Shown here: positions 1 to 64,000 of the stretch, one piece after another | Numbering within the stretch: position 1 is the first letter of the stretch | How the letters are laid out: every line of letters starts with the position of its first letter | DNA from: Bacteroidaceae bacterium | GTDB taxonomy: Bacteria > Bacillota > Clostridia > Lachnospirales > Lachnospiraceae | Assembly: GCA_963597615.1 (NCBI GenBank) | Contig: CAVBQS010000040.1 | Location: 7,366-71,365, forward strand | Direction: 5' to 3' | DNA length: 64,000 bases | Position numbers and translations under genes: made by a program | Notes under the pieces: model-generated | Database searches by the model: none | The model's input: the letters and a program-made list of their open reading frames with translations, nothing else | Told to the model about the DNA's origin: nothing

Positions 1-1
1 C

Positions 2-1165
2 ATTCTTCTAGATGAGTATGATACCCCTCTCTTGGAGGGATACACTGTGGGATATTGGGATGAAATGATAGAGACGTGCCGGCAACTCTTTCACAATACC
101 TTTAAAGAAAACCAGTATTACAGCAGGGCTATTATTACCGGAGTGACCAAGATTTCGAAAAATTCCTTGTTCTCAGATTTAAATAATATTGAGGTGGCTT
201 CTGTGACATGCAATGCCTACAGCGATTGCTGTGGCTTTACGGAAGCAGAAGTGAAGGATGCCCTAAGGTGCCAGAATATTGATAAGATGGCAGAGGTAAA
301 GGCTATGTATGACGGCTTTACCTTTGGAAATCAAAAAGATATTTATAATCCCTGGTCTATTACTAACTATATGCGGCAGGGCTTGTTGATTTCCTATTGG
401 ACCAATACCAGCAGTAATAAGCTAATCGGAGACGTTATTCGCAGACATCCGGTGCACAGCAAGCATGAGATTGAACAATTAATGACAGGAAAACCTGTTC
501 ATAAGATTATAAATGAAGATATTACCTTCCAATATCTGGACGGGGATGAGAATAGTCTGTGGTCCCTGCTTTTGGCAGTGGGTTATATTAAGGCTGAAAA
601 TGTGGTGAGAAAGAAGGGTTTGATTGAGTGCGACGTCTCTGTCACCAATGAGGAAGTTATGGGGATGTTTGAGTATGAGATTGTGTCTATGTTTGAGAAT
701 GGATTTTCTATCTATCCAAGATTTGCAGAGGCATTATTGAAACATAAGATTGAGGATTTGAATGATTATCTCCTGGATATTTCTTATACTTCTATGAGCT
801 ATTTTGATGTGGCAAAGCGACCATCAGAGCGGGCACCGGAGAATTTCTATCACGGACTGGTACTGGGGTTGATAGTATCGTTGAAGGACAGGTACCGGAT
901 TGTTTCCAATCGGGAAAGTGGTCGTGGACGGTATGATATTGCCATGTATCCTAAGAGAGAAGATGACGATGCTTTCCTATTAGAATTTAAGGTATTAGAT
1001 GAGAAAAAGGAGAAGAGTCTGGAGGAAACGGCAGCGAATGCCTTAAAGCAGATTGAAGAGAGAACTTATGAGGCAGACCTTTTGGCCGAGGGAATCCCGG
1101 CAGAGCGGATTTATAAGATGGGATTTGCCTTTAAAGGAAAGGATGTGTTGGTGGTAGAGGCCTAG
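2..1165 (+). CDS. AAA-ATPase-like / PD-(D/E)XK nuclease family protein, C-terminal part (5' end outside window)
   Basis: The frame is open from base 2 (ILLDEYDTPLLEGY...), so the track start at 32 (TTG) is internal. The C-terminal block YHGLVLGL...GRGRYDIAMYP...LLEFKV looks like the PDDEXK-type core fused to AAA-ATPase-like N-domains. Confidence 0.65.
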   Translation: MLLDEYDTPLLEGYTVGYWDEMIETCRQLFHNTFKENQYYSRAIITGVTKISKNSLFSDLNNIEVASVTCNAYSDCCGFTEAEVKDALRCQNIDKMAEVKAMYDGFTFGNQKDIYNPWSITNYMRQGLLISYWTNTSSNKLIGDVIRRHPVHSKHEIEQLMTGKPVHKIINEDITFQYLDGDENSLWSLLLAVGYIKAENVVRKKGLIECDVSVTNEEVMGMFEYEIVSMFENGFSIYPRFAEALLKHKIEDLNDYLLDISYTSMSYFDVAKRPSERAPENFYHGLVLGLIVSLKDRYRIVSNRESGRGRYDIAMYPKREDDDAFLLEFKVLDEKKEKSLEETAANALKQIEERTYEADLLAEGIPAERIYKMGFAFKGKDVLVVEA

Positions 1166-1166
1166 T

Positions 1167-1979
1167 TTACATATGATAAACTCTTCGAAAATATAGGGGA
1201 GTGGTTCCGGTATATTTTCGAAAGATAGATATAAAGTGGCTGGTGTCTGTGAAACCTGTAGTCAAGGCAATTTCCTGAACCTTCATGTGAGGATGGGTCA
1301 GTAATAATTCCTTAGCCTTGTTGATCCGATATCCTGTGAGATATTCATAGACGGAAACTCCCAGGAATTTGCGAAAGAGCCGGGAAAGATACTGGGGAGT
1401 AACAAATACCTGGCGGCTCAAGTCTTGGACCGTCAGTTCCTGGGTATACCGGGTTTCAATTTCCTCTACAATAGGGGCTACATACCTCCGATACAAGGGA
1501 TCGGCAGTCATATTGTTGGAAGAAGAATCCAGGCTAAAGGCCAGCAAAAAATCATAGCACAGAGAAGAAAGTAGCTTTATGTCAGGAATGGAATTCTGAA
1601 ATTCCAAAACCGCTTTTGAAATAATAGGCTCAATGAGACGCCCTTGTTCCTTGCTAACAAAAATCACAGATTGATTCTGAAGGATGGAGGAGATCCTAGA
1701 AGACAGGGTGCCGGTAAATGTGGCAAAAACTGTGTGCCATTCCTCGGATTCTTTTGTATAAGAGTGGGGAATGGAAGGGGCGATTAAGATTCCTTCCTCT
1801 TCCTCAAGAATATAGTGCTTTCCTCGGATTTCAATTTGTCCTTTTCCTTTTTGTGTTTGGAGATAATGAAAAAGAGGATGGCCCTTGGGGCGCTTAATGC
1901 TCTCCTGATACCAGTGGTTTCCCACAGAATCAAACATAAAAGGCATAGTTACCGGGGCTTTTCTAAAGTAAATCGGCAT
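1167..1979 (-). CDS. AraC family transcriptional regulator
   Basis: C-terminal AraC-type HTH (FVTPQYLSRLFRKFLGVSVYEYLTGYRINKAKELL...GFTDTSHFISIFRKYTGTTP) and a cupin-like N-terminal half. Divergent from the GH42 gene. Confidence 0.85.
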   Translation of the reverse strand: MPIYFRKAPVTMPFMFDSVGNHWYQESIKRPKGHPLFHYLQTQKGKGQIEIRGKHYILEEEEGILIAPSIPHSYTKESEEWHTVFATFTGTLSSRISSILQNQSVIFVSKEQGRLIEPIISKAVLEFQNSIPDIKLLSSLCYDFLLAFSLDSSSNNMTADPLYRRYVAPIVEEIETRYTQELTVQDLSRQVFVTPQYLSRLFRKFLGVSVYEYLTGYRINKAKELLLTHPHMKVQEIALTTGFTDTSHFISIFRKYTGTTPLYFRRVYHM

Positions 1980-2099
1980 AAGGTCTCCTTGTTTCGAAAT
2001 GTTATATTTTTTGGAATGACTTATTATACCACAGGAGAAAAAAAGGCACTATAATGAATTCATAAAATATAATAAAAGAAGCTTTTAAAGGAGGTAAAA

Positions 2100-4124
2100 A
2101 TGGCGAGACAGTTGAAATACAAAGGCTACCTTCATGGAGGAGATTATAATCCGGAGCAATGGCTTGACCGGCCGGATATTCTTAAAAAAGACATTGAATA
2201 TTTCAAAAAAGCCCATATTAATACGGTATCTGTAGGTATTTTTTCCTGGGCAGTTCTAGAACCGGAAGAGGGGAAATACAATTTGGACTGGCTGGAAGAG
2301 ATTATCAATAATCTTTACAAAGAGGGAATTTATACGATCCTTGCAACTCCGTCAGGGGCAAGACCCAAATGGATGGCAGACAAATATGAGGAAGTCCTTC
2401 GTATGGATCCGGACAGAACCAGAAGGTTCTTTGGAGGGAGACATAATCACTGCTTTACTTCTCCGGTATACCGAGAAAAAGTTCATGCCATTGATAAGAA
2501 GTTGGCAGAAAGATTTGGAAAACATCCGGCGGTGCTCTTATGGCACATTTCCAATGAGTTTAGTGGGGAGTGTCACTGTCCTCTGTGTCAGGCAAAGTTT
2601 AGAGAATGGCTTAAGGAAAAATATGGCACCATTGAAAACCTAAATAAGAGCTGGTGTACCACTTTCTGGAGTCATATTTATAATGGCTTTGACCAGATTG
2701 AAAGCCCATCTGCTAAGGGGGAAAATGAGCTTCATGCATTAAAACTTGACTGGAAACGGTTTGTTACAGATCAAACCATTGACTTTATCAAAAACGAAGT
2801 GGATGCAATCCGTGAAGGGGGATCTGAACTTCCGGTAACAGCCAATCTTATGTATGACTTTGATGGCTTGGATTATAAGAAATTCAAGGATGTTCTTGAT
2901 ATTGTATCCTGGGACAACTACCCGGGATGGCACAAAAAAGAAGAATATATTACAGCAGTTGACGCAGCAATGCAGCATGATTTGATGCGCAGCATTAAGA
3001 AGACGCCATTTCTTCTCATGGAATCCTGCCCTTCGGCAACCAACTGGAAACCGATTAACAAATTGAAAAAACCGGGAATGCTTTTAGCAAGCTCTCTCCA
3101 GGCAGTTGCCCACGGCTCTGACAGTGTATTATATTTCCAGCTTCGTCAAAGCCAGGGAGCTTCTGAAAAATTCCACGGAGCAGTCATTGACCATTATGGC
3201 AAGGATGACACCCGGGTTTTCCGTGAAGTCACAGAGGTTGGCCAGGTCTTAGAGCAGATCCAGGAGACAGTTGGAAGTGATATGAAATCTCAGGCAGCGG
3301 TCCTCTATGATCGGGAAAATGACTGGGCTATTGCTGATGCCCAGGGACCAAGAAATGAGGACATGCATTACCGGGAAAATGTACAGAAAAACTACCGTGC
3401 ATTAAGAGAGCAGGGCCTGAATGTGGACATTATTGGAATGGGGCACGACCTTACAGATTATAAGATTTTGGCAGCTCCTATGGCTTATATGCTTAAAGAC
3501 GGATATGAAGAGAAACTGCGTTCCTACGTAGAAAAGGGCGGAACCCTGGTACTTTCCTACTGGTCCGGCCTGGTAGATGGCACAGATAAGTGCTTCTTAG
3601 GAGGAAGTCCCTACGGCCTTATGGATGTAACAGGCATTCGCAGCACAGAGATCGATGCCTTGTTTGATTGGGAAGAAAATCATGGAATTCCAGAAATTGG
3701 AAATCATCTTGGAATCAGCAACGTATATGCCTGCAAAAATCTTTGCGAGCTGGTGGAAGTATCTGATGCGGAAGTCTTGATGCACTACGGAGAAGACTTT
3801 TATCAGGGTTACCCAGTGTTGACCCATAAGGTATCTGGCAAAGGTCATGTATATTATGTATGTGCAGATATGGAATTAGGCTTTTATCAGGATTTCTATG
3901 GCAGAGTGGCAAAAGAAGCATCTCTTAAGTCCCCGGTAGACTTTATTCCGGAAGGGGTAGCTGTGACTGTAAGAGAAAATGAAGAGGCGGAGTATCTATT
4001 TATTCAAAATTATGCTAGAAAACCACAGACTGTAGTAGTACCGGCAGAATATGACCTGCTCTATGGAAGCCAAAGCCAAGTCATGGCGCCACTTCAGACA
4101 AGGATTTTGAAGAAAAAGAAATAA
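2100..4124 (+). CDS. beta-galactosidase, glycoside hydrolase family 42
   Basis: 674 aa. N-terminal YLHGGDYNPEQW, WHISNE acid/base block and Cys cluster NHC...CHCPLC typical of the GH42 zinc site. AGGAGG RBS and no signal peptide. Confidence 0.9.
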   Translation: MARQLKYKGYLHGGDYNPEQWLDRPDILKKDIEYFKKAHINTVSVGIFSWAVLEPEEGKYNLDWLEEIINNLYKEGIYTILATPSGARPKWMADKYEEVLRMDPDRTRRFFGGRHNHCFTSPVYREKVHAIDKKLAERFGKHPAVLLWHISNEFSGECHCPLCQAKFREWLKEKYGTIENLNKSWCTTFWSHIYNGFDQIESPSAKGENELHALKLDWKRFVTDQTIDFIKNEVDAIREGGSELPVTANLMYDFDGLDYKKFKDVLDIVSWDNYPGWHKKEEYITAVDAAMQHDLMRSIKKTPFLLMESCPSATNWKPINKLKKPGMLLASSLQAVAHGSDSVLYFQLRQSQGASEKFHGAVIDHYGKDDTRVFREVTEVGQVLEQIQETVGSDMKSQAAVLYDRENDWAIADAQGPRNEDMHYRENVQKNYRALREQGLNVDIIGMGHDLTDYKILAAPMAYMLKDGYEEKLRSYVEKGGTLVLSYWSGLVDGTDKCFLGGSPYGLMDVTGIRSTEIDALFDWEENHGIPEIGNHLGISNVYACKNLCELVEVSDAEVLMHYGEDFYQGYPVLTHKVSGKGHVYYVCADMELGFYQDFYGRVAKEASLKSPVDFIPEGVAVTVRENEEAEYLFIQNYARKPQTVVVPAEYDLLYGSQSQVMAPLQTRILKKKK

Positions 4125-4140
4125 AGCGTAAGGCATAAAA

Positions 4141-4172
4141 AGTTCTCGGCATTTTGCTGAGAACTTTTTTCT
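4141..4172 (+). terminator. rho-independent terminator after the GH42 gene
   Basis: AGTTCTC-N11-GAGAACT hairpin followed by TTTTTT. Confidence 0.8.
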
Positions 4173-4292
4173 TTTTAAAGTCTTAGGAATGTCTAAAAAA
4201 TAGCGTATTTTTCGCTGAATTCTTCCAGTATTTTTATCTCTTATGGCTTTGTATAATGAAAAAAAGATGATAGATAAAGGAGTTATAGAGAG

Positions 4293-6632
4293 ATGAAATT
4301 CGGAAATGGATGTTGGCTGCAAAAGGAAGGAATCGAATGTTTTGCACCACAGGAAGCTTATTTTGTAAAGAAAAATGATAATGAAGTTGTAATCTGTGCC
4401 CCCACACATCATATTGCCCATAGAGGAGATACCCTAGGTGGAGTGAACCTTACTGTAAGAATCACGGCACCGGCAGAGGATGTGATTCGAGTACAGACAA
4501 GCCACTACCTGGGGGTAGAAGACCACAGCCCAAAGTTTGATCTCAATATGGACGAAAACCGCAGCATGAAAGTGGAGGAAACAGAAGATGAAGTTTTGGT
4601 AACATCTGGAAATCTATCCCTTCGTGTCAATAAGAAAAATTGGAGCATGTCTTACGAAAGAGAGGGGAAGGTCCTTACTGCAAGCAGTGGAAGAGACTTA
4701 GCCTATATGCGTACCCAGTGGACAGGGTCTGCCTATGATATGGATCCGGAAGGCAAGGCCTATATGCGTCAACAGCTTGGCATTGATGTAAATGAGCATG
4801 TTTATGGACTTGGTGAGCGTTTTGGAGCCCTGGTTAGAAACGGTCAGTCTGTGGATATCTGGAACGAGGATGGGGGAACAAGCACTGACCAGTCCTACAA
4901 AAATATCCCATTTTATTTGACAGACAAAGGCTACGGTGTCTTTGTAAATAGCTCTGATAAAGTTTCTTTTGAAGTAGGAACAGAGCAGGTGACAAAGGTA
5001 GAATTTTCTGTAAAAGGAGAGAGCTTAGACTATTTTGTGATCGATGGACCGACTATGAAAGATGTCTTGAAGCGCTATACAGACCTTACAGGAAAACCGG
5101 CTCTTCCAGCTCCTTGGACCTATGGCCTTTGGCTTTCTACTTCCTTTACAACAAACTATGACGAAGAGACTGTTATGAGTTTTGTTGATGGTATGCTGGA
5201 GAGAGGAATCGGCCTTCGGGTCTTCCATTTTGACTGTTTCTGGATGAAGGATTTCCACTGGTCAGACTTTTTGTGGGATACCAGAGTCTTCCCGGATCCA
5301 GAAGGAATGCTTAGCAGGATCAAGGCAAAGGGCTTAAATATCTGTGTGTGGATCAACCCTTATATTGCCCAGGAATCAGCCTTGTTTGCAGAAGGAAAAG
5401 ACAAGGGTTACTTTATTAAGCGACCAAATGGCGACGTATGGCAGTGGGATATGTGGCAGCCGGGAATGGCCTTGGTTGACTTTACAAATCCGGCAGCCTG
5501 CAAGTGGTTTCAGGACAAGTTAGAAGTTCTTTTGGATATGGGGGTTGACTGCTTTAAGACCGATTTCGGCGAGCGAATTCCAGTAAATTGTATTTATGCA
5601 GACGGGTCTGACCCAGAAAAAATGCATAACTACTACACTTATCTTTACAATAAAACTGTATTTGATCTCTTAGAGCAAAAGAGAGGTAAGTCAGAAGCAG
5701 TCCTCTTTGCCCGTTCTGCAACTGTAGGAGGTCAGAAGTTCCCGGTACATTGGGGCGGTGACTGCTGGTCTGATTATGTGTCCATGGAAGAAAGCCTTCG
5801 AGGAGGTCTGTCTCTTACTATGTCAGGCTTTGGTTACTGGAGCCACGATATCGGCGGTTTTGAAAGCACCTCTACGCCAGATGTGTATAAGCGCTGGGCT
5901 GCCTTTGGTTTAATGTCCTCTCATTCCAGACTTCACGGAAGTACTTCCTACCGTGTGCCTTGGGCATATGATGAGGAAGCAGTAGATGTGGTCCGTTATT
6001 TCACAGAGGTAAAGGCAAAGCTTATGCCTTATTTGTATAGAAATTCTATCGAGACTGCTGCAACAGGAGTTCCTATGATGCGCAGCATGATTATGGAATT
6101 TACAAAAGACCGTAACTGTGCCTACCTAGACAAACAGTATATGTTGGGAGATTCCCTCCTGGTTGCGCCAATCTTTAATGATGAGAGCAAGGCCATTTAT
6201 TATCTGCCGGAAGGAAGCTGGACCCATTATCTTACAGGGGAAGTAAAAGAAGGTGGAAAATGGTATGAGGAGCCTTGCGGTTACCTGAGCATACCAGTAT
6301 TTGCCAAGGAAAATAGTCTTATTGCAGTGGGATCAGAAAAGATGAAACCGGATTATGATTACGCAGAAAATGTGGAAATTCGTGCTTATTCTTTGAAAGA
6401 TGGTGGAAAAACTTCTACCTATGTATGTGGAATGGACAGACAGGTGGAGACCACAGTTACTGCAGCAAGAACCGGTGCCAAGGTTGAAATCCAGGTAAAG
6501 GCAAGCAAGCCTTGCAGCATTCTTCTTGTAAATGAGGCAGCAAAGGCTGTAGAGGGAGGAGATTTCCGGATTAAGGACAAGGATACCTTGATTTTATGTG
6601 CCGGCAATGCACAGATTACAGTTACTCTCTAA
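4293..6632 (+). CDS. GH31 glycosidase, YicI/XylS-type (probable alpha-xylosidase)
   Basis: 779 aa with VWINPY, KTDFGERIP and HWGGDC motifs of GH31, and overall YicI-like length. No signal peptide. Alpha-xylosidase versus alpha-glucosidase specificity is inferred from context. Confidence 0.8.
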   Translation: MKFGNGCWLQKEGIECFAPQEAYFVKKNDNEVVICAPTHHIAHRGDTLGGVNLTVRITAPAEDVIRVQTSHYLGVEDHSPKFDLNMDENRSMKVEETEDEVLVTSGNLSLRVNKKNWSMSYEREGKVLTASSGRDLAYMRTQWTGSAYDMDPEGKAYMRQQLGIDVNEHVYGLGERFGALVRNGQSVDIWNEDGGTSTDQSYKNIPFYLTDKGYGVFVNSSDKVSFEVGTEQVTKVEFSVKGESLDYFVIDGPTMKDVLKRYTDLTGKPALPAPWTYGLWLSTSFTTNYDEETVMSFVDGMLERGIGLRVFHFDCFWMKDFHWSDFLWDTRVFPDPEGMLSRIKAKGLNICVWINPYIAQESALFAEGKDKGYFIKRPNGDVWQWDMWQPGMALVDFTNPAACKWFQDKLEVLLDMGVDCFKTDFGERIPVNCIYADGSDPEKMHNYYTYLYNKTVFDLLEQKRGKSEAVLFARSATVGGQKFPVHWGGDCWSDYVSMEESLRGGLSLTMSGFGYWSHDIGGFESTSTPDVYKRWAAFGLMSSHSRLHGSTSYRVPWAYDEEAVDVVRYFTEVKAKLMPYLYRNSIETAATGVPMMRSMIMEFTKDRNCAYLDKQYMLGDSLLVAPIFNDESKAIYYLPEGSWTHYLTGEVKEGGKWYEEPCGYLSIPVFAKENSLIAVGSEKMKPDYDYAENVEIRAYSLKDGGKTSTYVCGMDRQVETTVTAARTGAKVEIQVKASKPCSILLVNEAAKAVEGGDFRIKDKDTLILCAGNAQITVTL

Positions 6633-6727
6633 AGGATAAAACAATATAAGCTGCAAACCGGTTATCAATTTGGAAGAAATCTATAGTTGATGGCCGGTTT
6701 GTTCTATAAATAGATGAGGAAGAGAAA

Positions 6728-8878
6728 ATGCAGAAAAATAAAGAGATAGAAAAGCAAATTGAAGATTTAATAAAGGAGCTAAGCCTTGACGAGAAAATTG
6801 GTATGATCCATGGGGCGGGACTTTTTCGTACAGAAGGGGTGGACCGTCTTGGAATTCCGCCGGTAAAAATGTCCGACGGGCCCATGGGGGTTCGCAATGA
6901 ATTTCCAGATGATTCCTGGGTGCCGGTGGGAAAAAGTGATGACTATGTAACCTATCTGCCAAGCAACAGCGCCCTGGCATCTACATGGAATCGAACTTTG
7001 GCTTATGAGACGGGAAAAGTTCTTGGAGAAGAGGCCAGAGGAAGAGGAAAAGATGTGATTCTTGCACCGGGCATTAATATTAAAAGAAGTCCTCTCTGCG
7101 GACGAAATTTTGAATATATGAGTGAAGACCCTCACCTAAGCGGGGAGATGGCTGTGCCGGTAATCGAAGGCGTTCAGGCCGCAGATGTGGCAGCCTGTGT
7201 AAAACATTTTGCAATTAATAATCAAGAGACCGAGCGTCTCTGGGTAGATGTAAAAGTTAGTGACAGGGCGGCAAGAGAAATCTATTTCCCGGCATTTAAA
7301 AGGGCAGCAGGGGAGTCCTATTCCATGATGGGAGCCTATAATCTTTACAAGGGGAGACATTGCTGTGAAAACAAAGAGCTCCTAAATGAGATCCTCCGAA
7401 AAGAATGGGGATATGATGGTATGGTGGTATCGGACTGGGGAGCGGTTCATAAGACCAAAGAGGTGGCAAAGGCTGGTTTGGATATAGAAATGTCTGTTAC
7501 CTATGATTTTAATGAATACTGCATGGCAAAGCCCCTAAAAGAAGCAGTAGAAAAAGGGGAGATTGCGGAAGAATTGTTGGATGAAAAGGTTGGAAACATT
7601 CTTCGGATGATGTATCGTCTGCATATGATTGGAGAAGAAAAAGATCAGAGAAAAGCAGGATGCTATAATACTCCAGAACATAGAAAGAGCGTCCTTATGA
7701 CAGCCCGAGAGTCCGTAGTGCTCCTGAAAAATGATGATAAAAAGCTTCCTTTATCCCCTGAAATAGATCGTATTTTGGTAATCGGAGACAATGGAAACCG
7801 TATTCATTCCAATGGAGGAGGAAGCGCGGAAATAAAAGCCCTTTACGAGATTTCCCCTCTTCTTGGAATCAAAAAGCTCCTTGGTGGCAATACCCAGGTG
7901 GACTTTGTCCAGGGATATTTTGCAGATGATATGGAAGGTCAGGACAGTAATGTGAACTGGCAGGCAGACAGCTTAGAAAATGGTGGAGGCTCCACAGGAG
8001 AGGCTAGAAAGATTAGCCTTGAATTGGAAGTAAAACGACGAGTCTTAAGAGAAGAGGCAGTAAAAAAGGCAAAACAGTATGACACAGTGATCTTCATTGG
8101 AGGTCAAAACCATATGCAGGATTTAGAGGGCCATGACAGACCAGATATGAAGTTGCCTTATGAGCAGGATCAACTGATTAAAGAGGTTTTGGAAGTAAAT
8201 CCAGAAACAGTGGTAATTATGGTTTCCGGGTCCCCGGTGGAGATGCCCTGGATTCACAAGGCAAAGACCCTTGTTTGGCAGTGGTATGCAGGAATGGAAG
8301 GTGGAACTGCCCTTGCAGAAGTGCTTTTTGGAAAAGTAAATCCTTCCGGCCGCCTTCCGGAAAGTTTCCCTAAGACCCATCTAGACTGCTCAGCCCACAG
8401 CATAGGAGAGTTTCCGGGAGACAAAACTGTCGAATACAAAGAAGGAATTTATGTGGGATACCGTCACTATGACACAAGAGATATTCCGGTATTATTCCCC
8501 TTTGGATACGGCCTATCCTATACAGAATTTGCTATTTCAGACTTGGAGGCAGTTGTAAAAATGCCGGGAGAAGAACCCCAGGTAAGTGTCAGTTTAAAGA
8601 TAAGTAATATAGGCAAAGTGGATGGAAAAGAAGTGGTACAAATCTACGTAGGAAAAGAAGAAGCCAAGGTAGATCGCCCAAAGAAGGTGCTAGCAGCCTT
8701 TACCAAAATAGAATTGGCAGTAGGGGAATCCAGCCAGATTAGACTGGATCTAAATCCAAATGCCTTCAGCTACTACGATGAAGAAAAAGGACAGTTTATA
8801 GTAGAGCCGGGAACCTACCAAATCTACGCAGGCAAGTCTGTGGCAGATATCTGTCAAAGTACCATTTGCGAGCTATAA
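6728..8878 (+). CDS. beta-glucosidase, glycoside hydrolase family 3
   Basis: 716 aa. KMSDGPMGVR, nucleophile block MVVSDWGA and a C-terminal Fn3-like domain. No signal peptide. Confidence 0.9.
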   Translation: MQKNKEIEKQIEDLIKELSLDEKIGMIHGAGLFRTEGVDRLGIPPVKMSDGPMGVRNEFPDDSWVPVGKSDDYVTYLPSNSALASTWNRTLAYETGKVLGEEARGRGKDVILAPGINIKRSPLCGRNFEYMSEDPHLSGEMAVPVIEGVQAADVAACVKHFAINNQETERLWVDVKVSDRAAREIYFPAFKRAAGESYSMMGAYNLYKGRHCCENKELLNEILRKEWGYDGMVVSDWGAVHKTKEVAKAGLDIEMSVTYDFNEYCMAKPLKEAVEKGEIAEELLDEKVGNILRMMYRLHMIGEEKDQRKAGCYNTPEHRKSVLMTARESVVLLKNDDKKLPLSPEIDRILVIGDNGNRIHSNGGGSAEIKALYEISPLLGIKKLLGGNTQVDFVQGYFADDMEGQDSNVNWQADSLENGGGSTGEARKISLELEVKRRVLREEAVKKAKQYDTVIFIGGQNHMQDLEGHDRPDMKLPYEQDQLIKEVLEVNPETVVIMVSGSPVEMPWIHKAKTLVWQWYAGMEGGTALAEVLFGKVNPSGRLPESFPKTHLDCSAHSIGEFPGDKTVEYKEGIYVGYRHYDTRDIPVLFPFGYGLSYTEFAISDLEAVVKMPGEEPQVSVSLKISNIGKVDGKEVVQIYVGKEEAKVDRPKKVLAAFTKIELAVGESSQIRLDLNPNAFSYYDEEKGQFIVEPGTYQIYAGKSVADICQSTICEL

Positions 8879-8903
8879 AGCTAAACCTACCATAACGCAA
8901 AGG

Positions 8904-8941
8904 CCGAACCTGGTGGCTTTACAAAACAGCCACCAGGTTCG
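8904..8941. terminator. strong hairpin between convergent GH3 and GH94 genes (probable bidirectional terminator)
   Basis: CCGAACCTGGTGGCT-N9-AGCCACCAGGTTCG, a 14-bp perfect stem. U-tracts are weak on both strands. Confidence 0.5.
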
Positions 8942-8969
8942 ACCTTGTCTGCGTTTGGATTAATTTACC

Positions 8970-11405
8970 TTATCCCATTGTAATCTCTACAGTATATTCG
9001 CCGCATCCTTCCAAGGGCCGTACCAGATTTCCGGCAACTTCCTTGCCGTTTACTAGCATCTTTTGGACGCCTTTTTCTACGCCATTTGGCTTCACGATAT
9101 TGATGTGATAGTTAGCATCTCGGTAGGTTCGCTCCAAAGTGATCTCTTTTAGTTCATCTGGTAAGCAGGGATCGATGCGGAGGCCGTCGTAATCGGGTTG
9201 TATACCCAGTAGGTATTGGGATACGTTTACAAAGGTCCAGGCTGCAGTTCCTGTAAGCCAGCTGTTTTTTGCTTCTCCGTGCTTGGGGGCATCGGTACCG
9301 GCAATCATCTGAGAATATACATAAGGTTCTGTGCGGTGGATTTCGCTGATATCCTCGATATATGCAGGACAAGTTTTCTTGTAAATTTCAAAGGCTCTAT
9401 TTCCTCGGCCAATTACTGCTTCTGCAATGGAAATCCATGGATTGTTGTGGCAGAAAATACCTGCATTCTCCTTATATCCCGGCGGGTAGGAAGAAATTTC
9501 CCCAAGATTCAGATGATAGGTCTGGTAAGCAGGCTGTTGCAGCATAATGCCATATTTGGTATCCAGGTGTTCCTTTACAGAATCCAGAGCTTCCTTTGCC
9601 TTTCCTTCTTTTACACCTACTCCTGCAAGCACGCAGAATCCTTGGGGTTCGATGAAGATTTTTCCTTCTTCATTTTCCTTAGAGCCTACTTTCTCTCCGG
9701 CAGCATCATAAGCCCGAAGGAACCACTTGCCATCCCAGCCGTCTTTTAGAATTGCCTGGTACATATCCTCTGATGCCTGATAAGCCCTGTCTGCTTCTTC
9801 TTTATTTCCTAAAATCTCGTTGATCTGTCCATATTCCCTTGCATATTTTACAAACATGCCTGCAATGAAAACAGACTCTGCCACAGGTCCCTCAGATGGC
9901 CCGGTGGTCTGGAAGGACTCTCCTGGTTCTTTGGAGAAACAGTTAAGGTTCAGGCAATCATTCCAATCGGCCCGGCCGATTAAAGGCAACTTGTGGGGGC
10001 CTAAATGGATTAGGGTGTATTCAAAAGAACGTTTTAAATGTTCCAAAAGAGGGGCTGCCTTTGATGGATCATTGTCAAAATCAACAGATTCTTCCAGAAT
10101 GCCAAAGTCTCCGGTTTCTTTGGTGTAGGCACTAACTGCCGCAATCAGCCACAGAGGGTCATCGTTAAATCCGCTGCCAATATCAAGATTTCCTCGTTTG
10201 GTCAGAGGCTGGTACTGGTGGTAGGCACTTCCGTCTTCCATCTGGGTAGCGGCAATATCAAGAATTCGTCCTCTGGCCCGTTCTGGAATTAGGTGGACGA
10301 AGCCAAGAAGGTCTTGGCAGGAGTCTCGAAATCCCATGCCTCGGCCAGTTCCAGACTCAAAATAAGAGGCAGAACGGGACATGTTAAAAGTAACCATACA
10401 CTGATACTGGTTCCAAATATTTACCATTCTAGAAAGTTTCTCATCTTGGCAAGAAAGGGTGTATCTAGACAGCAATTGCTCCCAGTAGCTGGCAAGGGAG
10501 GCTAGGACTTCCTCCACCTGCCCATTGGTTTGATAACGGGACATAATACTGCGGGCAGGAGTCTTGTTGATGACGTTAGGAGCCTCCCATTTTTGATCTT
10601 CTGAATTTTCGGCATAGCCAAGAAGGAAGATTAAGCTTTTTTCCTCTCCTGGATTTAATTCCACTTCGATTCTGTGAGAACCGATAACGGCATCGCCACT
10701 GGCCATAGTTTGGTAGGAAGTAGAGTCTGTCACAGCCTTGGGTGCCTGAATAGATCCGTAGGCTCCAAGAAAATCATCTCGGCTGGTGTCAAAACCATCT
10801 ACAGGCTGGTTGACACTGTAAAAGGCATAGTGGTTGCGGCGCTCTCTGTACTCGGTTTTGTGGTAGATCTCAGATCCTATTACTTCAACTTCCCCAAGAC
10901 TTAAATTTCTCTGGAAGTTTGTAGAGTCATCCACTGCATTCCAGAAACAAAATTCTACATAGGAAGTCAGGGTCAGTTTATGAGTTTTGTAGTCCATATT
11001 TTTAAGCTTTAAATAGTTGACTTCGCAGGTCTCGTGAAGGGGGACAAAGGCAGTCAAATCAGCAACGATTCCATTTTTGGAAGAATGAAAACGGGTGTAT
11101 CCAAGACCGTGATGGCACTCATAGGTATCCAAAGGAGTCTTAGATGGCTGCCATCCTGGATTCCAGATGGTTCCCCCATCATTGATAAAATAGTAGCGGC
11201 CGTTGGTGTCCGCCGGCACATTATTGTAGCGGTAACGGGTAATGCGAAGAAGCTTCGCGTCCTTGTAAAAACTGTATCCTCCGGCAGTATTAGAAATCAG
11301 GGAAAAGAAATCTTCATTTCCAAGATAATTGATCCAGGGATTAGGGGTTCTAGGATCTGTGATTACGTATTCTTTGTTCTTGTCATCAAAAAATCCATAT
11401 TTCAT
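8970..11405 (-). CDS. cellobiose (cellodextrin) phosphorylase, GH94
   Basis: 811 aa. The N-terminus [29 protein letters not shown] and the length are characteristic of clostridial cellobiose phosphorylases. Confidence 0.9.
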
Positions 11406-11438
11406 AGTGTAAAATCTCCTTATATTAATCGTCTATTT

Positions 11439-12065
11439 CTATGCTTCCTGTACTTCGTTGGCTTCTTCATATTTGCTAAATACTTTAGTTAATGGAAAAG
11501 AAGTACAGTAAGCCAGAAAAGCAAAGCCAAAAATAACCAGAAAAACACGGATTATAGGGCTTACATAGGCCAGGGTAAATCCTATGAGGGTGATCAAGAG
11601 AAGAAAAAAAGTCTGCATAGGATTTGCCAAAGCAATCAGCAAAGAATTTTTTACTGTCTGTTTTAGGCTGTTTTCAAATCTTGCACTTAGAGCAAATACA
11701 TATAAGAGGGAAATGACGTAAAGTAATGTACAGCATGCAATTACGATTAGAAAGGCAGTGCCCAGGCCTGTTTTGATCTGGGCCCAAAAGGCCAGGTTAT
11801 ACAGCAGGATTGCTCCTACCAGGGCATACAAAACAAACAGTAAAAAAGAACGTTTGAAATTTTCTTTTAGAGCAAACAAGTAAGAATGAACGATGTAGCC
11901 CTGCTCATTTCTTGCTTCCCGCAGGGTGACGGTATAGAGAGCGCTGATGGCCGGACCAATGGTCACAAGAGGGATGCAAGTGATCAGAAAAAGAATGTTT
12001 AAGATCACAAAATCAGAAAAAATTCCCAGAAATTGAAAAAGGGGGCCTTCGGTGTTGAATTTCAT
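11439..12065 (-). CDS. YesL-like (DUF624) integral membrane protein
   Basis: 208 aa and multi-TM. It lies 33 nt upstream of GH94 on the same strand. This family commonly accompanies LplABC-type sugar ABC systems. Confidence 0.65.
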   Translation of the reverse strand: MKFNTEGPLFQFLGIFSDFVILNILFLITCIPLVTIGPAISALYTVTLREARNEQGYIVHSYLFALKENFKRSFLLFVLYALVGAILLYNLAFWAQIKTGLGTAFLIVIACCTLLYVISLLYVFALSARFENSLKQTVKNSLLIALANPMQTFFLLLITLIGFTLAYVSPIIRVFLVIFGFAFLAYCTSFPLTKVFSKYEEANEVQEA

Positions 12066-12329
12066 AACTCTTCTCCTTCCATAAAGAAAATAAAAACATT
12101 TTTCTTAGCATATGCTTATCTTATGGAGGAATTAGGCAAAAAACTACAGATAAAAATAGAGGTAAAATACCTTAAAAAATAGATTTTAAGGGGGTCTATC
12201 TGAAAAAGACAAAATTTTTCCTATAGTTAGCCTCTGATTTGGTCGGTATCTTCTTAATAGAAGAGAATGCTACAATGAGCAGGAATTAAAGAGAAGCTGC
12301 AGCACAATTTAAAAGAAGGAGAGAGTACA

Positions 12330-13271
12330 ATGAAAAAACAAGCGGTAAGCAAAACAAATCAAAGTGCAGCCAAGGTTGCCAGAAGCCGCAGATTGTTCTA
12401 CTGTCTAATACCCTTTATCATTTTATGTTTCCTGTTTTCTTATTTCCCTCTTCATGGATGGATTTATTCCTTCTATGATTACAAACCGCCCCTTGACCTG
12501 TCTCAGTGTGAGTTTGTAGGTCTGAAGTGGTTTAAGACCTTATTTGCAAATAAGACCCAGGTTGCGCAGATGATTCAGGTAATGAAAAATACCTTTGCCA
12601 TGAGTTTGCTGGGAATTGCAACATCTATTTTGCCGGCAGCATTTGCTATTTTTCTAAATGAGATCAAAAGTAAGTGGTTCAAGAATCTGGTACAGACCCT
12701 GACTACCCTGCCAAACTTCATCAGCTGGGTTTTGGTTTATTCCGTAGCCTTCAGCTTATTTACAGACAGTGGTATGGTGAATACAGTTCTGCAGAATATG
12801 GGAATCATTACAAGCCCCATTAAATTCTTGGACAGTGATGCCCATACGTATTTGTGGATGACCTTATGGAGTATGTGGAAAGGCCTTGGATGGGGAGCAA
12901 TCATGTATCTGGCGGCCATTGCCGGAATTGATCAGGAACTTTATGAGGCGGCTAAAGTAGATGGTGCAAACCGTTTCCAGGTAATCAAAAACATTACAGT
13001 ACCGGCCCTGGCCCCTACATTTTTTGTATTGTTAATGATGTCCGTAGCAAACTTCCTAAACAATGGTATGGACCAGTACTATGTATTCCAGAACGCATTT
13101 AATAAAGAACATATTCAGGTACTTGACCTGTATGTTTATAACATTGGTATGACTGGAAGCAGTTTATCCCTAGCAACTGCCATCAGTATGTTAAAGAGTG
13201 TGGTCAGTGTTACCTTGCTTATGATCGTAAACTTCGTATCCAAGAAAACACGTGGAGCATCTATTATTTAA
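12330..13271 (+). CDS. carbohydrate ABC transporter permease (LplB-like)
   Basis: 313 aa, about 6 TM, with an EAA-loop region DQELYEAAKVDGANRFQVIKNITVP. Confidence 0.85.
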   Translation: MKKQAVSKTNQSAAKVARSRRLFYCLIPFIILCFLFSYFPLHGWIYSFYDYKPPLDLSQCEFVGLKWFKTLFANKTQVAQMIQVMKNTFAMSLLGIATSILPAAFAIFLNEIKSKWFKNLVQTLTTLPNFISWVLVYSVAFSLFTDSGMVNTVLQNMGIITSPIKFLDSDAHTYLWMTLWSMWKGLGWGAIMYLAAIAGIDQELYEAAKVDGANRFQVIKNITVPALAPTFFVLLMMSVANFLNNGMDQYYVFQNAFNKEHIQVLDLYVYNIGMTGSSLSLATAISMLKSVVSVTLLMIVNFVSKKTRGASII

Positions 13272-13287
13272 GGAAGGAGGAAAAGAA

Positions 13288-14205
13288 GTGGAAGCCGTAG
13301 TAAAAAAGCATCATAAAAAAATGAAAAGCGGGGACATTGCATTTAGTATTGTCAACTATCTGGTGTTTATTATCATTACAGTGATCTGTGCCTATCCTTT
13401 TTACTATATGATCATAAACACCCTCAGTAATAACGAATTAAGTGCCAATGGAGCCATTAATTTCCTTCCTCAGGGGATACATCTTGGAAACTATATTCAA
13501 GTCTTATCCTTAGATGGACTTCCCAGGGCAGCACTGATTTCTGTGGCCAGAACTGTGATCGGTACAGTTTGTGCCGTAATGGCATCAGCCTTTTTGGGAT
13601 TCCTTTTTACCCAGGAAGAACTTTGGCACAGAAAATTATGGTATCGGTTTTTCGTAATTACCATGTACTTTAATGCAGGTATGATTCCTATGTTTATTAC
13701 CATGCGAACCCTGCATCTGACCAATACCTTCTGGGTATACATTTTGCCGGCCATAGTACAGCCCTTTAGTATTATTATGGTGAAGACCTATATTGAATCT
13801 ATGCCCAAATCTCTTCAGGAAGCTGCAGAGATTGACGGGGCAGGGATTCTCACCATCTTCTGGAAGATTATCCTTCCTACAGCCAAGCCAATTCTTGCTA
13901 CCGTAGCGATTTGGGCAGCTGTTGCACAGTGGAATTCCTTCCAGGATACATTGATCTATATTACAGATCAGAAGCTTTATTCTTTACAGTATCTGTTGTA
14001 CACTTATATCAATCAGGCAAGTTCCCTGGCAGCCATGGTTCGAAACTCAGGAACAGTTTCAGCAGCCATGATGGCATCACAGCAGACACCAACTTCAATA
14101 CGAATGACAGTTTCTGTTATTGTAGTATTACCGATTTTGTTTGTATATCCGATTTTCCAGAGATTCTTTGTATCTGGTATCATGATCGGTTCTGTAAAAG
14201 GTTAA
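13288..14205 (+). CDS. carbohydrate ABC transporter permease (LplC-like)
   Basis: EAA loop SLQEAAEIDGAGILTIFWKIILP. Start moved to GTG 13288, 7 nt after AGGAGG (13275-13280). The track start at 13252 overlaps the upstream gene and has no RBS. Confidence 0.85.
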   Translation: MEAVVKKHHKKMKSGDIAFSIVNYLVFIIITVICAYPFYYMIINTLSNNELSANGAINFLPQGIHLGNYIQVLSLDGLPRAALISVARTVIGTVCAVMASAFLGFLFTQEELWHRKLWYRFFVITMYFNAGMIPMFITMRTLHLTNTFWVYILPAIVQPFSIIMVKTYIESMPKSLQEAAEIDGAGILTIFWKIILPTAKPILATVAIWAAVAQWNSFQDTLIYITDQKLYSLQYLLYTYINQASSLAAMVRNSGTVSAAMMASQQTPTSIRMTVSVIVVLPILFVYPIFQRFFVSGIMIGSVKG

Positions 14206-14218
14206 GGAGGAAAATTTG

Positions 14219-15982
14219 ATGAAAAAGAAAGTAATAGGTATTTTGCTGTCTACGGTACTTGCAGCATCCGCGATTCTTACGGGATGTGGCGGAAGTGACA
14301 GCAGTGAATCTGCCAGTTCAGACGATCTTCTGACAGTAGATGTATATGACGATCAGGCCAACTATCAGGGAATTCAGTCTGGATGGTTTGCAAAAATCGT
14401 GAAAGACAAATTCAATATTGAATTAAATGTTATTGCACCCAACGTAGCAGGTGGTGGAGATACCCTCTTCCAAACAAGATCTGCAGCAGGAAATCTGGGA
14501 GATATTATTATTTCCAATACAGAAAATGGTCGTCTAAAAGACATGGTAACAGCTGGACTTTTGATGGATATGACGGATTTTTTGAAAGATAAAGATGTAA
14601 TGAAAAACTATGGTGATGCCATCGAAAAGGCCAATGAGAATGCAGGACAGGACGGAGTATGGTGCATTCCAAGTGAAATCTCCAGCCAGTCACCGGAAGT
14701 TTCAGCAGATGGTATTGAACCTTTGGTTGCTCCTTACATGAGATGGGACGGATATGAAGCCATTGGTTGTCCGGAAATCAAAACTCTAGAAGACTGGATC
14801 CCGGTTATGAAACAGCTTCAGGAGCAGATTCCAGAAAGTGATTCCGGTAAAAAGACCTATGCTTTGTCACTCTTTAAAGACTGGGACGGAAGCTCTATGG
14901 TAGCTGCAAAGAACTTCTGCTCCCTCTATGGATACAATGACACCGGTACAGGTTTCGTTTTGGCAAAAGCAGACGGAAGTGATTTTCAGGATATTACAGA
15001 CAGTGACGGAATCTATGTAAGAGCTTTAAAATTCCTCTTCGAGGCAAATCAGGAAGGCTTAATTGACCCAGAGTCAACTACTCAAAGTTATGATATTCTT
15101 TCTGATAAATACCGTGATGGACAAATTCTTACTTCACTTTGGTCTTATCAGGGACAGGCTTACTACAATACAACTGAGCACAAGGAAGCTGGAAAGGGCT
15201 TTATGCCAGGCTTTATCGAAGATTCTTCACCGTATACCGCGGGATGTTATTCAGAAGGTAATGCAAAAGTTGTAATCTGCATCGGAAGCCAGGCAAAAGA
15301 GCCGGAAAGAATTGCTGAATTTATCGATTGGCTCTACTCACCGGAAGGAGTAGAATGCGCAGGACAGTCCAATGGTGCAGCCGGTCCAGAGGGACTTACC
15401 TGGGAGATGGATGGAGACAAGGCAGTTCTGACTGACTTTGGTGAGAAAGCACTTCCAAGTAATGATGTAACTGTATCTGATGAATGGGGCGGTGGTTCTT
15501 GGAAGGATGGTGTATGTGCATTAAACTTCAAGACCGTAGCACTTGTTGATACAGATCCGAATACCAACGAGCCTTACATGGAGACTATGTGGTCCTCTGT
15601 TTTGGAGAAGAACAATACATCCTTGGATACTAGCTGGAAAGATTGGGCAGGTGGAGCAGAAACTACTATTGAATATCTGGAAAATAAAGGTGCCCTTTCA
15701 GTATCTCCTGGTATCTCCTATACACAGCCAGAGGAATCTTCTGATATTACAACCTTAAGAAACCAGTGTAAGACAACTATCGTAGATAGTTCTTGGCAGA
15801 TGGTATTTGCATCAGATGAAGCGGAATTCAATGAAATTCTTAAAAACATGCAGGATACAGTCAAGGGACTTGGATACGAAGAAGTTCTAAAGGTTGATAT
15901 GCAGAATGCAAAAGATCAGGCAGCAGCAAAAAGACAGGCTGTAGAAGATTACAATAGCTCCAATTCTCAGGACGGAGAATAA
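14219..15982 (+). CDS. extracellular solute-binding lipoprotein of the ABC importer (LplA-like)
   Basis: Signal peptide plus lipobox (LAASAILTG-C). A large 587-aa sugar-binding protein. ATG 14219 lies 8 nt after AGGAGG. Confidence 0.85.
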   Translation: MKKKVIGILLSTVLAASAILTGCGGSDSSESASSDDLLTVDVYDDQANYQGIQSGWFAKIVKDKFNIELNVIAPNVAGGGDTLFQTRSAAGNLGDIIISNTENGRLKDMVTAGLLMDMTDFLKDKDVMKNYGDAIEKANENAGQDGVWCIPSEISSQSPEVSADGIEPLVAPYMRWDGYEAIGCPEIKTLEDWIPVMKQLQEQIPESDSGKKTYALSLFKDWDGSSMVAAKNFCSLYGYNDTGTGFVLAKADGSDFQDITDSDGIYVRALKFLFEANQEGLIDPESTTQSYDILSDKYRDGQILTSLWSYQGQAYYNTTEHKEAGKGFMPGFIEDSSPYTAGCYSEGNAKVVICIGSQAKEPERIAEFIDWLYSPEGVECAGQSNGAAGPEGLTWEMDGDKAVLTDFGEKALPSNDVTVSDEWGGGSWKDGVCALNFKTVALVDTDPNTNEPYMETMWSSVLEKNNTSLDTSWKDWAGGAETTIEYLENKGALSVSPGISYTQPEESSDITTLRNQCKTTIVDSSWQMVFASDEAEFNEILKNMQDTVKGLGYEEVLKVDMQNAKDQAAAKRQAVEDYNSSNSQDGE

Positions 15983-16001
15983 TAAGTAATTGATAAAAAA
16001 G

Positions 16002-16035
16002 AAAATGACTGGGGAAGAATTCCTCAGTCATTTTT
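16002..16035. terminator. bidirectional terminator between the SBP gene and the response-regulator gene
   Basis: AAAATGACTGGGG-N7-CCTCAGTCATTTT, with T-runs on both strands. Confidence 0.65.
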
Positions 16036-16038
16036 ATA

Positions 16039-17586
16039 TTAGTGATTGTTACCGGTCCGGCTCTTTCGATATTCCGCAGGACTCATGCCGGTATATTTAT
16101 TAAATTTCTTATGAAAATAATCAACATTTGAGTAGCCCACTCTTTGGGCAATCTCGTAGACCTTGTAGTCATACTCTTCCAAGAGTTTTTTGGAATTTTC
16201 AATTCGGATTTCATCCACATAAGAATTGAAATTTTTCCCTGTTGTTTTGCTGAAAACCTTTCCCAGATAGGAGCTATTGTAGCCAAAAAGTTCCGCAATA
16301 GACCCAAGTTTTAGGTTCTTTTGATAATTGTGATGAATGTAATTTAAAATTCCGTCCATAACGCTTTCCCGGCTTGGAGAGTCGATGGCATTCATGTACA
16401 TTTCAAACTGCACAGTAAAAAACTGTAAAATCTCATACAGATAATATTGTTCTTCAATGCCGCTGATAATGGCTGCATTATTGGGAAGAGGCAGGTCTGC
16501 AAGGCCATAGGTGTGGGTAATAATGGACTTTACCTGAATCATAATATCAGCAAGATAGTGTTTTAAGACGGCTACCTCTGCGTTGGTAAAGTATAGTTCA
16601 TTTTTTAGTTCATCCAAAACTTCCATCAACATATGAAGGTTTCCTGACTGAATATAATTGGCAATTCGTTCAGAATAGCTATCCTGCAATAGGCTTGTTT
16701 TTGGCCTGGATTCATTGTTTTCAGGAAGTTCAAGGAAGCCTAGAACATGCTGGTTGGGACTGCAAAAAAATCTTCGTTTCATAAGTTCCGAAGCCTCTTC
16801 AAAGGAAGCATAAATTTGGTCCACCCGATATACCGGATGTCCATAAGTAAGAAATAGAGAATCCAGGGGAGATCCTTTTTGGGGTTGCCCAAAGTAGCGG
16901 TCTAAAAGTTCCTGAAAACGATTTAGGGCAAAATTTCCTTTCAACAAAATGACATTCCGATTATCCAGGCGAATATCATCCAGAGAATTATGGTCTTTGT
17001 TGACCAGCCGGAGAATATCGGCAAAATTCCAGGTGGTCTGGAAGGATTCCTGATTATAGTTGGTGTAGATAATTACCTGGTAAATAGAAGCTTCCAAAGC
17101 AATATCGTGATAGTCAAGATAGGTGTCGTCGATCTTATTTAGGAGAATATCCTTCAGTATAGAGTCTCTGGCTTTGGACCGATATTCTACCAGTTTTTTT
17201 TCGGTAGTCTGCTCCTCAGTGAGGGAGTTTTTTGCTTCCAAAACAGCTTTTTCCAGTTCTTCTTCTTCGATAGGTTTGGTAAGATAGGAACTAACCCCAT
17301 ATTTGATGGCTTCCTGGGCATAGGAAAAATCAGAGTAGCCACTGAGAATAATAAACTTTCCCTGAAAACCTTTCTCTTTTGCCTGTCTAATGACTTCTAA
17401 GCCGGAAAGCTTGGGCATGCGAATATCCATAAGAACCACGTCAGGCCGAGAAACCAAAATCTGTGCCAAAGTATCTGCCCCATTTTTCCCTTCCCCGCAT
17501 ATATAAAATCCAAGCTCAGACCAATCCAGAATATAACGCAGTCCTTCTCGGACATCTTGTTCATCATCTGCTATAAATAATTTCAT
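16039..17586 (-). CDS. response regulator with AraC-type HTH output (YesN-like)
   Basis: Receiver domain (LFIADDEQDV..., DVVLMDIRMPKLSG) and a C-terminal AraC HTH. Start moved to ATG 17586 behind AAGGAG. The track start adds 20 unsupported codons. Confidence 0.85.
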   Translation of the reverse strand: MKLFIADDEQDVREGLRYILDWSELGFYICGEGKNGADTLAQILVSRPDVVLMDIRMPKLSGLEVIRQAKEKGFQGKFIILSGYSDFSYAQEAIKYGVSSYLTKPIEEEELEKAVLEAKNSLTEEQTTEKKLVEYRSKARDSILKDILLNKIDDTYLDYHDIALEASIYQVIIYTNYNQESFQTTWNFADILRLVNKDHNSLDDIRLDNRNVILLKGNFALNRFQELLDRYFGQPQKGSPLDSLFLTYGHPVYRVDQIYASFEEASELMKRRFFCSPNQHVLGFLELPENNESRPKTSLLQDSYSERIANYIQSGNLHMLMEVLDELKNELYFTNAEVAVLKHYLADIMIQVKSIITHTYGLADLPLPNNAAIISGIEEQYYLYEILQFFTVQFEMYMNAIDSPSRESVMDGILNYIHHNYQKNLKLGSIAELFGYNSSYLGKVFSKTTGKNFNSYVDEIRIENSKKLLEEYDYKVYEIAQRVGYSNVDYFHKKFNKYTGMSPAEYRKSRTGNNH

Positions 17587-17588
17587 TT

Positions 17589-19382
17589 TTAGGTCTCCTT
17601 TCGGTATTTTTGAGCGGGAATTTCCATAATAATAAGGGTTCCCCAATTCTTTTTGCTTTTAATGGTAAGTCCATAAGAGTCGCCGTAGCATAGTTTTATA
17701 CGCTGGTTAATATTGTATAAGCCAATGCTTCTAGAAGACTCTTTGGGGTGGTGATAAATATTCTGTTTCATTTGTTCCACTTCTTCCGGTGTCATACCGC
17801 AGCCGTTATCAAATACTTGGATATATAAGCTTTCTTGCCGGGCATAAATGTGAATAATAATCTTACCATTTTCTTCTACCTCTTCCAAGCCATGAAGAAC
17901 GGCATTCTCTACAATGGGTTGAAGTAGAAGGGGCATGATCTGAAGCTCGGAAAGCTCCAGCTTAGGGTCTGCCTTTAGGGTGTAATTCACCCTGTCGTGG
18001 AAGCGAAGCTTTTGGATGGCAAGATATGTGTTGATATAATCCAGCTCTTTTTCTAGAGTGGTAAAGGAAGTGGTGGTATTGCTTAAGACATACCGCATGG
18101 ACTTGCCAAGTAACTTAACTGCATTTGCCACTTCTTTGTTGCCGGCTTTCAAGGCTCGCATGCGGATGGTTTCCAGGGTATTATACAGAAAATGAGGATT
18201 AATCTGGCTGGAAAGCATCTTAAACTCCATCTGCTGCTGTTGGTTTGCCAGTTCTTGACTGCGAATCTCAGCCTGATAGGCGGAAGCTTCAATATCCCGG
18301 ATATCCTGGACCATGATGCCAAGGTCTTTAAAAGCTTCTGAAATTTCGTCCGTTCCGGAAAAGCTATCTGCGATTTCATAATTTCCCAAACTGACAGTAT
18401 GCATAGTCTCTCTGAGGGTAATGACCCGGTGGCTGAAATACCTGGAGTAAGCCAGCACAAAGATACTGGTAGGAATCAGGATCAGGAGAATTAGGGCAAT
18501 ATGGATGAGACTAAGTCGATTCATATTGGGGTAGGCCTCATAATCTAAGGATGCAATATAAAAAATATCATCGGAGTAGCTGATAGACAGGGCACTGATA
18601 CAGCCAATCACTTTGGTATTATTACAGTCTAGAGGGCCGAGATAGTATCCGGAAGGTCCCGCTTTATATATATCAGGCAGGCTAGTGATGCTGTCAGAAT
18701 CGCTCTGGTAAAACTGGGAATCTTCATTGAGCCATACCACAGTTTTTAGAGAACTATTTTCAATCCGATTTTTAAGTTGGTTGTTGCTAAGGGAAACCTT
18801 CAGGATGGCAAAGCTGTTTTTTTGCGGAAGAAAAATCCGACAGTGCAAGGTTACCAGGGGAGAAGTTCTGCCAAAACGGTCAGTCTGAGTCTCTACAGAC
18901 CAAAAGGGGGTAGAACTTTCGGCAGCTCTTGCATACCAAGATTCTTCTTGTACTTCCTCAGTGATGGGTTGGATATATTCTGTAGCCGGAATGGAGGTAT
19001 TGTAGGTATATACAGCAATTTCCTGAATAGAAGCATCCTCTGACAGGGTATAATTAAACCCACTAAAAGATTCTGCCCTAAGTTGCCCCTGGCGGTTGTC
19101 TGAAAAATCTGTGCTAAGAAGACTGATGAGTTCCTTGTCATCTGCAAGTTGCCTGGACTCGTTATAAATGTTGGAGGTCAAATCTAAGAGAGAAGATCTG
19201 ACCCGAAGATTATCAGAGTGGGCTTGCTGTCTGTAGTGGTCCGCAAGGAGGGACCTTGAGTTATAGAGAAGATAATTTCCCAACAAGAGAACCGGAATAA
19301 AGATTGCAAGAAAAAATATAATATGAAGTTGATGCTGTACCTTAACCCGGCTGAAAATACCGGAAGCTTTTTTGCCTTTCAT
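17589..19382 (-). CDS. sensor histidine kinase (YesM-like)
   Basis: Two TM segments flank a ~270-aa extracytoplasmic domain. QINPHFLYNTL His-kinase block and a C-terminal HATPase_c. ATG 19382 lies 8 nt after AGGTGG, and the stop abuts the RBS of the regulator gene. Confidence 0.85.
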   Translation of the reverse strand: MKGKKASGIFSRVKVQHQLHIIFFLAIFIPVLLLGNYLLYNSRSLLADHYRQQAHSDNLRVRSSLLDLTSNIYNESRQLADDKELISLLSTDFSDNRQGQLRAESFSGFNYTLSEDASIQEIAVYTYNTSIPATEYIQPITEEVQEESWYARAAESSTPFWSVETQTDRFGRTSPLVTLHCRIFLPQKNSFAILKVSLSNNQLKNRIENSSLKTVVWLNEDSQFYQSDSDSITSLPDIYKAGPSGYYLGPLDCNNTKVIGCISALSISYSDDIFYIASLDYEAYPNMNRLSLIHIALILLILIPTSIFVLAYSRYFSHRVITLRETMHTVSLGNYEIADSFSGTDEISEAFKDLGIMVQDIRDIEASAYQAEIRSQELANQQQQMEFKMLSSQINPHFLYNTLETIRMRALKAGNKEVANAVKLLGKSMRYVLSNTTTSFTTLEKELDYINTYLAIQKLRFHDRVNYTLKADPKLELSELQIMPLLLQPIVENAVLHGLEEVEENGKIIIHIYARQESLYIQVFDNGCGMTPEEVEQMKQNIYHHPKESSRSIGLYNINQRIKLCYGDSYGLTIKSKKNWGTLIIMEIPAQKYRKET

Positions 19383-19532
19383 ACTCAAAACCACCTGAAA
19401 ATGCCTACCAATAATTACTTCTCTATATTATATAATTTTGCCGGAAAAAATGAAAGTTTATAAGTATATCAAAGATGAAAAAGAAAATCTGTCAGACCTT
19501 GCAGAGGAAGTGATTCGACAGATTAAAGAAAA

Positions 19533-19575
19533 ATAGCACTCACCTCTTGACAGTGCTAATAAGAGGTGTTATAGT
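19533..19575 (+). promoter_or_regulatory. CIRCE-like operator overlapping a sigmaA-type promoter (hsp20 copy 1)
   Basis: ATAGCACTC-N9-CAGTGCTAA (19533-19559), against canonical TTAGCACTC-N9-GAGTGCTAA. TTGACA at 19547-19552 lies inside the operator. TATAGT at 19570-19575 follows after a 17-nt spacer. Confidence 0.7.
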
Positions 19576-19737
19576 ACAGCTAGAACAAAGGAAGAGGGAT
19601 AAGGAAATGAAGATATGAAGCCGACAGCATTCATAGAAGTTTCCCGATCGCGAATCCAGAAGTTCCGACACACAACACCTCGGAATTCTTCGATGGTGCT
19701 AAAATAAATATTTGTCACTTGGAAGGAGAGATGACTT

Positions 19738-20190
19738 ATGATGATGCCTAGTATTTTTGGAGAGAACTTATTTGATGATTTTATGAATGATTTTACATTC
19801 CCGACATTCCCGAATGTAGACAAAGCCTTGTATGGAAAACATGCAAAGAACCTTATGAAGACAGATGTCAAAGAGACAGAGACTGGTTATGAAGTAGATG
19901 TTGATCTTCCTGGATTTAAGAAAGACGAGATCCAGATGAAGCTCAAAGACGGAATGCTTACCGTCAGTGCAGCCAAGGGATTGGATAAAGATGAGGAAGA
20001 CAAGAAGGGTAACTACATCAGAAAAGAGCGTTACGCAGGTAGCCTAAGCAGAAGCTTTTATGTAGGTGAGCATGTAACAGTTGAGGATGTACATCCGAAG
20101 TATGAGAATGGTATCCTTTCATTCACTATTCCGAAAGAAGAGCCTAAAAAGGTTGAAGAGAAGAACCATTATATTTCAATTGAGGGATAA
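19738..20190 (+). CDS. Hsp20/alpha-crystallin family small heat-shock protein (copy 1)
   Basis: 150 aa with an alpha-crystallin domain (TDVKETETGYEVDVDLPGFKKDEI...GILSFTIPK). AAGGAGAG RBS. Confidence 0.9.
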   Translation: MMMPSIFGENLFDDFMNDFTFPTFPNVDKALYGKHAKNLMKTDVKETETGYEVDVDLPGFKKDEIQMKLKDGMLTVSAAKGLDKDEEDKKGNYIRKERYAGSLSRSFYVGEHVTVEDVHPKYENGILSFTIPKEEPKKVEEKNHYISIEG

Positions 20191-20255
20191 TCCTTAGGGA
20201 GGGAAAAATTCCTTTGACTTTTGGAAAAACAGGAAATATAATAACTGCAGACGAG

Positions 20256-20300
20256 TAGCAAGTAAGCGTAAATCCAGTTTACTTGCTATTTGTTTTTTTT
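20256..20300 (+). terminator. rho-independent terminator after hsp20 copy 1
   Basis: TAGCAAGTAA-N13-TTACTTGCTA followed by TTTGTTTTTTTT. Confidence 0.8.
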
Positions 20301-20409
20301 ATTAAAATATAGTATTTGTCATGAAAAAGTGTGTAGCCTGTGGGTGTAAGTCCGACTTATATCACAGGTTGCATTTTTTTTGTGCAAAAAAAGGAGGAAT
20401 GGAAACAAA

Positions 20410-21777
20410 ATGGCGGAGAGTAACAAGATGAAAGACATGCCGGTAAATAAGCTGATGATTCAGATGGGAATCCCCATGATTTTATCCATGGCATTGCAGG
20501 CGGTTTATAACATTGTGGACAGTGCATTTGTAGGAAATATGAAGGTGGGCAGTGAAGCAGCCTTAAATGCATTGACCTTGGTTTTTCCGGTGCAGATGCT
20601 GATGGTTGCAGTGGGAATTGGAACAGGCGTAGGAACCAATGCACTCCTTGCAAGGACACTTGGTCAGGGGAACAGTAAAAAAGCAGCAAAGGTAGCAGGA
20701 AACAGTCTGTTTCTGGGGTTGATTATTTATATAGTTTGTTTGCTATTTGGAATCTTTGGAGTGAAAGTCTATATTTCATCTCAGACCATGGATGCACAAG
20801 TGCTTGAAATGGGAGTTAGTTATCTGAGGATATGTTGTGTAATTTCCTTTGGAATTATCTTCTTTTCATTATTAGAGAAATTACTTCAGGCCACAGGACG
20901 ATCTCTTTATTCCACCATTGGACAGGTGGTTGGTGCTGTTGTAAACATTATTCTTGATCCAATTATGATCTATGGAATCGGACCGGTTCCGGAAATGGGG
21001 GTAAAAGGTGCAGCGTATGCTACCGTAATTGGTCAGCTTGCATCTGCAGTTTTACTGCTTATCTTTCATATGAAGTTGAATAAGGAATTTGAGCATGATA
21101 TGAAATATATGAAGCCGGATATAGGCATTATAAAAGAAATTTATGCGATTGGACTTCCGGCCATTATTGCCCAGGCCCTGATGTCTATTATGGTATATGT
21201 GATGAACCTGATTTTGAAGTTTAGTCCGTCAGCTCAGACAGCCTATGGGCTTTTCTACAAGGTACAGCAGTTTGTTCTCTTTCTTGCATTTGGACTTCGA
21301 GATGCGATCACCCCAATTATTGCCTTTGCTTATGGAATGAGAAGCAAGAGGAGAATTCAGGATGGAATTAAATATGGTCTGATCTATACGATTGTATTAA
21401 TGATTTTAGGCATTGCAATTACGGAGATTTTCCCTGGGGCCTTTGCCACGCTCTTCAATGCAGGGCAGTCAAGAACATATTTTATCAGTGCAATGAGGGT
21501 GATTTCTTTAAGTTTCTTGTTCGCTGGAATTAATGTTGCTTATCAGGGAATTTTTCAGGCCCTGGATGGAGGTGTGGAATCCTTGGTCATTTCACTTCTA
21601 AGACAGCTGGTAATTATATTACCACTGGCTGGAATTTTTTCTGTATTTGTCAGAAATGGTCAGATGGGAGTTGCACTAATCTGGTGGGCATTTCCAATCA
21701 CAGAAGTAATCGCATGTCTGGTGGGTTATGTATTTTTAAAGAAAATCAGAAAAAACAAAGTGAATATCCTAAAGTAA
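20410..21777 (+). CDS. MATE family efflux transporter
   Basis: ~455 aa and 12 TM, with a typical MATE N-terminus ([33 protein letters not shown]). The start is uncertain: ATG 20410 lies 12 nt after AGGAGG and the track start is 20380. Confidence 0.85.
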
Positions 21778-21790
21778 GGAGGAAGCGAAG

Positions 21791-22378
21791 ATGGCAAAAA
21801 GAATTATTACAATTAGTAGAGAATTTGGAAGTGGCGGACGTTTAATCGGGGAAGAAGTAGCAAAGAAACTTGGAATTGCCTACTATGATAAAAACATTAT
21901 TAGCCAAATTGCAGAAAAGTCCGGCTTCGCCCCGGAATATATTAAAGAAAGTGCAGAGCTGTCGCCTCAAAAAGGTTTATTTGCCTATGCACTTGCGGGA
22001 CGTGATATCACTGGAAAATCAGTAGAAGATATGGTGTATGAGGCACAAAGAAAGGTTATTTTAGAATTGGCTGATAAGGAAGCCTGTGTGATTATTGGAA
22101 GAAATGCCGATTATATTCTAAAAGATCGGGAGGATGCGCTGAATGTATTTATTCATGGGGATATGCCAGAAAAAATAAAGCGAATCACAGGTTTGTATAA
22201 TGTAAAAGAGCAGGAAGCCATCAAAATCATGGTAGATGCAGACAAAAGGCGTATGACAAATTACAACTTTTATACAGAACAAAAATGGGGAAAAGCCAGC
22301 AATTATACCCTGTGCCTCAATAGCTCCCAGCTCGGATATGACAGATGTGAAGCAATCATTCTAGAGTGTGTAAAATGA
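21791..22378 (+). CDS. cytidylate kinase-like family protein (P-loop NTPase)
   Basis: 195 aa. An N-terminal IITISREFGSGGRLIGEEVAKKLG P-loop-like motif typical of this family. Confidence 0.65.
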   Translation: MAKRIITISREFGSGGRLIGEEVAKKLGIAYYDKNIISQIAEKSGFAPEYIKESAELSPQKGLFAYALAGRDITGKSVEDMVYEAQRKVILELADKEACVIIGRNADYILKDREDALNVFIHGDMPEKIKRITGLYNVKEQEAIKIMVDADKRRMTNYNFYTEQKWGKASNYTLCLNSSQLGYDRCEAIILECVK

Positions 22379-22422
22379 AAAATCTGGACAAATTAGGGTT
22401 TCACAAATTCTTCACAAAATTA

Positions 22423-22465
22423 TTAGCACTCGACGCTTGACAGTGCTAATAATAGGTGTTATATT
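22423..22465 (+). promoter_or_regulatory. CIRCE-like operator overlapping a sigmaA-type promoter (hsp20 copy 2)
   Basis: TTAGCACTC-N9-CAGTGCTAA (22423-22449). TTGACA at 22437-22442 lies inside the operator. TATATT at 22460-22465 follows after a 17-nt spacer. Confidence 0.75.
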
Positions 22466-22497
22466 ACGTGTAGAACAAAGGAAAGGAGATATGACTT

Positions 22498-22911
22498 ATG
22501 ATGATGCCTAGTATTTTTAAAGATAATTTATTTGATAATTTTGGATTCCCTACATTTTCCAATGAAAAGAACCTTATGACGACGGATGTGAAAGAGTTAG
22601 AGAAGGGTTACGAAGTAGATATTGAGTTGCCGGGATTTGACAAGCAGGATATTAAGATGCAGTTGAAGGATGGCATGCTTACCGTATACGCAACCAAGGA
22701 GGCAGACAAGAAGGATGAAGATAAGAATAAGAAGTTTGTCCGGAGAGAACGTTTCTCAGGAAGTCTTAGCAGAAGCTTTGGTGTGGGTGACCATGTTACA
22801 GAGGAAGATATCCATCCGAAGTATGAGAATGGAATTTTGTCCTTTGTAATTCCAAAAAAGGAAGCGAAGCCTGTAGAAGAGAAGAAGCATTACATAACCA
22901 TTGAAGGTTAA
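22498..22911 (+). CDS. Hsp20/alpha-crystallin family small heat-shock protein (copy 2)
   Basis: 137 aa and a clear paralog of copy 1. The first 7 residues are identical (MMMPSIF) and the LSRSF...HPKYENGILSF block is conserved. Confidence 0.9.
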   Translation: MMMPSIFKDNLFDNFGFPTFSNEKNLMTTDVKELEKGYEVDIELPGFDKQDIKMQLKDGMLTVYATKEADKKDEDKNKKFVRRERFSGSLSRSFGVGDHVTEEDIHPKYENGILSFVIPKKEAKPVEEKKHYITIEG

Positions 22912-22928
22912 TCTTTCATATATTCAAA

Positions 22929-22965
22929 CAATTCCCCGCAGGCAGCCAGTCTGCGGGGAATTTTA
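22929..22965 (+). terminator. hairpin with short T-run between hsp20 copy 2 and the J-protein gene (possible partial terminator)
   Basis: AATTCCCCGCAG-N9-CTGCGGGGAATT followed by TTT only. Confidence 0.5.
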
Positions 22966-22981
22966 ATAAAGGAGGGATTGG

Positions 22982-24043
22982 ATGGCAACCAAAAGAGATT
23001 ATTATGAAATCCTTGGAATAGATAAACATGCAGACAGTAAAGCAATTAAAAAGGCCTACCGAAAGTTAGCAAAACAATTCCATCCGGATACCAACAAAGA
23101 CAACCCTCAAGCGGAAGAAAAATTTAAAGAGGCTACAGAAGCCTACAATATTTTAAGTGATCCAGAAAAGAGAAAGCTATATGATCAGTTTGGCCATAAT
23201 GCACCTTATGAATCCCAGGGGGCAGGTGCCTATGGAGGTCCACAGGGTGGAACCTATACCTACAGTGATTCGAATGGTAACTTCCACCAGTACTACTACC
23301 AAGGGGACATGGGAGATTTTGATGATATTTTGAAAAATATTTTCCATGGCTTTGGCAGTGGCAGTGGATTCACCGGAGGAAGTGGCTTTGGCACTGACAG
23401 CGATTTTGGAAGTGGCAGTAACTTCGGTAGGGGAGCTGCCGGTAGAAGCAGCTTCCGCGGAGGCGGTCGAGGATTTTCCGGAAGCTTTCCAAGGGATGGG
23501 GCAGATATCCGGGGGGATATTAATGTAAGCTTTGAGGAAGCTGCCTTTGGAGGAGATAAGACCGTGAGCCTTACAGATCCAGAAGGTGGTGGAAGTAAAA
23601 CCTACCAGGTTCACATTCCGGCAGGAATTGATACCGGAAAGAGTATCCGGTTAAAGGGAAAGGGAATGCCGGGCAGTGGTGGCGGAAAGGATGGAGACCT
23701 ACTTTTGAAAGTTAAGGTTGCGGAAAAACCAGGTTTTGAGCGAAGGGATATGGATGTATACAGTAGTGTGCAGGTTCCTTTTACTACCGCAGTCTTAGGA
23801 GGAGAAGCCCTTGTAAAAACCCTTACAGGAAATGTTCTTTGCAAAATTAAGCCCGGCACCCAGTCCGGTACTAAGATCCGACTGCGAGGGAAAGGAATTG
23901 TATCCATGAGGAATTCTTCCCTAAAGGGAGACCAATATGTAACTGTTCAGATTCAGGTTCCTACTAATCTTTCGGAAAAAGCAAAGCAAAAATTAAAAGA
24001 ATTTGAAGCGGTCATAAAGAAAAGCGGTAGGGGAGTAGCATAA
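22982..24043 (+). CDS. class-II J-domain co-chaperone (DnaJ/CbpA-like, no zinc-finger domain)
   Basis: J-domain with HPD (QFHPDTNK), a long G/F/S-rich linker and two C-terminal beta domains. It has a single Cys, so the CxxCxGxG repeats of class-I DnaJ are absent. Confidence 0.85.
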
Positions 24044-24097
24044 CATTTTATAAAACAACAAGCCTTTAATTGGCGATTTATATAGATGGAAAAAGAA

Positions 24098-24140
24098 TTA
24101 GCACTCGTCTATTGACGTGGCTAATAACTGGTAGTAAAAT
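24098..24140 (+). promoter_or_regulatory. degenerate CIRCE-like operator overlapping the clpB promoter
   Basis: TTAGCACTC-N9-CGTGGCTAA (24098-24124): the left arm is perfect and the right arm matches 5/9. TTGACG at 24112-24117 and TAAAAT at 24135-24140 are separated by 17 nt. Confidence 0.5.
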
Positions 24141-24190
24141 ACGAAAATGTAAAAGGAAGAATGAAGTGCCTTGTGAAAGGAGGCGTGTTT

Positions 24191-26791
24191 ATGAATATAA
24201 CTAAATTTACTCAGAATTCAAGACAGTCTATTGAAGATTGTTCAAAAGTTGCTCTTGAATATGGAAATCAGGAAATTGCCCAGGAACATTTGTTGTATGC
24301 GCTGTTTACCCAGGATGACAGTCTTATGGCAAAACTGGTGGAGAAGATGGGATTGAATTCCAATGCCCTTATTTCTCAGGTGGAGCAGATGATCGGGAAA
24401 CGTCCCAAGGTTCAGGGCGGACAGCAGTATGTAGGCCAGGACCTTAACAATGTTTTGATCTATGCAGAGGATGAGGCAAAACAGATGGGAGATGAATACG
24501 TCTCTGTAGAGCATTTGTTTCTAGCCATGATGAAATATGCCAGCAAGGAAATGAAGGCATTTTTTAGAGAAAATGGAATTAGCAGAGAGGGATTTTTGCA
24601 GGCCCTTTCTACTGTCCGGGGAAACCAAAGAGTCACCAGTGACAATCCGGAGGCCACCTATGATACCTTGAATAAATATGGTGTTGATCTGGTGGAGAGA
24701 GCCAAGGATCAGAAACTAGATCCAGTCATTGGCCGTGATACAGAGATTCGGAATGTAGTTCGGATTCTTTCAAGAAAAACTAAGAACAATCCGGTACTGA
24801 TTGGTGAACCAGGTGTTGGTAAGACGGCAGTTGTAGAAGGCCTGGCCCAGCGTATTGTCAGAGGGGACGTGCCGGAGGGCTTAAAGGATAAGACTATTTT
24901 CTCCCTGGATATGGGAGCCTTGGTTGCTGGGGCTAAGTACCGTGGTGAGTTTGAGGAGCGATTAAAGGCTGTTTTGGAAGAAGTAAAAAACAGCGAAGGA
25001 AAAATTATCCTCTTTATCGATGAGCTCCATACCATTGTAGGAGCAGGAAAGACCGATGGAGCCATGGATGCTGGAAATATGTTAAAACCTATGCTGGCAA
25101 GAGGTGAGCTTCATTGTATCGGGGCCACTACCTTAGATGAGTATCGTCAATATATTGAAAAGGATGCAGCCTTAGAACGTCGTTTCCAGCCGGTTATGGT
25201 GGATGAGCCTACAGTGGAAGATGCCATCTCCATCCTTCGTGGTTTGAAGGAACGCTATGAAGTATTCCACGGAGTAAAGATTACAGACAGCGCCTTAGTG
25301 GCAGCGGCAACCTTATCAGACCGTTATATTTCCGACAGGTTCCTTCCGGATAAGGCCATTGACTTGGTGGATGAGGCCTGCGCCCTTATTAAGACAGAAT
25401 TAGATTCTATGCCTACCGAACTGGATGAATTAAAACGAAAGATCATGCAGTTAGAAATTGAGGAGGCGGCCCTTAAGAAAGAGGAGGACAGGCTAAGTAA
25501 AGAACGTCTGGAGAATCTTCAAAAAGAGCTGGCTGAGCTTCGAGAAGAATTTGCCGGACAGAAGGCTCAGTGGGACAATGAAAAGGTAGAAGTAGAGCGG
25601 GTTCAAAAAATCCGTGAGGAGATTGAGCAGGTAAATAAAGAGATTGAGAAAGCCCAACAGTCCTATGATCTGGAAAGTGCAGCAGCCCTTAAGTTTGGTA
25701 AGCTTCCACAACTTCAGAAGAAGTTAGAAGAAGCGGAAGAAAAAGCCAAAGAAAGGGAGGCGGGAAATTCTCTGGTACATGAAAGTGTAACAGAAGATGA
25801 GATTGCAAGAATCGTATCCAGATGGACAGGAATTCCGGTAGCCAAACTAAACGAAAGTGAGCGAAATAAGACCCTCCATCTGGCAGATGAACTCCACAAA
25901 CGTGTCGTTGGTCAGGATGAAGGTGTGGAGTTAGTAACAGAAGCCATTATTCGGTCTAAGGCAGGAATCAAAGATCCTACAAAGCCGATTGGTTCCTTCT
26001 TATTTCTTGGACCTACAGGAGTTGGTAAGACAGAGCTTGCTAAGGCTCTAGCAGAAAGCCTATTTGACGATGAGAACAACATGGTTCGAATCGATATGAG
26101 TGAGTACATGGAGAAGTATTCTGTATCTAGACTAATTGGAGCGCCTCCGGGATATGTAGGCTATGATGAAGGTGGACAGCTTACAGAGGCAGTTAGAAGG
26201 AAGCCATACTCTGTTGTACTCTTTGATGAGGTAGAAAAAGCCCATCCAGATGTCTTTAACGTACTCTTGCAGGTATTAGATGACGGACGAATCACAGATT
26301 CACAGGGAAGAACCGTGGACTTTAAAAATACGATTTTGATTATGACCTCCAACATTGGTTCCCAGTATCTTTTGGATGGAATTAATGATCAGGGAGAGAT
26401 TAGTCAGGAATCCAAAGATGCGGTAATGAATGACTTGCGGGCACATTTTAGACCAGAATTTTTAAATCGATTGGATGAGACCATTATGTTTAAGCCACTT
26501 ACTAAGGATAATATTTACCACATTATTGATCTGATGGTGGCAGACGTAAACAAGAGATTGCAGGATCGGGAAGTGCAGATTTTACTTACAGAAAACGCGA
26601 AAAATTACATAGCTACCTATGGATATGAGCCTAGCTATGGTGCAAGACCACTAAAGAGATATCTTCAGAAACACGTAGAGACTCAGGCGGCAAAATTAAT
26701 GCTGGAAGGAAATGTAGGAACAGGAGATACTATCCAGTTGGATGTGGCAGATGACAAATTGGTGGCTACTGCTGTAAGGTATGAGGATTAA
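24191..26791 (+). CDS. clpB: ATP-dependent chaperone/disaggregase ClpB
   Basis: 866 aa. Clp_N domain, two AAA+ modules (GEPGVGKT and GPTGVGKT) and a long coiled-coil M-domain between them. Start moved to ATG 24191 behind GGAGG. Confidence 0.95.
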
Positions 26792-26873
26792 CCCCTCTTC
26801 AATCGTAGAAAGTCACAAAACTCCGGTCTCTAGTTGACAATTTCCCCACAAGAAGACTATCATAAATAACATA

Positions 26874-26926
26874 AGAGCAGGTGCGAATTATATGTAACAT
26901 ATGGTTTGCGTTTGCTCTTTTTTTTA
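26874..26926 (+). terminator. rho-independent terminator after clpB
   Basis: AGAGCAGGTGCGAA...TTTGCGTTTGCTCT hairpin (with G-U pairs) followed by T8. Confidence 0.8.
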
Positions 26927-26931
26927 TGCAT

Positions 26932-27008
26932 TAGGTAATTGCGAAAGGTTAGACGTTTCATGGCATGTGTACATGCCAGTGTAAGCTTTCGAGTTTTGCA
27001 ATTACCTA
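26932..27008 (+). repeat. 77-nt nested inverted repeat immediately upstream of the yitT-like gene
   Basis: The outer arms TAGGTAATTGC (26932-26942) and GCAATTACCTA (26998-27008) are perfect. GAAAG/CTTTC and an inner TGGCATGT..ACATGCCA (26961-26978) continue the stem. Confidence 0.6.
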
Positions 27009-27039
27009 GCACATAAAAAAGATCAAGGAGGGAAATGCG

Positions 27040-27915
27040 GTGAATAGAATCGATTGGAAAGAAATAGGAATTGATATTTTGGTAGATCTTGTGGCGGGAA
27101 TGATTCTGGCTATTGCGCTTTATAACTTCGCATTAAATGCCAATTTCCCGGTGGCAGGTTTTTCCGGAATGGCCATTATTCTCTACCATTTATTTAAAAT
27201 TCCGGTAGGTGCCGGAACCTTGCTTTTAAATGTTCCGGTGGCAATTTTATGTTATAAATTTTTGGGGAGAACCTTTTTCTTTAAATCCGTAAAGTCTATG
27301 GTAATCGGTTCTATTCTCATGGACTATGTGGCGCCCCTTTTTCCGGTCTATGAAGGCAGCCGTTTTTTGGCAGCCCTCTGTATGGGAGTTTTAAGTGGGG
27401 TGGGATATGCCCTGATCTTTATGAGGGGATCTTCCACAGGAGGTCAGGATTTTATTTCCATGTCCATTAAGAAAGTAAAACCTCATATTACCTTAGGAAT
27501 TATTACCTTTGTATTAGATGTTTGTACCATTATTTTGGGAACAGTGCTGGTATTTAAGGATGTAGATGGACTGATTTATGGTGTGATTGTCACCTACCTT
27601 ATGGCTTGGGTTATGGACCGCATTATGTATGGAATTGATGAGGGCAAGATGACCCTGATTGTAACAGAAAAGGGGCGGGGCCAGGAAATTGCAGATCGTA
27701 TTGATGAGTATTCCGGCCGAGGTTCCACCATTATCAAGGGAATTGGAAGTTACACCCAGCAGGATAAAGATATCATTATGTGTGCCTGCAACAACAAGCA
27801 AATGTATACCATAAAGAAAATGGTACATACCATTGATCCCAAAGCCTTTACCATTATTGTGGAATCCAATGAAGTAGTGGGAGAAGGATTTAAAGAAGAC
27901 TTAAGTGATCTTTAA
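27040..27915 (+). CDS. YitT family membrane protein (DUF2179 C-terminal domain)
   Basis: 291 aa with about 5 TM plus a soluble C-terminal domain. GTG start 7 nt after AAGGAGGG. Confidence 0.75.
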   Translation: MNRIDWKEIGIDILVDLVAGMILAIALYNFALNANFPVAGFSGMAIILYHLFKIPVGAGTLLLNVPVAILCYKFLGRTFFFKSVKSMVIGSILMDYVAPLFPVYEGSRFLAALCMGVLSGVGYALIFMRGSSTGGQDFISMSIKKVKPHITLGIITFVLDVCTIILGTVLVFKDVDGLIYGVIVTYLMAWVMDRIMYGIDEGKMTLIVTEKGRGQEIADRIDEYSGRGSTIIKGIGSYTQQDKDIIMCACNNKQMYTIKKMVHTIDPKAFTIIVESNEVVGEGFKEDLSDL

Positions 27916-27923
27916 AAATAGGG

Positions 27924-27952
27924 TTGACAAACCCAAAATAGACGCATATACT
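27924..27952 (+). promoter_or_regulatory. sigmaA-type promoter of the trp leader
   Basis: TTGACA (27924-27929), a 17-nt spacer and TATACT (27947-27952). Confidence 0.7.
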
Positions 27953-28250
27953 TAAGGCAAATTTAACACGTTAGTACACTAAATCGAAGATCAAGAGAAG
28001 TAGACCAAAGGATCTGTTCAAAGAGAGTTGCCGGTGGTGAGAAGGCGATAGCATGAGGCTTGGTTGAATGGACTTGAGAGAGTGGCTTGAAATCTTAAAT
28101 AATAGAGAGTAGATGTCAACGGGAGCCCTATCCGTTATCAACCGGGTATGCATGATTGTGCATAACAGAGTGGTCTTAATAAGACAATTTGGGTGGTACC
28201 GCAGAAGATTATGAAGCTTTTGTCCCTTACTTGGGGCAGAAGCTTTTTTT
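27953..28250 (+). promoter_or_regulatory. T-box leader RNA with tryptophan (UGG) specifier
   Basis: AG-bulge AGAGAG (28022-28027). Specifier context GAA-UGG-A with UGG at 28069-28071. T-box sequence AATTTGGGTGGTACCGCAG (28186-28204). Terminator AAGCTTTTGTCCC-N6-GGGGCAGAAGCTT plus T7 (28214-28250), directly upstream of trpE. Confidence 0.85.
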
Positions 28251-28369
28251 GCAATATCCACAAATAAGTTAGTTGGATTGTTTATATTGCAAAAAAGATA
28301 TTGCTCAAGTAAAGGGAGAATAATTTCATAATCTTCTGTGGTACTAAGGATTTAATATGAGGAGGAAGA

Positions 28370-29830
28370 ATGATGTATCCGGAATGCGACGAAATCTTAG
28401 AATTGGCTAAGTCTTATGACATTGTGCCGGTTTGTAAGGAGATTTATGCAGATGTTATAACACCAATTACCCTGCTTAGAAAGATTGCAGGTTTAAGTAA
28501 ACGATATTATTTGTTGGAGAGTATTGAAGGCGGTGAAAAATGGGGACGATATTCCTTCTTGGGATTTGATCCCATTATGAGAGTTTACTGTGAAAATAAT
28601 ACGGTTACCATTGAGCAGGATGGCCAGGAGAAAAAGATTCCTACGAAGAAGCCTTTAGAGGTTTTGAGGGAGATTATGAAAGACTATAAGGCTCCAAGGC
28701 TTCAGAACCTTCCTCCTTTTGCCGGAGGCTTGGTAGGATATTTTGCCTACGCTATGATGGGATATGCAGAGCCGGTATTAAAGATCAAGAAGGGCACCTT
28801 TCATGATTATGATCTTATGATGTTTGACAAGGTCATTGCCTATGATCATTTGAAACAAAAGATTTGTGTTATTGTCAATATGAAGACCGACAAGGTAATG
28901 GAAAATTATGGAAAGGCCACTGCAGATATTCAGAGCATTATCCACATGATTCGTCAGGCAGAGGTAAAGGAGATCCCTCTTTCTGACAGCAAGATTGATT
29001 TTACCTGTAATGTAAGTAAGGAAGACTATTGCAAGATTATTGAGAAAACCAAGGAATATATTGTAAATGGGGACATTTTCCAGGCAGTTATTGCAAGGCA
29101 GTTTAGCAGCCCCTATGAGGGAAGCCTTATTAATCCCTACCGGGTCCTTCGAACTACCAACCCATCCCCCTATATGGTCTTTATGAAAATCGATGATGAT
29201 GAACTGATGAGTAGTTCCCCGGAGACTTTGGTAAGACTGCAAAATGGAAGGTTGACCACCTTCCCGGTGGCAGGGTCAAGGCCTAGAGGAAAGACAGAGG
29301 AAGAAGACCAGGCTCTTGTAGAAGACCTTCTTGGAGATGAGAAGGAACTTTCCGAACACAACATGCTGGTGGACCTTGGAAGAAATGATTTGGGACGAAT
29401 TTCTAAATTTGACTCTGTGGAAGTTACAGAATATATGATGATTCACAAATATTCCAAGATCATGCACATTTGCTCCCAAGTAGAAAGTGATATCCGCCAG
29501 GACAAGGATGGCCTGGATGCCATTGAATCCGTCCTGCCGGCAGGAACTCTTTCCGGGGCACCTAAGATTCGGGCTTGCCAGATTATTGAGGAAATGGAAA
29601 GTGAAGAGCGAGGCATCTACGGAGGAGCCTTAGGCTATTTAGATTTTACCGGAAACTTAGATACCTGTATCGCCATCCGCATGGCAGTAAAGAAAAATGG
29701 TCGGGTCTATGTAGAGGCCGGGGGTGGAATCGTGGCGGACAGTATCCCGGAAAATGAATATCAGGAATCTGCAAATAAAGCAGCGGCAGTTATGAATGCC
29801 ATTAAAAATGCCAAGGAGGTGCTGGACTAA
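28370..29830 (+). CDS. trpE: anthranilate synthase component I
   Basis: 486 aa with the chorismate-binding C-terminal domain (GTLSGAPKIRACQIIEEME...RGIYGGALGY). The second ATG at 28373 has better RBS spacing. Confidence 0.93.
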   Translation: MMYPECDEILELAKSYDIVPVCKEIYADVITPITLLRKIAGLSKRYYLLESIEGGEKWGRYSFLGFDPIMRVYCENNTVTIEQDGQEKKIPTKKPLEVLREIMKDYKAPRLQNLPPFAGGLVGYFAYAMMGYAEPVLKIKKGTFHDYDLMMFDKVIAYDHLKQKICVIVNMKTDKVMENYGKATADIQSIIHMIRQAEVKEIPLSDSKIDFTCNVSKEDYCKIIEKTKEYIVNGDIFQAVIARQFSSPYEGSLINPYRVLRTTNPSPYMVFMKIDDDELMSSSPETLVRLQNGRLTTFPVAGSRPRGKTEEEDQALVEDLLGDEKELSEHNMLVDLGRNDLGRISKFDSVEVTEYMMIHKYSKIMHICSQVESDIRQDKDGLDAIESVLPAGTLSGAPKIRACQIIEEMESEERGIYGGALGYLDFTGNLDTCIAIRMAVKKNGRVYVEAGGGIVADSIPENEYQESANKAAAVMNAIKNAKEVLD

Positions 29831-30393
29831 TGGTACTTTTAATTGATAATTATGACAGTTTTTCTTATAACTTAGTACAGCTGGCCGGAAGCATTGAGCC
29901 GGACATTCAGGTGATTCGAAATGATGCTATGACAGCGGAAGAAATAGAAGCCCTAGCACCAGACCATATTATTTTATCTCCAGGGCCAGGTTACCCAAAG
30001 GATGCAGGGGTCTGCGAGGAAGTGGTAAAAAAACTAAAAGGAAAGATTCCGATTTTAGGAGTGTGTTTAGGACACCAGGCGATTTGCGAGGCCTTTGGAG
30101 CTACCATAGCCAGAGCCCCAAAGCTTATGCATGGAAAGAAAAGCCCTATGGATCTTATAGGAGAAAGCCCCTTGTTTAAGGGCTTGGGAGATAAGATGGA
30201 TGGAGCCAGATACCATTCCCTAGTGGCAGTAAAAGAAACCCTTCCGGAAGAATTGGAGGTTATCGCCACAGGGCCGGAGGGAGAAATTATGGCAGTCCAG
30301 CATAAAGACTACCCAGTATATGGATTACAGTTTCACCCGGAATCCATCCTAACCCCTAAGGGACGAATCTTGATGGAGAATTACTTACAATGA
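29830..30393 (+). CDS. trpG: anthranilate synthase component II (glutamine amidotransferase)
   Basis: 187 aa, class-I GATase (ILGVCLGHQ, QFHPES). TAATG overlap with trpE. Confidence 0.93.
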   Translation: MVLLIDNYDSFSYNLVQLAGSIEPDIQVIRNDAMTAEEIEALAPDHIILSPGPGYPKDAGVCEEVVKKLKGKIPILGVCLGHQAICEAFGATIARAPKLMHGKKSPMDLIGESPLFKGLGDKMDGARYHSLVAVKETLPEELEVIATGPEGEIMAVQHKDYPVYGLQFHPESILTPKGRILMENYLQ

Positions 30394-30405
30394 AAGGAGA
30401 TTAGC

Positions 30406-31416
30406 ATGATTAAGGAAGCAATTTATAAAGTAGTAAATAGGGAAAATTTAACAGCAGCTGAGGCTGAGGCTGTTATGGAAGAGATTATGTCAGGCAATGC
30501 CACCCAGGCTCAGATGTCTGCATTTCTTACAGGTCTTCGCATGAAGGGGGAGACCATTGAAGAGATTACAGCCTTAGCAAAGGGCATGAGAGCCAAAGGC
30601 ACAAAGGTAAATACCAATGGAGATGTGTTTGAAATCGTAGGAACCGGCGGAGATGAGGTGGGAACCTTTAATATTTCCACTACGTCAGCCTTTGTGATTG
30701 CCTCTGCAGGAGTTTCTGTGGCAAAGCATGGCAACCGCAGCGTTTCCAGCAAAAGCGGGGCTGCAGATGTGTTAGAACATTTGGGAGTGAATTTAAATTT
30801 AGATGCGGCCCAGAATGAAGAAGTCCTAAAAAAAGTTGGAATTTGCTTCTTATTTGCCCAGGTTTATCACTCTTCTATGAAGTATGTAGGCCCGGTGCGT
30901 AAGGAAATCGGAATTCGAACCGTATTTAATATTTTAGGACCTCTTACCAATCCGGCAGCAGCAAATTTGCAGCTTTTAGGGGTCTATGATGAGAAACTTG
31001 CCAAGCCTTTAGCTCAGGTTCTTTCCAATTTAGGAGTAGTTCGAGGAGCCTCTGTCTACGGAAATGGGTTAGATGAGATAACCCTGGCAGGTCCTAGTAA
31101 GGTATACGAGATCAACCATGGAACCATTACAAATTATGAGATTAGTCCAGAGCAGTTTGGATTTAAGACCTGTGACCTGGAAGACTTAATCGGAGGAACT
31201 CCGGAAGAGAATGCCCAGATTACAAAAGATATTTTATCAGGAAAAGAACAGGGACCAAAACGCCAGGTAGTGCAGATGAATGCCGGCATGAGCCTTTATT
31301 TGGCTGGAAAGGCAGACACTTTAGAAGAAGGGGTGAAGCTGGCAGGAGACTTGATTGACTCTGGAAAGGCACTGAAGAAACTGGAAGCCTTTAAAGAAGC
31401 TACACAGACTGTATAG
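30406..31416 (+). CDS. trpD: anthranilate phosphoribosyltransferase
   Basis: 336 aa with GTGGDEVGTFNISTTSAFV and KHGNRSVSSKSGAADVLE motifs. Confidence 0.93.
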   Translation: MIKEAIYKVVNRENLTAAEAEAVMEEIMSGNATQAQMSAFLTGLRMKGETIEEITALAKGMRAKGTKVNTNGDVFEIVGTGGDEVGTFNISTTSAFVIASAGVSVAKHGNRSVSSKSGAADVLEHLGVNLNLDAAQNEEVLKKVGICFLFAQVYHSSMKYVGPVRKEIGIRTVFNILGPLTNPAAANLQLLGVYDEKLAKPLAQVLSNLGVVRGASVYGNGLDEITLAGPSKVYEINHGTITNYEISPEQFGFKTCDLEDLIGGTPEENAQITKDILSGKEQGPKRQVVQMNAGMSLYLAGKADTLEEGVKLAGDLIDSGKALKKLEAFKEATQTV

Positions 31417-31428
31417 GATGGAGGAGCT

Positions 31429-32223
31429 ATGATTTTAGACCAACTGGCAGCTTATGCCAAAACTAGAGTACAAAAGGCCCAGCACAAAGTTCCTTTTTCA
31501 GAGATTCGAAGGCAGGCCCTTCTTATGAATCTGGACACAGGCTTCCCGGTGGAGCAGGCCTTAAAGGAAGAAGGAATTCACTATATCTGCGAGGTGAAAA
31601 AAGCCTCCCCTTCCAAGGGACTTATAGCAAAAGATTTCCCTTATCTTCAAATTGCAAAGGACTATGAGGAGGCAGGAGCTACCATGATTTCCTGCCTGAC
31701 AGAGCCTAAGTGGTTTAAGGGAAGGGATGAATATTTACAGGAAATTGCAAAAAATGTAAAGATTCCGGTACTTCGAAAAGATTTTACCGTAGATGAGTAT
31801 CAGATTTATGAGGCCAAGGTTTTAGGAGCTTCCTGCGTCCTTTTGATCTGTGCCATCTTAGATACAGATACTATTAAAAGATACTTAAAAATCTGCCATA
31901 AGTTGGGGCTTTCTGCTATTGTGGAGGTTCATGATGAAAAAGAAATGGAATCGGCCGTCCAGGCAGGAGCCAGAATCATCGGAGTGAACAACCGCAATCT
32001 AAAGGATTTTACCGTAGATATCAATAACAGTATTAGGCTTCGAAGCCTGGCTCCAAAAGAGATTTTATTTATTGCAGAAAGTGGAATTAAAACCACAGAG
32101 GATATCCAGGTCTTAAAAGAAGCCAAGGTTAATGGGGCTTTGATCGGAGAGACCTTAATGCGAAGTCCTGATAAAAAAGCCATGCTGGAAGAATTAAATG
32201 GAGCAAAATTATGTGTAAAATAA
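31429..32223 (+). CDS. trpC: indole-3-glycerol phosphate synthase
   Basis: 264 aa with ICEVKKASPSKG, LRKDF and GVNNRNL motifs. Confidence 0.92.
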   Translation: MILDQLAAYAKTRVQKAQHKVPFSEIRRQALLMNLDTGFPVEQALKEEGIHYICEVKKASPSKGLIAKDFPYLQIAKDYEEAGATMISCLTEPKWFKGRDEYLQEIAKNVKIPVLRKDFTVDEYQIYEAKVLGASCVLLICAILDTDTIKRYLKICHKLGLSAIVEVHDEKEMESAVQAGARIIGVNNRNLKDFTVDINNSIRLRSLAPKEILFIAESGIKTTEDIQVLKEAKVNGALIGETLMRSPDKKAMLEELNGAKLCVK

Positions 32224-32849
32224 AAATCTGCGGCTTAAAGCGCCCGGAAGATATAAAAATGGTAAACGACTATGAGCCGGATTTTGGCGGTTTTGTCTTT
32301 GCAGGGACCAAGCGAAAAATTGATTTTGATACAGCCAAAAACTTAAGAGCTCTTATGGACCCGCAGATTCCGGCAGTAGGAGTTTTTGTAAATGAAAAGA
32401 TAGAATTGATTGAAGCCTTGTGTAGAGAAAATATTATCCAGCTGGTGCAGCTTCACGGAGATGAGGATGAAGCCTATATTAGGACCTTGAAAGAAAAAGT
32501 CAGCCTTCCCTTGATTAAGGCAGTTCGGGTTAAGAATCAAGAACAAATTTTGGAGGCCCAAAAACTTCCTGTGGATTATTTGCTTTTAGATACCTATGTG
32601 GGGGGAGCTTACGGCGGCAGTGGGGTGACTTTTGATAAAAACCTGATTCCGAAGCTTACCAAACCTTATTTTCTGGCAGGAGGATTAGCTACAGAAAATA
32701 TCTTAGAGAGAATCGAAGGCCTCACACCTTACGGGGTAGATGTAAGCAGTGGAGTGGAGACTGATGGCTTTAAGGATGAAGAAAAAGTGGATGCATTTAT
32801 TTACAAGATTCGAGGACACAGAAGCAATGAGCGGCTGCTTTTTATGTAA
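32211..32849 (+). CDS. trpF: phosphoribosylanthranilate isomerase
   Basis: 212 aa with KICGL, LVQLHGDE and AGGL motifs. It overlaps trpC by 13 nt. Confidence 0.9.
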   Translation: MCKIKICGLKRPEDIKMVNDYEPDFGGFVFAGTKRKIDFDTAKNLRALMDPQIPAVGVFVNEKIELIEALCRENIIQLVQLHGDEDEAYIRTLKEKVSLPLIKAVRVKNQEQILEAQKLPVDYLLLDTYVGGAYGGSGVTFDKNLIPKLTKPYFLAGGLATENILERIEGLTPYGVDVSSGVETDGFKDEEKVDAFIYKIRGHRSNERLLFM

Positions 32850-32899
32850 TAGTGCAAGAGAAAGATTGTTAAATAGACATTGAGAAAGGATCATAAGAA

Positions 32900-34084
32900 A
32901 TGAGCAAAGGAAGATATGGACAATACGGTGGCCAGTATGTCCCAGAGACTTTAATGAATGCGGTGGGAGAACTGGAGGAAGCCTACGAAAAATATAAAAA
33001 AGACCCAGAATTTATGGCAGAGCTAGATGACCTTTATAAGAATTATGCAGGCCGTCCATCTCTTTTATATGAAGCAAAGAAGATGACAAAGGACCTGGGA
33101 GGGGCAAAAATTTATTTAAAACGTGAGGATTTAAATCACACAGGAGCCCACAAGATCAATAACGTATTAGGCCAGGTGCTTTTGGCCAAGAAAATGGGAA
33201 AGACCCGGGTAATTGCAGAGACCGGAGCCGGCCAGCACGGTGTTGCTACAGCTACGGCAGCAGCCCTTATGGATATGGAATGTGAAATTTACATGGGAAA
33301 AGAGGATACGGTTCGTCAGGCTTTAAATGTTTATCGAATGGAGCTTTTAGGAGCCAAGGTTCATGCAGTAACCAGTGGAACCATGACCTTAAAAGATGCG
33401 GTAAATGAGGCCATGAGAGAGTGGGCAAACCGTATGGATGATACTTTATATGTATTAGGTTCTGTAATGGGTCCCCATCCATTCCCAATGATCGTCAGGG
33501 ATTTCCAGAAAATTATTGGTGAGGAGATTAAGGAGCAGATTTTAGAAAAAGAAGGCAGACTTCCAGATGCAGTAATCGCCTGCGTAGGTGGTGGCAGCAA
33601 TGCCATTGGGGCTTTCTATGAATTTATTCCAGATGAAAGCGTTCGCCTCATTGGTTGTGAGGCAGCAGGCCTTGGGGTTGACACTGAAAAACATGCAGCT
33701 ACCATTGCCAGAGGTTCCCAGGGAATCTTCCACGGTATGAAGTCCTTATTCTGTCAAAATGAGTATGGACAGATTGCCCTGGTATATTCTATTTCCGCAG
33801 GTCTTGACTATCCGGGAATTGGACCGGAACATGCAAATTTGGCAGAAACTGGACGGGCAGAATATGTGCCAATTACCGATGATGAGGCGGTAGATGCCTT
33901 TGAATATTTGTCAAAAACAGAGGGAATCATTCCTGCCATTGAGAGTGCACACGCCATTGCTTATGCAAAGAAGTTAGCTCCTACCATGGACAAGGATCAG
34001 ATTATTGTAGTAAATGTTTCCGGCCGTGGAGACAAAGACGTAGCAGCAATTGCAAGATACAGAGGGGTGGATATCTATGAGTAA
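32900..34084 (+). CDS. trpB: tryptophan synthase beta chain
   Basis: 394 aa with the PLP-lysine motif [21 protein letters not shown] and GGGSNAIG. Confidence 0.95.
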
Positions 34085-34853
34085 AATAAGGGAAGCATTT
34101 AAAAATAAAAAAGCATTTATTCCATTTGTCACAGGAGGAGACCCTTCTTTAGATTTGACAAAAGACCTGATTATTGCCATGGAAAAGGCTGGGGCTAGTT
34201 TGATAGAGATTGGCATTCCTTTCTCAGATCCCATTGCTGAAGGGGTGGTAATCCAGGAGGCAGATGAAAGATCTCTGGCAGCAGGAACTACAACAGACAA
34301 GCTTTTTGACATGGTAAAAGAAGTTCGTGAAACTGTAAAAATTCCCTTGGTATTTATGACTTATGTAAATCCAGTATTCACCTATGGAAAAGATAGATTT
34401 ATGGAAAAATGTGCAGAGTGTGGCATTGATGGGGTCATTGTTCCTGACGTGCCTTTTGAGGAGCGGATGGAGCTTCTTCCTAGTTGCGAGAAATATGGCA
34501 TTGACTTAATTTCCATGATTGCCCCTACCTCTGATGATAGAATCCAGGCCATTGCAAAAGAGGCTCAGGGATTTATTTACTGTGTTTCATCCCTGGGGGT
34601 TACCGGTGTCAGAAAAGAAATTAATACAGATATTGGGACCATGGTGGAGCAGGTAAAAGCTGTGGCCGACGTTCCTGTGGCAGTAGGATTTGGAATCTCT
34701 ACTCCGGACCAGGCAAGGAAAATGGCAGGCCTTTCTGACGGAGCCATTGTAGGATCTGCCATTGTAAAAATCGTGGCAGAACATGGAAAAGAGGCAGTGC
34801 CTTATGTGATAGACTATGTGAAAAATATGGTAGCTGCAGTGGCAGAGGCTTGA
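34077..34853 (+). CDS. trpA: tryptophan synthase alpha chain
   Basis: 258 aa ([24 protein letters not shown]). Start moved to ATG 34077, which overlaps the trpB stop by 8 nt. The track start at 34050 has no support. Confidence 0.92.
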
Positions 34854-35037
34854 AAATAGCCCTAAGAAGATTTTCTTCGTATTATAGAGTGTTATAGAAT
34901 AGATGGAGTCCCGGGGGAGTCTTTGTTGACGGTTATGAGGCTTTGTATTATTATGAACATGACTTCTGAAGGACATTTTAAGAAAATTTAAGAAGGAATC
35001 TATCAGTTGTAAAAATAAAACAGGAGGAAATCATCGC

Positions 35038-35727
35038 ATGAAAATTTGTAAAAATTGTGGTGCGTCCATTGCAGATGAGGCAATGTTTTGCACCCAGTGT
35101 GGGGCAAAGTTTGAGGCCTTAAATGAGTCGGTGCAGGAAGAGACATCGGCGACTGAGGCTCTTAAGACGGAAGTGACCACAGAAAATCAACAGCAGTCAG
35201 AGAAAGAGGGCACACAGGGCCAGGCTCCAAATAATGAAGCGGGTGCCTATGCCTATGGCCAACAACAAAATTTTAACCAGGAAAATTATAATCAGCAGAA
35301 TTTTAACCAGCAAAATTATAATCAGGGGGGATATAACCAGGGCCCTTACGGTGGATACCAGCAGTATTATACCCAGACAAATCCTTATGATCACACATCT
35401 GAATTTTCAGCAAAGGATGTATCGGATAATAAGGTCATTGCTATGATGCTATATCTTACCAGCTTCTTAGGAGTTTTTGTGGCCTTGCTTGCGGCTCCGG
35501 ATTCTCCGTATTTGAAGTTCCATGTAAGACAGGCCATTAAATTTATTGTAGTAGATACCTTGGTAGGAATCATTGGAGCAGTCTTGTTCTTCACCTTTAT
35601 TATTCCGGTTTTGGCTGCGATCTTTGTATTCGTAATGTGGATCTGTAAGATTATTACATTCTTCTCAATTTGCGGTGGCAAATCAGTAGAACCAGTGATT
35701 ATCCGTCATTTCGGATTCTTAAGATAA
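35038..35727 (+). CDS. zinc-ribbon / Q,N-rich linker / DUF4870-like membrane protein
   Basis: N-terminal CKNCG...CTQCG zinc ribbon. ~60-aa Q/N/Y-rich low-complexity segment (QQQNFNQENYNQQNFNQQNYNQGGYNQGPYGGYQQYY). The C-terminal 3-TM domain has the HVRQA motif seen in DUF4870-type proteins. Confidence 0.7.
   Translation: MKICKNCGASIADEAMFCTQCGAKFEALNESVQEETSATEALKTEVTTENQQQSEKEGTQGQAPNNEAGAYAYGQQQNFNQENYNQQNFNQQNYNQGGYNQGPYGGYQQYYTQTNPYDHTSEFSAKDVSDNKVIAMMLYLTSFLGVFVALLAAPDSPYLKFHVRQAIKFIVVDTLVGIIGAVLFFTFIIPVLAAIFVFVMWICKIITFFSICGGKSVEPVIIRHFGFLR
35269..35328 (+). repeat. 2 x 30-nt tandem repeat inside the Q/N-rich coding segment
   Basis: AATTTTAACCAGGAAAATTATAATCAGCAG / AATTTTAACCAGCAAAATTATAATCAGGGG, encoding NFNQENYNQQ / NFNQQNYNQG. 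Confidence 0.85.
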
Positions 35728-35742
35728 TTGGGATGATTTTAA

Positions 35743-36732
35743 ATGATTACATTAAATGATTACTTATATTCCGGAGATACGGTGCTTAAGATCTTGCAGC
35801 GTTATTATAAGGATTTAAGCAAAGAAGCCAAGAAAAATCAAAATGAAATCGACCGGATTCATTGTAATTTTCTGCTTCAGATTCAGGAGCTTTTGCAGCA
35901 CAATGACTTCTTAACAGCCCAGTCTCAGAAAATGAGGGAATTTTATAAATATATGGCAAAGGAGTATCCCTTCCTAGCCTTTACCTTCAAAGGAAGGATA
36001 AAATCCCTTATACGGGCCGAGGCCAAATTCAATGGTTACATTGTGGAGTATATCTACAATTACTACAAGGAATATGGAACCTATCCTACAGTGGCAGAGC
36101 TTAAACAGCGCCTTAGTTGCTTTAGGGACCTGGTAGCTTACCGAATTGTAGTGGCCATGCCCAAGTGCCATTTAAAGCCCGGACAGGATATTAAAGAAGA
36201 GGAGCTAAAATACCTCTATGAGATTGCCAATGCCCTGCCGGCCTTTTTGGAAGAACATGGCTTTACAGCGGAGCCTGCAAATGGAGTCTGTGAAAGTGGG
36301 TCCCCTCTTATGGCAGAGGAAGTAAGACCCTATTACAGGGACTATATTTGGAACAATGATAAGGGAGATTACCAGTCTCTACATGTAACTTTTTATGACA
36401 ATAGCTCCAGGTGCTTTACAGAAGTACAGCTTCGCACTAAGGCTATGGATGATACCGCGGAGATTGGAGCTGCCAACCATCTAGGATATGAGAAAGCCCA
36501 GGAAAAAGAGCGGGCCAGAAGAGATGCCATTCCTGTAGGAGCAAGTATATACTTTGATGAAGCCTATGAGAGGGTAAGAAAGATTGCTGCATTGGAACTA
36601 TCTGAACTGGATGTTAATATGTTTGGAGCGGTGAATAATAGTCTGATCAATGATGGATGTGGCTTGTACAGGGGAAGGCTGATCTTGCCATATGAGCATT
36701 TGTCTAGTTTTCAGAATGATTTGATCGATTAA
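35743..36732 (+). CDS. divergent RelA/SpoT-domain (alarmone-synthetase-fold) protein, 329 aa
   Basis: Synthetase-fold motifs in order: G84-RIKS, D129-LVAYRIVV, Y210-QSLH and E227-VQLRT...H246. It has extra ~80-aa N-terminal and ~70-aa C-terminal regions. The usual AMDxWAxxEH block is replaced by AMDDTAEIGAANH. It starts 15 nt after the upstream membrane-protein gene. Confidence 0.7.
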   Translation: MITLNDYLYSGDTVLKILQRYYKDLSKEAKKNQNEIDRIHCNFLLQIQELLQHNDFLTAQSQKMREFYKYMAKEYPFLAFTFKGRIKSLIRAEAKFNGYIVEYIYNYYKEYGTYPTVAELKQRLSCFRDLVAYRIVVAMPKCHLKPGQDIKEEELKYLYEIANALPAFLEEHGFTAEPANGVCESGSPLMAEEVRPYYRDYIWNNDKGDYQSLHVTFYDNSSRCFTEVQLRTKAMDDTAEIGAANHLGYEKAQEKERARRDAIPVGASIYFDEAYERVRKIAALELSELDVNMFGAVNNSLINDGCGLYRGRLILPYEHLSSFQNDLID

Positions 36733-36830
36733 ATGATTAATTAAAGTATATTTAGGTGTGTGCGAAACCGAGAGACTTCCTTTCGTGGATTGGAGGCAAT
36801 ACTCCTTAATTTACATTAATGAAAAAAGGG

Positions 36831-36880
36831 AGAGGGTCTGTGAAAAACTTGCGTTTTTTTCAGGCCCTCTTTGTTGTTTT
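36831..36880. terminator. bidirectional terminator between the two convergent RelA/SpoT-domain genes
   Basis: AGAGGGTCTGTGAAAAAC-TTGC-GTTTTTTTCAGGCCCTCT (15/18 paired). It is flanked by an A-run upstream and TTGTTGTTTT downstream. Confidence 0.75.
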
Positions 36881-36885
36881 GGACT

Positions 36886-37626
36886 TTATTCGAAACTATA
36901 GTCTACGACTTTGTATTTTTCGATTTTGTTTCTTAGTTTTAGCATTCTTGCGTCTAGTTTGGCGATGTCTTCGGCTGCTTTGGCTAGTTCCTCGGCGATT
37001 TTTTCGCAGTCGTCTACGTCTCGTTTGTAGAAGAGCTGATAATCTAGTATGGACCAGTAGTCCATGGCTGTGGTGCGAAATTGGATTTCTACCCGTTCTT
37101 TCTGATAGGATTTCCCGAAGTAGATGGGGATATCGATAATCAGGTGCAGGCTTTTGTATCCGTTTTTCTTGGGGTGCTTTATGTAATCTTTTTCTTTGAT
37201 GACTTCAATATCTCCCTGGGCCTTTAGCTTGCCTGCTACTTCATAGACTTCATCTTCAAAGGGGCATACTACCCGGATTCCGATTAGATCGTTGAGATTT
37301 TTTTGAGCTGTTTCGAAATCGGTAGATAAGTCTTTTCGGACTAATTTGTTGTAAATACTTTCCGGAGTCTTGATCCTGCTGCTTAATTGATTCACAACTG
37401 TGCGGCCTTTTTCCTTAGATAATTCAGCGTCGATCATAGCTAGCTTAGCTAACAAAATATCAATGGCGCACTGACTTTTTAGCTGGTAGCTGGAGTCATA
37501 GACACACTTACTGATCTTGTTAATGGCTTTCTGAGATCCGACAAAATTTTTATAGCGTCGTTTGAATTTTGATTTAACATTAGGTGTTTCCTGCTCTTTG
37601 TTTTTTTCTCTATGTTTCTTGGTCAC
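36886..37626 (-). CDS. small alarmone synthetase (RelP/RelQ-type GTP pyrophosphokinase)
   Basis: SSRIKTPESIYNKL, DLIGIRVVC, GYKSLHLII and VEIQFRTTAMDYWS motifs, about 246 aa. The probable GTG start at 37626 follows GGGAGGGG; the track's TTG start at 37641 lies inside that RBS. Confidence 0.85.
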   Translation of the reverse strand: MTKKHREKNKEQETPNVKSKFKRRYKNFVGSQKAINKISKCVYDSSYQLKSQCAIDILLAKLAMIDAELSKEKGRTVVNQLSSRIKTPESIYNKLVRKDLSTDFETAQKNLNDLIGIRVVCPFEDEVYEVAGKLKAQGDIEVIKEKDYIKHPKKNGYKSLHLIIDIPIYFGKSYQKERVEIQFRTTAMDYWSILDYQLFYKRDVDDCEKIAEELAKAAEDIAKLDARMLKLRNKIEKYKVVDYSFE

Positions 37627-37809
37627 AAAAACCCCTCCCAACTTAAATAAATACCTAGTGCTATTATACTTCTGCTACACTAGACATTACCAGTAAAATT
37701 ATGGTAAATTCTACTTGAGTTATATATGGGTAATTGCCCCCTTGCGCAATCCGGGCTAGATTCTTGAGGGTGCAAATATATATCCTAAATGGAGATAAGG
37801 AGGAGAATC

Positions 37810-38118
37810 ATGGCAGTAGTACATGTAACAAAAGATAATTTCAAGGAAGAGGTTTTGGAAGCTAAGGTGCCGGTGTTGGTGGATTTTTGGGCTACGTGGT
37901 GTGGGCCTTGCCAGATGGTGGCTCCTATTGTGGAGGAGCTTTCTGATGAACTTTCTGATGTGAAGATCTGCAAGGTGGATGTGGATGATCAGCCGGAGCT
38001 TGCAAGAGACTATCGGGTAATGTCCATCCCTATGTTTTATGTGTTTAAAGATGGTGAGGTTGCAAGCCGGGCAGTAGGAGCTCAGGAGAAGGATGAGCTG
38101 ATTGCAATGCTGAAATAA
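37810..38118 (+). CDS. trxA: thioredoxin
   Basis: 102 aa with a WCGPC active site. ATG 37810 lies behind AAGGAGGAG, and the track start adds 7 codons. Confidence 0.92.
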   Translation: MAVVHVTKDNFKEEVLEAKVPVLVDFWATWCGPCQMVAPIVEELSDELSDVKICKVDVDDQPELARDYRVMSIPMFYVFKDGEVASRAVGAQEKDELIAMLK

Positions 38119-38297
38119 ATACAATTTCTTTTTCAGGCAGAATTGACAAACAGACCTTATTGACAGATAATGTTGGGATAGATTAAAAATTAAATTCTGG
38201 ATTTTAAAATTTGAGACAGCTATTCATAGGTATGGAAAACAGTATTCTACGGATGGAATGAATAGTTGGATTTCAGTGGAAAGGCGGAAAGCGTAGG

Positions 38298-39242
38298 ATG
38301 AAAAAACGAGTGGTTGTTGCATTAGGACATAAGGCACTGGGAGTTACCATGCCGGAACAGTTGGAGGCAGTAAAAAAATCTGCCAAGGTGATTGCGGATT
38401 TGGTGGAAGCCGGCGATCAGGTGGTGATTACCCACAGTAATGCCCCTCAGGTTGGTATGATCCATACTGCAATGAATGAATTTGCTAAGATGCATGAAGA
38501 TTATACCGTAGCCCCTATGTCTGTGTGCTCGGCTATGAGCCAGGGCTATATTGGCTATGATCTTCAGAATGCCATCAGAGAAGAACTGATGGATAGAGGT
38601 ATTTACCGCACCGTAAGTACTATCTTGACTCAGGTGGTGGTAGATCCTTACGATGAGGCGTTCTATACTCCTACCAAGGTTTTAGGTCGTTACATGAATG
38701 CAGAAGAGGCGGCTATGGAGCGCAAAAAAGGTAATTATGTGGTGGAGGAGCCGGGAAAAGGCTTCCGCCGTATCGTTTCTGCTCCAAACCCGGTACGTAT
38801 TGTAGAGATTGACGCAGTGAAGGCCCTCTTAGACGCAGATCAAGTCGTAATTGCCTGCGGTGGTGGTGGAATACCGGTACTTGAGCAGGACAATCACTTA
38901 AAGGGAGCCAGCGCTGTTATTGAAAAAGACCTTACAGCAGGAAAGTTAGCAGAAGAGGTAGATGCAGATGAGCTTATCATGCTAACCAGCGTAGAGAAGG
39001 TTAAAATCAACATGGACCGCCCGGAAGAAGAAGACCTTGGAGAAATTAGCTTAAAAGAGGCTAAAAAATATATGGAAGAAGGCCACTTTGGAATCTACAA
39101 CATGCTTCCAAAATTTAGCGCATCTGTATCCTTCGTAGAAAAAAGAGAAGGAAGAAGCGCCCTCATTACATCCTTCGAGTGCCTAAAAGACGCAAGAAAA
39201 GGCAAAACCGGCACCCGAATCATCACAGAAAAAGAAAACTAA
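38298..39242 (+). CDS. carbamate kinase-like protein (divergent glycine loops)
   Basis: 314 aa, collinear with carbamate kinases (VVVALG..., ILTQVVVDP, ACGGGGIPV, AVIEKD). The expected ALGGNA and HGNGPQVG loops read ALGHKA and HSNAPQVG. Confidence 0.7.
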   Translation: MKKRVVVALGHKALGVTMPEQLEAVKKSAKVIADLVEAGDQVVITHSNAPQVGMIHTAMNEFAKMHEDYTVAPMSVCSAMSQGYIGYDLQNAIREELMDRGIYRTVSTILTQVVVDPYDEAFYTPTKVLGRYMNAEEAAMERKKGNYVVEEPGKGFRRIVSAPNPVRIVEIDAVKALLDADQVVIACGGGGIPVLEQDNHLKGASAVIEKDLTAGKLAEEVDADELIMLTSVEKVKINMDRPEEEDLGEISLKEAKKYMEEGHFGIYNMLPKFSASVSFVEKREGRSALITSFECLKDARKGKTGTRIITEKEN

Positions 39243-39259
39243 AAAAGACTAGAGAAAAA

Positions 39260-39298
39260 AAGGAATGGGTATAAAACTTCCCATTCCTTTTTAGTTTT
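39260..39298 (+). terminator. rho-independent terminator after the carbamate-kinase-like gene
   Basis: AAGGAATGGG-N10-CCCATTCCTT followed by a T-run. Confidence 0.8.
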
Positions 39299-39355
39299 AT
39301 CTTATTTGCAAACAAAGATAAACTGTGTCTTTTTTGTGTTCTTTCCCTCAGAAAA

Positions 39356-39384
39356 TTGACTTATCTCCTTGCAAAAGATATACT
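39356..39384 (+). promoter_or_regulatory. sigmaA-type promoter upstream of nrdR
   Basis: TTGACT (39356-39361), a 17-nt spacer and TATACT (39379-39384). Confidence 0.6.
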
Positions 39385-39425
39385 ATTTGTGTTATAGACA
39401 AAAATTTTCGAAAGGATACCACCAG

Positions 39426-39875
39426 ATGAAGTGCCCTTATTGTAGTCATCCAGATACAAAAGTCATCGATTCCCGTCCCAACGATGAGGGAACCGCTATT
39501 CGAAGACGCAGATCCTGTGATTTTTGTGGGAAGCGTTTTACTACCTATGAGAAGGTTGAGACTATTCCCCTTTCCATTATTAAGAAGGATAACACAAGAG
39601 AAAAATATAACAGAAGTAAGATTGAGAATGGTATCTTAAGGGCATGTTATAAAAGACCGGTATCCACCGATGCGGTGAAGGAAGTTATTGACCGCATTGA
39701 GACCTGTATATATAGACAAGAAGAGAAGGAAATCCCCAGCAGTCTTGTGGGAGAGATTGTTATGGAGGAATTAAAGAATTTAGACGAGGTAGCCTATGTG
39801 CGCTTTGCCTCTGTTTATCGTGAGTTCAAAGATGTGAATACATTTATGGATGAACTTAAGAAAATTTTAGAGTAG
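39426..39875 (+). CDS. nrdR: transcriptional repressor NrdR
   Basis: 149 aa. N-terminal zinc ribbon MKCPYC...CDFCGKRFTTYE plus an ATP-cone. Start moved to ATG 39426. Confidence 0.92.
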   Translation: MKCPYCSHPDTKVIDSRPNDEGTAIRRRRSCDFCGKRFTTYEKVETIPLSIIKKDNTREKYNRSKIENGILRACYKRPVSTDAVKEVIDRIETCIYRQEEKEIPSSLVGEIVMEELKNLDEVAYVRFASVYREFKDVNTFMDELKKILE

Positions 39876-39912
39876 ATATGCATTGAGTTTTGAATATAAG
39901 GATTGATGTTGG

Positions 39913-40647
39913 ATGAGAACATATAAATTGACCATTTCCTATGATGGTAGCAGATACCAGGGATGGCAGCGTCAGGCAACCACTGACAATACCATCCAGT
40001 TTATTTTAGAGTGGAGTATTAGTAAGCTTGTAGGTTATAAGGTTCAGGTAGATGGCTCCGGCCGCACTGATGCGGGAGTTCATGCCAGAGGCCAGGTGGC
40101 CAGTGTACGCCTTTCCAGATTGTATGATGTGAGAGAATTTAGGGATTCTTTGAACCGTTATTTGCCGGAGGACATTCGTATTCAGAAGGTAGAACTTGTG
40201 CGCAACGGCTTTCATGCCAGAAAGAGTGCTAAGGGAAAGAAGTACGAGTATTATATCGATTGTAGGGAGAAGCCGGATGTGTTTTCTAGAAGATATTGCT
40301 ATCACTATCCGGAGAAGTTAGATATAGAGGCCATGAGGAATGCAGTGCCTTATCTCATTGGGCCAAAGAATTTTACCAGTTTTACAGATGATAAGGATTG
40401 CAAGGATCCTGTTCGAAAAATCACCAATATTAAGATTGTAAGTAACGGTGAGAAGGTTCGAATTACCTATTATGGTACGGGATTTTTATACCATATGGTG
40501 CGGATTCTCACAGGAACCCTTTTGGAGATTGGAACTGGCAAGCGGGATGCTGCCATGTTACCTGTAGTAATCGCTGCGGAGGATCGAAGTCTTGCAGGAT
40601 TCTTAGCCCCGGCCAGAGGCTTGTTTTTAAGAAAGGTATACTATTAA
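39913..40647 (+). CDS. tRNA pseudouridine synthase A family protein (paralog 1)
   Basis: 244 aa with YDGSRYQGWQRQ and the catalytic GRTDAGVHA motif. A second truA lies at 49057. Confidence 0.85.
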   Translation: MRTYKLTISYDGSRYQGWQRQATTDNTIQFILEWSISKLVGYKVQVDGSGRTDAGVHARGQVASVRLSRLYDVREFRDSLNRYLPEDIRIQKVELVRNGFHARKSAKGKKYEYYIDCREKPDVFSRRYCYHYPEKLDIEAMRNAVPYLIGPKNFTSFTDDKDCKDPVRKITNIKIVSNGEKVRITYYGTGFLYHMVRILTGTLLEIGTGKRDAAMLPVVIAAEDRSLAGFLAPARGLFLRKVYY

Positions 40648-40698
40648 CATAGGAATCAGATCGCTGCTTAGTGGTTAAGATTTATGAGGAAGTAAAGA

Positions 40699-40739
40699 GG
40701 CTTCGGTAGTGGATATTAGATATATCCACCATCGAAGCC
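40699..40739. terminator. hairpin at the convergent ends of the truA paralog and the SDR gene
   Basis: GGCTTCGGTAGTGGATAT-TAGAT-ATATCCACCATCGAAGCC. The right arm consists of the last codons of the SDR gene (minus strand). Confidence 0.45.
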
Positions 40740-41447
40740 AATTATTTGCCCTGTCATGTAGAAGGGAGTGTGTACCGTATCCCAAATGATCTGGGCAGCC
40801 TCTTCTGGACTGGCAAAGCGGCCAATGGGGATGTCGTAGGCCAGGCTTTCCCTGTCTTCTTTAGATAGCATCTGATTCATGTCAGTGTCGATGACTCCAA
40901 AGGCGATGGCGTTGACCTGAATATTGTTGGGGGCTAGCTCTTTAGCAAGAGCCCTTGTTAAGCCATTTACCCCGGCCTTGCTGGCAGAATAGGCTACTTC
41001 ACAGGAAGCCCCAACCCTGCCCCACATGGAGGATACATTTAAAATTACTCCTTGGCCGGCCCTTAGCATGCCGGGGATTGCCTTTCTGCAGCAATAAAAG
41101 ACAGAGGATAAATTGGTATTAAGAATCCGGTTCCATTCCTGGTCTGTCATATCGTGAAGCAAGCCCATATGGGCTATTCCGGCATTGTTAATGAGAATAT
41201 CTATGTGACGTCCCTCTTTTTTAATCTGGGCGAAGATATTTTCCACATCCAGAGAGGAGCCTACATCCCCTTGCAGAATGAAATACTGGGCGTTTGGAAG
41301 CTCATCTAAAGCCTTGGCAACTTCTTTTATTTTTTCTGTGGATGACTTGTAATTTAGATAAACAAAATAGCCCTCTTTGGCAAATTTTATGGCGCAGGCC
41401 CGGCCGATTCCCCGGGAGGCACCTGTGATTAAAACTGTTTTTTTCAT
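40716..41447 (-). CDS. SDR family oxidoreductase (FabG-like)
   Basis: 243 aa with TGASRGIG, NNAG and the YSASK catalytic motif. Confidence 0.85.
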   Translation of the reverse strand: MKKTVLITGASRGIGRACAIKFAKEGYFVYLNYKSSTEKIKEVAKALDELPNAQYFILQGDVGSSLDVENIFAQIKKEGRHIDILINNAGIAHMGLLHDMTDQEWNRILNTNLSSVFYCCRKAIPGMLRAGQGVILNVSSMWGRVGASCEVAYSASKAGVNGLTRALAKELAPNNIQVNAIAFGVIDTDMNQMLSKEDRESLAYDIPIGRFASPEEAAQIIWDTVHTPFYMTGQIIGFDGGYI

Positions 41448-41503
41448 AAGTAAATCCTTTCATTAAATGATGGGAATAGTAACTTCATTATAACTGTAAA
41501 ACA

Positions 41504-41532
41504 TTGATATTTAAAGTTTGGAATGTTAAGAT
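41504..41532 (+). promoter_or_regulatory. sigmaA-type promoter upstream of the SAH-tetR-trxB genes
   Basis: TTGATA (41504-41509), a 17-nt spacer and TAAGAT (41527-41532) with an upstream TGT. Confidence 0.55.
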
Positions 41533-41600
41533 AATGACAGTAATACAATCAGAAAGTAGAAACCAAAAACCAATAATCAAAATTCAAAAGGAGAACCCCA

Positions 41601-42140
41601 ATGATTGATGAGGCAAGAGAATTTGCAACAAAGGCACATGAGGGTCAGGTACGCAAAGGAACTCGCAGACCCTACATCGTACATCCAATTGAAGTAGCAG
41701 AGATTGTATCAACTATAACCAAAGACAAGGAAGTCATAAGCGCAGCGTTTTTGCATGATACCATTGAAGATTGCAAGGGTGTTACCAAAGATCTTTTGGC
41801 AGAATGTTTTTCGGGAAGAGTGGCAGACCTTGTAGGCCAGGAAAGTGAGGACAAGACCAAGACCTGGCATGAAAGAAAGGCAGCCACCATAGAACATTTA
41901 AAGAAGGCCCCCAGGGAGGTTCGCATTATTGCCCTGGCAGATAAGTTGTCTAATATGCGGGATATCGACAGAGATTATCCTGTGGTGGGGGAGGATTTGT
42001 GGAACCGCTTTCGTATGAAGGATAAGAATATTATTGGTTGGTATTACAAGGGTGTCAGAGATGTCCTTAAGGAGGAATTTGAGGGGATTCCGGCATTTAA
42101 GGAATACTGTGCACTGATTAAAAAATATTTTGGCGATTAA
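41601..42140 (+). CDS. HD-domain (p)ppGpp hydrolase-like protein (small alarmone hydrolase type)
   Basis: 179 aa. AHEGQVRKGTRRPYIVHPIEVA...AAFLHDTIED...ADKLSN matches the RelA/SpoT hydrolase-domain motif order, with no synthetase domain. Confidence 0.8.
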   Translation: MIDEAREFATKAHEGQVRKGTRRPYIVHPIEVAEIVSTITKDKEVISAAFLHDTIEDCKGVTKDLLAECFSGRVADLVGQESEDKTKTWHERKAATIEHLKKAPREVRIIALADKLSNMRDIDRDYPVVGEDLWNRFRMKDKNIIGWYYKGVRDVLKEEFEGIPAFKEYCALIKKYFGD

Positions 42141-42174
42141 AAAATCCAGTCGCTAAAGAGTTTGGAGTAGTTAA

Positions 42175-42762
42175 ATGGGACGTGGAAAAGGAAAGAAAAA
42201 TGCCAAGCAGAAAATTGTAGAAGCTGCCTGGCAGCTGTTTTATGAAAAAGGATTTAGTGGAACTACCGTAGATGATATTATTGAATTATCCGATACTTCC
42301 AAGGGATCCTTTTATTATTACTTTAATACAAAGGATGAGCTTTTAAATACCCTGTCTATTATGTTGGATGACCAGTATGAGGTTCTAGAGACTCAGATGG
42401 ATCCTAAGATGAACAGTTATGAGAAGCTTTTGTATTTAAACCGGGAAATTCACAAGTGGATGGAAGAGAATGTTCATATTGAACTTCTAACTTCTTTGTA
42501 TTCCACTCAGTTGGCGGCCAGTGGGAAAAGTTGCCTTTTAAATCACAATCGGGTATATTTTCGCCTGATTACCAAGATTGTAGATGAGGGGCAACTTAGG
42601 GGCCAGATTAGGCAGGATGCTTCGGTTATGGAGATTGTAAAATACTATGCCATGTGCGAGAGGGCTCTGGTGTCTGACTGGTGTTTAAGTCGTGGAGAGT
42701 TTTCCCTGGCAGATTGTAATACAAAATATATGGCCTATATGATGGAACACTATAGGGCTTAA
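42175..42762 (+). CDS. TetR/AcrR family transcriptional regulator
   Basis: 195 aa with an N-terminal TetR HTH (FYEKGFSGTTVDDIIELSDTSKGSFYYYFNTKDELL). Confidence 0.85.
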   Translation: MGRGKGKKNAKQKIVEAAWQLFYEKGFSGTTVDDIIELSDTSKGSFYYYFNTKDELLNTLSIMLDDQYEVLETQMDPKMNSYEKLLYLNREIHKWMEENVHIELLTSLYSTQLAASGKSCLLNHNRVYFRLITKIVDEGQLRGQIRQDASVMEIVKYYAMCERALVSDWCLSRGEFSLADCNTKYMAYMMEHYRA

Positions 42763-42777
42763 GAGAGGAAAAATAAA

Positions 42778-43677
42778 ATGTATGACATTGGGATTGTAGG
42801 AGGGGGCATTGCCGGAATGACAGCCGCCATCTATGGCCTGCGGGCCGGAAAGAAAGTGTTGCTTTTAGAAGGTACTGGCTTTGGGGGGCAGATGACCTTA
42901 ACTTCCCATATAGAAAATTATCCGGGAATTCAAAAAATTTCAGGAAATGAACTAGCCCAGAATTTAAAAGCCCAAGTGGAAGAATTGGGGGTCGAGATCA
43001 AGCGGGCAAGTGTAAAAGAAATTCTAGTTCAAGATCAAGAAAAAATCATCATAACAGAGCAGGAAGAATTTCCATGCAAGGCCCTGATTCTTGCTACAGG
43101 ACAGACCCACAGAAAATTAGGAGTTCCAGGAGAAGACCAATTTGCAGGCATGGGAGTATCCTACTGTGCAGTCTGCGATGGGGCCTTCTTTAAAGGCATG
43201 AATGTGGCAGTGGTGGGAGGAGGAAGTACCGCCCTAGAAGATGTGGCCTATCTGGCTAACCACTGTAACAAAGTCTATGTAATTCACCGAAGAGATGCCT
43301 TTCGAGGGGAAGACTATCTGGTGCAAAACCTAAAAGAAAAGGAAAATGTAGAGTTCATCCTAAACAGCATAGTAACAGAAATCAAGGGAAGTTTTGCAGT
43401 AGAAGAAATAAAGCTTCGTAATGTTCTTACCAAAGCAGAATCAAACCTTCCAGTAGAAGGAGTCTTCATAGCCATCGGCCAAATCCCCGGAAACGAAAGA
43501 TACGCCGGCCTAGTAGACCTAGATGAAAAAGGATATATAAAAGCAGGAGAAGATTGCAAGACCTCCAGAGAAGGAATCTTTGCAGCAGGAGATTGCAGAA
43601 CAAAAGCCGTAAGACAGCTAGTGACAGCAGCCGCAGATGGAGCCATAGCAGCCCTAGGGGCCACGGAAATATGCTAA
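42778..43677 (+). CDS. trxB: thioredoxin-disulfide reductase
   Basis: 299 aa with GGGIAG FAD site, redox-active CAVCDG, GGGSTA NADPH site and C-terminal AAGD. Confidence 0.9.
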   Translation: MYDIGIVGGGIAGMTAAIYGLRAGKKVLLLEGTGFGGQMTLTSHIENYPGIQKISGNELAQNLKAQVEELGVEIKRASVKEILVQDQEKIIITEQEEFPCKALILATGQTHRKLGVPGEDQFAGMGVSYCAVCDGAFFKGMNVAVVGGGSTALEDVAYLANHCNKVYVIHRRDAFRGEDYLVQNLKEKENVEFILNSIVTEIKGSFAVEEIKLRNVLTKAESNLPVEGVFIAIGQIPGNERYAGLVDLDEKGYIKAGEDCKTSREGIFAAGDCRTKAVRQLVTAAADGAIAALGATEIC

Positions 43678-43699
43678 AAAGCTACACGCTAGCAACGAA

Positions 43700-43727
43700 G
43701 GCGGGCGCTTGTCTGAGCCCGCTTTTT
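43700..43727 (+). terminator. rho-independent terminator after trxB
   Basis: GGCGGGC-N10-GCCCGC followed by TTTTT. Confidence 0.75.
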
Positions 43728-43846
43728 GGGCGAGTTAGCGCAGGAGCCTGAGTGGCTAAGCGCGCGTAGTGAGTAGGAAACGCAGCGTATTTTCGAAGCA
43801 TATATGGCCCTCCTGCGTCCGTGTCCACATCTCAACAGAAGAAGAA
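43728..43846. other. GC-rich structured intergenic segment of unknown function
   Basis: About 120 nt, markedly more GC-rich than its surroundings. Long-range complement CGCAGGAG (43738-43745) / CTCCTGCG (43811-43818), and a local TTAGC/GCTAA pair. Confidence 0.3.
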
Positions 43847-44491
43847 TTAAACTCTGCTCTTCAAAGCACTATCCTTCCCCGTACCAAAATGATCCTTCCG
43901 TAGAATCTCATAGGCTTCCTCATACTTCCCATCCCGCATAAGTTTCACCATTCTTTTGGCATTATCATTGGTTCTTTTAATCTCCATTCCATTACGAACA
44001 GAATATTGGCCGATGCGAATTAGTTCCGATAAATTGTTCTCGTAAATCTTATTAATCCGCTGATTATCTAAGATACTGATGATTTCCATATGCATATCTG
44101 TGTCAGCCAACTCCCAGTCATAATTGTTGTCAGAACAGGCACACATCCGAACAACCTTCTCCTCAATACGGTAGGAGTATTCTTCATTGCGCTCGCAGGT
44201 GAAAATCTGCTTAAAGGCAGCTCCCTCAATCAATTCTCTAAGCTGATAGAGTTCATAAATGTCCCGGTCAGTAATCTCCTTAACGGTTAGGGATTTGTAG
44301 TAATCCGTAACAATCAGGCCGTCATCCTGCAATCTGTGGATGGCAGTGCGGACAGGACTGCGGCTCATACCCAGTTCCTCAGTCAGCATGGCCTCCGTTA
44401 AAGTCATTCCCGGGGGATAAGTCAGATGCAATATATTTTCTTTAATTTTCTCATAAGCCTGGTTGGCAAGAGAAGTAGTTTTTTCAGCCAT
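43847..44491 (-). CDS. GntR family transcriptional regulator (FadR/FCD-type)
   Basis: 214 aa. Winged HTH (LTEAMLTEELGMSRSPVRTAIHRLQDDGLI) plus an all-helical C-terminal domain. Start moved to ATG 44491, 7 nt after GGAG. Confidence 0.85.
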   Translation of the reverse strand: MAEKTTSLANQAYEKIKENILHLTYPPGMTLTEAMLTEELGMSRSPVRTAIHRLQDDGLIVTDYYKSLTVKEITDRDIYELYQLRELIEGAAFKQIFTCERNEEYSYRIEEKVVRMCACSDNNYDWELADTDMHMEIISILDNQRINKIYENNLSELIRIGQYSVRNGMEIKRTNDNAKRMVKLMRDGKYEEAYEILRKDHFGTGKDSALKSRV

Positions 44492-44541
44492 AATACAACT
44501 CCGTTCTATCGGATGCCTGGATACAAGCAGACATCGCATGA

Positions 44542-44551
44542 ATGTATACAA
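44542..44551. promoter_or_regulatory. ATGTATACAA near-palindrome in the GntR gene upstream region
   Basis: Same TGTATACA core as the three boxes at 44645-44693. It lies about 50 nt upstream of the corrected GntR start. Confidence 0.5.
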
Positions 44552-44600
44552 TTATACTATAACTAAATGACGAATACAACAAAAAAACCTCGTTAAAATG

Positions 44601-44629
44601 TTGACATCAAGGACGTCTGGTGTTAGCAT
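44601..44629 (+). promoter_or_regulatory. candidate sigmaA-type promoter facing proC
   Basis: TTGACA (44601-44606), a 17-nt spacer and TAGCAT (44624-44629) preceded by TGT. Confidence 0.5.
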
Positions 44630-44644
44630 GAGGGCATAAGGAAG

Positions 44645-44693
44645 TTGTATACAAATTTTTTGATTGTATACAAATCTGGATACTTGTATACAA
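44645..44693. promoter_or_regulatory. three identical 10-bp palindromes TTGTATACAA (candidate GntR operators)
   Basis: Perfect copies at 44645-44654, 44664-44673 and 44684-44693, with start-to-start spacing of 19 and 20 bp. They fit the T.GT-N3-AC.A pattern of FadR-type GntR sites. Confidence 0.65.
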
Positions 44694-44779
44694 TTATTCG
44701 GAGCCTATTTATTTTTAAATTATTAAAGAAACAGATTGGGAAAATCATACATTTATGTTATTACAAGGGAGGTAGTATT

Positions 44780-45574
44780 ATGAAGTTAGGGTTTATCGGA
44801 ACAGGAAATATGGCATCAGCTATGATGGGTGGTATCATTAACAAGGGTATCGTGAAAGCAGATGAGATTATTGGTGCAGACGTATACGAAGCAGGAAGAG
44901 AAAAAGTAAAAGCACAGTTTGGAATCCACGTAACTGCAGACAACAACGAAGTAGTGGAGAAGGCAGAAGTAGTTATTCTTTCAGTAAAACCACAATTCTA
45001 TGCAGAAGTAATTGCAGGTATTAAAGATAAGGTAAGACCGGATCAGATTATTATTACCATCGCTCCAGGAAAGACCCTTGCATGGCTGGCAGACCAGTTT
45101 GGGGAGAATGTAAAAATCGTACGTACCATGCCAAATACACCGGCAATGGTAGGAGCAGGAATGACAGCAGCTTGCCCGAATAAGAACATGACAAAAGAAG
45201 AGACAGAGTACGTAAAGAGAATCCTTGGAAGCTTTGGAGAAGTAGAGATCGTAGGAGAAGGCCTTATGGACGTAGTAGTATCTGTAAGCTCTAGTTCACC
45301 AGCCTACGTATTCATGTTTATCGAGGCCATGGCAGATGCAGCAGTAGAAGGCGGAATGCCAAGAGCCCAGGCATACAAGTTTGCAGCCCAAGCAGTCATG
45401 GGAAGCGCAAAGATGGTATTAGAGACAGGAAAGCATCCGGGAGAATTAAAAGACATGGTATGCTCACCGGCAGGAACCACCATCGAGGCAGTACGAGAGC
45501 TAGAAGCACACGGCTTCAGAAGCTCCATCATCGAGGCGATGGAGAAGTGTACGGCAGTATCAAAGTCCATGTGA
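44780..45574 (+). CDS. proC: pyrroline-5-carboxylate reductase
   Basis: 264 aa. MKLGFIGTGNMASAMMGG Rossmann start, RTMPNTPAMVGAG, and C-terminal SPAGTTIEA. Start moved to ATG 44780 behind GGGAGG. Confidence 0.9.
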   Translation: MKLGFIGTGNMASAMMGGIINKGIVKADEIIGADVYEAGREKVKAQFGIHVTADNNEVVEKAEVVILSVKPQFYAEVIAGIKDKVRPDQIIITIAPGKTLAWLADQFGENVKIVRTMPNTPAMVGAGMTAACPNKNMTKEETEYVKRILGSFGEVEIVGEGLMDVVVSVSSSSPAYVFMFIEAMADAAVEGGMPRAQAYKFAAQAVMGSAKMVLETGKHPGELKDMVCSPAGTTIEAVRELEAHGFRSSIIEAMEKCTAVSKSM

Positions 45575-45600
45575 TAAAAGAAATATCGTTTTTTGAAAAG

Positions 45601-45638
45601 AAAATTCTCCGGCGAATATGTTTGCCGGAGAATTTTTA
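45601..45638 (+). terminator. rho-independent terminator after proC
   Basis: AAAATTCTCCGGC-N10-GCCGGAGAATTTT plus a T-run. Confidence 0.85.
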
Positions 45639-45733
45639 TGCATCCTGGTATTAAAAAAAACAATCAAACAGACCCTTTACGGAACCTAGCTTTTCCGCTA
45701 AAATGAACTGTATTGTGACCTATGAATTTCCCG

Positions 45734-45875
45734 GGTGTCAGCGAAAGTCTAGTAGAGTACATTGGATTGCACATAATAACCAAAGGAAAAGCAGACCCTT
45801 GGAGCATGTCGAGTCTGCTTTTGCTTTCGGTTATTGTGGGCAATCCTCGCGAACTATACTACACTTTCGTGCACC
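45734..45875. repeat. long imperfect palindrome 'element A' (~142 nt)
   Basis: The left arm GGTGTCAGCGAAAGTCTAGTAGAGTACATTGGATTGCACATAATAACCAAAGGAAAAGCAGAC pairs with the right arm GTCTGCTTTTGCTTTCGGTTATTGTGGGCAATCCTCGCGAACTATACTACACTTTCGTGCACC around a ~17-nt loop. It shares the GGATT...AATAACCAAA / TTGCTTT(C)GGTTATTGTG...AATCC core with the element at 60790-60971. Confidence 0.7.
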
Positions 45876-45907
45876 ATCTAAAAATTAGAGAAAAGAGGTA
45901 AAATAAA

Positions 45908-46426
45908 ATGGCAAACCCAATCGTAACTTTTGAAATGGAAAACGGCGACCTTATCAAAGCTGAATTATATCCGGAGATTGCTCCAAACACTGTCAATAAC
46001 TTTATTTCCCTGATCAATGACAAGTTCTATGATGGACTGATTTTCCACCGCGTCATCAGTGGTTTCATGATCCAGGGCGGATGCCCAGATGGCAACGGAA
46101 TGGGTGGCCCAGGCTATAGCATTCAGGGAGAATTTTCTCACAATGGCATTGCCAATGACTTAGCACACACTGCCGGAGTTTTATCTATGGCAAGAGCTAT
46201 GAACCCAAATTCTGCAGGATCTCAATTCTTCATTATGCACAAGGATGCATCCCATCTTGATGGAGAATATGCAGCCTTTGGAAAAGTCATTGAAGGTATG
46301 GATGTAGTTAATAAGATTGCCACTACCATGACAGATTACAGTGACAGACCTATGGAGCCTCAAAAGATGGCTAAGGTTACAGTAGATACTCAGGGTGTGG
46401 ATTATCCGGCACCAAAGAAGATGTAA
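45908..46426 (+). CDS. ppiB: peptidylprolyl isomerase, cyclophilin type
   Basis: 172 aa with FHRVISGFMIQGG and SAGSQFFI motifs. Confidence 0.9.
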   Translation: MANPIVTFEMENGDLIKAELYPEIAPNTVNNFISLINDKFYDGLIFHRVISGFMIQGGCPDGNGMGGPGYSIQGEFSHNGIANDLAHTAGVLSMARAMNPNSAGSQFFIMHKDASHLDGEYAAFGKVIEGMDVVNKIATTMTDYSDRPMEPQKMAKVTVDTQGVDYPAPKKM

Positions 46427-46534
46427 AAACCAGGGATCATAAGATTAACCTGGCTTATATGACAATTGCAATATGTGCTGCTCCATCTAGGAGTAGCGCA
46501 TATTGTGCGTTAATAGAGAAGGAGTCTATAGAAC

Positions 46535-47386
46535 ATGGGTATGGTTCAGACAGACAAACTGATATATGAATATATGAAAAGAGACGAGGAAGGCCATGTG
46601 ATTGGGGCTTCTAGAGCTATCGATCAGGTGGATATTAATGTGGTGGAAGGGCAATTTGTTGCCATTTTAGGCCACAACGGTTCCGGAAAATCTACTCTGG
46701 CAAAGCATATGAATGCAATCTTAGTTCCCACAGAAGGAACCATGTGGGTAGATGGCCGTGACACCAAAAAGCTGGAGGAACTTTGGAATGTAAGACAGAC
46801 CGCCGGTATGGTATTTCAAAATCCCGACAATCAGATCATTGGAACTGTGGTAGAAGAGGATGTGGGATTTGGACCAGAAAATCTTGGAGTTCCTACAGAG
46901 GATATTTGGACCAGGGTGGAGGAAAGCTTAAAGGCAGTAGGAATGATTGAGTACCGTCACCATTCTCCCAACAAACTTTCCGGAGGGCAGAAACAAAGGG
47001 TGGCCATTGCAGGAGTGGTGGCTATGGAGCCAAAATGTATTGTCCTGGATGAGCCAACTGCCATGCTAGATCCCATGGGACGCAAGGAAGTCCTAAGAAC
47101 CGTACAGGAACTTAGAAAAAAGAAGAATGTAACGGTAATTCTCATTACCCATTACATGGAAGAAGTGGTGGAGGCAGATCAGGTCTATGTTATGGATCAT
47201 GGTCATGTAGTTATGCAGGGGACACCGAGAGAAATTTTCTCCCAGGTAGACACATTGAAAAAGTACCGGCTGGATGTGCCTCAAGCAACCTTGCTGGCAG
47301 ATGAACTCATAAAACGAGGACTTAACATTCCTGCGGGAATTCTTACAAAGGAAGAGTTGGTGGAGGCAATATGTCGATTAAACTAG
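46535..47386 (+). CDS. ecfA1: ECF transporter ATPase component EcfA1
   Basis: Walker [22 protein letters not shown] and Walker B IVLDEPT. First of two tandem ATPase genes followed by ecfT. Confidence 0.88.
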
Positions 47387-48225
47387 AACATTTAAATTAC
47401 ATATACAGTCAGGGAACTGCTTATGAAAAGCATGCCCTGAAAGATATTTGCCTGGAGATTCCCCACGGAGAATTTGTAGGAGTGATTGGCCACACAGGCT
47501 CCGGGAAATCTACCTTGATCCAGCATCTAAATGGCCTGGTAAAGGCTACTAGCGGAGCCCTTTATTATAATGGAGAAAATATTTATTCCGATGGCTATGA
47601 CCTAAAGGCCTTAAGAAATCAGGTGGGACTGGTTTTTCAGTACCCGGAACACCAGCTTTTTGAAATAGATGTTCTTTCTGATGTGTGCTTTGGTCCTAAG
47701 AATCAAGGCTTGTCTGAGGAGGAGTGTAAGAAAAGAGCCCTAGAAGCCCTCCATCTTGTAGGACTTCCGGAGGAGTATTATAAGTCTTCGCCTTTTGAGC
47801 TTTCCGGAGGGCAAAAGCGCCGAGTGGCCATTGCAGGAGTCCTGGCTATGAGACCCAAGGTCTTAGTCTTAGATGAACCTACCGCAGGCTTAGATCCCAA
47901 GGGGCGTGATGAAATCCTTGACCAGATTGCCTATTTACACAAAGAAAGTGACCTTACCGTAATCTTGGTATCCCATAGCATGGAAGATATTGCAAAATAT
48001 GCAGACCGCATCATTGTAATGAACCACGGACAAGTTATGTACAATGACATTCCAAAGAAGGTATTTGCCCATTATAATGAATTGGAGGAAGTAGGGCTTG
48101 CGGCTCCTCAGGTGACTTATATTATGCATGATCTAAAGGAGCGGGACTTAGATGTAAACGCCCAGGCCACCTCCATCGAGGAAGCAGCAGATAGCATTAT
48201 GAATGTACTGGAGAAGAGAAGATGA
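47371..48225 (+). CDS. ecfA2: ECF transporter ATPase component EcfA2
   Basis: Walker [22 protein letters not shown] and LVLDEPT. It overlaps ecfA1 by 16 nt. Confidence 0.88.
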
Positions 48226-49046
48226 TACGAGATATAACTATTGGACAATATTATCCGGCTAACAGCCCGGTGCATCGCTTGGATCCAAGAGTCAAACTTG
48301 TGTCCACCTTGCTTTATTTAATCTCCCTGTTTTTATTTAAAAGTATTTCGGGATATTTAATTGCAACTGTATTTTTATTTGTAGTAATCAAGATCTCAAG
48401 GGTTCCCTTTTCCTATATCGTAAAGGGTTTAAAACCGGTTGTAATGCTGCTTATGATTACCGTCCTCTTTAATCTGTTTTTAAATAGAGAGGGAGAGACC
48501 CTTTTCCACGCCTGGATTTTTACCATCACAGATGTAGGCCTTACTACGGCGGTATATATGGCCATTCGACTGATTTATTTAATCATCGGATCTTCCCTTA
48601 TGACCTTTACCACCACCCCTAATGAGTTGACAGATGGTATTGAAGCCCTTCTTGGCCCTTTAAACAAGGTCCATGTGCCGGTTCATGAGATTGCTATGAT
48701 GATGTCCATTGCCCTTCGATTTATCCCAATTCTTTTGGAAGAAACTGATAAGATCATGAAGGCCCAGATTGCCAGAGGGGCAGACCTAGAAAGTGGGAAT
48801 CTTATTCAAAAGGCCAAGGCCATGATCCCGATTTTAGTGCCTTTATTTGTATCAGCATTTCGAAGAGCCAATGATCTTGCTATGGCAATGGAAGCTAGAT
48901 GTTATCGTGGCGGAGAGGGTCGAACCAAGATGAAGCCATTAAAATACAAGAGAAAAGATTATAGGGCCTACGCTATTATGATTATTTATGTGATTGTACT
49001 GGTGGTAATCGGAAGAATGTTCCCTCTCCATGTGTGGATTTTCTAA
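48222..49046 (+). CDS. ecfT: ECF transporter transmembrane component EcfT
   Basis: 274 aa, CbiQ/EcfT-like multi-TM protein with the coupling-helix region KIMKAQIARGAD. ATGA overlap with ecfA2. Confidence 0.85.
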   Translation: MIRDITIGQYYPANSPVHRLDPRVKLVSTLLYLISLFLFKSISGYLIATVFLFVVIKISRVPFSYIVKGLKPVVMLLMITVLFNLFLNREGETLFHAWIFTITDVGLTTAVYMAIRLIYLIIGSSLMTFTTTPNELTDGIEALLGPLNKVHVPVHEIAMMMSIALRFIPILLEETDKIMKAQIARGADLESGNLIQKAKAMIPILVPLFVSAFRRANDLAMAMEARCYRGGEGRTKMKPLKYKRKDYRAYAIMIIYVIVLVVIGRMFPLHVWIF

Positions 49047-49056
49047 GGAGTGCTAG

Positions 49057-49830
49057 ATGACCAAAAGAATAAAACTTACAGTAGCCTACGATGGAACAAA
49101 TTATTGCGGATGGCAGGTGCAGCCTAATGGCCTTACGGTGGAGGAAGTTCTAAATCGTAACTTAAGTGACCTTACAGGAGAAGAAATCCATATTATAGGA
49201 GCCAGCAGGACAGACTCTGGGGTTCATGCCCAGGGAAATGTGGCAGTCTTTGATACGGATACAAAGATTCCTCCAAAGCGTATTTCCTATGCCTTAAACC
49301 AGAGGCTTCCGGAGGATATTGTGATTGTAAAATCAGAGGAAGTGGCAGCAGATTGGCATCCCAGATACCAGAACTCTATTGTAAAAACCTATGAGTACCA
49401 CATTTGGAACAGTCCCGTAAAGCATCCCCTAAAGCAAAGGTACACCACCCACGTATCTTTCCCTTTGGATGTGGAGCAAATGAGAAAGGGAGCCTCCTAT
49501 ATAGTAGGAACCCATGATTTTGCAAGTTTTTGCAATGTCCGCACCAATACTCAGGATACAGTAAGGCGGGTGTATTCCATAGAGATTGAAGAACATAAAA
49601 ATTCAGAAACAAAAGGCCTTCCCGGAAATGAAATCATCATCCGGGTAACAGGCAATGGATTCCTATACAACATGGTACGAATCATAGCAGGAACCCTGAT
49701 CCGGGTGGGAAGAGGCTTCTACACCCCAGAGAAAATAGGAGAGATCCTAGAACGAAAAGAAAGAACCGCAGACGGAATCACAGCCCCGGCAGGCGGCTTG
49801 GTTTTGATTAATATCGCATACGAAACATAA
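49057..49830 (+). CDS. truA: tRNA pseudouridine(38-40) synthase TruA
   Basis: 257 aa with YDGTNYCGWQVQ and the catalytic SRTDSGVHA. Its position after ecfT is the conserved Firmicutes arrangement. Confidence 0.9.
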   Translation: MTKRIKLTVAYDGTNYCGWQVQPNGLTVEEVLNRNLSDLTGEEIHIIGASRTDSGVHAQGNVAVFDTDTKIPPKRISYALNQRLPEDIVIVKSEEVAADWHPRYQNSIVKTYEYHIWNSPVKHPLKQRYTTHVSFPLDVEQMRKGASYIVGTHDFASFCNVRTNTQDTVRRVYSIEIEEHKNSETKGLPGNEIIIRVTGNGFLYNMVRIIAGTLIRVGRGFYTPEKIGEILERKERTADGITAPAGGLVLINIAYET

Positions 49831-49868
49831 AAAAGGACTGACGCAGAATTAAGCGTCAGTCCTTTTTT
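49831..49868 (+). terminator. rho-independent terminator after truA
   Basis: AAAAGGACTGACGC-N8-GCGTCAGTCCTTTT plus a T-run. Confidence 0.85.
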
Positions 49869-49958
49869 ATAATAATGGAGCTTGCACCACCATCGAAAAT
49901 ATTGCTGGATTGGATAAAATAATCAAAGCGTCCCCTATTTATACAATCCATGAAGATC

Positions 49959-50495
49959 TTATGATAGCGGATGCAACTCCCCGGTCAACTGCTTAATATC
50001 CGGAATAGCAGTCAGCACTGGGTATAGAACTACTGCAAGAATCAAACCGCTGCTTCCCTGGATGATGCTGGCTGGTACATTAAGTAAAGAGGTGGCTGCT
50101 CCATACAAAAGGGATTCAAAGAGGAAATATCCTCCGGCTACAAAGACAATATCTACAAGTCCTCCAAGAATTACAGACAGATATCTGGTCTTTTTATCCT
50201 TTGCTATTTTCAGATAAATCACTCCAGTGATGAAGGCAATCAGCCCCTTGATTATAAGGGTAGGAGCCACGAAAACAAAGTATCCGCCCAAAAGATCCGC
50301 CATGGCAGAGCCAATACCTGCAGCTAAAAAGCCATAAGCTGGTCCTAAAATAATACCGGAAAGAATTACAATAGAATCTCCGGGATGGATGTAACCTCCT
50401 GTGGCAGGGGTAGGAATCCGGATGGACATAGTTGCAACGCAGGCTAGGGCGGCAAACAAGGCAGTCATTACTAGTTTCTTTAAATTCTTATTCAT
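49959..50495 (-). CDS. ECF transporter S-component-like membrane protein (substrate unknown)
   Basis: 178 aa and 5-6 TM. The IRIPTPATGGYIHPGDSIVILSGIILGPAYG block resembles substrate-capture components. I recognised no riboswitch upstream. Confidence 0.6.
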   Translation of the reverse strand: MNKNLKKLVMTALFAALACVATMSIRIPTPATGGYIHPGDSIVILSGIILGPAYGFLAAGIGSAMADLLGGYFVFVAPTLIIKGLIAFITGVIYLKIAKDKKTRYLSVILGGLVDIVFVAGGYFLFESLLYGAATSLLNVPASIIQGSSGLILAVVLYPVLTAIPDIKQLTGELHPLS

Positions 50496-50776
50496 GATAG
50501 AAAATCCTTTCTTGACAAATTTATCGGTTTACTTTTTTAACGTTATAAAACACCACTGATGTTGCAACCACTTTATTCCTAGATTGGTTATTTGAAAATA
50601 TCCAATTTTAAGAAAAAATATAAGACCAAAAATCGAATCATTAGTTGAAACTAAGGTAGAATATTCCACTGGCTTGTGTTAAAATGAGATTCGGACCCTT
50701 GGGTCCTTTGAAGAAATGAAAGAATCATCTAAGAAGATTTTAGATGCATATTATTTTAGAAAGAAGGGAATATAAA

Positions 50777-51934
50777 ATGACAAAAGTAGACATTATCTCC
50801 GGTTTCCTTGGAGCCGGAAAGACTACATTTATCAAAGAATTGGTAAGCCGCGTATATGCAGGAGAAAAGTTGGTTCTCATTGAGAATGAGTTTGGTGAGA
50901 TTGGTATTGACGGTGGATTTTTAAAGGATGCTGGAATTGAAATAACAGAAATGAATTCCGGTTGTATCTGCTGTACTTTAGTGGGGGATTTCAGTGAGGC
51001 CCTTCAGAAGGTTTTGGACCAGTATCATCCAGACCGTGTCATTATTGAGCCATCAGGGGTTGGAAAACTGTCGGATATTGTAAAGGCCATTGAGGAGGTA
51101 AAGAAGGATGCAGACATTGAAATCGATGGCCGCATCACTGTAGTAGATGGAAAGAAGACCAAGATGTATCTGAAAAACTTTGGAGAGTTCTTTGAAGATC
51201 AGGTACAGAATGCTTCTACCATCGTAGTAAGCCGTACCCAGCTTATGGACGATGCAAAATTAGAGGAGACCATTGGACTTTTAAGAGAGCAGAATGACAA
51301 GGCTGCAATTATTTCCACTCCATGGGACAGCCTTAGCACAGAGGCTATTAAGAGAGCCCTAGCCCACAGAACCGGCCAGGAAGACCTCTTTGAAGAAGAG
51401 GATCATGACCATGAGTGCGGATGTGGCCATCACCACCATCATGACCATGACCATGAACATGATCATGAGCACGACCACGACCATGAGCACGAGTGCGGAT
51501 GCGGTCATCATCACGACCATGAGCATGACCATGACCACGAGTGTGGATGTGGCCACCATCACGACCATGAGCATGACCACGAGCATCATCATGACCACGA
51601 GCATGAGCATGAACATGACCATGAATGCGGCTGCGGCCATCATCATCATCACCACGCAGATGAAGTCTTCACCAGCTGGGGCAAGGAGACTGCTCACAAG
51701 TACACAGAAGAAGAACTTGATTTCATCTTGAAGGCCTTGTCAGAGACGACTTCCTACGGAACGATTTTGCGTTCTAAGGGAATCATTCCTATGACCGATG
51801 GAAGCTGGAAGCAGTTTGACTTAGTGCCGGAAGAATATGAAGTTCGTGAAGGTCAGCCAGACTACACTGGAAGAATCTGTGTTATTGGTACTGATGTGAA
51901 GGAAGAAGAATTAGCAAAATTATTCCATGTATAA
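50777..51934 (+). CDS. COG0523/CobW-family G3E GTPase metallochaperone with His-rich insert
   Basis: P-loop GFLGAGKTT, NEFGE, the metal-binding CxCC motif GCICC and EPSGVG. An 85-aa His/Asp/Glu/Cys insert precedes the CobW_C domain (ILRSKGI...ICVIG). Start moved to ATG 50777. Confidence 0.85.
   Translation: MTKVDIISGFLGAGKTTFIKELVSRVYAGEKLVLIENEFGEIGIDGGFLKDAGIEITEMNSGCICCTLVGDFSEALQKVLDQYHPDRVIIEPSGVGKLSDIVKAIEEVKKDADIEIDGRITVVDGKKTKMYLKNFGEFFEDQVQNASTIVVSRTQLMDDAKLEETIGLLREQNDKAAIISTPWDSLSTEAIKRALAHRTGQEDLFEEEDHDHECGCGHHHHHDHDHEHDHEHDHDHEHECGCGHHHDHEHDHDHECGCGHHHDHEHDHEHHHDHEHEHEHDHECGCGHHHHHHADEVFTSWGKETAHKYTEEELDFILKALSETTSYGTILRSKGIIPMTDGSWKQFDLVPEEYEVREGQPDYTGRICVIGTDVKEEELAKLFHV
51401..51655 (+). 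repeat. His-codon-rich degenerate tandem repeat with four ECGCGHHH units
   Basis: It encodes DHDHECGCGHHHHHDHDHEHDHEHDHDHEHECGCGHHHDHEHDHDHECGCGHHHDHEHDHEHHHDHEHEHEHDHECGCGHHHHHH. The GA(G/A)TG(C/T)GG(A/C)TG(T/C)GG(C/T)CA(T/C)CA(T/C)CA(C/T) unit occurs 4 times. Confidence 0.9.
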
Positions 51935-51950
51935 GAGGAGATAAAAAACT

Positions 51951-52892
51951 ATGGCAACACCAGTATTTATTTGCACAGGTTTCCTGGACAGTGGAAAGAC
52001 AACCCTGGTGCAGGATACTCTTATGGAGCAGGAGTGGATGGAAGAGGGATTAACCCTTTTAATCAGCTGCGAGGAGGGTGAAGTAGAATATTCCCCAGAG
52101 TATCTAAAAGAAAAGGACATGGCCATTTTGCAGGTGGATGAGTTTGACCAGCTAAATGCTGCCTTCTTTAAAAACTGTGAAAAGAATTACCATCCGGTTC
52201 AGATTGTCATTGAGTATAACGGTATGTGGAGTTTAGGTGATCTCTTGTCTATTCGATTCCCAAGAAACTGGGAAATTGCAGGTATTTATTCCACCATCAA
52301 TGGTCAGACCCTGGATATGTATATGAAGAATATGAGAAATATGCTTATGGAGCCTTTGACAGAATCCTCTCTGATCATCGTAAATCGTTGTTCAGAGGAT
52401 ATGAACCGGTCTGGTTTCAGACGAGCTCTCAAGGTACAAAATCCCATGGCTCAGTTAATTTTTGAAGACCTGAATGGAAATATTATAGAGCCTACAGAAG
52501 ATGACCTTCCTTTTGACATTAAGGGAGACAAGGTTGTTATCGATGATATTGATTTCGGCGCCTGGTATGTAGACGCCTACGATCATCCAGAGCATTATCT
52601 TCACAAAGAAGTAGAATTTGTGGCCCAGGTATTTAAACCAAATGGATTAGGACCCAACTACTTTGTGCCGGTGCGAAAGATTATGACCTGCTGTGAGGCA
52701 GATACCAGATTCTATGGCTATCCTTGCCTAGTGGAGAAGAAAATCAATCTTCGCCGTCATCAGTGGGTGAAGGTAAGGGCTAGATTTGAATATGAGCAAT
52801 TGCCATCTAACCAGAAGAAGAATCCGGTGCTTCATCTGATCGACTTGGAGCCGGCAGTAAAACCGGACCCGGAAGTAGTATTTATGGGATAA
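51951..52892 (+). CDS. CobW-like P-loop domain (no CxCC) fused to a DUF1980-like C-terminal 'CCxAD' domain
   Basis: The N-terminal half is collinear with CobW (GFLDSGKTT, LISCEEGEV, IVIEYNG, LIIVNRCSED) but lacks the GCxCC metal motif and NKxD. The C-terminal VRKIMTCCEADTRFYGYPCLV...WVKVRARF resembles, from memory, the conserved core of DUF1980/YcgQ-type proteins. It starts 16 nt after the upstream gene. Confidence 0.6.
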   Translation: MATPVFICTGFLDSGKTTLVQDTLMEQEWMEEGLTLLISCEEGEVEYSPEYLKEKDMAILQVDEFDQLNAAFFKNCEKNYHPVQIVIEYNGMWSLGDLLSIRFPRNWEIAGIYSTINGQTLDMYMKNMRNMLMEPLTESSLIIVNRCSEDMNRSGFRRALKVQNPMAQLIFEDLNGNIIEPTEDDLPFDIKGDKVVIDDIDFGAWYVDAYDHPEHYLHKEVEFVAQVFKPNGLGPNYFVPVRKIMTCCEADTRFYGYPCLVEKKINLRRHQWVKVRARFEYEQLPSNQKKNPVLHLIDLEPAVKPDPEVVFMG

Positions 52893-52905
52893 AATTATTG
52901 GCAAT

Positions 52906-54612
52906 ATGAAATATAAATCGCAGTGGTACTCTTATAGCGCCGCTGCGATTTGTGGAATGAGAGAGATGCTTGGCAAGATGCCAAGTGGAAAGGAATTTGA
53001 AGATATGAGGAGATTGTCTAAAAGTGTAGGAAGGATTCTTGTAGTAATGGTCCTTCTGGGACTTGTCGGTGTGCCGGTTTTGGCAGCAGATTCAGCAGAC
53101 TATGTGCCGGATATGTATGCCAGCATCTGGTCTTTGGTGCCACCAGTGGTTGCCATTGTTTTGGCATTAATTACTAAGGAAGTATATAGTGCCCTATTTA
53201 TTGGAATTTTAATCGGAGGATTTTTCTGGTCCGGATTTCATGCAGAAAAGGCTATTTTGCATGTGTTTGAGGATGGCCTGGTAGGGGTGCTGACAGATAG
53301 CTACAATATGGGAATTTTAATTTTCCTGGTAATTCTTGGAGTCATGGTTGCCATGATGAATAAGGCGGGAGGCTCTGCAGCTTTTGGTCGTTGGGCCAAG
53401 ATTCACATTAAAACCAGAGCAGGCGCCCAGTTTGCCACCATTGCCCTGGGAGTTTTGATCTTTATTGATGATTATTTTAATTGCCTTACGGTAGGAAGCG
53501 TTATGCGCCCTATAACCGATGGCCATAAGGTGTCAAGAGCCAAGCTTTCTTACCTTATAGACGCTACGGCCGCACCGGTATGTATCATTGCCCCTATTTC
53601 TTCCTGGGCGGCAGCAGTTACAGGATTTGTAGAGGGAGAGGATGGATTTTCAATTTTCATCCGTGCCATTCCCTACAACTATTATGCCATCCTTACCATT
53701 GTTATGATGCTTACTTTAGTAATCTTGAATTTTGATTACGGCCCAATGAAAGACCACGAGAAAAATGCCCTGAAAGGGGACCTTTTTACCACAGAAGACA
53801 GACCTTATGCCAATGCCCAGACAGAGCTTCCTTCCAACAAGGGAAAGGTTATCGACCTGGTATTTCCGATATTAGCCTTAATTATTCTGTGTGTGATTGG
53901 AATGCTTTACAGCGGTGGATTCTTTTCTGGAACAGGGTTTGTGGAGGCCTTCTCTGGTAGTGATGCTTCTGTAGGATTGATGCTTGGAAGTTTCTTTGCC
54001 TTAGTAGTAACCATTATTTTCTATGCTGCAAGAAAGGTTCTTAGATTTACAGATTCCATGGCTTGTATTCCGGAGGGATTTAAGGCTATGGTGCCGGCTA
54101 TCTTAATTCTTTCTTTTGCATGGACTTTAAAATCTATGACTGACAGCTTAGGAGCAGCAGAGTATGTAGCCGGTGTTATGAGTAATGCAGCAGGAAGCCT
54201 TATGCATTTACTGCCAGCGATTATCTTTTTGGTAGGATGCTTCCTTGCCTTCGCCACAGGAACATCCTGGGGAACCTTTGGAATTTTGATTCCCATTGTA
54301 GTGGCAGTATTTCAGGGAACCAACGAGACTATGATGATTATTTCTATCTCAGCATGTATGGCAGGAGCCGTATGCGGAGACCACTGTTCCCCAATATCTG
54401 ATACCACCATTATGGCATCGGCAGGAGGCCAGTGTAACCACGTAAACCACGTATCCACCCAGCTGCCCTACGCCATTACCGTAGCTATTGTATCTGCCGT
54501 AACCTATATGATCGCCGGAGTAGTACAGAATGCAGCGATTTGTTTAATCATAGGAATCTTGTTGCAGGTCGGCGTACTTTTTGCAATTCAAAAATTTACA
54601 AGCCAGAGATAA
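52906..54612 (+). CDS. NhaC-family (Na+/H+ antiporter-type) membrane transporter
   Basis: ~540-568 aa with at least 10 TM helices and overall NhaC-like composition. The start is uncertain: ATG 52906 or ATG 53005, the latter giving MRRLSKSVGRILVV... with a signal-like helix. Confidence 0.7.
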   Translation: MKYKSQWYSYSAAAICGMREMLGKMPSGKEFEDMRRLSKSVGRILVVMVLLGLVGVPVLAADSADYVPDMYASIWSLVPPVVAIVLALITKEVYSALFIGILIGGFFWSGFHAEKAILHVFEDGLVGVLTDSYNMGILIFLVILGVMVAMMNKAGGSAAFGRWAKIHIKTRAGAQFATIALGVLIFIDDYFNCLTVGSVMRPITDGHKVSRAKLSYLIDATAAPVCIIAPISSWAAAVTGFVEGEDGFSIFIRAIPYNYYAILTIVMMLTLVILNFDYGPMKDHEKNALKGDLFTTEDRPYANAQTELPSNKGKVIDLVFPILALIILCVIGMLYSGGFFSGTGFVEAFSGSDASVGLMLGSFFALVVTIIFYAARKVLRFTDSMACIPEGFKAMVPAILILSFAWTLKSMTDSLGAAEYVAGVMSNAAGSLMHLLPAIIFLVGCFLAFATGTSWGTFGILIPIVVAVFQGTNETMMIISISACMAGAVCGDHCSPISDTTIMASAGGQCNHVNHVSTQLPYAITVAIVSAVTYMIAGVVQNAAICLIIGILLQVGVLFAIQKFTSQR

Positions 54613-54625
54613 AAAGGAGATTTAT

Positions 54626-57547
54626 ATGAATATAAAAAATATTCCAGCTTACGAACTCATTAAGGAGGAAGACCTGCGAGGTGTCCATGCTAAGGGCTAC
54701 CTCCTTCGGCATATAAAAAGCGGCGCCCGTGTGCTTCTTATGGAGAATGATGACGATAATAAGGTCTTTAATATCGGTTTTCGAACTCCGCCGGCTAACA
54801 GCACCGGTGTGCCACATATCTTAGAGCACAGTGTTCTGTGCGGGTCCAAGAACTTTCCAGCCAAAGACCCTTTTGTGGAGTTGGTTAAGGGATCTTTAAA
54901 TACGTTTTTAAATGCCATGACCTACCCGGATAAGACGGTTTACCCGGTAGCTAGCTGTAATGACAAGGATTTCCAGAATCTCATGCATGTTTATATGGAT
55001 GCAGTTTTCTATCCTAATATTTATGAACACGAGGAAATCTTTCGTCAGGAGGGATGGAGCTACAAGTTAGACTCCAAGGATGACAAGCTGATTCTAAGTG
55101 GTGTGGTTTACAATGAGATGAAGGGAGCTTTCTCTTCTCCTGAGGGGGTCTTGGACCGGGTGGTTTTAAATACCCTCTATCCTGACACTTCCTATGCCAA
55201 TGAGTCCGGCGGAGACCCGGAGGTGATTCCGGAGCTTAGCTACCAGGAATTTTTGGACTTCCACAGTAAGTATTACCATCCATCCAACAGCTATATTTAT
55301 CTCTATGGAAATATGAACATGGAAGAAAAGCTTCAGTGGATGGACCGGGAATATTTAAGCCATTTTGATAAGATTAGGGTAGATTCTGAAATTAAACTTC
55401 AGGCTCCTTTTACTGCCATGAAAGAGGTGGCTATTCCTTATTCCATTTCCAGTGAGGAAGATGAGGAAAATCAAACCTATTTATCCTACAACAAAAGTGT
55501 AGGAACAAGCTTGGACCGAGAATTATACCTGGCCTTTCAGGTTCTAGACTATGCCCTCCTTTCAGCTCCGGGAGCTCCTCTAAAGAAGGCTCTTACCGAT
55601 GCAGGCATTGGAGATGATATTTTAGGTTCCTATGACAATGGCATTTACCAGCCCATTTTTTCGGTCATCGCTAAGAATGCAAATACAGATCAGAAGGATG
55701 AATTTGTAGAAATCATTGAGAAGGTTCTTTCTGATATTGTAAAGAAGGGCGTGGACAAAAAAGCCATCCAGGCAGGTATTAACTACTTGGAATTCCGCTA
55801 TAGAGAAGCGGATTTTGGAAATTATCCAAAGGGTCTTATGTACGGCCTGCAGATTATGGATAGCTGGCTCTATGACGAGGAAAAGCCTTTTATTCATTTA
55901 GAGGCTCTAGAGACCTTTGAATTTTTGAAAAATATGGTGGGAACTTCCTACTACGAGGACCTTATTAAGAAGTATATTTTAGATAATACCCACGGTGCCA
56001 TTGTCCTTGTGGAGCCGGAAAAAGGAAGAACTGCCAGAATGGATGTAGAGTTAGACGAGAAACTCCAGGCCTACAAGGCTTCCTTAAGTGAAGCCCAGGT
56101 GGAAGACTTGGTGGCAAGAACCAAGGCCTTAGAAGACTATCAGACTGCACCGGAAGACCCGGAGGCTTTAGAGAAGATTCCGGTATTAGGTCGGGAGGAT
56201 ATTTCAAGAGAGATTGCTCCTATTCAGAACCGGGAGATTACCGTATCCGGCATTCCTGTTCTCCTTCACGAGGTGGAGACCAATGGCATCGGTTATGTGA
56301 CCTTGCTTTTTGATTTCTCAAAAGTGGGAGAAGAATTGCTTCCATATGTGGGAATTTTACAGGCGGTACTTGGAATTATTGATACAGAGCATTATGAGTA
56401 CGGAGAACTCTTTAACGAGATTAATTTAAAAACCGGTGGAATTGGAACTTCCTTGGAGCTTTACAATGATATTTTCGACGTGAAAAATAAGAGCTTTAAA
56501 ACCACCTTTGAGGTGAAGGCAAAAGCCCTATACTCCCAGCTTCCAACGGCATTTCAGATGATGGGAGAGATTTTAACCGCATCAAAGCTTCAGGATGAGA
56601 AGCGCTTGCTTGAAATTCTTATGATGTTAAAATCCAGACTTCTTATGAAATTTACCAGCGCAGGCCACAGCACTGCTGCCTTAAGGGCTATGTCCTATTC
56701 CTCGCCCTCAGCCAGGTTAAAGGACATGACAGGAGGCATTGAGTTCTACCAACTGATTAAGGAGTTGACAGACAATTTTGAAGAGAAGAAGGCAGATCTG
56801 ATCTTAAAATTAGAGAACCTTACAAAAATCTTATTCCGGGTGGATAATTTCATGATCAGCTACACCGCTCCAACAGAAGCCTCTGAAAAATTAGGGGAGT
56901 ATGTGGAGATTTTAAAACAGGTCCTTTATAAAGAAAAGCCGGAAGAAAAGCCACTGAAGCTTATTTGCCAGAAGAAAAATGAAGGCTTTAAGACTGCATC
57001 GAAGGTCCAGTATGTAGCCAGAGTGGGAAATTTCCTAGACTATGGGGCAGACTATAATGGAGCACTAAATATCCTAAAAGTTATTTTAAGCTATGATTAT
57101 CTGTGGCAAAATGTCCGGGTAAAGGGTGGAGCCTACGGCTGCATGAGTAGCTTCAGCCGCACAGGAGAATCCTACTTTGTTTCTTACAGAGATCCTAATC
57201 TAAAGCAGACAATGGAAATTTATGAAGGCGTAGTAGACTATCTAAAGAATTTTGAAGTAAGCGACAGAGATATGACCAAATATATTATTGGAACCATCAG
57301 TAATATTGACCAGCCTATGACCCCTTCCACCAAGGGAGATAGGTCCTTAAGTCTCTACATGAGCCATGTAACAGCGGACATGATTAAGACAGAAAGAGAC
57401 CAGATTTTAAATGCTAGCCAAGAAGACATCAGGGCACTGGCTAAGGTGGCTGAGGCTATGCTTAAGGCAGGCCAGGTTTGTGTCATCGGCGGGGAAGATA
57501 AAATCGAAGAAAATGCAGACATGTTCATGAATGTAACCAAGTTCTAG
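54626..57547 (+). CDS. M16C (PreP/insulinase-like) zinc metalloprotease
   Basis: 973 aa with the inverted zincin motif HILEH near the N-terminus and four-domain length. Start moved to ATG 54626 behind AAGGAG. Confidence 0.85.
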   Translation: MNIKNIPAYELIKEEDLRGVHAKGYLLRHIKSGARVLLMENDDDNKVFNIGFRTPPANSTGVPHILEHSVLCGSKNFPAKDPFVELVKGSLNTFLNAMTYPDKTVYPVASCNDKDFQNLMHVYMDAVFYPNIYEHEEIFRQEGWSYKLDSKDDKLILSGVVYNEMKGAFSSPEGVLDRVVLNTLYPDTSYANESGGDPEVIPELSYQEFLDFHSKYYHPSNSYIYLYGNMNMEEKLQWMDREYLSHFDKIRVDSEIKLQAPFTAMKEVAIPYSISSEEDEENQTYLSYNKSVGTSLDRELYLAFQVLDYALLSAPGAPLKKALTDAGIGDDILGSYDNGIYQPIFSVIAKNANTDQKDEFVEIIEKVLSDIVKKGVDKKAIQAGINYLEFRYREADFGNYPKGLMYGLQIMDSWLYDEEKPFIHLEALETFEFLKNMVGTSYYEDLIKKYILDNTHGAIVLVEPEKGRTARMDVELDEKLQAYKASLSEAQVEDLVARTKALEDYQTAPEDPEALEKIPVLGREDISREIAPIQNREITVSGIPVLLHEVETNGIGYVTLLFDFSKVGEELLPYVGILQAVLGIIDTEHYEYGELFNEINLKTGGIGTSLELYNDIFDVKNKSFKTTFEVKAKALYSQLPTAFQMMGEILTASKLQDEKRLLEILMMLKSRLLMKFTSAGHSTAALRAMSYSSPSARLKDMTGGIEFYQLIKELTDNFEEKKADLILKLENLTKILFRVDNFMISYTAPTEASEKLGEYVEILKQVLYKEKPEEKPLKLICQKKNEGFKTASKVQYVARVGNFLDYGADYNGALNILKVILSYDYLWQNVRVKGGAYGCMSSFSRTGESYFVSYRDPNLKQTMEIYEGVVDYLKNFEVSDRDMTKYIIGTISNIDQPMTPSTKGDRSLSLYMSHVTADMIKTERDQILNASQEDIRALAKVAEAMLKAGQVCVIGGEDKIEENADMFMNVTKF

Positions 57548-57560
57548 AAAAGGAGAAAGC

Positions 57561-58463
57561 ATGAGAGAGGATTTTAAATCCGGATTTGTAACCTTGGTGG
57601 GAAGACCAAATGTAGGAAAATCCACCTTAATGAATTATTTGATTGGCCAAAAGATTGCCATTACCTCCAACAAACCCCAGACCACAAGAAACCGCATCCA
57701 GACGGTTCTTACCACTGATGAGGGGCAGATTGTATTTGTGGACACACCGGGAATCCACAAGGCAAAAAATAAGCTGGGCCAGTACATGGTAAATGTGGCA
57801 GAGCGGACCCTTAACGAGGTGGATGTGGTGCTGTGGCTGGTAGAGCCTACCACCTTCATCGGAGCAGGAGAGCAGCATATCGCAAAACAGCTTGAAAGGG
57901 TGAAGACCCCGGTGATCTTAGTCATAAATAAGACAGACAGTGTTCCTACTGAAAAAGTATTAGAGGCCATTAATGCCTATAAGGACATTTATGACTTTGC
58001 AGAGATTGTCCCTGTATCAGCCAGAAGTGGAGCAAATACAGAGGAGCTTCTAAAAACCGTAATGAAATATTTGCCTAATGGACCCCAATTTTATGATGAG
58101 GATACCATTACCGACCAGCCGGAGCGGCAGATTGTGGCAGAGATTATTAGAGAGAAGGCCCTTCACAGCCTGAATGAGGAAATCCCCCACGGCATTGCAG
58201 TGGCCATTGATCAGATGAAGAAAAAGGGAAAAGTTACCCATATCGATGCCACCATTATCTGCGAGAGGGACAGCCACAAGGGGATCATTATTGGAAAGCA
58301 GGGCAGCATGCTTAAAAAAATCGGCAGCACTGCCAGGTATGAAATAGAGAAAATGCTGGGAAACCAGGTTAACCTAAAGCTTTGGGTAAAGGTGAAAAAA
58401 GATTGGCGAGACAGCGAATATCTTATGAAGAACTTTGGATACCGGGATGATACGGAATTTTAA
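57561..58463 (+). CDS. era: GTPase Era
   Basis: 300 aa with G1 GRPNVGKST, G3 DTPG and G4 NKTD, plus a C-terminal KH domain. Confidence 0.93.
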   Translation: MREDFKSGFVTLVGRPNVGKSTLMNYLIGQKIAITSNKPQTTRNRIQTVLTTDEGQIVFVDTPGIHKAKNKLGQYMVNVAERTLNEVDVVLWLVEPTTFIGAGEQHIAKQLERVKTPVILVINKTDSVPTEKVLEAINAYKDIYDFAEIVPVSARSGANTEELLKTVMKYLPNGPQFYDEDTITDQPERQIVAEIIREKALHSLNEEIPHGIAVAIDQMKKKGKVTHIDATIICERDSHKGIIIGKQGSMLKKIGSTARYEIEKMLGNQVNLKLWVKVKKDWRDSEYLMKNFGYRDDTEF

Positions 58464-58496
58464 GAAAACCCTAATGTCTGGGATAGGGAATGACAG

Positions 58497-59252
58497 GTGG
58501 AAAAGGTGAGAAATCAAATTAGTGTCACCGGCATGGTGCTTAATACAGCGCCGGCAGGAGAGTATGACAGACGATTGGTACTTCTCACAAAAGAGCGAGG
58601 GAAAATATCGGCTTTCGCCAGAGGAGCCAGAAGACCAAACAGCGCCCTTATGGGAGTAACCAGTCCATTTTCATTTGGAACATTTGTATTATATGAGGGG
58701 CGGACATCATACACCTTGATGTCGGCCTCTATTTCCAATTATTTTGCAGAGCTTCGCACCGATATAGAAGGGGCTTACTACGGCTTTTATTTTATGGATT
58801 TGGCAGGCTACTATGCTAGGGAAGCCTGCGATGAAAGCCAGATGCTAAAGCTTTTATATCAAAGCTTAAGAGCCCTGGGAAACAAACATATTCCCAACCG
58901 CCTCGTTCGCAGGATCTATGAGCTTCGCACCATTAGCATTAATGGGGAGGGTCCCCAGGTATTTGAGTGTGTCTTATGTGGGGCCAAGGAGGAAAATATG
59001 GTCTTTAGTGTAAAAAAAGGTGGCCTTCTTTGCAGGGGATGTAGGGGAAAAAATTCGGATGGAAAGGTTCTGCTTCCTTCTACCCTCTATACTCTGCAAT
59101 ATGTAATCAGCGCCCCGGTGGAGAAACTATATAATTTTATTGTGAAGAATGAAGTCTTACAGGAATTGGAAGGGCTTATGGATGCTTATCTTCAGGAGTA
59201 TTTGCATAAATCCTTTAAATCCCTGGAAATCCTTGAGACAATTGCGGATTAA
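58497..59252 (+). CDS. recO: DNA repair protein RecO
   Basis: 251 aa with an OB-fold N-terminus and Cys4 motif CVLCG...CRGC. The era-recO-glyQS order is typical of Firmicutes. GTG start. Confidence 0.88.
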
Positions 59253-59338
59253 GGCTTGAAAAGAAAGAAGGCCTTTTGTATAATTATTCTCAGTTTTGGT
59301 TATACCATAAAGCAAAGCGAGGAAAGGAAGGACAGAAG

Positions 59339-60739
59339 ATGGTAGAGAAGACGATGGACAAGATCGTAGCCCTGGCAAAATCCAGAGGATTTGTGTATCC
59401 AGGTTCAGAGATATATGGAGGTTTGGCTAACACTTGGGATTATGGTAATTTAGGTGTTGAGCTTAAGAACAATGTAAAGAAAGCTTGGTGGCAGAAGTTT
59501 ATACAGGAGTCTCCTTACAATGTAGGAGTGGACTGTGCAATCCTTATGAACCCTCAGACTTGGATCGCCAGCGGACACTTGGGCGGATTCAGCGATCCTT
59601 TGATGGACTGTAAGGAATGCCACGAGAGATTCCGTGCAGACAAGATTATTGAAGACTACTGTGCAGAACATGGCATGGCCATCGAGGGAAGCGTAGATGC
59701 CTGGGATCATGAGAAGATGGAAGGATTCATTGAGGAGAACAATGTTCCATGCCCAACTTGCGGCAAGCACAACTTTACAGAAATCCGTGAATTTAACCTG
59801 ATGTTTAAAACCTTCCAGGGAGTTACAGAGGATGCCAAGAATACAGTATATTTAAGACCTGAGACTGCCCAGGGAATCTTTGTAAACTTTAAGAATGTTC
59901 AGCGTACATCCAGAAAGAAAATCCCATTTGGAATTGGCCAGATTGGTAAATCCTTCAGAAATGAGATTACTCCCGGTAACTTTACTTTCCGTACCAGAGA
60001 GTTTGAGCAGATGGAATTAGAGTTTTTCTGCGAGCCGGATACAGACTTAGAGTGGTTTGATTACTGGAAGTCCTTCTGCTTGAATTGGTTAAGCACCTTA
60101 GGATTAAAAGAAGACGAGGTTCGTTACAGAGACCATGACAAGGAAGAGTTATCCTTCTACAGTAAGGCAACTACCGACGTAGAATTCTTGTTCCCATTTG
60201 GATGGGGCGAGCTTTGGGGTATCGCTGATCGAACCAACTATGACTTGTCTCGTCACATGGAAGTTTCTAAGCAGGATCTTACCTACTTTGATGATGAGAA
60301 GAAGGAAAAATACATTCCATACGTAATTGAGCCATCCCTTGGTGCAGACCGTATGGTACTTGCCTTCCTTTGCAGCGCTTACGATGAGGAGAATATCGGA
60401 ACTGAGGAGAAACCGGATATGAGAACTGTCCTTCATTTCCATCCGGCCCTTGCTCCGGTGAAGATCGGAGTTCTCCCACTGTCTAAGAAGCTCAACGAAG
60501 GGGCAGAAAAAGTATTTGCAAGCTTAAGCAAAAAATATAATTGTGAATATGATGATCGTGGAAATATTGGAAAACGTTATCGTCGTCAGGACGAGATCGG
60601 AACACCATTCTGCGTAACTTATGATTTTGATTCTGAGGAAGATGGAGCAGTTACAGTACGTGACAGAGATACCATGGAGCAGGAGAGAGTCAAGATTGAT
60701 GAATTAGATGCTTATTTCGCTAAGAAATTTGAGTGGTAG
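59339..60739 (+). CDS. glyQS: glycine--tRNA ligase (dimeric GlyQS type)
   Basis: 466 aa ([45 protein letters not shown]). Start moved to ATG 59339. There is no room for a T-box upstream. Confidence 0.92.
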
Positions 60740-60744
60740 AATTG

Positions 60745-60782
60745 AAAGGAGCGCGGTGTAATTGCTACGCTCCTTTTTGTTT
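60745..60782 (+). terminator. rho-independent terminator after glyQS
   Basis: AAAGGAGCG-N14-CGCTCCTTT followed by TTGTTT. Confidence 0.8.
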
Positions 60783-60789
60783 AAGTATC

Positions 60790-60971
60790 GCAAAATCCGG
60801 GGTGATTCATGGATTCGACTCAATAACCAAAACATCAAAGACGCGCTTGCACTCCCTCCGCCCGTAGCGCTACTAAGGGGCCAAAATACGGCCCCTAAGG
60901 ACCGACGGGCTCCAAGGGTCTTTGTTGCTTTGGTTATTGTGTTGAATCCACGTAAGTTGTCGGTGTTTTGT
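60790..60971. repeat. long imperfect palindrome 'element B' (~180 nt; core 60811-60949)
   Basis: GGATTCGACTCAATAACCAAAACATCAAAGAC (60811-60842) pairs with GTCTTTGTTGCTTTGGTTATTGTGTTGAATCC (60918-60949). Within this, CAATAACCAAAACATCAAAGAC pairs with GTCTTTGTTGCTTTGGTTATTG at 20 of 22 positions. The GC-rich interior holds nested hairpins (GCCCGT/ACGGGC and AGGGGCC-N7-GGCCCCT). Confidence 0.7.
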
Positions 60972-61004
60972 AAATAATTATAAAAAAAGGAGGAAACAAT
61001 TAGC

Positions 61005-62399
61005 ATGGAACGTAAAAATGTGTGGACGGGTTATGACTCAGCGAAGTTGGAGGAGTTGGAGAGGATTAATGCTGACTATAGGGCTTGTCTTGATGGGGGT
61101 AAGACGGAGAGAGAGTGCGTGGATCTTGCGGTAGCCAGGGCCCAGGCGGCAGGATACAAGGATATTAACCAGGTGATTGCTGCTGGAGAAACTTTAAAAG
61201 CGGGAGATAAGATTTACGCCGTATGCATGGGAAAGACTATTGCCATGTTCCATATTGGGAGTGAACCTTTGGAGAAGGGTATGAATATCTTAGGAGCTCA
61301 TATTGATTCGCCTAGAATCGATGTGAAGCAGAATCCTTTGTATGAGACGGAGGAGCTTGCCTACTTAGATACCCACTACTATGGCGGTATTAAGAAATAC
61401 CAGTGGGTGACCATTCCTTTGGCAATCCACGGGGTTATTGTGAAAAAAGACGGCACCACAGCAGTTGTAAATATTGGAGAAGAAGAGGATGATCCGGTAT
61501 TTGTAATCTCCGATCTTTTAATCCACCTAGCAGGCGCCCAGATGGAAAAAAAGGCCAGTGCAGTAGTAGAAGGAGAAAAATTAGACCTTCTTATTGGCAG
61601 CCGTCCCCTTGAACAAAACAGCGAACTAAAGCAGGAAGAAAAAGAGGCAGTGAAGTTCAATGTTCTTCAGATTTTAAAAGAATATTATGATGTGGAGGAA
61701 GAGGACTTTGTCTCTGCAGAGCTTGAGATCGTGCCGGCAGGAAAGGCCAGAGAGTGTGGCTTAGACAGAAGTATGATCCTAGCTTACGGACAGGATGACA
61801 GAGTGTGTGCATTTACCTCACTTTTTGCTATGCTGGATTCAGAAGCTCCTAAGAGAACCGCTTGCTGTATCCTGGTAGATAAAGAAGAAATCGGAAGCGT
61901 AGGAGCTACCGGTATGCAGTCCCGTTTCTTTGAAAATACTGTGGCAGAGCTTATTGCCTTAGAAGGCGGAGAGTCTAATTTAAAAACCAGAAGAGCCCTT
62001 TCTAATTCCCTTATGCTCTCTTCTGATGTAAGTGCAGCCTACGATCCAATGTTTGCAGAAAGCTTCGAGAAGAGAAGTTCTGCTTTCTTTGGAAAAGGTC
62101 TGGTATTTAACAAATTTACAGGAGCAAGAGGAAAAAGCGGATCCAACGATGCCAATGCAGAGTATTTAGCTGCCCTTCGTGGACGGATGGATGCAGATGA
62201 GGTGGGCTATCAGTTTGCTGAGCTTGGAAAAGTAGACATAGGTGGCGGCGGAACCATCGCCTATATTATGGCAAACTATGGCATGAAGGTCATTGACAGC
62301 GGTGTGGCAGTTCTTAGCATGCACGCTCCTTGGGAAGTTACCAGCAAGGCAGATGTTTACGAGGCCTATAGAGGCTACAAAGCATTCTTAAAATTCTAA
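61005..62399 (+). CDS. M18-family aminopeptidase
   Basis: 464 aa. The N-terminal region (TERECVDLAV..., NILGAHIDSPRIDVK) and C-terminal SMHAPWE are typical of clostridial aminopeptidase 1 / M18 enzymes. Confidence 0.8.
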   Translation: MERKNVWTGYDSAKLEELERINADYRACLDGGKTERECVDLAVARAQAAGYKDINQVIAAGETLKAGDKIYAVCMGKTIAMFHIGSEPLEKGMNILGAHIDSPRIDVKQNPLYETEELAYLDTHYYGGIKKYQWVTIPLAIHGVIVKKDGTTAVVNIGEEEDDPVFVISDLLIHLAGAQMEKKASAVVEGEKLDLLIGSRPLEQNSELKQEEKEAVKFNVLQILKEYYDVEEEDFVSAELEIVPAGKARECGLDRSMILAYGQDDRVCAFTSLFAMLDSEAPKRTACCILVDKEEIGSVGATGMQSRFFENTVAELIALEGGESNLKTRRALSNSLMLSSDVSAAYDPMFAESFEKRSSAFFGKGLVFNKFTGARGKSGSNDANAEYLAALRGRMDADEVGYQFAELGKVDIGGGGTIAYIMANYGMKVIDSGVAVLSMHAPWEVTSKADVYEAYRGYKAFLKF

Positions 62400-62408
62400 A
62401 TCAAAGAG

Positions 62409-62455
62409 CCTTCCGACTTATGAGTACATTCATAGGTTGGAAGGTTTTTGTTTTA
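62409..62455 (+). terminator. rho-independent terminator after the aminopeptidase gene
   Basis: CCTTCCGACTTATGA-N7-TCATAGGTTGGAAGG followed by TTTTTGTTTT. Confidence 0.8.
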
Positions 62456-62684
62456 GTTTTTTGTGTCTTATTTTTAGGTTTTGGAGCTGGTTTTTAATAA
62501 TTTAGTGAAATTAGCGAAAGCTTAACGCTGGTTTGGTGAATAACTGGTGAAAATGACGGTATATTCTTTGGCTTTCCTTGACTATTTGATGGAAAACCTG
62601 TAAACTAACTATGTTATTTAGTGAAATGTAACGGAAGGGGTTACTATAGGTGCACTAAAATTTAGATTTAGGAGGTCATTACAC

Positions 62685-64000
62685 ATGGCAAACAAATGGG
62701 TTTATTTGTTCAGCGAGGGCAACGCGAACATGCGCGAACTTCTTGGTGGTAAGGGAGCCAACCTTGCAGAGATGACAAGTCTTGGATTACCGGTTCCTCA
62801 GGGATTCACAATTACAACAGAAGCTTGTACACAGTATTATGAGGATGGAAGAGAGATTAATCAGGAGATTCAGGACCAGATTAACGAATACATTGTTAAG
62901 ATGGAAGAGATTACCGGAAAGAAATTTGGGGATAGCGAAAATCCACTTCTAGTTTCTGTACGTTCAGGAGCGAGAGCTTCCATGCCTGGTATGATGGACA
63001 CAATCCTTAACTTAGGACTAAATGAAACCGTAGTACTTGCAATTGCAGAAAAATCCAGCAACCCACGTTGGGCTTGGGATTGCTATAGAAGATTTATCCA
63101 AATGTACTCTGACGTAGTTATGGAGGTAGGCAAGAAATACTTCGAAGAGCTTATCGACAAGATGAAAGCAGACAGAGGGGTTAAGCAGGATGTAGACCTT
63201 ACAGCTGAGGACTTAAAAGAACTGGCAAATCAGTTTAAGGCGGAGTATAAGGCTAAGATCGGTGAGGACTTCCCGGATGATCCTAAGGAGCAGTTAATGG
63301 GGGCCATTAAGGCAGTATTCCGCTCTTGGGATAATCCAAGAGCGAATGTATATCGCCGTGACAATGACATTCCTTATTCATGGGGAACTGCAGTTAATGT
63401 ACAGTCCATGGCTTTCGGTAACATGGGAGATGACTGTGGAACAGGTGTTGCATTTACCCGTGACCCAGCTACAGGAGAGAACGGACTTTTTGGTGAGTTC
63501 CTTACCAATGCTCAAGGAGAGGACGTTGTGGCAGGTGTTCGTACACCAATGCACATTTCTGAGATGGAAGAGAAGTTCCCAGAGGCTTTTGTAGAATTTA
63601 AGAAAGTATGCGAGACTTTGGAGAACCACTATAGAGATATGCAGGATATGGAGTTTACCGTAGAGCATGGCAAGCTTTATATGTTACAGACCCGTAATGG
63701 TAAGAGAACTGCTCAGGCAGCTCTTAAGATTGCTTGTGATTTAGTAGATGAAGGTATGAGAACAGAGGAAGAGGCAGTAGCTATGATCGATCCTCGTAAC
63801 TTAGATACCTTGCTTCATCCACAGTTTGATGCCGCAGCATTAAAGGCTGCAACCCCAATGGGTAAAGGACTTGGAGCTTCACCTGGAGCTGCTTGCGGTA
63901 AGATTGTATTCTCAGCAGAGGATGCAGTAGAGTGGGCAGAAAGAGGAGAGAAGGTTGTATTGGTTCGTCTAGAGACTTCTCCGGAAGATATTACAGGTAT
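62685..64000 (+). CDS. ppdK: pyruvate, phosphate dikinase (N-terminal ~438 codons; 3' end outside window)
   Basis: Absent from the ORF track, presumably because it has no stop codon in the window. My translation from ATG 62685 (9 nt after AGGAGG) gives MANKWVYLFSEGNANMRELLGGKGANLAEMTSLGLPVPQGFTITTEAC...SVRSGARASMPGMMDTILNLGLNE, the characteristic PPDK N-terminus. The frame stays open to base 64000. Confidence 0.9.
   Translation, partial: MANKWVYLFSEGNANMRELLGGKGANLAEMTSLGLPVPQGFTITTEACTQYYEDGREINQEIQDQINEYIVKMEEITGKKFGDSENPLLVSVRSGARASMPGMMDTILNLGLNETVVLAIAEKSSNPRWAWDCYRRFIQMYSDVVMEVGKKYFEELIDKMKADRGVKQDVDLTAEDLKELANQFKAEYKAKIGEDFPDDPKEQLMGAIKAVFRSWDNPRANVYRRDNDIPYSWGTAVNVQSMAFGNMGDDCGTGVAFTRDPATGENGLFGEFLTNAQGEDVVAGVRTPMHISEMEEKFPEAFVEFKKVCETLENHYRDMQDMEFTVEHGKLYMLQTRNGKRTAQAALKIACDLVDEGMRTEEEAVAMIDPRNLDTLLHPQFDAAALKAATPMGKGLGASPGAACGKIVFSAEDAVEWAERGEKVVLVRLETSPEDITG

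Follow-up and report, generated by a model that had tools for sequence, protein, structure and literature searches.

Our analysis suggests that the stand-alone RelA/SpoT synthetase-domain protein encoded at positions 35743..36732 (+ strand) of the 64,000-nucleotide stretch of DNA analysed here (the window) is an orphan small alarmone synthetase (SAS) that works alone and belongs to a subfamily, as yet uncharacterised, that is confined to Lachnospiraceae and related Clostridia. We think this reading reasonably likely, with a (pp)pGpp-type nucleotide as the probable product. An ordinary single-gene synthetase of a stress signal is the most likely interpretation because the Zn-ribbon gene that adjoins it does so only in a few very close relatives. 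The gene is chromosomal, long resident and under strong purifying selection; we found 3018 homologues, and at least 486 species genomes carry it as one conserved gene. Blautia and its Lachnospiraceae relatives rank with the most abundant bacteria of the human gut, and the enzyme would be a third RSH-type synthetase in these bacteria, beside the RelP/Q-type enzyme and a presumed Rel. The identity of its product would complete the alarmone inventory and would show the role of its extensions and of its remodelled acceptor loop.

The 329-aa open reading frame has an ATG start, and its product scores 44.8 bits with the PF04607 (RelA_SpoT) model, whose gathering cutoff is 27; the match covers only residues 198-253 and aligns to the C-terminal half of the Pfam model alone. 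All of the motifs listed in the sequence-only reading were recovered where it had placed them, namely G84-R85-I86-K87-S88, D129, Y133-RIVV, Y210-QSLH, E227-VQLRT and A234-MDDTAEIGAANH246. Its description of the motif-5 helix, AEIGAANHLGYEK, as lacking the Trp and carrying an insertion was half right: Leu does stand in place of Trp, but the helix aligns without a gap to the long-RSH form AEYGVAAHWAYKK of RelSeq (1VJ7), from which this substitution is the sole change. The SYNTH core (residues 77-260; 35971..36522, +) contains all the catalytic motifs in order (GRIKSxxRxxxK, D129-xxAYR, YYRDY...Y210QSLH, E227-xQLRT and AEIGxANHxxYEK), together with two family-specific insertions at about residues 101-126 and 141-196. 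The ordered set that defines RSH synthetases is R-x-K-x3-(S/R)-x3-K for the phosphates of ATP, D-x2-(G/A)-x-R for Mg, the Tyr of the G-loop, E-x-Q-x-R-T and H-x2-Y-x-K, and the protein has it throughout. In the full-length alignment A1 (12 sequences, with members down to 31% identity), G84, R85, K87, R91, K95, D129, Y201, E227, Q229, H246, Y249 and E250 are invariant, and A132, R134, Y210 and H214 are kept in at least 90% of family members.

Structural comparison agrees with the description of the protein as a divergent stand-alone member of the RelA/SpoT synthetase fold, a claim borne out by the PF04607 match, the conserved motifs and the RSH fold matches. A search with the single sequence returned RelSeq 1VJ7 as its best match (E 1e-4), and the family profile retrieved Rel 1VJ7 (E 1e-11) ahead of RelP 6EWZ (9e-9) and RelQ 5DEC (4e-6), with FaRel2 at E 0.03 only and CapRel and Tas1 absent from its PDB matches. 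An AF2 model computed from alignment A1 (pLDDT 78.9, pTM 0.77) superseded one computed from the single sequence (pLDDT 39). Its top Foldseek matches were RelQ 5DEC, RelP 6EX0 and the N-terminal domains of Rel (E 4e-6 to 5e-4), and all 29 PDB matches at E <= 1e-3 were synthetase domains of RSH proteins (RelQ, RelP, Rel). FaRel2 (E 0.057) and the EAS structure 8VX3 (E 1.4e-3) matched more weakly than RelQ or RelP, and no CapRel structure appeared among the fold matches. The solved structures are 15-20% identical to the protein, and the TM-scores are modest, at about 0.5 on the target. The R-x-K-x3-R-x3-K of the synthetase matches R64/K66/S70/K74 of FaRel2, which bind ATP, and D129 matches its Mg-binding D90 (PMC11782079). 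By alignment and by model, the fold is that of the RelA/SpoT synthetases, and the predicted ATP-donor and catalytic residues are conserved.

The N- and C-terminal extensions described from the letters are indeed present and are specific to the family, being common to relatives of 320-353 aa. The N-terminal extension (residues 1-76; 35743..35970, +) is conserved across the family and is predicted, at pLDDT 83-94 in the AF2 model from alignment A1, to form helices 14-32, 35-52 and 55-74 packed on the core. The C-terminal extension (residues 261-329; 36523..36729, +) comprises a predicted helix, 269-282, and then the tail NDGCGLYRGRLILPYEHLS (303-321), which is nearly invariant (conservation 0.93-0.98); residues 294-329 have pLDDT below 50 in the same model. 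No Pfam domain was found in residues 1-76 or 254-329, even at E up to 10.

Small alarmone synthetases of the RelQ/RelP type are about 210-230 aa long, have a motif 5 of the AMDxWAxxEH type, form homotetramers, with or without allosteric regulation by pppGpp, and make (pp)pGpp. Like RelQ (SAS1/YjbM) and RelP (SAS2/YwaC; PDB 5DEC, 5DED, 6EWZ, 6EX0, 6FGK), the protein studied here consists of a single synthetase domain without a hydrolase or TGS/ACT domains; it shares with them the order of its catalytic motifs and a chromosomal, partner-less gene, and they are its top Foldseek matches (E 4e-6 to 5e-5). It differs from them in being about 100 aa longer, in its own 76-aa N-terminal and 70-aa C-terminal extensions, in the two core insertions, in a motif 5 of the long-RSH type rather than AMDxWA, and in the loss of P-K-x-N-G in the Blautia clade; identity is 15-19%, and the NCBIfam model GTPPhKinYjbM gives 12.9 bits against a cutoff of 320, so that it is not a YjbM/YwaC equivalog. 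Long Rel proteins (RelSeq 1VJ7, B. subtilis Rel 6YXA/8ACU, S. aureus Rel 7OIW) are the best sequence matches, both with the single sequence and with the profile, through a gap-free common stretch, KDYI...YQSLH...EIQLRT...AEIGxAxHxxYxK. Unlike them, the protein has no HD hydrolase domain and none of the TGS, AH, RIS and ACT regulatory region, and the N-terminal half of its synthetase domain has diverged from theirs beyond HMM alignment. The earlier caution that the letters would not settle the class holds good; the protein falls in none of the characterised classes, and its sequence does not by itself fix the substrate.

Immediately upstream is a gene (35038..35727, +) for a protein made up of a Zn-ribbon, a Q,N-rich linker and a DUF4870-type part with three TM segments (PF13240 at 34.4 bits, with a weak DUF4870 match). 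It has CxxC...CxxC at C4/C7/C18/C21, a linker (residues 41-125) that is 59% Q/N/G/Y, and hydrophobic stretches at 131-155 and 165-215 that fit three TM segments; both its domains and the 15-nt gap to the synthetase gene are as first described. The site TTGACG-17-TATTAT (34926..34954, +), which is a pattern match only, with 10/12 matches in a consensus scan, is the only promoter candidate that precedes the two genes on the + strand, and no promoter-like or terminator-like site was found in the 15-nt gap. Between the synthetase gene and its convergent neighbour lies a putative bidirectional intrinsic-terminator hairpin (36822..36880, assigned to neither strand) with an A-tract, a 12-bp G+C-rich stem and a U-tract, and the RNA of this interval (36733-36885) folds with -48.7 kcal/mol (z = -3.99). 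The Zn-ribbon and synthetase genes probably share a transcript in the window's clade. Among sequencing runs, no RNA run contained the stretch, and a single DNA run matched 5% of the sampled words.

The lack of any intervening signal in the gap, and a spacing held at 14-15 nt in the three closest species genomes (L010-L012), are what one would expect if the two genes formed a toxin-antitoxin or enzyme-regulator pair, in which the Zn-ribbon/DUF4870 protein would neutralise, anchor or activate the synthetase. We nevertheless consider such a pair very improbable. The sequence-only reading had entertained the membrane protein as a functional or neutralising partner and had proposed examining the pairing in other genomes, with its absence there to count against the idea. 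The pair was found in just 3 of 80 species-representative genomes, where the synthetase is at least 91% identical (the window's own clade); the other 77 lack any Zn-ribbon homologue at 5 kb or less from the synthetase, and a Zn-ribbon gene stands upstream of it only in loci L004-L006 and L010-L012. In the three paired genomes, moreover, identity is 68-82% for the Zn-ribbon protein, much the faster-diverging of the two, and 91-94% for the synthetase, which is equally conserved with or without this neighbour. Zn-ribbon homologues elsewhere (43-50% identity) adjoin no synthetase; they are found with a glycosidase gene and an HTH-regulated ABC-transporter operon, or in a ribosomal-protein gene cluster. 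On these grounds the partner proposal is not supported. Across the genomes compared, the juxtaposition is lineage-specific and recent, a clade-specific accident of gene order and not a new type of toxin partner, and the enzyme would not need the Zn-ribbon protein even if the two are transcribed together in the window's clade.

The remaining surroundings of the synthetase gene are equally fluid, its neighbours across genomes falling into dozens of unrelated clusters, none of them conserved. Orthologues at 76-78% identity are flanked by Mrr-like and ilvN genes or by genes for an esterase and a MatE protein, and six deeper relatives (31-41% identity) are monocistronic in housekeeping surroundings, such as murA/smc, an alaS-type tRNA-synthetase gene (PF01411) with ribosomal-protein genes, or peptidase genes. 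The two alarmone-related genes reported near the synthetase in the window are confirmed. A canonical RelP/RelQ-type SAS gene (36886..37641, -; PF04607 104.8 bits, NCBIfam YjbM model 131 bits) is convergent with it, and a stand-alone HD_4 small alarmone hydrolase (SAH) gene (41601..42140, +; PF13328 73.8 bits), described as 4.9 kb downstream, lies at 4.87 kb. Neither is a conserved neighbour: apart from the window's clade, L018 alone has the RelP/Q-type gene at 5 kb or less from the synthetase, and the hydrolase gene is near it only in loci of the window's clade (L004, L012). Several other genes recur in the vicinity, namely MatE paralogues, DUF2798, a purine-nucleoside-phosphorylase-like gene, a secreted esterase and an alanine symporter. 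Recurrent neighbours were considered as an alternative partner and rejected, each being present in a minority of loci and at differing positions.

Omega is about 0.09 for the synthetase gene as a whole. Within it, the motifs have 0.01-0.07 and the insertions 0.15-0.16, while residues 1-12 and 51-80 have 0.03, the C-terminal tail has 0.02 and residues 203-209 have 0.33; these estimates come from crude parsimony counting with saturated synonymous sites.

The want of a conserved neighbour may still be compatible with toxicity, if this were restrained in cis by the protein's own extensions. A self-contained enzyme of this kind would resemble a fused toxSAS such as CapRel-SJ46, arresting growth as a pyrophosphokinase of tRNA CCA ends or ATP and held back by its own tail until triggered, for instance by a phage protein. 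The stand-alone fold that the synthetase shares with the toxSAS (FaRel, FaRel2 8PU1-8PU4, PhRel, PhRel2, CapRel-SJ46), its monocistronic gene in the loci examined, its C-terminal extension of about 70 aa with an invariant tail predicted to be flexible, as is the C-terminal region of FaRel2, and a Blautia-clade G-loop with fewer basic residues, no conserved Lys and often an acidic character would all be in keeping with this; in FaRel2, a smaller positive patch beside the stacking Tyr has been linked to tRNA targeting by toxSAS (PMC11782079). We judge it quite improbable all the same. The toxSAS modules FaRel, FaRel2, PhRel, PhRel2 and CapRel are described by Jimmy et al. as conserved two- to three-gene arrangements with an adjacent antitoxin, found in disparate lineages, whose toxicity on expression requires the active site and is countered by the partner (Jimmy et al. 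2020, PMC7229694). The synthetase, on the other hand, has no conserved bi- or tricistronic arrangement, PADLOC returned no match for it, its flanking genes in the loci examined are housekeeping or metabolic, and it is a single conserved gene throughout the species genomes counted above. Its similarity to FaRel2 is marginal, far below that to Rel, RelP and RelQ, and neither CapRel nor Tas1 was retrieved. CapRel-SJ46 has a C-terminal pseudo-Zn-finger antitoxin/sensor domain (pZFD) with a YXXY motif (PMC9712102), and proteins of its type are recognised by models of defence systems and have a variable sensor surface; inspected by eye, the tail of the synthetase has neither a Cys/His finger nor YXXY, and its extensions match no Pfam domain. 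With its omega of 0.02, this tail is one of the best-conserved stretches of the protein, the opposite of what an arms-race sensor would show. Exported synthetases (Tas1/Apk1, EAS) are recognised by a signal peptide, by an LXG domain or another that serves delivery through a secretion system, and by an immunity gene next to them (PMC12691689). Unlike these, the synthetase has no hydrophobic N-terminal segment (maximum 19-residue hydropathy 0.94) and no conserved neighbour.

For the orphan synthetase that we favour, ATP-Mg would be bound through R85, K87, R91, K95, D129, R134 and E227, and a purine nucleotide stacked on Y210 would receive the beta-gamma pyrophosphate on its 3'-OH. The likeliest acceptors are GTP, GDP and GMP, which would give (pp)pGpp. 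Activity would be set by the N-terminal helical bundle and the invariant C-terminal tail, with no separate antitoxin, the extensions being candidates for oligomerisation, autoinhibition or ligand binding.

The acceptor is the least certain element of this scheme. In canonical enzymes, the P-K-x-N-G segment of the G-loop holds the 5'-phosphates of GDP or GTP. In its place the window's protein has residues 203-209 (WNNDKGD; 36349..36369, +), the most variable segment among 84 Blautia-clade genes, with many variants that are often acidic and with P-K-x-N-G gone from the clade. Since the Blautia-clade loop is variable, often acidic and without Pro-Lys...Asn-Gly, GTP or GDP as acceptor is an assumption, and the acceptor substrate of the Blautia-clade enzyme is uncertain. 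Positive selection on the loop was considered and rejected, the omega of 0.33 indicating relaxed constraint and not diversifying selection. Deeper family members retain P-K-x-x-G-Y, from which it follows that the ancestral enzyme probably used a guanine di- or triphosphate as acceptor.

The same loss of P-K-x-N-G, alongside a conserved stacking Tyr and conserved donor-site residues, could also reflect a non-toxic housekeeping synthetase that physiologically makes something other than (p)ppGpp, whether pGpp only, (p)ppApp or another 3'-pyrophosphorylated nucleotide; it would add a third, chemically distinct signal beside those of Rel and the RelP/Q-type enzyme. The presence in the same genome of a RelP/Q-type SAS 150 nt away and of the SAH 4.9 kb away would be in keeping with this. 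We regard this as unlikely, though deserving of some weight: the canonical P-K-x-x-G-Y persists in the deeper members, and we know of no sequence rule that assigns the acceptor. A bolder version, to which we give little credence, is that the Blautia-clade enzyme has changed its acceptor and acts on one without a 5'-polyphosphate, gated by its own tail. It is suggested by the drift of a loop that has lost P-K-x-N-G while the Tyr, the ATP site and the tail remain strongly selected. GMP, AMP, a nucleoside or an RNA 3' end would be candidate acceptors. If so, the tRNA-modifying toxSAS would have in this protein a housekeeping relative without a partner; alternatively, the protein would supply abundant commensals of the human gut with a new 3'-pyrophosphorylated signal.

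The favoured orphan synthetase can also be set beside cloRel, the name given by Atkinson et al. to an SAS subgroup restricted to Clostridia, which they list for C. difficile, C. perfringens, C. tetani and Finegoldia, with no Lachnospiraceae in that list (Atkinson et al. 2011, PMC3153485). Both groups are SAS-only and belong to Firmicutes/Clostridia, a comparison by taxon list and not by sequence; a search of later literature found neither the name cloRel nor its characterisation. Carriage by phages or plasmids was considered and rejected. There were no plasmid matches to the synthetase, and the only two phage-labelled matches were unannotated human-faecal virome scaffolds named 'Bacteriophage sp.'; the one examined, MT835872.1 (flagged UNVERIFIED), has no phage gene and carries the bacterial housekeeping genes sbcCD, degV and ftsX.

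The evidence best supports the view that the synthetase encoded at 35743-36732 (+ strand), a 329-aa ORF, is an orphan small alarmone synthetase (SAS). Its subfamily, from Lachnospiraceae and related Clostridia, is uncharacterised, and the enzyme is a previously unstudied one of a known RSH kind. The window itself is from a Blautia-like Lachnospiraceae chromosome of about 42% G+C, with an even composition throughout the region. The sequence-only reading of this protein as a RelA/SpoT-type synthetase was confirmed, and all of its motif positions agree with the ORF translation and the family alignment. The Pfam RelA_SpoT model (PF04607; cutoff 27 bits) scores 44.8 bits over residues 198-253; the NCBIfam spoT_relA and YjbM models give only sub-threshold matches and searches of PADLOC and PHROGs yielded nothing meaningful. 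The insertion previously claimed in the helix corresponding to AMDxWA was a misreading: AEIGAANHLGYEK aligns gap-free to AEYGVAAHWAYKK of RelSeq, with Leu in place of Trp, and the helix is thus of the long-RSH type with a Trp to Leu change.

A word-indexed search returned 3018 homologues. Those with names belong to Blautia and 'Ruminococcus' species and carry the NCBI label 'guanosine polyphosphate pyrophosphohydrolase', which is wrong for a synthetase-only protein. When 1.8 billion cluster representatives were scanned exhaustively with HMMER, only 457 matched at E up to 1e-3, among them about a dozen full-length clusters (320-353 aa, 31-72% identity). Since these align end to end with the window synthetase, its N- and C-terminal extensions, in neither of which Pfam detects a domain, belong to the family. 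Relatives are encoded in at least 486 GTDB species genomes; the best 80 of these are Blautia and other Lachnospiraceae, including some wrongly titled MAG records. Six Blautia-type contigs (L010, L016, L024, L032, L038 and L084), with synthetases 73-94% identical to ours, are titled Parabacteroides distasonis, Prevotella, Holdemanella, Eggerthellaceae or Paludibacteraceae, likely through binning or labelling errors.

Residues invariant in the family alignment include G84, R85, K87, R91, K95, D129, Y201, E227, Q229, H246, Y249 and E250, which match ATP-phosphate, Mg and catalytic positions of FaRel2 and other RSH enzymes (PMC11782079). As judged from the alignment, the ATP donor site and catalytic machinery are conserved, and the enzyme would be expected to move pyrophosphate onto the 3'-OH of a purine nucleotide. 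In two deep clusters, P0183 (L095, 5001-6050) and P0441 (L098, 4001-5020), the stacking Tyr is replaced by F, and the SLH motif is lost together with RT in ExQxRT; for this reason they may represent a branch of the family that is catalytically degenerate.

The best match of the family profile is to long Rel (1VJ7, E 1e-11), followed by RelP (~9e-9) and RelQ (~4e-6); the match to FaRel2 is marginal (0.03), and CapRel and Tas1 are absent from the profile's matches. In an alignment-based AF2 model (pLDDT 78.9, pTM 0.77), three N-terminal helices pack on the synthetase core and the C-terminal tail (294-329) is predicted with low confidence. The top Foldseek hits of this model are RelQ 5DEC, RelP 6EX0 and Rel N-terminal domains (E 4e-6 to 5e-4), with the exported synthetase 8VX3 at 1.4e-3 and FaRel2 at 0.057. 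That the protein is a fused toxin resembling CapRel is unlikely, given the invariance of its tail, the lack of any matching defence model, and the housekeeping or metabolic genes that flank it in the loci examined. No plasmid copy was found, and phage carriage was rejected, the two 'phage' matches being unannotated human-faecal virome scaffolds. The one examined, MT835872.1 (L103; 'Bacteriophage sp.' in INPHARED, UNVERIFIED), carries sbcCD, degV, ftsX, HAD and GGDEF genes besides the synthetase on 16 kb, with no phage hallmark gene found, and is bacterial DNA filed in a phage collection.

Selection was estimated from parsimony substitution counts on a gene tree of the Blautia clade (84 distinct genes), and all omega values are approximate owing to saturated synonymous sites. 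Omega was about 0.09 for the whole gene, 0.01-0.05 for the catalytic motifs, 0.03 for residues 1-12 and 51-80, and 0.02 for the tail (300-329). The conserved extensions may regulate the enzyme. The most variable segment is the G-loop (203-209), with an omega of 0.33 and a mean conservation of 0.56 for block 201-210; this omega led us to reject positive selection, and the variability reflects relaxation. The window has WNNDKGD in this loop, and CGTSEYG, CNNSEDD, SEKKDSD or other variants occur elsewhere; in deeper family members, as in canonical enzymes and the adjacent RelP/Q protein, the stacking Tyr is preceded by P-K-x-(N)-G. Thus, a loop that normally helps to hold the 5'-phosphates of the acceptor is not conserved in the Blautia clade, and this remodelling places real doubt on the acceptor used there. 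Judging by the closest relatives and by the deeper members, whose loop is canonical, (pp)pGpp would be the default product.

The Zn-ribbon gene (35038-35727), proposed earlier as the partner, lies 15 nt upstream. Its product has a Zn ribbon of CxxC...CxxC pattern, a linker rich in Q, N, G and Y, and a hydrophobic region that resembles DUF4870 and would fit three TM segments. Contigs with an identical synthetase share the order trpA, Zn-ribbon gene, synthetase and convergent RelP/Q gene. Comparative genomics refutes the partnership: a Zn-ribbon homologue occurs within 5 kb of the synthetase in only three of 80 species genomes (L010-L012) and in none of the other 77. In these three the synthetase is 91-94% identical to that of the window, the Zn-ribbon protein only 68-82%. 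Orthologues at 78% identity have a Mrr-like gene (divergent) on one side and ilvN (convergent) on the other, those at 76% lie between esterase and MatE genes, and members at 31-41% are monocistronic, flanked by housekeeping genes in divergent and convergent orientation. Clustering three genes per side across 88 loci revealed no conserved neighbour, only dozens of unrelated families; a murA/synthetase/smc position is common to P0183 and P0441, which share only 38% identity. Conversely, at the loci examined, Zn-ribbon/DUF4870 homologues (43-50% identity) have no synthetase close by; they adjoin a glycosidase gene and an ABC-transporter operon or are embedded among clustered ribosomal-protein genes. 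The two genes have thus become neighbours recently and in one clade only, and the toxin-antitoxin reading is rejected because the arrangement that would define it is not conserved.

A promoter-like site (34926-34954, pattern match) precedes the Zn-ribbon gene and no promoter-like or terminator-like site was found inside the 15-nt gap. The pair may well be co-transcribed in the window clade. The synthetase and RelP/Q-type (36886-37641, - strand) genes share a bidirectional intrinsic-terminator hairpin (36822-36880; A-tract, 12-bp stem, U-tract), missed by a simple terminator scan and identified by RNA folding, the surrounding 153 nt folding strongly (z = -3.99). Neither the RelP/Q gene nor the HD_4 hydrolase gene (41601-42140, + strand), 4.87 kb downstream, is a conserved neighbour among the 80 species genomes. 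In the ORF list, the region 37627-38118 has the RelP/Q-type gene divergent from trxA, and in the region 41601-43677 TetR and trxB genes come after the hydrolase gene. The canonical RelP/Q-type protein scores 83.5 bits with PDC-S33, a PADLOC candidate-system model, probably through synthetase-domain similarity only.

Of 85 loci, 24 have MatE-family transporter genes within three genes of the synthetase, and the arrangements number at least 10. These genes are distinct paralogues, with 23-39% identity among them, and their proximity may reflect real linkage or only the abundance of MatE in Lachnospiraceae. In six species (L015, L016, L017, L020, L026 and L038), a gene of 270-286 aa, named purine-nucleoside-phosphorylase-like from sequence reading, lies directly upstream on the same strand with a gap of 35-43 nt, which could hint at a purine-metabolism context.

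Follow-up and report, generated by a model that had tools for sequence, protein, structure and literature searches.

In the stretch of DNA of 64,000 nucleotides that was analysed here (the window), the intergenic region between proC and ppiB contains an element of 142 nt, which we call element A. It folds into one long interrupted hairpin with an MFE of -67.1 kcal/mol, to be compared with a mean of -33.9 for dinucleotide shuffles (n=200), which corresponds to z = -9.74, and none of the 200 shuffled sequences folded as well. The first-pass annotation, which was made from the sequence alone, had described a long interrupted hairpin with small internal loops, without a U-tract and separate from the terminator of proC. 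The fold confirms the hairpin, and the loops, the missing U-tract and the distinct terminator could all be read from the sequence as described. The simple terminator scan passed over the proC terminator because of its loop length. The coordinates of the features are collected in Table 1.

Each of the five species of the genus has the promoter-like site upstream of element A in conserved form, also the one species that carries no copy of the element, and the ribosome-binding site of ppiB lies 17 nt downstream of A. Since A is placed between these two signals, it is probably situated inside the 5' UTR of ppiB, as far as can be judged from the arrangement of the DNA. It would then probably be transcribed as a long 5'-UTR hairpin, and the effects on the ppiB mRNA may be neutral or modest. 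A related element in the window, element B, also lies in a probable 5' leader, and the distance from A and B to their ribosome-binding sites is 17-19 nt.

Table 1. Positions of element A, element B and neighbouring features in the window
Feature	Position	Strand	Basis
proC intrinsic terminator (AAAATTCTCCGGC...GCCGGAGAATTTTT)	45601..45638	+	read from sequence
Promoter-like site TTTACG-17-TAAAAT, upstream of A	45676..45704	+	consensus scan, alignment of orthologous loci
Element A, very likely a core-deleted hairpin MITE copy	45734..45875	- vs family model	RNAfold, nhmmer, cmsearch, G002 orthologue
Element A, outer arm (GGTGTCAGCGAAAGTC...)	45734..45763	.	pairs with 45847-45875; fold and alignment of genome copies
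Element A, inner arm GGATTGCACATAATAACCAAAGGAAAAGCAGAC	45764..45796	.	pairs with 45813-45846; fold, cmsearch
Element A, residual core	45797..45812	-	comparison with G002 full-length orthologue and copy C16, cmsearch alignment
Element A, inner arm GTCTGCTTTTGCTTTCGGTTATTGTGGGCAATCC	45813..45846	.	partner of 45764-45796; fold
Element A, outer arm (...CACTTTCGTGCACC)	45847..45875	.	partner of 45734-45763; fold
Possible third copy, short remnant of an arm (GGATTGGATAAAATAATCAAAGC)	49890..49929	-	inner-arm pattern match, 1 mismatch; weak nhmmer match, E = 0.18
Element B, full-length family copy (arms and intact core)	60786..60970	+	nhmmer, cmsearch, fold
Element B, conserved asymmetric core	60843..60917	+	copy alignments; cross-genus alignment

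Copies in the same genome and at the same loci in sister species

A search of the whole genome had been suggested by the first-pass annotation, and further copies do exist. BLAST with element A against the window's own genome (G000, 2.5 Mb in 60 contigs) gave 22 partial matches, and a profile search found 26 non-overlapping loci, of which 14 are near full length (score >90). The nhmmer profile was built from eight copies and the covariance model from 12 copies of G000. All the copies that were inspected in this genome (24 loci) are intergenic, and among those that lie between co-directional genes the orientation relative to the genes is sense in seven cases and antisense in six. Five copies or remnants, in mixed orientations, lie outside the window in the gaps of one type IV pilus/competence-like operon with PilB/PilT-like ATPases and prepilin-like genes (C11:100374-111730).

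An intact copy is a single long interrupted foldback, about 190-210 nt in G000 and 190-245 bp across the family, in which self-complementary arms surround an asymmetric core of ~85 nt. The outer arms of the G000 copies carry the motif TTGCGAAAC / GTTTCGCAA, and the inner arms consist of GGATT-N6-AATAACCGAAAGCAACGAAGAC and its partner. The core contains a small 5' hairpin, a CGCAGCGGTACTAAGGGGCC...GGCCCCTAAGGACCGGCG hairpin that has conserved mismatches, and CTCCAAGG; as a pattern it can be written ACGCnnnCGCT ... CGCAGCGGTACTAA, a covarying hairpin, and TAAGGACCGGCG. The copies, from 142 to 245 nt long, have no coding capacity, as no ORF is conserved and the arm sequences are wholly different from copy to copy.

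Element B is such a full-length copy (nhmmer E = 4.4e-50 at C40:68151-68335 of the genome). Its fold is stable on either strand (z = -7.3 on the plus strand and -8.2 on the minus strand), and its core shows the family order with CGTAGCGCTACTAAGGGGCC...GGCCCCTAAGGACCGACGGGC as the mismatched hairpin. Element A was found by the profile on the minus strand with E = 1.6e-7. That A is related to the element at 60.8 kb, as the first reading of the sequence had claimed, is confirmed by one and the same covariance model, which gives B 133 bits (60808-60952, plus strand) and A 48.6 bits (45761-45849) on the minus strand. On the plus strand A reaches 41.5 bits, and 60 positions of the model have no counterpart in it. 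What remains of the core in A corresponds, in reverse complement, to its last ~16 nt in the family (...CGACATGCTCCAAGG), and the other ~60 nt are deleted. It is this loss of 60 nt that has left arm facing arm and makes element A look like a near-perfect palindrome of 142 nt. The GCGAAAG of its left outer arm is the counterpart of the sub-terminal motif in the other G000 copies.

The earlier alignment of A and B, left arm with left arm, has on the other hand to be corrected. In reverse complement the loop of element A, GACCCTTGGAGCATGTCG, reads as the 3' end of the core, so A is inverted relative to B; the full-length orthologue of A in G002 also has its core in minus orientation. As the arms are near-palindromic they can be compared in either direction. 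A third copy may, on weak evidence from the arm sequence, have left a remnant at about 49.9 kb.

The loci of A and B were compared between five species of one genus, G000 to G004. In the proC-ppiB spacer, G002 has a full-length copy in minus orientation and G003 a copy with a core deletion that differs from the one in G000. In G001 only a possible remnant of ~24 nt is left, and in G004 the element is absent; the promoter-like site and the ribosome-binding site are intact in both. At locus B the element is present in G000, in G001 and in G002, with the core deleted in G002 so that this copy has the form of A, and it is absent from G003 and G004. The intergenic DNA at the two loci is too diverged within the genus to define the exact empty site, and no clean empty site was recovered. 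These comparisons show that the insertion at locus A is older than the split of at least three species (G000, G002 and G003), possibly of four if the G001 remnant is counted, and that the G000 copy later lost 60 nt of its core by an internal deletion. From the filling of the loci in sister species and the differing core deletions, it follows that the copies at A and B are old and vertically inherited, that they decay through independent internal deletions, and that the core is unprotected at individual loci. At the orthologue of locus B in G001 (L075, G001:C3:35750-36350), a second partial copy follows directly after the first as a local tandem duplication.

A MITE that three species have kept at one site, with a conserved promoter-like site on one side of it and a ribosome-binding site on the other, could be thought to have been exapted, that is, to be maintained by the host as a 5'-UTR hairpin that stabilises or tunes the ppiB mRNA, e.g. 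as a stabiliser at the 5' end or as a site for RNase III. There is also one compensated arm difference between G000 and G002, GCAGAC/GTCTGC against GAAGAC/GTCTTC, which would fit a hairpin that is kept. The species comparison nevertheless makes this improbable. G001 is down to ~24 nt and G004 has nothing, and yet the promoter-like site and ribosome-binding site are unharmed in these species; the three retained copies differ from each other through large independent deletions, and retention over such a divergence is what would be expected of neutral intergenic DNA.

Termini, target-site duplications and a candidate transposase

The signs of mobility are clearest in another genome, G021, which has ~116 copies. 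They are uniform and have sharp ends, GTTACTGTTCAC...GTGAACAGTAAC, and the terminal pattern was found 232 times, to be compared with 3 times for a reversed control pattern. At the ends of 16 copies, six have an 8-bp target-site duplication (TSD) that matches in at least 7 of 8 positions in exact register, where 0.37 would be expected from shuffled pairings, and the mean match is 4.06 against 2.23, and none of 5000 shuffles reached the observed value. Many of the copies in G021 are short TIR-to-TIR derivatives. At two of its loci (L104 and L107) there is a core-less form of ~90 nt with an identical deletion, and the copy at L107 has a perfect 8-bp TSD, ATCAGTAT. As the core-less form is dispersed, and in one case flanked by a perfect TSD, forms that consist of the hairpin only, like element A, can be mobilised. 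In G021, 20 termini that lack an obvious partner were considered as the possible ends of an autonomous element; each belongs to a truncated copy or to a short derivative with a deletion, and a transposase is enclosed by none of them.

In G000 no TSDs were found on element A or on the other copies, and no IS-type termini either, on A or elsewhere, with the exception of one arm of copy C16. The eroded ends and the missing TSDs are consistent with an old age of the copies in this genome. Since A is without a recognisable TSD or IS-type terminus of its own, its place in the family follows from its homology to copies elsewhere.

Two observations on single loci can be added here. At L099 (G021:C1:524800-528000) a MITE breaks off behind its left arm. 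The DNA that comes next is unrelated and contains a promoter-like site as well as an ORF that starts with MRLGWTKTKYSTSFYVQKTVYVNGKNKSQVV, and it may be that another mobile element has inserted into the MITE. At L031 (G006:C7:37233-40388) the flanks of the copy at 1501-1656 share a direct repeat of ~17-20 nt (CCTATTTTTTATTGT...TCA), which is much longer than the 8-bp duplication of G021.

The MITE end was also found on larger elements. G023, which belongs to a different genus from the copy-rich genomes, has two elements of 2201 and 2207 bp bracketed by GTTACT(A/G)TTCAG, which agrees with the end of the MITE in 11 of 12 positions. An 8-bp TSD, CACATAAC, was found at one of these elements. Each of them contains one ORF of 536 aa that matches NF033517 (IS66 family transposase) with 183 bits, where the cutoff is 180, and PF03050 (DDE_Tnp_IS66) with E = 1e-22 and 81 bits. 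The IS66 zinc finger is absent from the protein and the accessory genes TnpA/TnpB are absent from the element, where the only other ORF is 102 aa long, coiled-coil-like and without a family match. The terminus of this IS, GTTACTGTTCAGCC, agrees in 12 of 14 positions with GTAACTGCTCAGCA of ISDge4 from Deinococcus geothermalis. According to a 2026 paper, ISDge4 is a member of the IS66 family (ISBst12 group) with a single ORF; it makes an 8-bp direct repeat, and its TIRs are GTAACTGCTCAGCA and GTGACTACTCAGCA [PMC12898284].

Judged by these similarities, the best candidate for the mobilising partner would be a single-ORF IS66-family transposase of the ISBst12 type. The MITE has the 8-bp target duplication and the TIR type GT(T/A/G)ACTG(T/C)T(C/T)A(G/C) in common with the ISBst12 group, and the candidate partner likewise has a single ORF without TnpA/TnpB. 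There are also differences. The sequence shared between IS and MITE is limited to the ~12 nt of the terminus, with arms and core that are not derived from the IS, and the partner is absent from most of the host genomes, among them G000, whose copies have lost the terminus. Of the 41 genomes that were searched, only G023 has this transposase subtype intact. G021, with the most copies, has only an internally deleted relative of 777 bp with GTAACTGTTTAGGA ends, and in G000 no IS66-family genes were found. The draft MAG assemblies may have dropped IS copies.

Other transposases were considered as the partner and rejected. The canonical IS66 copies of G001, G002 and G021 (C26) end with GTAAGCG, which is not the end of the MITE. 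The IS6/IS26 family has a terminus, GGTTCTGTTGCAAA, that resembles the MITE end, and it makes 8-bp TSDs, but PF13610 was found in none of the three copy-rich genomes G021, G013 and G000. A separate point from the literature concerns ISGka4 of Geobacillus kaustophilus, for which a paper gives membership of the ISLre2 family and direct repeats of 9 bp [PMC8024623].

In the mechanism we propose, a DDE transposase would act in trans on the termini of the MITE and leave the 8-bp TSDs as its footprint. Since G000 has no matching transposase, the copy at locus A would now be unable to move.

The many host genomes without a partner transposase, together with the palindromic, intergenic and multi-copy nature of the elements, could also be taken as an indication that the family is a REP/REPIN-like repeat, spread by recombination or by a RAYT-type enzyme (IS200-like, HUH) and not by a DDE transposase. 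REPINs are, like this family, palindromic intergenic repeats with co-evolving arms, and they are associated with a single-copy RAYT gene; they have neither target-site duplications nor DDE-type TIRs. The Lachnospiraceae family differs from them in its 8-bp TSDs and defined TIRs, which are the footprint of a DDE and not of an HUH enzyme, and in its terminus, which matches an IS66-family IS. It is also far longer than REP units, and we regard such an origin as extremely unlikely.

Covariation, distribution and the nature of the family

Where the arms of A and B differ, the first-pass annotation had noticed that the partner arm differs as well, so that pairing is kept. This is borne out, and it is general: among the 12 G000 copies, 24 of 53 pairs have double changes, and among 40 copies from 11 genomes changes on both sides were seen in 47 of 52 pairs. 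In the latter set 94.1% of the cells form standard pairs, which can be compared with 64.1% in shuffles and 37-43% when the partners are slid. Covariation as strong as this is a reason to consider that the family could be one of structured non-coding RNAs, acting as cis-regulatory leaders or as small RNAs, in which selection on the RNA would keep the long helix and the branched core, with element A as a degenerate member. The core and its mismatches are moreover conserved across many genera while the arms drift, A and B lie close upstream of ribosome-binding sites in probable leaders, and, where 91% of the pairs are Watson-Crick, there is a modest excess of G·U over A·C in the forward orientation (60 against 28). 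This excess is weakly compatible with an RNA, although two columns contribute 20 of the G·U pairs and it was to the forward strand that the alignment had been fitted.

Covariation is, however, also expected of inverted-repeat DNA elements with homogenised arms, and does not discriminate between the two. The simplest reading is that of a DNA foldback with homogenised arms, or of a selective propagation of copies that are able to fold back. In the first case one of the arms may be restored from its partner, with the hairpin as the template for repair or synthesis; in the second it may be that only foldback-competent copies propagate. Several observations speak against an RNA. Both strands fold equally well, with a difference in MFE of -0.4 +/- 6.0 kcal/mol in G000 and +0.2 +/- 5.7 in G021, and the orientation relative to the genes is unbiased. 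TIRs and 8-bp TSDs are present, independent losses of the core at orthologous loci show no sign of constraint, and the core-less forms are themselves dispersed. Nor is the proximity to ribosome-binding sites a property of the family: an insertion ~20 nt upstream of them was considered as a family trait and rejected, as the distances in G021 range from 7 to 101 nt and are mostly 67-101.

The first-pass annotation could not match the element to 6S, SRP, RNase P, tmRNA or a riboswitch consensus known to it, and a scan with Rfam 15 agrees, as at gathering threshold over the whole window nothing matched at A or B. With E values up to 10, nothing came up at the two loci but miRNA models, which generic hairpins match by chance, and RF01699 (Clostridiales-1) was not matched by either of them. 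The sole match at gathering level in the window is a T-box leader at 27978-28230 (RF00230, 109 bits).

Copy number varies in a way that is difficult to reconcile with a structured RNA. Family copies were found with the covariance model in 13 of 41 relatives; the counts in the five species of the genus are 24, 2, 26, 4 and 0, those in other genera range from 0 to 76+, and the overall range per genome is from 0 to >100. The family is present in 92 of 251 sampled Lachnospiraceae genera, about a third, but in none of 16 other families of the same order, and in none of ~194 genomes from other families of the class. That the bacterial family of the window is Lachnospiraceae was judged from the names attached to its nearest PpiB relatives. 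Taken together with the missing Rfam match, this makes a structured RNA unlikely.

The first-pass annotation had left the choice between a structured RNA and palindromic DNA of the MITE or REP-like type. We favour the MITE, and the RNA has no positive support beyond the covariation. The arguments are the variation in copy number, the TIRs with 8-bp TSDs, the terminus shared with an IS66-family IS, the unbiased orientation, the equal folding of both strands and the independent core deletions. What had been named as the alternative, an IS-derived MITE with target-site duplications, has essentially been found in the 8-bp TSDs of G021 and the IS66-type terminus. Element A is thus very likely one copy, by now decayed, of a hairpin-forming MITE, a non-autonomous DNA transposon with a wide distribution in Lachnospiraceae. 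As a member of that family it is a worn, immobile, core-deleted copy, an inert relic and a piece of ordinary selfish DNA.

Hairpin-forming MITEs and repeats are well known from other bacteria, e.g. Correia/NEMIS in Neisseria, ERIC/IRU in Enterobacteriaceae, and RUP and BOX in Streptococcus pneumoniae. These are gene-less, intergenic, multi-copy elements of 100-250 bp that form long hairpins, are often co-transcribed with their neighbours, vary in copy number between strains and frequently have variants with internal deletions. The Lachnospiraceae family resembles them in its size, in being gene-less, intergenic and multi-copy, in its hairpins, in the variation of its copy number and in the internal-deletion variants, and differs from them in lineage and sequence. 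A search of the literature for a named MITE of this kind from Lachnospiraceae or Clostridia found nothing relevant, and the family is apparently unnamed.

Hundreds of strongly covarying hairpins in the intergenic DNA of Lachnospiraceae come from this family, and they are easily mistaken for riboswitches, small RNAs or terminators. To recognise the copies as MITEs prevents false calls of RNA genes, in the window at A, at B and at the possible remnant at ~49.9 kb. In gut Clostridia the family can also serve as a marker for the activity of ISBst12/IS66-type transposons, and it offers a natural case of long inverted arms that remain complementary during the turnover of their sequence.

The conserved core

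Element A itself matters little, and the only unusual feature of the family is its core. In the cross-genus alignment the sequence of the core and its mismatches are kept, whereas the sequence of the arms, and even that of the termini, has been replaced completely. This is the reverse of the textbook MITE pattern, and it is in this respect, an ~85-nt core that is kept while the paired arms and ends are rewritten, that it is unusual in comparison with Correia/NEMIS, ERIC/IRU, RUP and BOX. Its conservation extends over at least 90 genera of Lachnospiraceae. That the core is a fragment of the parent IS was considered and rejected, as nhmmer found no similarity between the two. It appears to be an uncatalogued module, different from RF01699.

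The core is freely lost at orthologous loci, and the constraint on it therefore seems to act on propagation rather than on a function for the host. We tentatively hypothesize, as a possibility that we consider less likely than not, that the core is a functional module in itself, a structured RNA or a protein-binding DNA site, and that it either spreads with the MITEs as its vehicle or is required in cis if transposition of the ISBst12 type is to be efficient. If this is true, element A is a copy that has lost its functional part.

Some further occurrences of the family and its core were noted. Plasmid carriage was looked for and gave zero plasmid matches. In MT838426.1, a 5.3-kb contig of an uncultured Bacteriophage sp. 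from human faeces, 55 nt at 3205-3260 resemble the core of element B with 82% identity. An exact scan of genome contigs for the core pattern gave matches only on two contigs of one MAG, that of G002 (L053/L054: CAVAKZ010000039.1 and CAVAKZ010000022.1). This MAG, with 26 copies, is deposited as Parabacteroides distasonis; it has 83-89% nucleotide identity and synteny with the Lachnospiraceae genome of the window, and the label looks wrong. At L040 (G012:C9:11218-14363, ~530-1878), five to six copies form a head-to-tail tandem array with a period of ~233 bp, in which each unit consists of a 146-nt element and a repeated spacer of ~87 nt, unlike the dispersed single copies elsewhere.

Follow-up and report, generated by a model that had tools for sequence, protein, structure and literature searches.

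Do the three co-directional genes at positions 50777-54612 of the window (the whole stretch of 64,000 nucleotides that was analysed) form one functional module, and what would such a module do? The initial annotation had read them as an operon of a His-rich CobW GTPase (g1), a CobW-like/DUF1980-like fusion (g2) and an NhaC-family transporter (g3), in which metal delivery or trafficking is coupled to a secondary transporter. Our ORFs and spacing agree with that annotation. The g1 product of 385 aa is followed after 16 nt by g2 (313 aa), and the g3 ORF (52906-54612) opens 13 nt after g2. The main features are listed below.

50674..50685, plus strand: promoter-like element TTGTGTTAAAAT, a -16 TRTG and a -10 TAAAAT, upstream of g1
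50777..51934, plus strand: g1, COG0523-family GTPase composed of a G-domain, a His/Cys-rich linker and a CobW_C domain
51951..52892, plus strand: g2, soluble CxCC-less G3E NTPase fused to a DUF1980_C OB-fold (Pfam, AlphaFold2, Foldseek)
52912-52954, plus strand: stable hairpin directly 3' of the g2 stop, with a second hairpin at 52968-52986
53005..54612 (ORF from 52906), plus strand: g3, PF03553 (NhaC/Tet(35)-type) membrane transporter (Pfam)

The ATG of g1 is preceded by GAAGGGA, and its position matches the orthologues in the alignment. Comparison of nine related loci revealed TTGTGnTAAnAT as the sole conserved block in the g1 leaders; the leader of g1 had no match in Rfam. For g3, the ATG at 53005 is the more likely start because the homologue in L005 aligns from residue 34, which would widen the gap from g2 to 112 nt. 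A consensus scan found no intergenic terminators among the three genes, as described earlier, with one caveat. The very stable hairpin at 52912-52954 was not called by the scan because its tail contains only 4 T in 8 nt, a poor U-tract. The region 52885-53010 folds with an MFE of -35.8 kcal/mol (z = -4.56), and strong canonical intrinsic terminators are found 3' of g2 in many other loci. The tight spacing also persists 3' of g3, with about 13 nt to an M16 peptidase gene and 13 nt from there to era, and the operon end chosen earlier is therefore arbitrary.

The adjacency of g1 and g2 is far beyond chance. A g1 orthologue is the immediate same-strand neighbour of g2, mostly at a distance of 10-35 nt, in 80 of 80 GTDB species-level loci, and the same is true of metagenome and plasmid-collection loci (L001-6, L087-89, L091). 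The distant g2 members of L093, L095 and L096 (25-28% identity) likewise have a COG0523 gene as neighbour, in some cases with the gene order inverted. The neighbourhood survey did not bear out the three-gene triad, as g3 homologues were found at none of the 80 species-level loci. The genes flanking the pair are heterogeneous on both sides, no family exceeding 4 of 70 downstream or 7 of 60 upstream. The conserved unit is therefore the bicistronic g1-g2 pair, probably self-contained from promoter to terminator. The initial annotation knew of no described system with this architecture. The architecture is not rare: for g2 the databases contain 1131 homologues and, at E<=1e-30, 208 clusters of 50% identity, from no fewer than 579 species, and the pair is spread over hundreds of gut Clostridia species. 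Yet databases name its members only "GTP-binding protein" and we found no paper on the pair. The pair itself is unnamed and unstudied.

The first member of the pair carries the following elements.

50963..50974, plus strand: CxCC motif of g1, CICC at aa 63-66 (GCICC at aa 62-66), between switch I and G3
51392..51664, plus strand: His/Asp/Glu/Cys-rich linker of g1 with four ECGCGHHH units, encoded by degenerate tandem DNA repeats
51770..51781, plus strand: RSKG at aa 332-335 of g1, the RxKG arginine-finger motif of CobW_C (sequence motif)

Pfam matches to cobW (1.8e-40) and CobW_C (1.9e-5), together with a YjiA match at 2.3e-18, agree with the earlier reading of g1 as a COG0523-type GTPase with GCICC. 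The G3E G-domain is present, its GFLGAGKT (Walker A) and IIEPSG (ExxG G3 motif) being invariant in 69 orthologues. The CxCC motif defines the COG0523 family as its high-affinity metal site (PMC13001444); in g1 orthologues CICC is kept in 71 of 71 and is invariant among the 69 full-length sequences. The C-terminal domain of COG0523 contains an invariant RxKG arginine finger, for which a self-GAP function has been demonstrated in ZigA and MigC (PMC13001444). RxKG is found in 68 of the 71 g1 orthologues, the three without it being truncated reads of 222-326 aa. The G4 motif deviates, as had been noticed: (N/T)KxD is absent and SRTQ aligns to TKTD of YjiA. Across 69 orthologues the four G4 positions are S in 68, R in 69, T in 64 and Q in 50 or D in 12. 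The linker DNA consists of tandem repeats with periods of 48 and 84, and length varies even among near-identical relatives (a g1 protein of 385 aa here vs 406 aa in L089). All orthologues are His-rich, with 16-73 His residues. In L095, a distant locus, SCGCGHHH repeats are seen again.

The second member is divided as follows.

51951..52490, plus strand: N-terminal NTPase domain of g2, aa 1-180, with GFLDSGKT, C40-E-E-G43, E88-Y-N-G91 and N145-R-C147
52521..52883, plus strand: DUF1980_C domain of g2, aa 191-311 (PF21537, 6.9e-20), a predicted OB-fold beta-barrel
52674..52703, plus strand: candidate metal-binding turn of g2, R242-x2-M245-T-C247-C248-x2-D251 (from its invariance)

The N-terminal domain matches cobW with 24.8 bits (cut-off 20.7) over aa 4-147, and the g2 family profile matches YjiA at 6.4e-10. 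The reported loss of CxCC and NKxD was confirmed. A 7-residue deletion falls exactly at GCICCSR of YjiA, no conserved Cys occurs at aa 44-87 among 84 homologues, and G4 reads NRCS vs TKTD in YjiA. There was also no Pfam match in g2 to CobW_C with its RxKG. The further description of g2 as a probably degenerate GTPase is doubtful, as G1 (GxxxxGKT), E41-x-G43, E88-x-N-G91 (the G3E signature) and N145-R146-C147 are invariant or nearly so in the 84 homologues, to about 35% identity. At G4, Arg replaces Lys in both g1 and g2, and the Asp that confers specificity is mostly missing, so that a specificity for GTP should not be taken for granted. In the C-terminal half, the DUF1980_C match spans profile positions 20-140 of 141, in line with the DUF1980-like ending recognised before, and PF09323, the N-terminal membrane domain of DUF1980, has no Pfam match in g2. 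TIGR03943 reaches a score of 64.5, below its cut-off of 88.8, and aligns at positions 97-218 only, its C-terminal half. As also proposed, g2 has no TM anchor, the maximum Kyte-Doolittle 19-residue window being 0.89 and no hydrophobic segment being found. In the AlphaFold2 model (pLDDT 92.5, pTM 0.77), the C-terminal domain is all beta after helix 199-211. Foldseek matched the N-terminal domain to YjiA, HypB and UreG and the C-terminal domain to the OB-folds of SSB, Ten1/Stn1 and AsnRS. R242, M245, C247, C248 and D251 are invariant in 84 of 84 sequences; R242 is not retained in L093, the most distant g2 member.

Which metal would the pair handle? Genomic context makes zinc the best-supported and most likely metal. 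Genes for ZnuA, ABC-3 and ABC_tran adjoin the pair in 5 of 80 loci and ZIP transporters lie downstream of it in 2 of 70, adjacencies that amount to only about 9% of loci and may lack phylogenetic independence. A Fur-family gene was confirmed by Pfam in L085, and the ZnuA proteins near the pair have His/Asp/Glu-rich loops, strongest in L045 and L067. In the distant homologue operon of L093, the fusion sits between two L33-like genes and a COG0523 gene, and ahead of the operon stand two TGCAA-N5-TTGCA palindromes with a spacing of 59 bp. In L080 and L085, znuC is preceded by a palindrome pair of the same design. Of the 8 exact matches in 1.21 Mb, 6 belong to these three loci. On a Priestia plasmid, canonical DUF1980 + ArsP_1 pairs belong to a zinc-limitation island, where they are surrounded by a znuABC-like transporter, ZinT, three COG0523 genes and an rpsN copy. 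In B. anthracis, an ArsP_1 permease operon divergent from yciC belongs to the Zur regulon, with Zur binding upstream of it (PMC6336718). No Bacillus-type Zur box was found upstream of g1, where the best site had 13 of 20 matches; no conserved Zur-type box or common palindrome precedes g1 in the window or most loci, and the TGCAA-N5-TTGCA box is likewise missing from the vicinity of g1 in the window. Expression of the pair in this genome may be constitutive.

Taken together, we lean, by a little more than an even chance, towards g1-g2 as a cytoplasmic system of two proteins that handles metal, most likely zinc, in a nucleotide-dependent manner. In such a system g1 would be a complete COG0523 chaperone with the CxCC high-affinity site and the RxKG 'self-GAP' C-terminal domain, and its long His/Cys-rich linker could be a metal reservoir. 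The partner g2 would be a paralogous G3E NTPase in which the DUF1980_C OB-fold has taken the place of the lost CxCC loop and RxKG C-terminal domain; the invariant R..M.CC..D turn of this OB-fold is the candidate metal site. The two proteins would act jointly as a complex or a relay. Metal held by g1 might be passed to or from the OB domain of g2, gated by nucleotide binding and hydrolysis, and then be handed to client proteins. The role of the canonical DUF1980_C domain may not transfer to the cytoplasmic g2 fusion because the positive-inside rule suggests that the canonical domain is extracytoplasmic.

The choice of zinc has a competitor, in which the pair handles Ni, Co or Fe for the maturation of one specific enzyme or cofactor, as for CobW, HypB, UreG and Nha3, and not for general zinc allocation. 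The CGCG-His linker of g1 would fit Ni, Co and Zn alike, and its CxCGHxH/CGCG-His repeats resemble the Ni-binding tails of HypB and SlyD. The best NCBIfam matches, to a CobW-related selenoprotein and CobW (both below cut-off), and the missing Zur box at the window promoter also speak for another metal. However, the neighbours do not consistently include a hydrogenase, urease, cobalamin or nitrile-hydratase gene; those with a metal connection that do recur are L33-like genes, ZIP, and ZnuABC together with a Fur-family gene, and we rate another metal as unlikely. A low probability likewise attaches to g2 being the soluble cytoplasmic subunit of an importer encoded elsewhere (an orphan ArsP_1/COG0701 permease, ZnuBC or ZIP), with g1 as the downstream chaperone. 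Here g2 would dock on the transporter and take the imported metal, and the UniRef name 'putative permease subunit' fits that picture. DUF1980_C is otherwise known only from permease partners, and ZnuCB or ZIP genes adjoin the pair in some loci. Against this, tblastn with two ArsP_1 queries found no ArsP_1/COG0701 permease gene in the window or any homologue locus (none adjacent in about 90 loci, none within about 8 kb), and DUF1980_C of canonical proteins probably faces the outside of the membrane, which would make direct functional equivalence unlikely.

Quite improbable is a reading of g2 as a regulator of g1 that carries no metal, be it a pseudo-NTPase devoid of catalytic activity or an OB protein that binds nucleic acid, such as a translation-associated factor. 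The losses of CxCC, RxKG and the G4 Asp, the structural neighbours of the OB domain (SSB, CST and tRNA-synthetase anticodon domains) and some adjacent translation genes (truA, era, L20, YlmH) would be compatible with it. But the invariant Walker A, E-x-G, ExxG and N-R-C argue for nucleotide binding, the invariant CC..D is common to g2 and the metal-context permease subunit, and the translation genes are inconsistent across loci.

What, then, is the part of g3? Its NhaC-family assignment was supported by PF03553 (Na_H_antiporter, 3.6e-52) and multiple hydrophobic segments. It scores 35 against 370 for TIGR00931 (NhaC) and 212.9 bits against 750 for Tet(35), and the assignment is one of superfamily membership only. 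A g3 follows g2 solely in L089, a near-identical and probably conspecific metagenome contig with a 97% identical g2 and the same arrangement. The g3 homologue of L005 lies 4 kb away behind a PFOR gene, and in L031 the M16 peptidase stands directly 3' of g2. Thus g3 is a lineage-specific neighbour outside the conserved module, and of the proposed transporter-coupled metal module the trafficking idea holds up, with zinc best supported, and a part for the transporter is not supported. That g1, g2 and g3 form one operon whose chaperones serve or gate the transporter is the least probable of all readings, since the close co-directional genes without a consensus terminator, the arrangement in L089 and the permease partners of canonical DUF1980 proteins are set against the absence of g3 from 80 of 80 species loci and from L087, a relative with 80% identity, the lack of Na_H_antiporter among 70 downstream neighbours of g2, the hairpin before a g3 that most likely begins 112 nt downstream, and a 13-nt packing that, running on to the peptidase and era, is not specific.

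Among known systems, NhaC/Tet(35)/ArcD-type proteins share with g3 the Pfam domain and multi-helix membrane character, but g3 falls far below every curated equivalog cut-off and is unlinked to the pair in other genomes. The dimeric G3E Ni chaperones HypB and UreG have the same fold as the N-terminal domain of g2 (Foldseek E about 1e-5) and offer a precedent for a GTP-controlled metal site between two G-domains; they differ in being homodimers without a C-terminal domain or OB-fold. With the DUF1980/TIGR03943 and ArsP_1 permease systems (ScfAB of S. pyogenes, YcgQ/YcgR of B. subtilis, SMU.746/747), g2 has DUF1980_C in common, including the same R-x4-[C/H]-C-x2-D turn. These systems, like g1-g2, are genomically associated with COG0523 and zinc genes, and the His/Cys loop (CxCGHxH) of canonical DUF1980 proteins echoes the g1 linker repeats. 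The membrane anchor and COG0701 permease pairing that the initial annotation gave for DUF1980 proved correct, as canonical proteins contain both domains (PF09323 and DUF1980_C) and the ArsP_1 pairing was confirmed in Priestia. Whereas their C-terminal domain is probably extracytoplasmic, g2 is cytoplasmic, fused to an NTPase and devoid of the N-terminal membrane domain. Compared with COG0523 proteins (ZigA, MigC, ZagA/YciC, YjiA, CobW, ZNG1), g1 shows all hallmarks, namely the G3E G-domain, CxCC, the His-rich linker and CobW_C with RxKG. The N-terminal domain of g2 is homologous to them and retains G1 and the ExxG G3 motif, but g2 is devoid of the CxCC loop, and an OB-fold stands where the others have the RxKG C-terminal domain. 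G4 also differs, being S-R-T-Q in g1 and N-R-C-x in g2 vs (N/T)KxD. The described COG0523 members are single polypeptides, whereas here a canonical g1 is obligately paired with its stripped paralogue g2.

The three co-directional reading frames that the initial annotation described are present as it had drawn them, and all of its domain calls were borne out by Pfam and NCBIfam searches. The features of the locus are as follows.

50674-50685, + strand: -16/-10 promoter element TTGTGnTAAnAT, the sole conserved block in related g1 leaders
50777-51934, + strand: g1, COG0523-family GTPase gene (385 aa), ATG with an upstream GAAGGGA ribosome-binding site; the start, ATGACAAAAGTAG, aligns with orthologue starts
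51951-52892, + strand: g2, a 313-aa soluble G3E NTPase domain fused to DUF1980_C, 16 nt from g1
52906-54612, + strand: open reading frame of g3, a PF03553 transporter gene; the likelier start is the ATG at 53005, with an AAGGAA site upstream
52912-52954, + strand: hairpin 3' of g2, 16-bp stem (region z = -4.56)

By Pfam, g1 consists of cobW (1.8e-40) and CobW_C (1.9e-5), and g2 of cobW at residues 4-147 (24.8 bits, cut-off 20.7) and DUF1980_C at residues 191-311 (6.9e-20). The NCBIfam model TIGR03943 scores below its cut-off on g2, its match being limited to model positions 97-218 and the C-terminal half of the protein. The g3 product is a Na_H_antiporter protein (PF03553, 3.6e-52) and Tet(35)-like, yet it falls far under all equivalog cut-offs; its sole non-conspecific homologue, in locus L005, aligns from g3 residue 34, which favours ATG 53005. 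Many hydrophobic segments are found in g3 and none in g1 or g2. An Rfam search of the window found no element near the locus, and the g1 leader matched no riboswitch or other RNA element at the gathering threshold or at E<=10; the only gathering-level match in the window is a T-box leader at 27978-28230 (+, 109 bits). Divergent from g1, a gene for a riboflavin-type ECF-transporter S component (PF07155, 6.4e-36; 49959-50495, - strand) lies downstream of ecfA-ecfA'-ecfT-truA, and no riboswitch, of the FMN or any other class, turned up in the intergenic region between it and g1.

Comparison with other genomes shows that the true feature is the g1-g2 pair, window 50777-52892. Homologues of g2 number 1131 in a 90%-clustered collection, where they are labelled "GTP-binding protein", "hypothetical" or "TIGR03943 family putative permease subunit". 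At 50% identity the family comprises 2105 clusters at E<=1e-3 and 208 at E<=1e-30, nearly all of them full-length matches of about 313 aa with identity down to 25%. A GTDB genome scan with a 12-sequence alignment as query placed it in at least 579 species, chiefly Lachnospiraceae and Oscillospiraceae. In all 80 species loci retrieved a g1 orthologue lies directly upstream of g2 on the same strand, typically 10-35 nt away, and the adjacency recurs in additional metagenome and plasmid-collection loci. Even members 25-28% identical to g2 adjoin a COG0523 gene, with the gene order inverted in some cases. The Clostridia-type pair also appears on three contigs labelled as Bacteroidaceae, Alloprevotella or Bacteroides MAGs (L017, L048, L085), which are probably mis-binned.

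The conserved g1-g2-g3 triad was rejected, since g3 is not kept with g2 and the neighbour census held no recurrent family. Homologues of g3 occur only in L089, a presumably conspecific locus with the window's layout and a 97% identical g2, and in L005, where the homologue lies 4 kb off behind a PFOR gene; g3 is absent from L087, an 80%-identical relative. Among 70 downstream and 60 upstream neighbours, Pfam identified no recurrent third gene and neither Na_H_antiporter nor ArsP_1; the commonest families reached 4/70 downstream (GntR/FCD, YlmH) and 7/60 upstream (H+-PPase, in a Dorea group). The proposal of a metal-trafficking module coupled to a secondary transporter is thus plausible as to the module and unsupported as to the transporter. 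Tight packing had also been read as a sign of the triad; the 13-nt spacing continues from g3 to a peptidase gene and on to era, so that it is a regional trait and no evidence for a triad. The stretch 54581-58463 is uniformly co-directional and densely packed, with the g3 stop, a 988-aa reading frame (probable ATG near 54626) and era (57561) each about 13 nt apart. By eye only, the 988-aa product is an M16-type peptidase, and a homologue lies directly 3' of g2 in locus L031. In many loci a strong intrinsic terminator immediately follows g2. The window hairpin was missed by a consensus terminator scan because it has no good U-tract. These terminators, the hairpin and the conserved promoter element fit an independent g1-g2 unit.

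By the COG0523 criteria of Rocchio et al. 2026 (PMC13001444), g1 is a COG0523 member with an atypical G4 nucleotide-specificity motif. The CICC metal motif stands at residue 63 in 71/71 orthologues, and the RxKG arginine finger is present in the C-terminal domain of 68, the other three being truncated reads (222-326 aa). At G4, where YjiA has TKTD, the orthologues read S-R-T-(Q/D) with an invariant Arg. The linker is His-rich in every orthologue (16-73 His); in the window it has four ECGCGHHH units, the coding DNA being made of degenerate tandem repeats with periods of 48 and 84, and linker length varies, g1 having 385 aa in the window and 406 aa in the 97%-related L089. The CxCGHxH unit (ECGCGHHH, window 51392-51664) recurs as SCGCGHHH at 4826-5992 of another homologue locus, L095. 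Long reading frames at 51359-51697 (-) and 51390-51731 (+, other frame) are artefacts of the CAT/GAC-rich His-linker repeats.

The NTPase domain of g2 had been considered a probably degenerate GTPase. This is countered by the nucleotide-binding motifs, whose invariance across 84 sequences argues against a dead enzyme: in G1, G10, G15 and K16 are present in 84/84 and T17 in 76/84, and the G3E signature E88-x-N90-G91 is kept, followed by W93. In G4, N145 and R146 are found in 83/84 and C147 in 81/84, and the fourth position is Asp in just 32/84. With the change of Lys to Arg and the loss of Asp in both g1 and g2, guanine specificity should not be assumed for either. The family profile matches YjiA at 6.4e-10, and a 7-residue gap in g2 coincides exactly with the YjiA sequence GCICCSR. 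The family also keeps E41, G43 and C40 (80/84), the last aligned with YjiA N38 and adjoining E37, one of the three residues changed in the E37A/C66A/C67A mutant whose Zn(II)-bound structure is 4IXN. Two extra conserved Cys of the domain are C40, beside YjiA E37 in the alignment, and C147, within the N-R-C of G4.

A confident AlphaFold2 model of g2 built from a 60-sequence alignment (pLDDT 92.5, pTM 0.77) gave Foldseek matches to YjiA, HypB and UreG for the N-terminal domain and to OB-folds (SSB, Ten1/Stn1, the AsnRS anticodon domain) for the C-terminal domain, the latter being generic neighbours only. No PDB sequence matched the C-terminal domain, and the PDB has no DUF1980 structure. In the OB domain R242, M245, C247, C248 and D251 are invariant across the 84 sequences, and D208, Y216, K219, C259 and W272 nearly so; the CC..D motif lies, in the predicted model, in the turn linking strands 237-245 and 252-256. 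Since g2 has neither CxCC nor RxKG, it is not a COG0523 member; since it has no membrane domain and no adjacent permease and scores under the curated cut-off, it is not a YcgQ/TIGR03943 member either.

The initial annotation described DUF1980 proteins as membrane-anchored and permease-paired, correctly according to PMC5584981 and to pairs on a Priestia plasmid. The gene for the membrane protein ScfB/YcgQ adjoins that of the 8-TM permease ScfA/YcgR; both ScfA and ScfB are required for in vivo fitness of S. pyogenes, their function being unassigned (PMC5584981). On the plasmid the relevant region is

NZ_CP072475.1, 113.9-129.1 kb: Priestia aryabhattai plasmid island (L090 + L092)

where Pfam identifies two tandem pairs of an ArsP_1 permease and a DUF1980 protein with N- and C-terminal domains, both sitting between a znuABC-like transporter and ZinT. 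The island also carries three COG0523 genes, SufU, an rpsN copy and a 2Fe-2S ferredoxin-domain gene, and by its content appears to be a zinc-limitation island. EMSA showed B. anthracis Zur binding upstream of the operon of BAS1632, an ArsP_1 permease that resembles SMU_747c; the COG0523 gene yciC lies divergently to that operon (PMC6336718). The CC..D turn of g2 is the same turn as in canonical DUF1980 proteins, where it reads RFG[IVLM][IV]HC[VI][AS]D in 120/120 Bacillaceae homologues examined and RFGISCCVAD in one Priestia paralogue. Canonical proteins also have a His/Cys-rich TM2-TM3 loop, often CxCGHxH, which resembles the linker unit of g1 (SCECGHDH, CSCGHSH; L090:4365-5330 and 6734-7585). 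In 98 three-TM sequences this loop averages 5.0 Lys+Arg, loop 1 averages 1.7 and the post-TM3 segment 1.9. The positive-inside rule, taken by itself, suggests that the His/Cys loop is cytoplasmic and the OB domain outside; if so, the fusion would have moved DUF1980_C into the cytoplasm.

Zinc is the best-supported metal candidate for the pair. In 5/80 loci (L045, L067, L071, L080, L085) it adjoins ZnuA/ABC-3/ABC_tran operons, whose ZnuA proteins have His/Asp/Glu-rich loops, strongest in L045 and L067. The order in L085 is g1-g2-znuC-znuB-fur-znuA, the Fur-family gene being verified by Pfam; a small protein at the corresponding place in L080 resembles it. Downstream of g2, 2/70 loci have ZIP transporters. 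Within L093:564-2981, a 25%-identical fusion lies between two L33-like small genes, one Ribosomal_L33 by Pfam (CTEC...CPRL) and the other a 57-aa relative by eye, and a COG0523 gene that is not His-rich and carries CICC, a canonical NKCD and RAKG. The L33-like genes have one CxxC each, the second motif being degenerate. Paired TGCAA-N5-TTGCA palindromes, spaced 58-59 bp, are found at three loci.

L093:363-377 and 422-436: TGCAAATAAGTTGCA and TGCAAATAAATTGCA, 59 bp apart, preceding the operon
L080:8407-8421 and 8465-8479: upstream of znuC
L085:8961-8975 and 9020-9034: upstream of znuC

They make up 6/8 exact matches in 1.21 Mb, against an expectation of about one, and are a candidate clostridial Zur operator. 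An alternative is that the pair handles a metal other than zinc: the CGCG-His linker of g1 suits Ni or Co as well as Zn, and there is no Zur-type box or shared palindrome near the window g1. In 69 loci a Bacillus-type Zur box upstream of g1 scored at chance level, and no 5-nt inverted repeat shared by the 69 leaders exceeded shuffled controls; the TGCAA-N5-TTGCA box is absent near g1 in the window, where the promoter resembles an ordinary sigma-A one. These observations weigh against the copy in the window being zinc-regulated.

The favoured reading is that the pair acts as a two-protein chaperone. In such a scheme g1 would keep metal at CxCC and in the linker, its own GTPase being governed through RxKG; g2 would be an active NTPase that has no CxCC or arginine-finger domain of its own and presents the OB-fold CC..D site; and nucleotide-driven association or relay between the two would bring metal to clients. 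The obligate co-encoding extends to two COG0523 subtypes, one His-rich with SRTQ and one, seen in L093, with NKCD; this suggests that the fusion needs a canonical COG0523 partner and not one particular lineage. Alternatively, g2 could work with an unlinked membrane partner; no ArsP_1 permease was found within the flanks of the homologue loci. That g2 is a regulatory protein or pseudo-enzyme is hard to square with its invariant nucleotide-binding motifs. Returning to the two-protein chaperone, its fullest form is a joint claim that we offer as a possibility, on balance an unlikely one: g1 and g2 would form an obligate heteromeric G3E NTPase of an undescribed two-subunit metallochaperone class, in which the CxCC-less subunit contributes a Cys-Cys-Asp metal site on its OB-fold and each subunit has a non-canonical, Arg-type G4, possibly for a nucleotide other than GTP; DUF1980_C would, by Rosetta-stone logic, be a metal-binding module coupling COG0523 to ScfAB/YcgQR-type ArsP_1 permeases with a role in zinc acquisition.

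COG0523 proteins are central in the zinc-starvation response, and for most of them partners, metal sources and clients have yet to be identified. Streptococcal virulence depends on the DUF1980/ArsP_1 system (ScfAB), which has no assigned function. As a COG0523-like engine joined to DUF1980 and always beside a canonical COG0523 gene, the fusion connects these two orphan systems. If the joint reading is true, the ScfAB/YcgQR orphan virulence and fitness determinants would gain a role in zinc acquisition. Metal hand-off, the contribution of the CC..D turn and the choice of nucleotide by an Arg-type G4 could all be studied in this soluble, tractable pair. Being widespread in the dominant Lachnospiraceae and Oscillospiraceae of the human gut, the pair may also matter for the way commensals withstand metal restriction by the host.

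No description of the fusion or of the pair was found in the literature searched, where the only relevant work on DUF1980/ArsP_1 with COG0523 was the ScfAB Tn-seq study, a list of S. aureus lipoproteins and the B. anthracis Zur study. The fusion is a Rosetta stone that ties COG0523 chaperones to DUF1980/ArsP_1 permeases; in Bacilli the two are co-localised and co-regulated, which agrees with such a tie. G3E metallochaperones are already known as a kind; what is new is an architecture of two subunits, one of them with an OB-fold, in which a COG0523-like engine is joined to a DUF1980_C module.
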